In this document: piece after piece, positions 1 through 19,920 of the stretch
How the letters are laid out: each line of letters starts with the position of its first letter
Position numbering within the stretch: the stretch's first letter is position 1
Assembly (NCBI GenBank): GCA_965644295.1
Contig: CBFFRP010000270.1
Span: 1 to 19,920, forward strand
DNA from: Paraphysomonas bandaiensis
Lineage: Eukaryota > Protista > Chrysophyceae
Reading direction: 5' to 3'
DNA: 19,920 nucleotides
Notes under the pieces: model-generated
Told to the model about the DNA's origin: nothing
Databases searched by the model: none
The model's input: the letters and a program-made list of their open reading frames with translations, nothing else
Translations under genes and position numbers: made by a program

Positions 1-291
1 TTAGAATATGGACTGTATCCTAGTATATTCAATGTGGTACTTGAAGACAATGTACGAGAATACAGTGAAGTATGGTGATGTGTAGATGCTGTTATGATAT
101 TGAGAAAACTGAAATAGTTTGCTCTTTCAAGATATGTTTAGTAGCGAAAGGTCTACAGAAGTAGTGATTTATGCATGGCACAAAACGAGCTTGTGTTGTT
201 TAACACAATTTGTGTAAACGATATTAATAAATCTATCTAGTCTAACAACTTAATCTCTCTTTGATCTAAGTAAAATGAGCATTTCCCAACA
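1..291 (+). repeat. 5' LTR (starts 2 bp before the window)
   Basis: Matches 5164-5454 base for base by eye. It ends ...TTCCCAACA, immediately followed by TGG. Confidence 0.95.
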
Positions 292-3200
292 TGGTAGCGA
301 GCGAGGAGGAGAGAAGGAGGATAGAGGAGTAGTTCCTCAGTTCAACGAGACTAACGTTGAACAATGGATTGAGTGACTTCGAGACATTCCTTATGAGGAA
401 GGAACAAAAGCGAGGTAGCGGAGGAACTGCCACCTACGGAGAGCGACTTCGGGGAGCAGCCACTTACGTTGATGGAGGAGAAGGCGTACAGACAGGCTGT
501 GAAGAGGTATTGGAAGGCGAACGCCATAGCTTATTCTTACTGCAGGGATGCGGTGCAGCATTCCCCGAAAGCGCTGCGTAAATTCCATCTTACCCACAAA
601 GCGTTCAAGGCAGAAGGGAGTGGTGTAAACAGGTTCAAAACACATGTAATGATTGATGAGTTGAAGAAGTGTTTTGCTGGAGGGAAGCAAAATAGGATCA
701 GTGACCTCTTAACTCAATATGGTTCTTTCCGTATGCGTCCGGAGGAGACGGCGAAGGACTACGTACTACGGTTCGAACTACTGCTGAAGGAACTACAGGA
801 GCAGCAGCAGGATATCTCGGAGGTATCAAAAACAAGTCGACTACGAGAAGGCTTGCTCAATGAAGAGTATGCTCAACTGAGAGTTGGATTATACTTGATG
901 GATGATGATGTTAATTATGTAACTGTATCACGTAAGATAGAAGGCTATGATGATACTATGGCTGGGAAGGAAGCGTTGGAGAAGAAGCGTAAAAGAGTGG
1001 AGGAGCTGAACCTGATAGACAGTAAGAAACGATATCGCAGAGAGAGGGATCATCGTAAGAAGAACAACGGTAAGAAGAAGCCGATGAAGAAGGATACAGA
1101 GATTACAGGGCAGCGACCTGGAAGTGCCGAATATACTGGGTGCAGAAATTGTAAGTCAAAGGAACATCTTGCCATCGATTGTCCAGCATCGAAAAAGAAG
1201 TACTCGCAAAGCAAGAGCAAGGCTGTGAGGTTTCAAGATGGAAGGAAACCAGACAAAAGACTACTTACAGTTGAAAACATCAGGCGTGGAGAGCCAGCGG
1301 ATTTGTCTGACGAAGACGAAGCAAATATGATCGAGCAACAGGAAGAGTATCATTTGTCATGTAATGTGTATGAGACGAATATATGCAGTAGTGTGCATGA
1401 GGATATTCACTATACATACATTGATACCTGTTGTTCGTCATCAATGTTTTTGATAAATGATGTGAATATACTTGATAGTCATATGCACACATCAAAGGTT
1501 ATTAATGGTTCGAAAAAGGGTCAGAGATATGCGTCACGAGTGTAGGTTCCCGTGGAGCATGGAAGAACATTGAGGTATCAAGTCAGATAAATCGGTGTCT
1601 TTGTTCTGGACGGAAGTTGAACGATATGGGATATCGATTTACTGTATGGTATGGTATACAGATATATGACAGAAATACGGATGAGCTGGTGTTGGAGGGA
1701 CCTATGAAGAATGGAATGACTGCTGTGCCAACACAGCAGTTATTGGAGCTTCCAGACGTATCGACATCCAGTGATTCAGAAGTAAATCTCAGTGACCGTA
1801 CGGGTGAGGATGAACTGGAGCTGTTACATAGGAGAGCGGGTCATTTTAACAAGCATGCGTTGGTAGAAGCCCACAAAAGAATGCTAATTATTGGGACTGG
1901 ACTGAAACGAAAACATCTCTCGAAACGTGTTTCCAAAGAACAGTGTCTATGTGATGTATGCGCCAGGGCGAAGATCACCAGAGTAAGTTTTCGGACAAAG
2001 GATGAGGACTCCGTTCGTCCAAATTTCTCGGCCGATATAGCAGTATACTTAAATTGTCCAGCTCGAGGAGGGGAAATATATGTGCTCAAACTAACACACC
2101 ATGCCAGTCGGATGTTCTGGTCGGAAGGGCTTGTTCATAGGACTGGGTCATCGGTACTGCAGGTTTTCAAGAAGATTTTTGAAGGAGATGTGAAAAGGTA
2201 CAAATTAGAAATGCATCATTACCATGCAGATGGAGCAGGGGAGCTAATATGTGATGAGCTGCGACAATATCTTAGGTCACAGGGTTGCTATCAACATACG
2301 TGGAGCTCTACGGACTCTCCTGAGATGAACGCGATTGAGGAGCGGAAATTCAGGACCTGTGGTGAGATGACATTAGCGATGCTGATTCAGTCAGGATTGC
2401 CTTCACAGTTTTGGCTAGATGCCTACATGGCAGCCAGGTACATATTAATTCGATTGCCTACAAAGACAGCGAAGGGGTATATGTCCCCTCTTGAATTTTT
2501 GACTGGTGAGGCTCCCAACCTGAAATATCTCAGAGTATGGGGGTGTCGTGCGTATGTCCTCACTACAAAGGCGGATCGACGGAAAGACTGGGACGACAAG
2601 GCCCTTATCGGATATCTGATAGGATATTCAGATGAAAAGGTAGGATATGATGTATATCTACCTGCGACTGATAGGGTCGTCACGTCGGTACATGTATTAA
2701 CTGATGAGTCCATACCGTCACGCTCGGAGAGCTATTTCGCTGAGATAGATGCTCTTCGAGTGAAGGAGGCCGAGAGACCGAAAATTGTGTCTGACTATGC
2801 GGGCTTAGAAGGTACATATCATATTGATGATGAGGATGGTCTTCTCTACAAGACCACGAGAGTAGTAGAACGAAAGGGGGTAATAGTAGCCTATCGATCT
2901 CTGGTAACTGCAGGTCGGAAGCATATCGAGCACCGGGTGCCGATTCACGTCGAGGACGTAGTGCGAATGACTGCAGAAACTCCCGGGAATACCGGATATA
3001 TAGGAAAGGGGGACGCCCTGAGTACTATGCCAGCCAGGGTGCTGGACCAGGGAAGACCTGGAGGGTTACAGGAGAGTCCTGACCCAACCTGTCAGGAGAC
3101 AGCTGTGAGGTTGCAGACCTCTGAAGACTATGAGTCTGGGGTTGTGAGCGGGGCTCCTCCCACAACGCACGATGTGCGTGCTCAGGATGAGCAAGGTACG

Positions 3201-4987
3201 GGTTCTTATATACCTCGTCGACCGATTGAACTAGATGGTGATGGTCGGGTCCGACGCAAACGGCTGCAGCGGAGACTGGCAAACGCGTCAGTTTTAGGAG
3301 AGATTAATATGGTTGAAGTACCGGATGCGCATAATATTGATCTTAACCATGCAGAGACAGAAGATATCAAGATACCAAATTCATATGCCGAGGCAGAGAG
3401 ATCTCCACAGTATCAACAATGGAGAAAAGCTCGAATGGTGGAGAAGACATCATTGCTGAAAAGACGTGTCTTGAAGATCGTGAAAATTCCAAGCGGAGTG
3501 AAATTAGTTAGAGCGAAATATGTGCATACGGTGAAGCGAGACATACTAGGGAATATAGTAAAGTACAAGGCTCGGCTAGTGGCATTAGGAAATCTCCAAG
3601 AGAAGAAGGAGGAGGAGCCGTCCACTTTCGCTCCAGTGGTTAAGGGTATAACCATTAGACTAGTGTTAGCGATTGCGTTTATGTTACAGATGCATGTGCA
3701 TCAATTAGATGTATCATCCGCATTTTGCTATGCAGATCTGGAGGATGACGTGTATATGGCACCTCCACCAGATGAGGAATTACTAGCTGGATGGTGTTTT
3801 CAACTAATCAAGGCATTGTATGGACTGCGATCTTCACCGCGACAGTGGAATAAACATATTGACAAGTTTATTAAATCATTGCATTTTACTCCGTGTATTT
3901 TGGATACGTGTTTGTATATGCGATGGAGTAACGGAAAACTGCATTTATTATTGATATATGTTGATGATATCATAATTGCATCCGCTGATCTGACTTACTT
4001 GGAAAGCGTAAAGCGTAGGTTCTGTGAAACATTCGAGATGCATGATCTGGGAGTGTGTAAGCGATTTCTGAACATCAGGATAACCAGAGGAGAAAATTGG
4101 TATATGTTAGATCAATCTGAGTATGCTAAGAATATTATCAAGAAATTCAGCTCAGTTATGGGAAAGAGTAGTAAGAATAAGGAGGCCCCACTACCTACTA
4201 ATGTTCAGGATCTGTTGGCAGAGGAACGTGAACTTACGGAGGAGCAGAAGCAGTGGGTTGACTCATTTCCGTATCGGCAAATTATTGGAGCAGTGTTGTA
4301 TCTAGCAATGCATACTAGACCTGATCTGGCTTATGCAGTGGGGTTATTGTCTCGATTTAGTAGTTGTCCGACATATGCATCGTGCAAACTGGCGATTCAC
4401 TTATTGAAATATTTGCGTGGAACAATTGATGAGGGCATCAGATTCAGTGGGAGTGAGTTCGACTTACATGTGTTCAGTGATTCAGATTGGGCTGGTGATA
4501 GACTGACTCGGCGATCGACAACAGGATACATTGTGTTCTTATGTGCAGGCGCATTGGCCTGGCAGTCTAAACTACAGACCACAGTTGCAACTTCGAGCAT
4601 GGAATCTGAATATATGGCGGAGTATGCGGCTATGCAAGAACTGGTGTGGCTTCGGGGGTGTTCAAGGAGCTCGGGCTCTTAGTTGCGAAGCCGACTCCAT
4701 TCTTTATGGATAGCAAGAGTGCGAAAGATCTCTCCGAGAATCCTGTGTATCATAAGAGGTCGAAGCATATAGACATCAAGTATCACTGGGTGAGAGAGCA
4801 TGTAAATGGAAAATTTCCTACGGCAAAGTTGATTCATGTGTCGACGGATGATATGGCGGCTGATATTTTCACGAAGGCATTGTCAACGAAACTTTTCAGT
4901 CGTCATGAGAAAACTATTACCGGGGTTAAGAGAAGTGTGTCAACCAGAGTTGAGGAGCAGCAGAAGAAGCGACCCCGAAGAGGTTAA
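275..4987 (+). pseudogene. Copia gag-pol polyprotein (about 1570 aa when repaired), broken by 4 single-base frameshifts near 368, 406-409, 1513-1517 and 4654-4658
   Basis: N-terminal VPQFNETNVEQW; CCHC knuckle CRNCKSKEHLAIDC (1141-1182); protease YIDTCCS (about 1417-1437); integrase HHCC (LHRRAGH...CDVC) and D-D-E (SADI, HADGAGE, NAIEER); RT YKARLVA, QLDVSSAF, YVDD; RNase H SDSDWAGD, SEY, KHIDIKYH, ADIFTKAL. The shifts (+1,+1,-1,-1) return the reading to the starting frame. Confidence 0.88.
292..302 (+). promoter_or_regulatory. Primer-binding site TGGTAGCGAGC, probably for initiator tRNA-Met
   Basis: TGG directly abuts the LTR end. TGGTAGC resembles the tRNAiMet PBS of yeast Ty1 (TGGTAGCGCC). 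The tRNA identity is an inference. Confidence 0.75.
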
Positions 4988-5152
4988 AGGTGTGTTTTAG
5001 TGGGTGAGAATCCCACATAACTATATATCTAGTTGACTGCTAGTTATATATGTATCTTGATAAGATTTCACATCTATTTTACCTATGAGACTAGTTTATA
5101 GCATGAAGATCACTGTACTCATTGTTGTTTTCGTATCACTGCATTCTACATT

Positions 5153-5161
5153 GAGTGGGAG
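5153..5161 (+). promoter_or_regulatory. Polypurine tract
   Basis: GAGTGGGAG immediately precedes the 3' LTR start TATTAGAAT. Confidence 0.75.
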
Positions 5162-5454
5162 TATTAGAATATGGACTGTATCCTAGTATATTCAATGTGG
5201 TACTTGAAGACAATGTACGAGAATACAGTGAAGTATGGTGATGTGTAGATGCTGTTATGATATTGAGAAAACTGAAATAGTTTGCTCTTTCAAGATATGT
5301 TTAGTAGCGAAAGGTCTACAGAAGTAGTGATTTATGCATGGCACAAAACGAGCTTGTGTTGTTTAACACAATTTGTGTAAACGATATTAATAAATCTATC
5401 TAGTCTAACAACTTAATCTCTCTTTGATCTAAGTAAAATGAGCATTTCCCAACA
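5162..5454 (+). repeat. 3' LTR, 293 bp, TA...CA termini; presumed TSD ATGCG at 5455-5459
   Basis: Identical to 1-291 over the overlap. The start is fixed by the PPT and by the TSD-bounded solo LTR. The left TSD copy is outside the window. Confidence 0.93.
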
Positions 5455-5719
5455 ATGCGCAATAAAGAAGGACAGTGAGTGAATAATTCACATAGACGAT
5501 AGAGCCTAATCTACGTGAGTACCAGGCTTGCGGAACAACTCCTTGGTTTTATATTAGTTGGTTTAAGCACAGATAAATGCAATTATTATACTATATAGGT
5601 ATCATCGTAAGCTGTATAGTTTCTGATCATAGGTTTAGGTAATATGTACAAAACCATTATTTGTTCGCATATAAGAACTTGGAATCCAAGTCTTGGATGT
5701 ATATGCACTACGAAGTAGT

Positions 5720-5752
5720 GAATGTCTTACTATTATTAACAATAGGCGTTAA
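5720..5752 (-). repeat. Third copy of the same terminal motif (AACGCCTATTGTTAATAATAGTAAGACATTC on the minus strand)
   Basis: The reverse complement of 5720-5750 aligns with 6686-6712 and 16321-16349. Confidence 0.7.
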
Positions 5753-5870
5753 CGAGGCAATGCACTATGCACAGTTACTATGTCATTATTAATCATAATT
5801 GTGTGACAGTATAAGGGTCAGTATGTCAGTATACTTTCTGACCTCAGCACTCAAGAGTGATAACATATTA

Positions 5871-6144
5871 TATTGGAAATTGCTCATTTTAAGCTAGATC
5901 ACAGAGAGAATTTGTCGTAAGACTAGATAGATTTATTAATATCGTTTACACGAAGTTGTGATAACCAACACTAACTCATTTTAATCCATGAACCTCTCGT
6001 TACTGAACATATCGTGAAAGATCAAACTATTTCAGTTTCTCAATATCATCGCAGAATTTGTACATCACTATATTTCACTGTATTCTCGTACATTGTCTTC
6101 AAGTGACATACTGAATATACTAGAATAAGATCCATATTCTAATA
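5871..6144 (-). mobile_element. Diverged solo LTR of the same Copia family, inverted, with 5-bp TSD TATTA
   Basis: The reverse complement aligns with the LTR end to end (e.g. GACTAGATAGATTTATTAATATCGTTTACAC and TTCACTGTATTCTCGTACATTGTCTTCAAGT are shared). It is 274 bp versus 293 bp. TATTA lies at both 5866-5870 and 6145-6149. Confidence 0.92.
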
Positions 6145-6197
6145 TATTAAAGGTTGTTGGTAAAGTACAAACTGAGCACCTTCACATAATTTGTCGT

Positions 6198-6657
6198 GAT
6201 CATAGCATAAACTGAGTGTAGATGATATTCGACGGTTTCGAAAACTAATGTAGCATCGCAATTTAACTAACTAGCTAGTAACATACCCTACTATTTAGCG
6301 CTACGAAAGCTGCTTGTGCGCTACTACAAGCACTAAGGGGTAAACACTTTCGCTCAGTCGCTCAAAGCAAACGTAGTGAGCAAGCAGAATGTCGATAAAC
6401 GTGGCATCTGCTGACTTCAGGATTTTTTAGTCCTTAAGGTGAACCTTTAGCCACGTGTATCGACATTCTGCTTGCTCACTGCGTTTACTTTGAGCGACTG
6501 AGCGAAAGTGTTTACCCCTTAGTGCTTGTAGTGACGCACAAGCAGCTTTCGTAGCGCTAAATAGTAGGGTATGTTACTAGCTAGTTAGTTAAATTGCGAT
6601 GCTACATTAGTTTTCGAAGCCGTCGAATATCATCTACACTCAGTTTATGCTATGATC
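6198..6657. repeat. Long inverted repeat: about 208-bp arms (6198-6405 / 6450-6657), 44-bp spacer
   Basis: The arms are reverse complements with only a few mismatches (GATCATAGCATAAACTGAG...CTCAGTTTATGCTATGATC). Confidence 0.95.
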
Positions 6658-6712
6658 GCATTGCTACATTAGTTCTGATTCTTATACACCTATTGCTAAT
6701 AATAAGACATTC
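6450..6712 (+). mobile_element. Terminal fragment of an unclassified repeat family related to the 14686-16356 insertion
   Basis: 6517-6568 matches 16182-16233 at 45/52 nt. 6686-6712 (ACACCTATTGCTAATAATAAGACATTC) matches the insertion terminus at 16321-16349. Confidence 0.7.
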
Positions 6713-6925
6713 CCTACTACCGAATACAGAACTTTGAATATCATGTCAAATATATAGTTTAATACTACTTAATGTTCACTGAACCCTGACAATAAACAAA
6801 CACACAAGTTTAGTTTTAATTCAGTAACCTCACAAGTACTCTTGTAACATAGTATAAAAAACTAGAGCGAGTTAATTTATATCATGACATAGTCACCACT
6901 GCGTCCTACAGACATATTGACTTAA

Positions 6926-9099
6926 CTAATCTTTTCGTTCTTTCAACTGAATTTCAATCGTCTTCTTTTTTTTCGACATCGACGCGGACACAGTTTTAGT
7001 ATCACAGCAGAACTTTAACGCTAACTTCAGTACACCACCAGTTCCCTGGAGCTGCTCGTTGTTTCCCTCGTCTACTTTGTCAGGTATAGATATAATAACG
7101 CTTCTGTCAGAAACCTGGCGTGACACTACTATCACATGTACTAACAAACAGTTTTTATTGATACATACCTGTAAATCAGCTACCTTGAGTTGAGTGCGAT
7201 CAACATCACTAACCCTCAGATATATACTCCTCGAACCTTCTACATAAGAGGTAACCTACCCGCATTTCGAATCATCGTCACTTCCAATAATATTAAGTAA
7301 GTAATTCATCAACCTCGATTGTAACTGGTAAGGCAGCAGGAAGAGGGCTATCAATATGATACAACTCGGGGGAAGGCCGACTTGACTTTTCCAACGTATT
7401 TATCTGGTTCGAGTCCGGAGGTTGAAGTGCGGAAGCAGTTTGAGACCCACCTAGCACCTGATTGCAAAAGAACATCAAATTCGGCATTTACACATCAAAC
7501 AGTGCAAATTGACTTACGCCGGCTAGTTGAGAAAGCGTTGCAGACACCTCTTGATCATGCTGCCAAAAAATAATATGTGATCCACCTCATCCAAAGATTA
7601 TCTTCCCATACCTGTATTTTCTTTTTTCGATCCAGATCTGTCTGAGTGGCGAAGTCATCATCCACGCCACTGAACAGCTCATCAATTTCTTTTAGCTCTT
7701 CACTTGAAAGTGTAGATTTAGTAGCAGACACCTTTGTCTGTGACAGCATGTTCATAGTGAATTGGCAATTTATCTTGTCCACACCTGCTGAATTGAAGGT
7801 GGAGGCAGGGTGGTCTGTGGCTGTGGCATTGTTGCTGTGTCTACAACCTGGCACTTGCTCATAAACCTCGCATAAGTTCCTATCAAACTACAATTAGCAC
7901 AGATACGGTGAAATAGCGGACACACCTCCTTCAGCCGAACCAGTGCCCTCGTTGGAGCCCTCAGGATAGAGTTCAACGTTTTTAGCTGCAGCATCGTTGA
8001 GGAATCCTTTCTTAATTGCTGGCTTCTTCTGTTGAGCAGAAAGAGCACATAACGACATTGATGCATAAGAATTGATACAAAACTACCTTAGATGGCTGCT
8101 TACGTGTCCTGGTTGCCGATTGTGTTGGTTCATTAACCTCTTCAACGACAGATTTCTTTGACACATTTGTTGGCTGATGCGAATACAGTCATTCCTACAC
8201 CATATCAATCGTAACAAAACTAACCATACGCAGTTCAACATCAGCTGAAGGTTCTTTCTGCTCTCTAGACTGCTTTAGTGAGTTCAGTAGTGCTTTGCTG
8301 TCATCTGTAGTGTCAGATCGTGGGTCTGCTTCCTGTTTGGAAAGAATCTCATCTACAGATAGCAGCACGGGAGTACTCTTGTCTTCCCCTCTTCCACCCA
8401 CGTATGACTTACCAGAAACCCTTTCATACCTTGGATTGAATAGTATTTTCGACTCCTTACCAACCCATTCTAAGGCTAGATCAATCACCTGGGAGCAGAA
8501 AACTCTGTGACTGTCGCAACGAGCTATCAACACAGGGTGGAGGACTACATCAACTGCAATAGTGCCTTCGTCAACATTTCTCGCTGGACCTACCACAAGT
8601 GGAATTTCCATTCCATCTGCTGATATGCGTTCGTCTAGTGCTGGGCGACCGTTTCGATCTTTGGGTGGTTCGATAGCTTCATGTGAGCAGAAATTAATAT
8701 ATAAGTCTTTCCCTTGTTTAGATCCGAAGTCTCTGACTTTGATTCCATCATTACCAGTTGTAATACACTTAATACAAAAGCCAGATTTCGGGCGAAACAT
8801 CTTGCCACCTTCTTCCTTTCCTGAATCCTCTGTTTGTTTACCCTTTTTCAACTGTTCTGCGATAAACTGCTCGTATTCATGGGGTCTCTCCACAGACATA
8901 GAGTTAAGCATATTCCACATATCTTCAGCCTGGGCAATAAAGTGCATAGTCCACAGTCAGTCACATTTATGGCATTATGCTCAGAGCTGTTTACCTCAGC
9001 CTCTAGACCCTTCAGATCCAAGCCCATTTGTTTTGCAAACTTTTTTGCTTCCGGAGGCAATCCTTTGGGAAGCTGCTGCTCCTTGGCAGGGCGAGACAT
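6926..9099 (-). CDS. PIH1D2: PIH1 domain-containing protein, PIH1D2-like (R2TP-like co-chaperone / dynein-assembly factor family), about 560 aa, 10 exons: 9099-8995, 8929-8225, 8173-8087, 8028-7926, 7879-7785, 7737-7612, 7559-7518, 7457-7314, 7255-7169, 7114-6926
   Basis: MWNMLNSMSVERPHEYEQFIAEQLKKGKQ resembles the PIH1D2 N-terminus (FWNLLDDLAQSDPEGYEKFIQQQLKEGKQ, recalled). PIH1-domain motifs are PKSGFCIK, LYINFC, IPLVVG, VDVVLHP and VIDLAL. The C-terminus is CS-like (ASMSKKKKTIEIQL). Nine GT-AG introns of 46-65 nt join into one open frame. The start could alternatively be the ATG at 9120. Confidence 0.82.
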
Positions 9100-9647
9100 T
9101 TGTTTAATAGTTGAATTCATTATACGGTCAGTAATTAAAGACTCTTTATGAATGAAATCACTTAACAACTGAAGGAAGAAGAACTGTTATATAACAGAGA
9201 GACACACACTGCTGCTACTGTGACATACTCACATACACACACTGCGGCTCTATGTACTGCAGTATGTACACAGATGTATCTATACGTACGAGTGTGCAGC
9301 AGTACTGCATCCAGAAAAAGACTTTTTCACACCGAAATCGAAAAAGGTAGGAATTTCCTTTGAAAACGGGGAAATTGATAACACACAAAGTTAATCTGCT
9401 GCTGTCGCATCAACAAACACGTGTACGAGTGTACGAGTGCAGCAGTATATACAGCAGTACAGTACACAGATATCATACTGCATACCGTATACCGAGCTCC
9501 AGCTGTTCCAGGAAGTGTTCAGGAATATGAGGAATCTTGGAAACGTGGACATGATCACTGGACTAATGAAATCAATACCTCATCACAATTTACAATATAT
9601 TCTAAAGCACAAAATCAAAGACACTCAAACCCACAACACTCTCAATA
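9100..9647. promoter_or_regulatory. Putative bidirectional promoter between the head-to-head PIH1D2-like and YbjN-like genes
   Basis: The divergent ATGs are about 550 bp apart. The region has repeated TACGAGTG and GCAGTA motifs. Function is inferred from geometry only. Confidence 0.5.
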
Positions 9648-10139
9648 ATGCACTACATCACTATCATCGGACTTGCTCTTGTATGTTGCCAGGGATACTC
9701 ACTGGAAGCATCGGATGAATCAATCAAAAGTGAAGCTTCTACTAAGTTCTCCACGGAAGACATTGCTGCTCTATTTACTGCGAATGGCCGAACCGTATCA
9801 ATCGTAGGTGATGAGACCCTCAAAATGGTGTTCAATGTTGAAGTCATGGGCAACCAAACAGCTGTCATCACTATTGGTAATAGTGACATATCTATGTATT
9901 CGTCGTATGTTCTTCCTAAAAAGTTCAAGAATCGTGATGATGGCGCTGCCCAATCATTTGCCGGTAACTGGAATTCGAATAAACGCTTTTCAAGCGTATA
10001 TTTCGACAGAGATGGAGATTTTGTTCTTCAATCAGACCTTTTACTATGTGATGACCATAGTTCTAATGTTGAGCTTGTTGGTAAATTTGTGAGCACTTTT
10101 ATTAAGTCAGCCACTATATTTATCATTCAGATGGTATGA
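9648..10139 (+). CDS. YbjN-like (T3SS-chaperone/CesT-fold) domain protein with signal peptide, 163 aa, intronless; copy 1
   Basis: Hydrophobic leader MHYITIIGLALVCCQG. The motif NWNSNKRFSSVYFDRDGDFVLQSDL fits the bacterial YbjN-family pattern WNxxKRFSxxYxDxDGDxVLxxD (recalled), followed by an amphipathic C-terminal helix. Confidence 0.72.
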   Translation: MHYITIIGLALVCCQGYSLEASDESIKSEASTKFSTEDIAALFTANGRTVSIVGDETLKMVFNVEVMGNQTAVITIGNSDISMYSSYVLPKKFKNRDDGAAQSFAGNWNSNKRFSSVYFDRDGDFVLQSDLLLCDDHSSNVELVGKFVSTFIKSATIFIIQMV

Positions 10140-11078
10140 TATGCATAGTCACTCAAGGTTGCATGATCGTACACTATTTAATTTATGATATGATATTTCA
10201 TGTATTTAATTTGATATATGATACTTTTGAAAAGGAATTTATGGCTGAGTAATAATAATTTGCTTAATACTTACTGTTTTATTGAGTAGAATTAGCTAGT
10301 CACTCTCTAGTACACTTTGCATAACTGTCTCATACCGATAGTGTTGCATATTGCATAGACAGGCAGTACATTTTGTCCTGATTCTACGAGACACTATATT
10401 CCGTCATATTGATTGTTCATGTATTATACATACAGTACTTGTCATCACTATATTAAATACGGAATTCTCCAATGCTGCACGATTCATATTATTACTTAGT
10501 TACTTATTATGTGTGGATTGTGGATCAGTTCGATAAGAGCTACAGACGAACATCATGCATTATTCTAATCGTTAAAAATATTGTCATTACGTGAGAGATA
10601 GACATTTCGTTTATTTATTATTTCAGTTTCATTGTTGTTACAGGCAATCAGTACTCATGCTACATATTGTTGAGAATTATCTTTACCAGATACTCATTGA
10701 TAACGACTACTATTTCGGACGCCTTAGTTTTGTCCTATTTGTAAACAAAGTGAGGTAATCGAGGGCAATGTGTGAGGTTATCCATGTAATTTTCCGCCTT
10801 TAGGGAGTTTCAAATTGCTTCTGCTTCAACGCTTCGTTTTACTTGGAAATCTGGTTACACAAAGTGGTTGTGTGATCTAAGTCGTAAACTTCATTCCGGT
10901 GTTTGCTGCATTTCCACAAAACTCACCATTATCTTCAGCCTGAACATTACAGTAATATCCAAGTCTTGTCTTCAGATAGTTCCGGCTTCTTGGCTGATGA
11001 ACTCTGACCCTCTACAACAGCACAGCAACACCTGTGCCACAGATAACACACTACGCTGATCATTAGCATATCAATAGA

Positions 11079-11272
11079 TCAGCCACTGCACATATCTTCA
11101 GCCTGGGCAATAAAGTGCATAGTCCACAGTCAGTCACATTTATGGCATTATGCTCAGAGCTGTTTACCTCAGCCTCTAGACCCTTCAGATCCAAGCCCAT
11201 TTGTTTTGCAAACTTTTTTGCTTCCGGAGGCAATCCTTTGGGAAGCTGCTGCTCCTTGGCAGGGCGAGACAT
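11079..11272 (-). pseudogene. Truncated PIH1D2-like 5' fragment (exon 1, intron 1 and 14 nt of exon 2; would give a 42-aa peptide ending AEDMCSG*)
   Basis: 11089-11272 is a copy of 8916-9099, fused at the unit junction to unrelated sequence with a TGA at 11081-11079. Confidence 0.8.
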
Positions 11273-11811
11273 TTGTTTAATAGTTGAATTCATTATACGG
11301 TCAGTAATTAAAGACTCTTTATGAATGAAATCACTTAACAACTGAAGGAAGAAGAACTGTTATATAACAGAGAGACACACACTGCTGCTACTGTGACATA
11401 CTCACATACACACACTGCGGCTCTATGTACTGCAGTATGTACACAGATGTATCTATACGTACGAGTGTGCAGCAGTACTGCATCCAGAAAAAGACTTTTT
11501 CACACCGAAATCGAAAAAGGTAGGAATTTCCTTTGAAAACGGGGAAATTGATATTACACACAAAGTTAATCCATCAACAAACACGTGTACGAGTGTACGA
11601 GTGCAGCAGTATATACAGCAGTACAGTACACAGATATCATACTGCATACCGTATACCGAGCTCCAGCTGTTCCAGGAAGTGTTCAGGAATATGAGGAATC
11701 TTGGAAACGTGGACATGATCACTGGACTAATGAAATCAATACCTCATCACAATTTACAATATATTCTAAAGCACAAAATCAAAGACACTCAAACCCACAA
11801 CACTCTCAATA

Positions 11812-12303
11812 ATGCACTACATCACTATCATCGGACTTGCTCTTGTATGTTGCCAGGGATACTCACTGGAAGCATCGGATGAATCAATCAAAAGTGAAGC
11901 TTCTACTAAGTTCTCCACGGAAGACATTGCTGCTCTATTTACTGCGAATGGCCGAACCGTATCAATCGTAGGTGATGAGACCCTCAAAATGGTGTTCAAT
12001 GTTGAAGTCATGGGCAACCAAACAGCTGTCATCACTATTGGTAATAGTGACATATCTATGTATTCGTCGTATGTTCTTCCTAAAAAGTTCAAGAATCGTG
12101 ATGATGGCGCTGCCCAATCATTTGCCGGTAACTGGAATTCGAATAAACGCTTTTCAAGCGTATATTTCGACAGAGATGGAGATTTTGTTCTTCAATCAGA
12201 CCTTTTACTATGTGATGACCATAGTTCTAATGTTGAGCTTGTTGGTAAATTTGTGAGCACTTTTATTAAGTCAGCCACTATATTTATCATTCAGATGGTA
12301 TGA
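11812..12303 (+). CDS. YbjN-like secreted protein, copy 2
   Basis: Translation identical to copy 1. Confidence 0.72.
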   Translation: MHYITIIGLALVCCQGYSLEASDESIKSEASTKFSTEDIAALFTANGRTVSIVGDETLKMVFNVEVMGNQTAVITIGNSDISMYSSYVLPKKFKNRDDGAAQSFAGNWNSNKRFSSVYFDRDGDFVLQSDLLLCDDHSSNVELVGKFVSTFIKSATIFIIQMV

Positions 12304-13242
12304 TATGCATAGTCACTCAAGGTTGCATGATCGTACACTATTTAATTTATGATATGATATTTCATGTATTTAATTTGATATATGATACTTTTGAAAAGGA
12401 ATTTATGGCTGAGTAATAATAATTTGCTTAATACTTACTGTTTTATTGAGTAGAATTAGCTAGTCACTCTCTAGTACACTTTGCATAACTGTCTCATACC
12501 GATAGTGTTGCATATTGCATAGACAGGCAGTACATTTTGTCCTGATTCTACGAGACACTATATTCCGTCATATTGATTGTTCATGTATTATACATACAGT
12601 ACTTGTCATCACTATATTAAATACGGAATTCTCCAATGCTGCACGATTCATATTATTACTTAGTTACTTATTATGTGTGGATTGTGGATCAGTTCGATAA
12701 GAGCTACAGACGAACATCATGCATTATTCTAATCGTTAAAAATATTGTCATTACGTGAGAGATAGACATTTCGTTTATTTATTATTTCAGTTTCATTGTT
12801 GTTACAGGCAATCAGTACTCATGCTACATATTGTTGAGAATTATCTTTACCAGATACTCATTGATAACGACTACTATTTCGGACGCCTTAGTTTTGTCCT
12901 ATTTGTAAACAAAGTGAGGTAATCGAGGGCAATGTGTGAGGTTATCCATGTAATTTTCCGCCTTTAGGGAGTTTCAAATTGCTTCTGCTTCAACGCTTCG
13001 TTTTACTTGGAAATCTGGTTACACAAAGTGGTTGTGTGATCTAAGTCGTAAACTTCATTCCGGTGTTTGCTGCATTTCCACAAAACTCACCATTATCTTC
13101 AGCCTGAACATTACAGTAATATCCAAGTCTTGTCTTCAGATAGTTCCGGCTTCTTGGCTGATGAACTCTGACCCTCTACAACAGCACAGCAACACCTGTG
13201 CCACAGATAACACACTACGCTGATCATTAGCATATCAATAGA

Positions 13243-13436
13243 TCAGCCACTGCACATATCTTCAGCCTGGGCAATAAAGTGCATAGTCCACAGTCAGTCA
13301 CATTTATGGCATTATGCTCAGAGCTGTTTACCTCAGCCTCTAGACCCTTCAGATCCAAGCCCATTTGTTTTGCAAACTTTTTTGCTTCCGGAGGCAATCC
13401 TTTGGGAAGCTGCTGCTCCTTGGCAGGGCGAGACAT
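13243..13436 (-). pseudogene. Truncated PIH1D2-like 5' fragment, second copy
   Basis: Same as 11079-11272, offset 2164. Confidence 0.8.
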
Positions 13437-13975
13437 TTGTTTAATAGTTGAATTCATTATACGGTCAGTAATTAAAGACTCTTTATGAATGAAATCACTT
13501 AACAACTGAAGGAAGAAGAACTGTTATATAACAGAGAGACACACACTGCTGCTACTGTGACATACTCACATACACACACTGCGGCTCTATGTACTGCAGT
13601 ATGTACACAGATGTATCTATACGTACGAGTGTGCAGCAGTACTGCATCCAGAAAAAGACTTTTTCACACCGAAATCGAAAAAGGTAGGAATTTCCTTTGA
13701 AAACGGGGAAATTGATATTACACACAAAGTTAATCCATCAACAAACACGTGTACGAGTGTACGAGTGCAGCAGTATATACAGCAGTACAGTACACAGATA
13801 TCATACTGCATACCGTATACCGAGCTCCAGCTGTTCCAGGAAGTGTTCAGGAATATGAGGAATCTTGGAAACGTGGACATGATCACTGGACTAATGAAAT
13901 CAATACCTCATCACAATTTACAATATATTCTAAAGCACAAAATCAAAGACACTCAAACCCACAACACTCTCAATA

Positions 13976-14467
13976 ATGCACTACATCACTATCATCGGAC
14001 TTGCTCTTGTATGTTGCCAGGGATACTCACTGGAAGCATCGGATGAATCAATCAAAAGTGAAGCTTCTACTAAGTTCTCCACGGAAGACATTGCTGCTCT
14101 ATTTACTGCGAATGGCCGAACCGTATCAATCGTAGGTGATGAGACCCTCAAAATGGTGTTCAATGTTGAAGTCATGGGCAACCAAACAGCTGTCATCACT
14201 ATTGGTAATAGTGACATATCTATGTATTCGTCGTATGTTCTTCCTAAAAAGTTCAAGAATCGTGATGATGGCGCTGCCCAATCATTTGCCGGTAACTGGA
14301 ATTCGAATAAACGCTTTTCAAGCGTATATTTCGACAGAGATGGAGATTTTGTTCTTCAATCAGACCTTTTACTATGTGATGACCATAGTTCTAATGTTGA
14401 GCTTGTTGGTAAATTTGTGAGCACTTTTATTAAGTCAGCCACTATATTTATCATTCAGATGGTATGA
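13976..14467 (+). CDS. YbjN-like secreted protein, copy 3
   Basis: Translation identical to copy 1. Confidence 0.72.
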   Translation: MHYITIIGLALVCCQGYSLEASDESIKSEASTKFSTEDIAALFTANGRTVSIVGDETLKMVFNVEVMGNQTAVITIGNSDISMYSSYVLPKKFKNRDDGAAQSFAGNWNSNKRFSSVYFDRDGDFVLQSDLLLCDDHSSNVELVGKFVSTFIKSATIFIIQMV

Positions 14468-14685
14468 TATGCATAGTCACTCAAGGTTGCATGATCGTAC
14501 ACTATTTAATTTATGATATGATATTTCATGTATTTAATTTGATATATGATACTTTTGAAAAGGAATTTATGGCTGAGTAATAATAATTTGCTTAATACTT
14601 ACTGTTTTATTGAGTAGAATTAGCTAGTCACTCTCTAGTACACTTTGCATAACTGTCTCATACCGATAGTGTTGCATATTGCATA

Positions 14686-16356
14686 TAATTCTCTGCCCTA
14701 CGATGGCAAATACAGTCCAACATAAAGTTTCACCCTATTAACCAGCTCCAAGCCCAATGTCTCTATTGAGACCGTGGCTGAGTCACATCAGTGTGCCCAG
14801 GGCCTTTTACACTCCCTTACTGCTGCATTTTGTTGACCACCACGCTTCCGACAAATTACCTGTCACACCATGTTGTACACGCTCCAAGTCCCCCTGCCTG
14901 GCCTTGCAACCTTCACCCTACTCAACTACTTCAGTTAAACAACGTGCCTGCACCAATGCAGCGCTGACCGCATGCATATGCTATCACCTAAGGAGACACC
15001 TTCGTCTCCTACACGGTTCTCTACGGATACAACCACTTACAGCATGGCTCGTGCGAGCAGATCCACGCAAACGGCCCCCATGTACCTTCTCTGCAACCCC
15101 TGTCTCCTCTCGACACCTCTCCACTGCACAACAGGGCCGTCTCCTGACGACAACCCAGCCCAACCCAACATGGTTTGTCTGTGGTCTATCCACCCAGCAG
15201 GCTACCCCCTCACCCTGTTCACCTATCACCCCCACAGCCCATCCATCTCATTGGATAGACACTGTATTCCGCATACGGTATACTCGACTACTGTACTACT
15301 GTGTCCTACAGGATGTATACCATTCCGTGTATACCTCTACTGCTGTTGGACACATCACCATGTCCATGTACCTGTCTACCTGTACTGCTGGACACATCAC
15401 CAGCTCTCTCTCTCTGTCCAACACACTCATAACACCACTGCAGTGTCATACACACACACAGTACACTCTACCTCCTCCTAGAAAACCCCCAGACAAACCA
15501 TCTCCCCTCCCTTCGTCTCTGATACCTTGCCGTCATCTTCCTTACACACACTCTCTATGCCTCAGTCTGTACCCCCCTGCACCAACACAGACACTAACAA
15601 GAGCAGCTGAGGACGTCCGAGTGTCTCCTCCAGACCATCATCATCATCACGATCATCTCGTGCATAGGTCTATCAGAGTACTCGACCTCAGTGACTCTTG
15701 TTCTGTTGCGCAGTCTCACTCCCCTCAATCAGATGTTGCCTCTCTTGCACCATCACACTCCCTCTCGACTCCCTGTAGCTGGACACACCGGATGACCCTC
15801 ACATCCCACCCCTGTACAGCTATACACCCTCTTGCATGTGTTCTCTACCGCTGGCTAAGACAGCAAAAGAGCCGATTTCGACGCTTCTTCACAGTAGGCC
15901 ATAACCTTTTGCAAGACCTTCATCCACATACCTCCGAGCCACTTGGAACAATGCCTAAAGGAAGGCCACCAGATCGCCAATCTCAGAAGGGCATATTACT
16001 GTTTCCCCTAACTGCCATAAGGCTAATAAGTCAGTCCCCGTGAGGTACATAAGGCTATCTATCATATAGCGAGTGGAGTCTCATCCCAAGAGGAGACCTC
16101 CAGATCACACGCGCCGGTGAGTCCCAGGACACACGATCATGGCGAGCCTCATAACACACACTAAGAACGGAAGTGGTTGCACCTTGGTGCTTGCGGCGAC
16201 GCACAAGCAGCTTCTGTAGCGTTAAATAGTAGGATAAAAGAGTTTGTATTGATTAGTTACGGGTAGTAGTCTAACTAGTATGACTAGCATTCTTCTAGCC
16301 ACTAATTGGTGCAGGCTTTCAACGCCTATTGCTAAATAATCAGACATTCAATATAT
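14686..16356 (+). mobile_element. 1671-bp insertion with 10-bp TSD ATATTGCATA, no TIRs or LTRs, short AT tail; probably a non-autonomous non-LTR-type retroelement
   Basis: The empty site is visible in U1 and U2 (GTTGC-ATATTGCATA-GAC). The TSD lies at 14676-14685 and 16357-16366. The element ends ...GACATTC-AATATAT, and its plus strand is strongly C-rich and G-poor. The insertion is certain; the class is inferred. Confidence 0.85.
14757..16043 (+). CDS. Hypothetical 428-aa Pro/Thr/Ser/His-rich ORF inside the insertion
   Basis: It is ATG-initiated about 70 nt from the element start and fills most of the element. It has RKPPDKP and RPPD motifs and a His run, but no RT or transposase motif. The G-poor strand lowers stop-codon frequency, so the ORF may be incidental. 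Confidence 0.35.
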   Translation: MSLLRPWLSHISVPRAFYTPLLLHFVDHHASDKLPVTPCCTRSKSPCLALQPSPYSTTSVKQRACTNAALTACICYHLRRHLRLLHGSLRIQPLTAWLVRADPRKRPPCTFSATPVSSRHLSTAQQGRLLTTTQPNPTWFVCGLSTQQATPSPCSPITPTAHPSHWIDTVFRIRYTRLLYYCVLQDVYHSVYTSTAVGHITMSMYLSTCTAGHITSSLSLSNTLITPLQCHTHTQYTLPPPRKPPDKPSPLPSSLIPCRHLPYTHSLCLSLYPPAPTQTLTRAAEDVRVSPPDHHHHHDHLVHRSIRVLDLSDSCSVAQSHSPQSDVASLAPSHSLSTPCSWTHRMTLTSHPCTAIHPLACVLYRWLRQQKSRFRRFFTVGHNLLQDLHPHTSEPLGTMPKGRPPDRQSQKGILLFPLTAIRLISQSP

Positions 16357-17087
16357 ATATTGCATAGACAGGCAGTACATTTTGTCCTGATTCTACGAGA
16401 CACTATATTCCGTCATATTGATTGTTCATGTATTATACATACAGTACTTGTCATCACTATATTAAATACGGAATTCTCCAATGCTGCACGATTCATATTA
16501 TTACTTAGTTACTTATTATGTGTGGATTGTGGATCAGTTCGATAAGAGCTACAGACGAACATCATGCATTATTCTAATCGTTAAAAATATTGTCATTACG
16601 TGAGAGATAGACATTTCGTTTATTTATTATTTCAGTTTCATTGTTGTTACAGGCAATCAGTACTCATGCTACATATTGTTGAGAATTATCTTTACCAGAT
16701 ACTCATTGATAACGACTACTATTTCGGACGCCTTAGTTTTGTCCTATTTGTAAACAAAGTGAGGTAATCGAGGGCAATGTGTGAGGTTATCCATGTAATT
16801 TTCCGCCTTTAGGGAGTTTCAAATTGCTTCTGCTTCAACGCTTCGTTTTACTTGGAAATCTGGTTACACAAAGTGGTTGTGTGATCTAAGTCGTAAACTT
16901 CATTCCGGTGTTTGCTGCATTTCCACAAAACTCACCATTATCTTCAGCCTGAACATTACAGTAATATCCAAGTCTTGTCTTCAGATAGTTCCGGCTTCTT
17001 GGCTGATGAACTCTGACCCTCTACAACAGCACAGCAACACCTGTGCCACAGATAACACACTACGCTGATCATTAGCATATCAATAGA

Positions 17088-17281
17088 TCAGCCACTGCAC
17101 ATATCTTCAGCCTGGGCAATAAAGTGCATAGTCCACAGTCAGTCACATTTATGGCATTATGCTCAGAGCTGTTTACCTCAGCCTCTAGACCCTTCAGATC
17201 CAAGCCCATTTGTTTTGCAAACTTTTTTGCTTCCGGAGGCAATCCTTTGGGAAGCTGCTGCTCCTTGGCAGGGCGAGACAT
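17088..17281 (-). pseudogene. Truncated PIH1D2-like 5' fragment, third copy
   Basis: Same as 13243-13436, offset 3845. Confidence 0.8.
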
Positions 17282-17820
17282 TTGTTTAATAGTTGAATTC
17301 ATTATACGGTCAGTAATTAAAGACTCTTTATGAATGAAATCACTTAACAACTGAAGGAAGAAGAACTGTTATATAACAGAGAGACACACACTGCTGCTAC
17401 TGTGACATACTCACATACACACACTGCGGCTCTATGTACTGCAGTATGTACACAGATGTATCTATACGTACGAGTGTGCAGCAGTACTGCATCCAGAAAA
17501 AGACTTTTTCACACCGAAATCGAAAAAGGTAGGAATTTCCTTTGAAAACGGGGAAATTGATATTACACACAAAGTTAATCCATCAACAAACACGTGTACG
17601 AGTGTACGAGTGCAGCAGTATATACAGCAGTACAGTACACAGATATCATACTGCATACCGTATACCGAGCTCCAGCTGTTCCAGGAAGTGTTCAGGAATA
17701 TGAGGAATCTTGGAAACGTGGACATGATCACTGGACTAATGAAATCAATACCTCATCACAATTTACAATATATTCTAAAGCACAAAATCAAAGACACTCA
17801 AACCCACAACACTCTCAATA

Positions 17821-18312
17821 ATGCACTACATCACTATCATCGGACTTGCTCTTGTATGTTGCCAGGGATACTCACTGGAAGCATCGGATGAATCAATCAA
17901 AAGTGAAGCTTCTACTAAGTTCTCCACGGAAGACATTGCTGCTCTATTTACTGCGAATGGCCGAACCGTATCAATCGTAGGTGATGAGACCCTCAAAATG
18001 GTGTTCAATGTTGAAGTCATGGGCAACCAAACAGCTGTCATCACTATTGGTAATAGTGACATATCTATGTATTCGTCGTATGTTCTTCCTAAAAAGTTCA
18101 AGAATCGTGATGATGGCGCTGCCCAATCATTTGCCGGTAACTGGAATTCGAATAAACGCTTTTCAAGCGTATATTTCGACAGAGATGGAGATTTTGTTCT
18201 TCAATCAGACCTTTTACTATGTGATGACCATAGTTCTAATGTTGAGCTTGTTGGTAAATTTGTGAGCACTTTTATTAAGTCAGCCACTATATTTATCATT
18301 CAGATGGTATGA
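17821..18312 (+). CDS. YbjN-like secreted protein, copy 4
   Basis: Translation identical to copy 1. Confidence 0.72.
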   Translation: MHYITIIGLALVCCQGYSLEASDESIKSEASTKFSTEDIAALFTANGRTVSIVGDETLKMVFNVEVMGNQTAVITIGNSDISMYSSYVLPKKFKNRDDGAAQSFAGNWNSNKRFSSVYFDRDGDFVLQSDLLLCDDHSSNVELVGKFVSTFIKSATIFIIQMV

Positions 18313-18530
18313 TATGCATAGTCACTCAAGGTTGCATGATCGTACACTATTTAATTTATGATATGATATTTCATGTATTTAATTTGATATATGATACTTT
18401 TGAAAAGGAATTTATGGCTGAGTAATAATAATTTGCTTAATACTTACTGTTTTATTGAGTAGAATTAGCTAGTCACTCTCTAGTACACTTTGCATAACTG
18501 TCTCATACCGATAGTGTTGCATATTGCATA

Positions 18531-19920
18531 TAATTCTCTGCCCTACGATGGCAAATACAGTCCAACATAAAGTTTCACCCTATTAACCAGCTCCAAGCCC
18601 AATGTCTCTATTGAGACCGTGGCTGAGTCACATCAGTGTGCCCAGGGCCTTTTACACTCCCTTACTGCTGCATTTTGTTGACCACCACGCTTCCGACAAA
18701 TTACCTGTCACACCATGTTGTACACGCTCCAAGTCCCCCTGCCTGGCCTTGCAACCTTCACCCTACTCAACTACTTCAGTTAAACAACGTGCCTGCACCA
18801 ATGCAGCGCTGACCGCATGCATATGCTATCACCTAAGGAGACACCTTCGTCTCCTACACGGTTCTCTACGGATACAACCACTTACAGCATGGCTCGTGCG
18901 AGCAGATCCACGCAAACGGCCCCCATGTACCTTCTCTGCAACCCCTGTCTCCTCTCGACACCTCTCCACTGCACAACAGGGCCGTCTCCTGACGACAACC
19001 CAGCCCAACCCAACATGGTTTGTCTGTGGTCTATCCACCCAGCAGGCTACCCCCTCACCCTGTTCACCTATCACCCCCACAGCCCATCCATCTCATTGGA
19101 TAGACACTGTATTCCGCATACGGTATACTCGACTACTGTACTACTGTGTCCTACAGGATGTATACCATTCCGTGTATACCTCTACTGCTGTTGGACACAT
19201 CACCATGTCCATGTACCTGTCTACCTGTACTGCTGGACACATCACCAGCTCTCTCTCTCTGTCCAACACACTCATAACACCACTGCAGTGTCATACACAC
19301 ACACAGTACACTCTACCTCCTCCTAGAAAACCCCCAGACAAACCATCTCCCCTCCCTTCGTCTCTGATACCTTGCCGTCATCTTCCTTACACACACTCTC
19401 TATGCCTCAGTCTGTACCCCCCTGCACCAACACAGACACTAACAAGAGCAGCTGAGGACGTCCGAGTGTCTCCTCCAGACCATCATCATCATCACGATCA
19501 TCTCGTGCATAGGTCTATCAGAGTACTCGACCTCAGTGACTCTTGTTCTGTTGCGCAGTCTCACTCCCCTCAATCAGATGTTGCCTCTCTTGCACCATCA
19601 CACTCCCTCTCGACTCCCTGTAGCTGGACACACCGGATGACCCTCACATCCCACCCCTGTACAGCTATACACCCTCTTGCATGTGTTCTCTACCGCTGGC
19701 TAAGACAGCAAAAGAGCCGATTTCGACGCTTCTTCACAGTAGGCCATAACCTTTTGCAAGACCTTCATCCACATACCTCCGAGCCACTTGGAACAATGCC
19801 TAAAGGAAGGCCACCAGATCGCCAATCTCAGAAGGGCATATTACTGTTTCCCCTAACTGCCATAAGGCTAATAAGTCAGTCCCCGTGAGGTACATAAGGC
19901 TATCTATCATATAGCGAGTG
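18531..19920 (+). mobile_element. Second copy of the 1671-bp insertion (truncated by the window end), at the identical site in unit 4
   Basis: Same left junction, ATATTGCATA|TAATTCTCTG (18521-18540), and an identical ORF at 18602-19888. Confidence 0.85.
18602..19888 (+). CDS. Hypothetical 428-aa ORF, second copy
   Basis: Translation identical to 14757-16043. Confidence 0.35.
   Translation: MSLLRPWLSHISVPRAFYTPLLLHFVDHHASDKLPVTPCCTRSKSPCLALQPSPYSTTSVKQRACTNAALTACICYHLRRHLRLLHGSLRIQPLTAWLVRADPRKRPPCTFSATPVSSRHLSTAQQGRLLTTTQPNPTWFVCGLSTQQATPSPCSPITPTAHPSHWIDTVFRIRYTRLLYYCVLQDVYHSVYTSTAVGHITMSMYLSTCTAGHITSSLSLSNTLITPLQCHTHTQYTLPPPRKPPDKPSPLPSSLIPCRHLPYTHSLCLSLYPPAPTQTLTRAAEDVRVSPPDHHHHHDHLVHRSIRVLDLSDSCSVAQSHSPQSDVASLAPSHSLSTPCSWTHRMTLTSHPCTAIHPLACVLYRWLRQQKSRFRRFFTVGHNLLQDLHPHTSEPLGTMPKGRPPDRQSQKGILLFPLTAIRLISQSP

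What the first reader, a model, noticed from the sequence alone, without database searches (positions are those of the whole stretch)
9648..10139. Bacterial-type YbjN-domain gene with a signal peptide in a eukaryotic genome (HGT candidate)
Seen: a 163-aa intronless ORF with a hydrophobic leader and NWNSNKRFSSVYFDRDGDFVLQSDL. It sits between a 9-intron eukaryotic gene and eukaryotic TEs, so simple bacterial contamination is unlikely. Known: YbjN (putative bacterial sensory-transduction regulator, CesT/T3SS-chaperone-like fold) is a mainly prokaryotic family, and many members carry signal peptides. Inference: a horizontally acquired protein routed to the secretory or phagosomal system, possibly acting on bacterial prey or pathogens.
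Basis: partly seen in the sequence, partly recalled or inferred. Interest (0 to 1): 0.75.

Follow-up and report, generated by a model that had tools for sequence, protein, structure and literature searches.

The report
Secreted YbjN-like gene, tandemly amplified, chrysophyte
A bacterivorous golden alga (Paraphysomonas-like) carries a real, transcribed, intronless nuclear gene for a secreted small protein of the otherwise almost purely bacterial YbjN / type-III-chaperone fold, present as at least four identical tandem copies; it belongs to a small clade of protist proteins, so any transfer from bacteria was old, not recent.

Summary
ORF 9648-10139 (+), 163 aa, passes Pfam YbjN (29.6 bits, cut-off 22). 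It models as the YbjN/T3SS-chaperone fold and is predicted to form a homodimer. It has a hydrophobic N-terminal leader.

It is a nuclear gene of a chrysophyte; the only named relatives are Paraphysomonas transcripts.
- It lies beside a spliced PIH1 gene and a copia retrotransposon.
- A genome-wide 1.67-kb mobile element has inserted into its repeat unit.
- Diverged paralogs sit on 259-kb and 1.07-Mb contigs.
- Poly(A) metatranscriptome contigs cover the ORF without a gap.

The same scan recorded this array in a separate note, s1-439297.

The HGT reading is only partly supported. Among 1.84 billion representative proteins, just five non-Paraphysomonas clusters are close kin. All come from metagenomes or an unnamed sequencing run, and one has a GT-AG intron, so it is eukaryotic. 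With Paraphysomonas they form a well-supported clade (99/99) on a long stem. That clade sits next to exported (lipoprotein or signal-peptide) bacterial YbjN proteins. Nesting inside bacteria is not shown (AU p = 0.55).

Most likely this was one old bacterial acquisition followed by eukaryotic diversification and recent dosage amplification. Function is inferred only: a non-enzymatic dimeric binding protein of the secretory or food-vacuole lumen.

The parts
9648..10139 (+). YbjN-like gene, copy 1 (163 aa, intronless, stop included)
   Evidence: RNA contig 9713-10270 in X17
9648..9701 (+). predicted signal peptide (aa 1-18, cleavage about QGYS|LE; inferred)
   Evidence: hydropathy; pLDDT <50 for aa 1-30; leader conserved in all paralogs and present in kin
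9756..10112 (+). YbjN / T3SS-chaperone-fold domain (aa 37-155); the conserved motif W108..L132 lies in the predicted dimer interface
9606..10270 (+). minimum transcript extent seen in RNA contigs (5' contig from 9606, 3' contig to 10270)
   Evidence: records 4 and 7
11812..12303 (+). YbjN-like gene, copy 2 (identical)
   Evidence: poly(A) RNA contig 11816-12298 (record 6)
13976..14467 (+). YbjN-like gene, copy 3 (identical)
17821..18312 (+). YbjN-like gene, copy 4 (identical)
8916..11088 (.). tandem unit 1 (2173 bp): truncated or real PIH1 5' end, shared promoter region, YbjN gene, 3' flank
   Evidence: it differs from unit 2 only by an 11-nt versus 2-nt indel at 9397-9407
11089..13252 (.). 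tandem unit 2 (2164 bp); junction 11088/11089 is bridged by an independent DNA contig
   Evidence: record 23 (X4, 10950-11215)
13253..17097 (.). tandem unit 3, interrupted by the 1671-bp mobile element
17098..19920 (.). tandem unit 4 with the same element; the contig ends inside it, so the copy number is at least 4
14686..16356 (.). 1671-bp dispersed repeat with a 10-bp target-site duplication ATATTGCATA; at least 40 copies genome-wide
   Evidence: the same insertion end appears as a loose end in run X3
8195..9168 (-). 5' part of the neighbouring PIH1-domain gene; its first exon and the 65-nt intron 8929-8993 lie inside the repeat unit

Best explanation
This is a functional, intronless nuclear gene of a Paraphysomonas-like heterotrophic chrysophyte. 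It encodes a precursor with an ER signal peptide and an acidic mature protein of about 145 aa (pI about 4.7). The protein adopts the YbjN / class-I type-III-chaperone fold and most likely forms a homodimer through the family's conserved helix-plus-hairpin interface. The gene belongs to a small, patchily distributed clade of leader-bearing YbjN-like proteins. Some members carry extra Cys-rich modules or a duplicated domain, and at least one member besides Paraphysomonas is eukaryotic. The clade's closest outside relatives are exported (lipoprotein or signal-peptide) bacterial YbjN proteins. The most likely history is a single old bacterium-to-eukaryote transfer of an already exported form. This was followed by divergence, dispersed duplication in this genome (seven intact loci and one pseudogene), and a very recent tandem amplification or homogenisation of a 2.16-kb unit that raises gene dosage. 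As in the rest of the family, the protein is probably not an enzyme. It is more likely a binding or holding module that grips extended polypeptide segments of a partner, here in the lumen of the secretory or endolysosomal (food-vacuole) system or outside the cell. Shown here: gene, fold, family membership, eukaryotic context, transcription, amplification, clade. Inferred: signal-peptide cleavage, dimer, direction and age of transfer, and function.
For: Family and fold. Pfam YbjN scores above its cut-off. The AlphaFold model has pLDDT about 90 over residues 31-163. Foldseek's best PDB hits are DR_1245, PA14_16140, Spa15, SicP, E. coli YbjN (TM 0.65) and AmyR. All ESM-Atlas structural neighbours are bacterial YbjN or CesT clusters.

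Dimer. ipSAE is 0.83 against 0.00 for the best of 3 controls, the runs share at least 97% of contacts, and partner pLDDT is at least 91. This mark was reached by 21 of 30 solved homodimers and 0 of 23 solved monomers, and the pass may be from memory of solved YbjN dimers. The interface (residues 102-150) contains the conserved motif, as described for the family's dimer interface (PMC5398634).

Eukaryotic gene.
- The contig carries a copia element and a spliced PIH1 gene.
- A genome-wide TE has inserted in the unit.
- Paralogs lie on contigs of 259 kb and 1.07 Mb.
- dN/dS among paralogs is 0.32-0.51.
- Paraphysomonas MMETSP transcripts are 88% and 71% identical.
- Contigs of poly(A)-selected marine metatranscriptomes cover the ORF collinearly, while intergenic DNA is uncovered and the neighbour's introns are removed.

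Clade. Only 13 hits at E<=1e-3 were found in 1.84e9 representatives. The tree gives 99/99 support for Paraphysomonas plus P0004, P0006, P0007, P0012 and P0009. P0012's gene has a frame-restoring GT-AG intron after a signal-peptide exon.

Exported bacterial kin. These have lipoboxes or signal peptides and separate from leaderless paralogs of the same genomes at 97/97.
Against: No signal-peptide predictor or localisation data were available. The dimer is a prediction that may reflect memory of solved YbjN dimers. The taxonomic source of four of the five kin clusters is unknown (one search found no named relatives). Bacteria were sampled from one phylum only. The backbone of the tree is a polytomy, and an AU test does not reject exported bacteria as a single clade (p 0.545), so neither donor nor direction is demonstrated. 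No partner, ligand or phenotype is known for any exported YbjN-like protein. Depths of contigs cannot quantify expression (caveat).
Confidence: 0.6

Rival explanations
1. Recent, lineage-specific horizontal transfer from a bacterium (prey or symbiont) directly into this organism.
For: The family is overwhelmingly bacterial. The gene is intronless. The only named eukaryote with it is Paraphysomonas.
Against: No close bacterial homolog exists in 1.84e9 representatives; the best bacterial-type hit has E 4.8e-4. Bacterial kin share only 39-42% identity over about 55 residues. The gene groups at 99/99 with other leader-bearing proteins, one of which contains an intron, on a long stem of 1.34 substitutions per site. 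Paralogs have diverged to dS about 0.55. GC content matches the host.
Confidence: 0.06
2. Not a transfer from free-living bacteria. Instead, an old eukaryotic or endosymbiont-derived (plastid or mitochondrial ancestor) gene that was inherited vertically and lost in most lineages.
For: There is a monophyletic eukaryote-type clade with a long stem. The AU test allows it to lie outside the exported bacterial group. Cyanobacteria have YbjN proteins (control genomes; 2plg), and they were not sampled in the tree.
Against: Distribution is extremely sparse. There are six clusters at 50% identity in a library that includes MMETSP and EukProt, and only Paraphysomonas is named. There is no transit-peptide-like region after the leader; the sequence there is acidic (LEASDES).
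Confidence: 0.2
3. Bacterial contamination or an assembly artefact; either the ORF or its four copies are not really in the eukaryotic genome.
For: Contig C270 is only 19,920 bp and ends inside the repeat. The copies are 100% identical.
Against: The same contig carries a spliced eukaryotic gene and a copia element. A eukaryotic genome-wide TE interrupts two units. The unit-to-unit junction and the TE end are seen in contigs of independent runs from differently labelled samples (record 23; loose end matched). Paralogs lie on large contigs. Poly(A) RNA covers the ORF.
Confidence: 0.02
4. Acquired through a giant virus (NCLDV) that infects chrysophytes.
For: Chrysophytes are infected by giant viruses (10.1101/2025.06.17.660233, abstract only).
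Against: There is no relative in 2.9 million viral contigs using the motif pattern. There is no viral structural match at E<=1e-3.
Confidence: 0.02

Closest known systems
YbjN family (Pfam PF10722; E. coli YbjN 6VU7, Erwinia AmyR 5FR7, Deinococcus DR1245 4H5B, P. aeruginosa PA14_16140/BacA 8Q8O)
   Same: Pfam score above the cut-off. Same alpha-beta-beta-beta-beta-alpha-beta-beta-alpha fold. Small acidic protein. Predicted homodimer through the conserved helix/hairpin region. No catalytic motif.
   Different: The characterised members are cytoplasmic bacterial proteins without leaders, and a profile of this clade does not find them by sequence. This protein has a eukaryotic-type leader, is encoded in a protist nucleus, and is tandemly amplified.
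Exported bacterial YbjN-like lipoproteins or periplasmic proteins (uncharacterised; e.g. L019 ORF 2692-3252 in an uncultured proteobacterium MAG, and 15 of 301 genomes of that phylum)
   Same: N-terminal export signal followed by one YbjN domain. Shared motif W-N-x-x-[KR]-R-x-x-x-A/V-Y-x-D-x-D-G-D-x-V-L-[EQ]-S-D-L. These are the closest bacterial relatives.
   Different: They have a lipobox (LAGC) or bacterial signal peptides, occur in high-GC bacterial operon-type contexts, and share only about 25-40% identity. Their function is also unknown.
Class I type III secretion chaperones (CesT, SicP, Spa15, SycE/H/T; Pfam clan CL0097)
   Same: Same fold, and the structures rank among the top matches. 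They are acidic dimers that hold extended effector segments, which is the basis of the proposed binding mechanism.
   Different: There is no sequence-level membership, no T3SS or effector gene nearby, the host is eukaryotic, and the protein is itself targeted to the secretory pathway.

Membership tests
YbjN (PF10722) | Sequence match to the family HMM above the curated gathering score | tested here: met
   29.6 bits against 22, E 9.3e-7, residues 37-155 on profile positions 3-117 of 126. All seven genomic copies score over the cut-off.
YbjN (PF10722) | T3SS-chaperone-like alpha/beta fold (helix, antiparallel sheet, central helix, hairpin, C-terminal helix) | tested here: met
   Model elements are H36-45, E50-54, E57-64, E68-76, E80-87, H98-111, E116-119, E125-132 and H137-162, with pLDDT about 90. 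PDB hits include 4h5b, 8q8o, 6vu7 (TMt 0.65) and 5fr7. Atlas YbjN clusters reach TM up to 0.77.
YbjN (PF10722) | Homodimer through the conserved central-helix/strand interface (PMC5398634) | tested here: met
   This is a prediction only. ipSAE is 0.83 against 0.00 for the best of 3 controls; the interface is residues 102-150; the pass may be from memory of solved YbjN dimers.
Exported bacterial YbjN subfamily (unnamed) | N-terminal export signal plus the WN..KR...Y.D.DGD.VL.SDL motif | tested here: met
   The motif is present at residues 108-131. The leader is present but of eukaryotic type. The clade groups with the exported bacterial forms at 97/97 against leaderless paralogs.
Class I T3SS chaperones (CesT/SycE-type) | Encoded next to a cognate effector or inside a T3SS locus | tested here: not met
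   The neighbours are a PIH1-domain gene, a copia element and a non-coding TE. The host is eukaryotic.
Class I T3SS chaperones (CesT/SycE-type) | Sequence match to CesT, Chaperone_III or related Pfam models | tested here: not met
   Only PF10722 is reported, even at E<=10.
Horizontally transferred gene of bacterial origin | Eukaryotic sequences nested with support inside a bacterial clade | tested here: inconclusive
   The clade sits in an unresolved polytomy with exported bacterial proteins. The AU test does not reject bacterial monophyly (p 0.545). Only one bacterial phylum was sampled.
Secreted protein (classical ER signal peptide) | Cleavable N-terminal signal peptide recognised by a dedicated predictor or by experiment | not testable with these tools
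   The support is indirect only: a hydrophobic core at residues 4-14, small residues at positions -3 and -1 (G, S), a disordered leader in the model, and a conserved N-glycosylation sequon at N69.

The most novel reading that the evidence does not exclude
A phagotrophic protist has domesticated and dosage-amplified an exported bacterial chaperone-fold protein as a luminal or extracellular binder of bacterial polypeptides. It might act as a decoy or holdase for prey or pathogen proteins in the food vacuole. This would define a previously unrecognised eukaryotic family of secreted YbjN-like proteins, sometimes fused to Cys-rich modules, with a role in predator-prey interaction.
Probability: 0.12. 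Interest if true: 0.8.

Novelty: new variant of a known kind. Interest (0 to 1): 0.5.

Why it matters
YbjN is the most widespread member of the type-III-chaperone clan, yet it remains poorly understood and is regarded as essentially prokaryotic (PMC13466201). A nuclear, transcribed, secretory-pathway version in protists shows that the fold has been recruited outside the bacterial cytoplasm, and the recent gene amplification points to selection for dosage. It also draws attention to an uncharacterised exported bacterial subfamily. For protist biology, it is a tractable candidate for a transcribed secreted factor of a cosmopolitan marine bacterivore. For HGT studies it is a cautionary case: the bacterial look of the gene is real, but the transfer, if any, is old, and the tree does not resolve it.

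Tried and rejected
- Word-index protein searches with the protein, with a 12-sequence alignment and with kin P0006 returned only Paraphysomonas proteins or the query itself. They add nothing on distribution.
- NCBIfam and PDB sequence searches were blank.
- The first structure model, from four close paralogs, was poor (pLDDT 63.5). It was replaced by the model from the 12-row alignment.
- The first genome-contig scan with A2 failed for lack of a conserved block. It was repeated with A3.
- A viral origin was tested and not found.
- I tried to assign P0004's contig to a chrysophyte through its LRR neighbour, with no match in this genome.
- GC contrast between gene and flanks, and contig ends, gave no decisive sign of kingdom for the other kin contigs.
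- Pfam gave nothing for the Cys-rich exons of the L017 gene or for the N-terminal extensions of P0006 and P0007.
- The L017 exons were searched separately, by reference. The spliced product was deliberately not joined or searched.
- A plastid-targeting reading was rejected. The residue after the predicted cleavage site is L, followed by acidic residues, and there is no transit-peptide-like stretch.
- A C-terminal membrane anchor was rejected. The hydrophobic C-terminus is the last amphipathic helix of the fold and part of the predicted dimer interface.

Full report
**1. Observation**

The window holds an ATG-to-TGA ORF at 9648-10139 (+) of 163 aa with the quoted peptide. Pfam-A reports one family, YbjN (PF10722): E 9.3e-7, 29.6 bits against a curated cut-off of 22, covering residues 37-155. 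NCBIfam and a PDB sequence search found nothing.

The N-terminus MHYITIIGLALVCCQGYS has a strongly hydrophobic core. It is followed by an acidic, low-complexity stretch that is unstructured in the model. No dedicated signal-peptide predictor was available, so the signal peptide is inferred.

**2.

The ORF is present four times in the window with identical sequence: 9648, 11812, 13976 and 17821.

- Self-comparison shows a head-to-tail unit of 2164-2173 bp beginning at 8916.
- Units 1 and 2 differ only by a small indel at 9397-9407 in the upstream intergenic region.
- Units 3 and 4 each carry the same 1671-bp insertion (14686-16356 and 18531 to the end), flanked by a 10-bp target duplication ATATTGCATA.
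- That insertion is a dispersed repeat with at least 40 copies across the 62.5-Mb genome, many 99-100% identical.
- Contig C270 is exactly the window and stops inside unit 4, so four is a lower bound.
- Each unit also contains a copy of the first exon, the first intron and 13 nt of exon 2 of the neighbouring minus-strand PIH1 gene. The full PIH1 gene is single-copy.
- The array was recorded on the same window as a separate note of this scan (s1-439297), as was the mobile element (s1-439352). My results agree with both.

**3. Is it really in a eukaryotic genome, and is it expressed?**

Left of the gene lie a copia-type LTR retrotransposon and a PIH1 N-terminal-domain gene. The retrotransposon has identical 291-bp LTRs at 1-291 and 5164-5454, plus RVT_2, an integrase-related SH3 domain and gag.

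Logan contigs of four public runs were laid on 8000-12400.

- In a poly(A)-selected marine metatranscriptome (X15), PIH1 contigs skip 8029-8086 and 8174-8224 with minus-strand GT..AG ends. This is spliced RNA.
- In the same run, a 484-nt contig covers 11816-12298 (the whole ORF of copy 2) collinearly, and an 83-nt contig starts at 9606.
- A second study's cDNA run (X17) has a 558-nt piece covering 9713-10270.
- The intergenic stretch 8882-9469 has no RNA contig.
- The ORF contig's k-mer depth is 1375, against 4-12 for PIH1. The tool warns that contig depths cannot rank genes, so I take this only as a hint of high expression.
- Two DNA runs labelled as other organisms (X3, X4) hold the region at 100% identity.
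- X4 has a contig (10950-11215) that bridges the unit junction 11088/11089.
- X3 has a loose end at 10348 that equals the last 27 nt of the mobile element.

The tandem arrangement and the insertion are therefore not artefacts of this one assembly.

The whole genome contains three more intact paralogs and one decayed copy:

| Contig | Contig size | Copies | Identity to window protein |
|---|---|---|---|
| C181 | 259 kb | 1 intact | 85% |
| C297 | 1.07 Mb | 2 intact, convergent | about 70% |
| C39 | 143 kb | 1 decayed | not applicable |

The C181 copy shares the unit's flanks, including the PIH1 fragment, at 79-89% identity. It therefore derives from an older copy of the same unit. dN/dS among paralogs is 0.32-0.51, with dS up to about 0.6. 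This indicates purifying selection and a history much older than the array. No other PF10722 gene exists in the genome.

**4. Organism**

The only named relatives are MMETSP/EukProt transcripts of Paraphysomonas, a colourless phagotrophic chrysophyte, at 88% and 71% identity. They correspond to the C181 and C297 paralog types. The window's stretch also occurs near-identically in marine metagenomes and metatranscriptomes of several studies.

**5. Fold and quaternary structure**

With a 12-row alignment the AlphaFold model reaches pLDDT about 90 over residues 31-163. Its topology is helix, four strands, helix, two strands, then a long C-terminal helix.

- Foldseek against the PDB returns DR_1245, PA14_16140, Spa15, SycT, SicP, E. 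coli YbjN (TM 0.65 by target), AmyR and CesT.
- The ESM-Atlas shape search returns only bacterial YbjN or CesT-type clusters.
- The feature search gives leads to the same family.
- A homodimer of residues 31-163 scored ipSAE 0.83 against 0.00 for the best of three controls. The runs agree in at least 97% of contacts and partner pLDDT is at least 91.
- That mark was reached by 21 of 30 solved homodimers and 0 of 23 solved monomers. The pass may come from memory of solved YbjN dimers.
- The interface (residues 102-150) holds the clade's conserved motif W108-N-x-x-K-R-F-S-x-x-Y-x-D-x-D-G-D-F-V-L-Q-S-D-L. This matches the report that family-wide conservation is confined to the core and the dimer interface (PMC5398634).
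- The mature protein is acidic (pI 4.67) and has one N-glycosylation sequon conserved in all paralogs.

**6. Relatives and the HGT question**

A profile of the four paralogs was searched against 1.84 billion representatives and found only 13 proteins at E<=1e-3.

- Apart from Paraphysomonas and obvious low-complexity hits, the relatives are:

| Protein | E-value | Note |
|---|---|---|
| P0004 | 1e-13 | |
| P0006 | 5e-10 | also in Tara Oceans contigs |
| P0007 | 1e-6 | |
| P0009 | 1e-5 | two tandem domains |
| P0012 | 1e-4 | |
| P0014 | 5e-4 | |

- All come from metagenomes or an unnamed sequencing run on contigs under 3 kb.
- P0004, P0006, P0007, P0009 and P0014 begin with hydrophobic leaders.
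- P0014 is a strong Pfam YbjN match next to a sulfatase gene and looks bacterial.
- In P0012's contig (L017), an upstream exon (1020-1257) encodes a signal peptide and a Cys-rich module. A 123-nt GT..AG phase-1 intron (1258-1380) follows. The next exon continues in frame with a second copy of the Cys-rich module and then the YbjN-like domain. This is a eukaryotic gene structure.
- I searched the exons separately and did not join them (no Pfam family).
- Pattern scans of 185,579 prokaryotic genomes and of JGI metagenomes found high-GC bacterial lipoproteins with a LAGC lipobox that carry the same motif at 38-42% identity over about 55 residues.
- The 12-row profile hits 15 of 301 genomes of that phylum, and most hits have export signals.

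A maximum-likelihood tree (31 rows, 128 columns, LG+C20 PMSF) gives these groupings:

- Paraphysomonas paralogs form a clade at 96/96.
- P0004 joins them at 91/78.
- All five non-Paraphysomonas kin clusters (P0004, P0006, P0007, P0012, P0009) join at 99/99, on a stem of 1.34 substitutions per site.
- This clade, together with the exported bacterial proteins, separates from leaderless YbjN paralogs of the same bacteria at 97/97.
- The order within that large group is unresolved.

An AU test does not reject a tree in which the exported bacterial proteins form one clade (p 0.545). The data therefore show three things: a distinct clade that is at least partly eukaryotic, affinity to the exported bacterial subfamily, and no close bacterial donor. 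They do not show nesting within bacteria.

Bacterial origin is inferred from the lopsided distribution. The clan is described as predominantly prokaryotic (PMC13466201), and every Atlas neighbour cluster is bacterial. No viral relative was found.

**7. Mechanism (inferred)**

Characterised members of this fold act without catalysis. As dimers, they hold extended segments of partner proteins (PMC5398634, PMC3575483, PMC9503650).

The leader, the acidic mature domain, the glycosylation sequon, the exported bacterial kin and the fusion to Cys-rich extracellular-type modules in a relative all point one way. The protein probably works as a dimeric binding module in the ER-to-endolysosome lumen or outside the cell. 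The tandem amplification points to selection for dosage.

Whether the partner is an endogenous cargo or a prey or pathogen protein is unknown.

**8. Verdict**

Contamination is excluded and transcription is shown. The HGT interpretation is only partly supported: an old, unresolved origin rather than a recent acquisition.

This is a new, eukaryotic, secretory-pathway variant of a known bacterial family. Its interest is moderate.

Noticed in passing
window 10626-11406 (-): The truncated copies of PIH1 exon 1 inside the array are transcribed. They are spliced with the gene's own 65-nt GT-AG intron (11102-11166) and read on into the 3' flank of the preceding unit. This gives a chimeric minus-strand RNA antisense to the intergenic region (X15 record 5).
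   Followed up: partly
window 14686-16356 and 18531-19920: A 1671-bp C-rich dispersed repeat with a 10-bp TSD, no Pfam hit in its long low-complexity ORF, and at least 40 genomic copies, many 99-100% identical. It appears to be a recently active non-autonomous element. It is also noted by the scan as s1-439352.
   Followed up: partly
window 1-5454: A full-length copia-type LTR retrotransposon with 100% identical 291-bp LTRs and open gag and pol frames (RVT_2, SH3_retrovirus), which implies a very recent insertion. An 80%-identical LTR-like fragment in reverse orientation lies at 5875-6144.
   Followed up: no
window 6198-6657: A 460-bp stretch that is 92.6% identical to its own reverse complement, i.e. 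a near-perfect palindrome, between the retrotransposon and the PIH1 gene.
   Followed up: no
L017:1020-2084 (JGI metagenome contig): A relative with a signal-peptide exon, a 123-nt GT-AG intron and two about 45-aa six-Cys repeats ahead of the YbjN-like domain. P0009 (L018) has two YbjN-like domains in tandem. The eukaryote-type clade therefore has multi-domain architectures.
   Followed up: partly
L019:2692-3252 and 15 of 301 genomes of its phylum: An uncharacterised subfamily of exported (lipobox or signal-peptide) bacterial YbjN-like proteins. In L019 it lies between SpoVR-like and RadC-like ORFs, identified by reading their translations, without a family scan. One genome (G070) has two adjacent copies.
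   Followed up: partly
P0008 (MMETSP Transcript_6621) and G000:C39:14842-15467: A decayed family member with several stops on contig C39, and a 92-aa MMETSP transcript that looks like a frameshifted copy. Possibly a transcribed pseudogene.
   Followed up: no
L007:370-1000 (G000:C297 upstream of a paralog): A long ATGT/ATAC-type microsatellite tract next to the C297 paralog. Run X3 also shows a CATACATA-type loose end at 9447/11611 upstream of the window gene, which suggests length-variable simple repeats in the promoters of this family.
   Followed up: no
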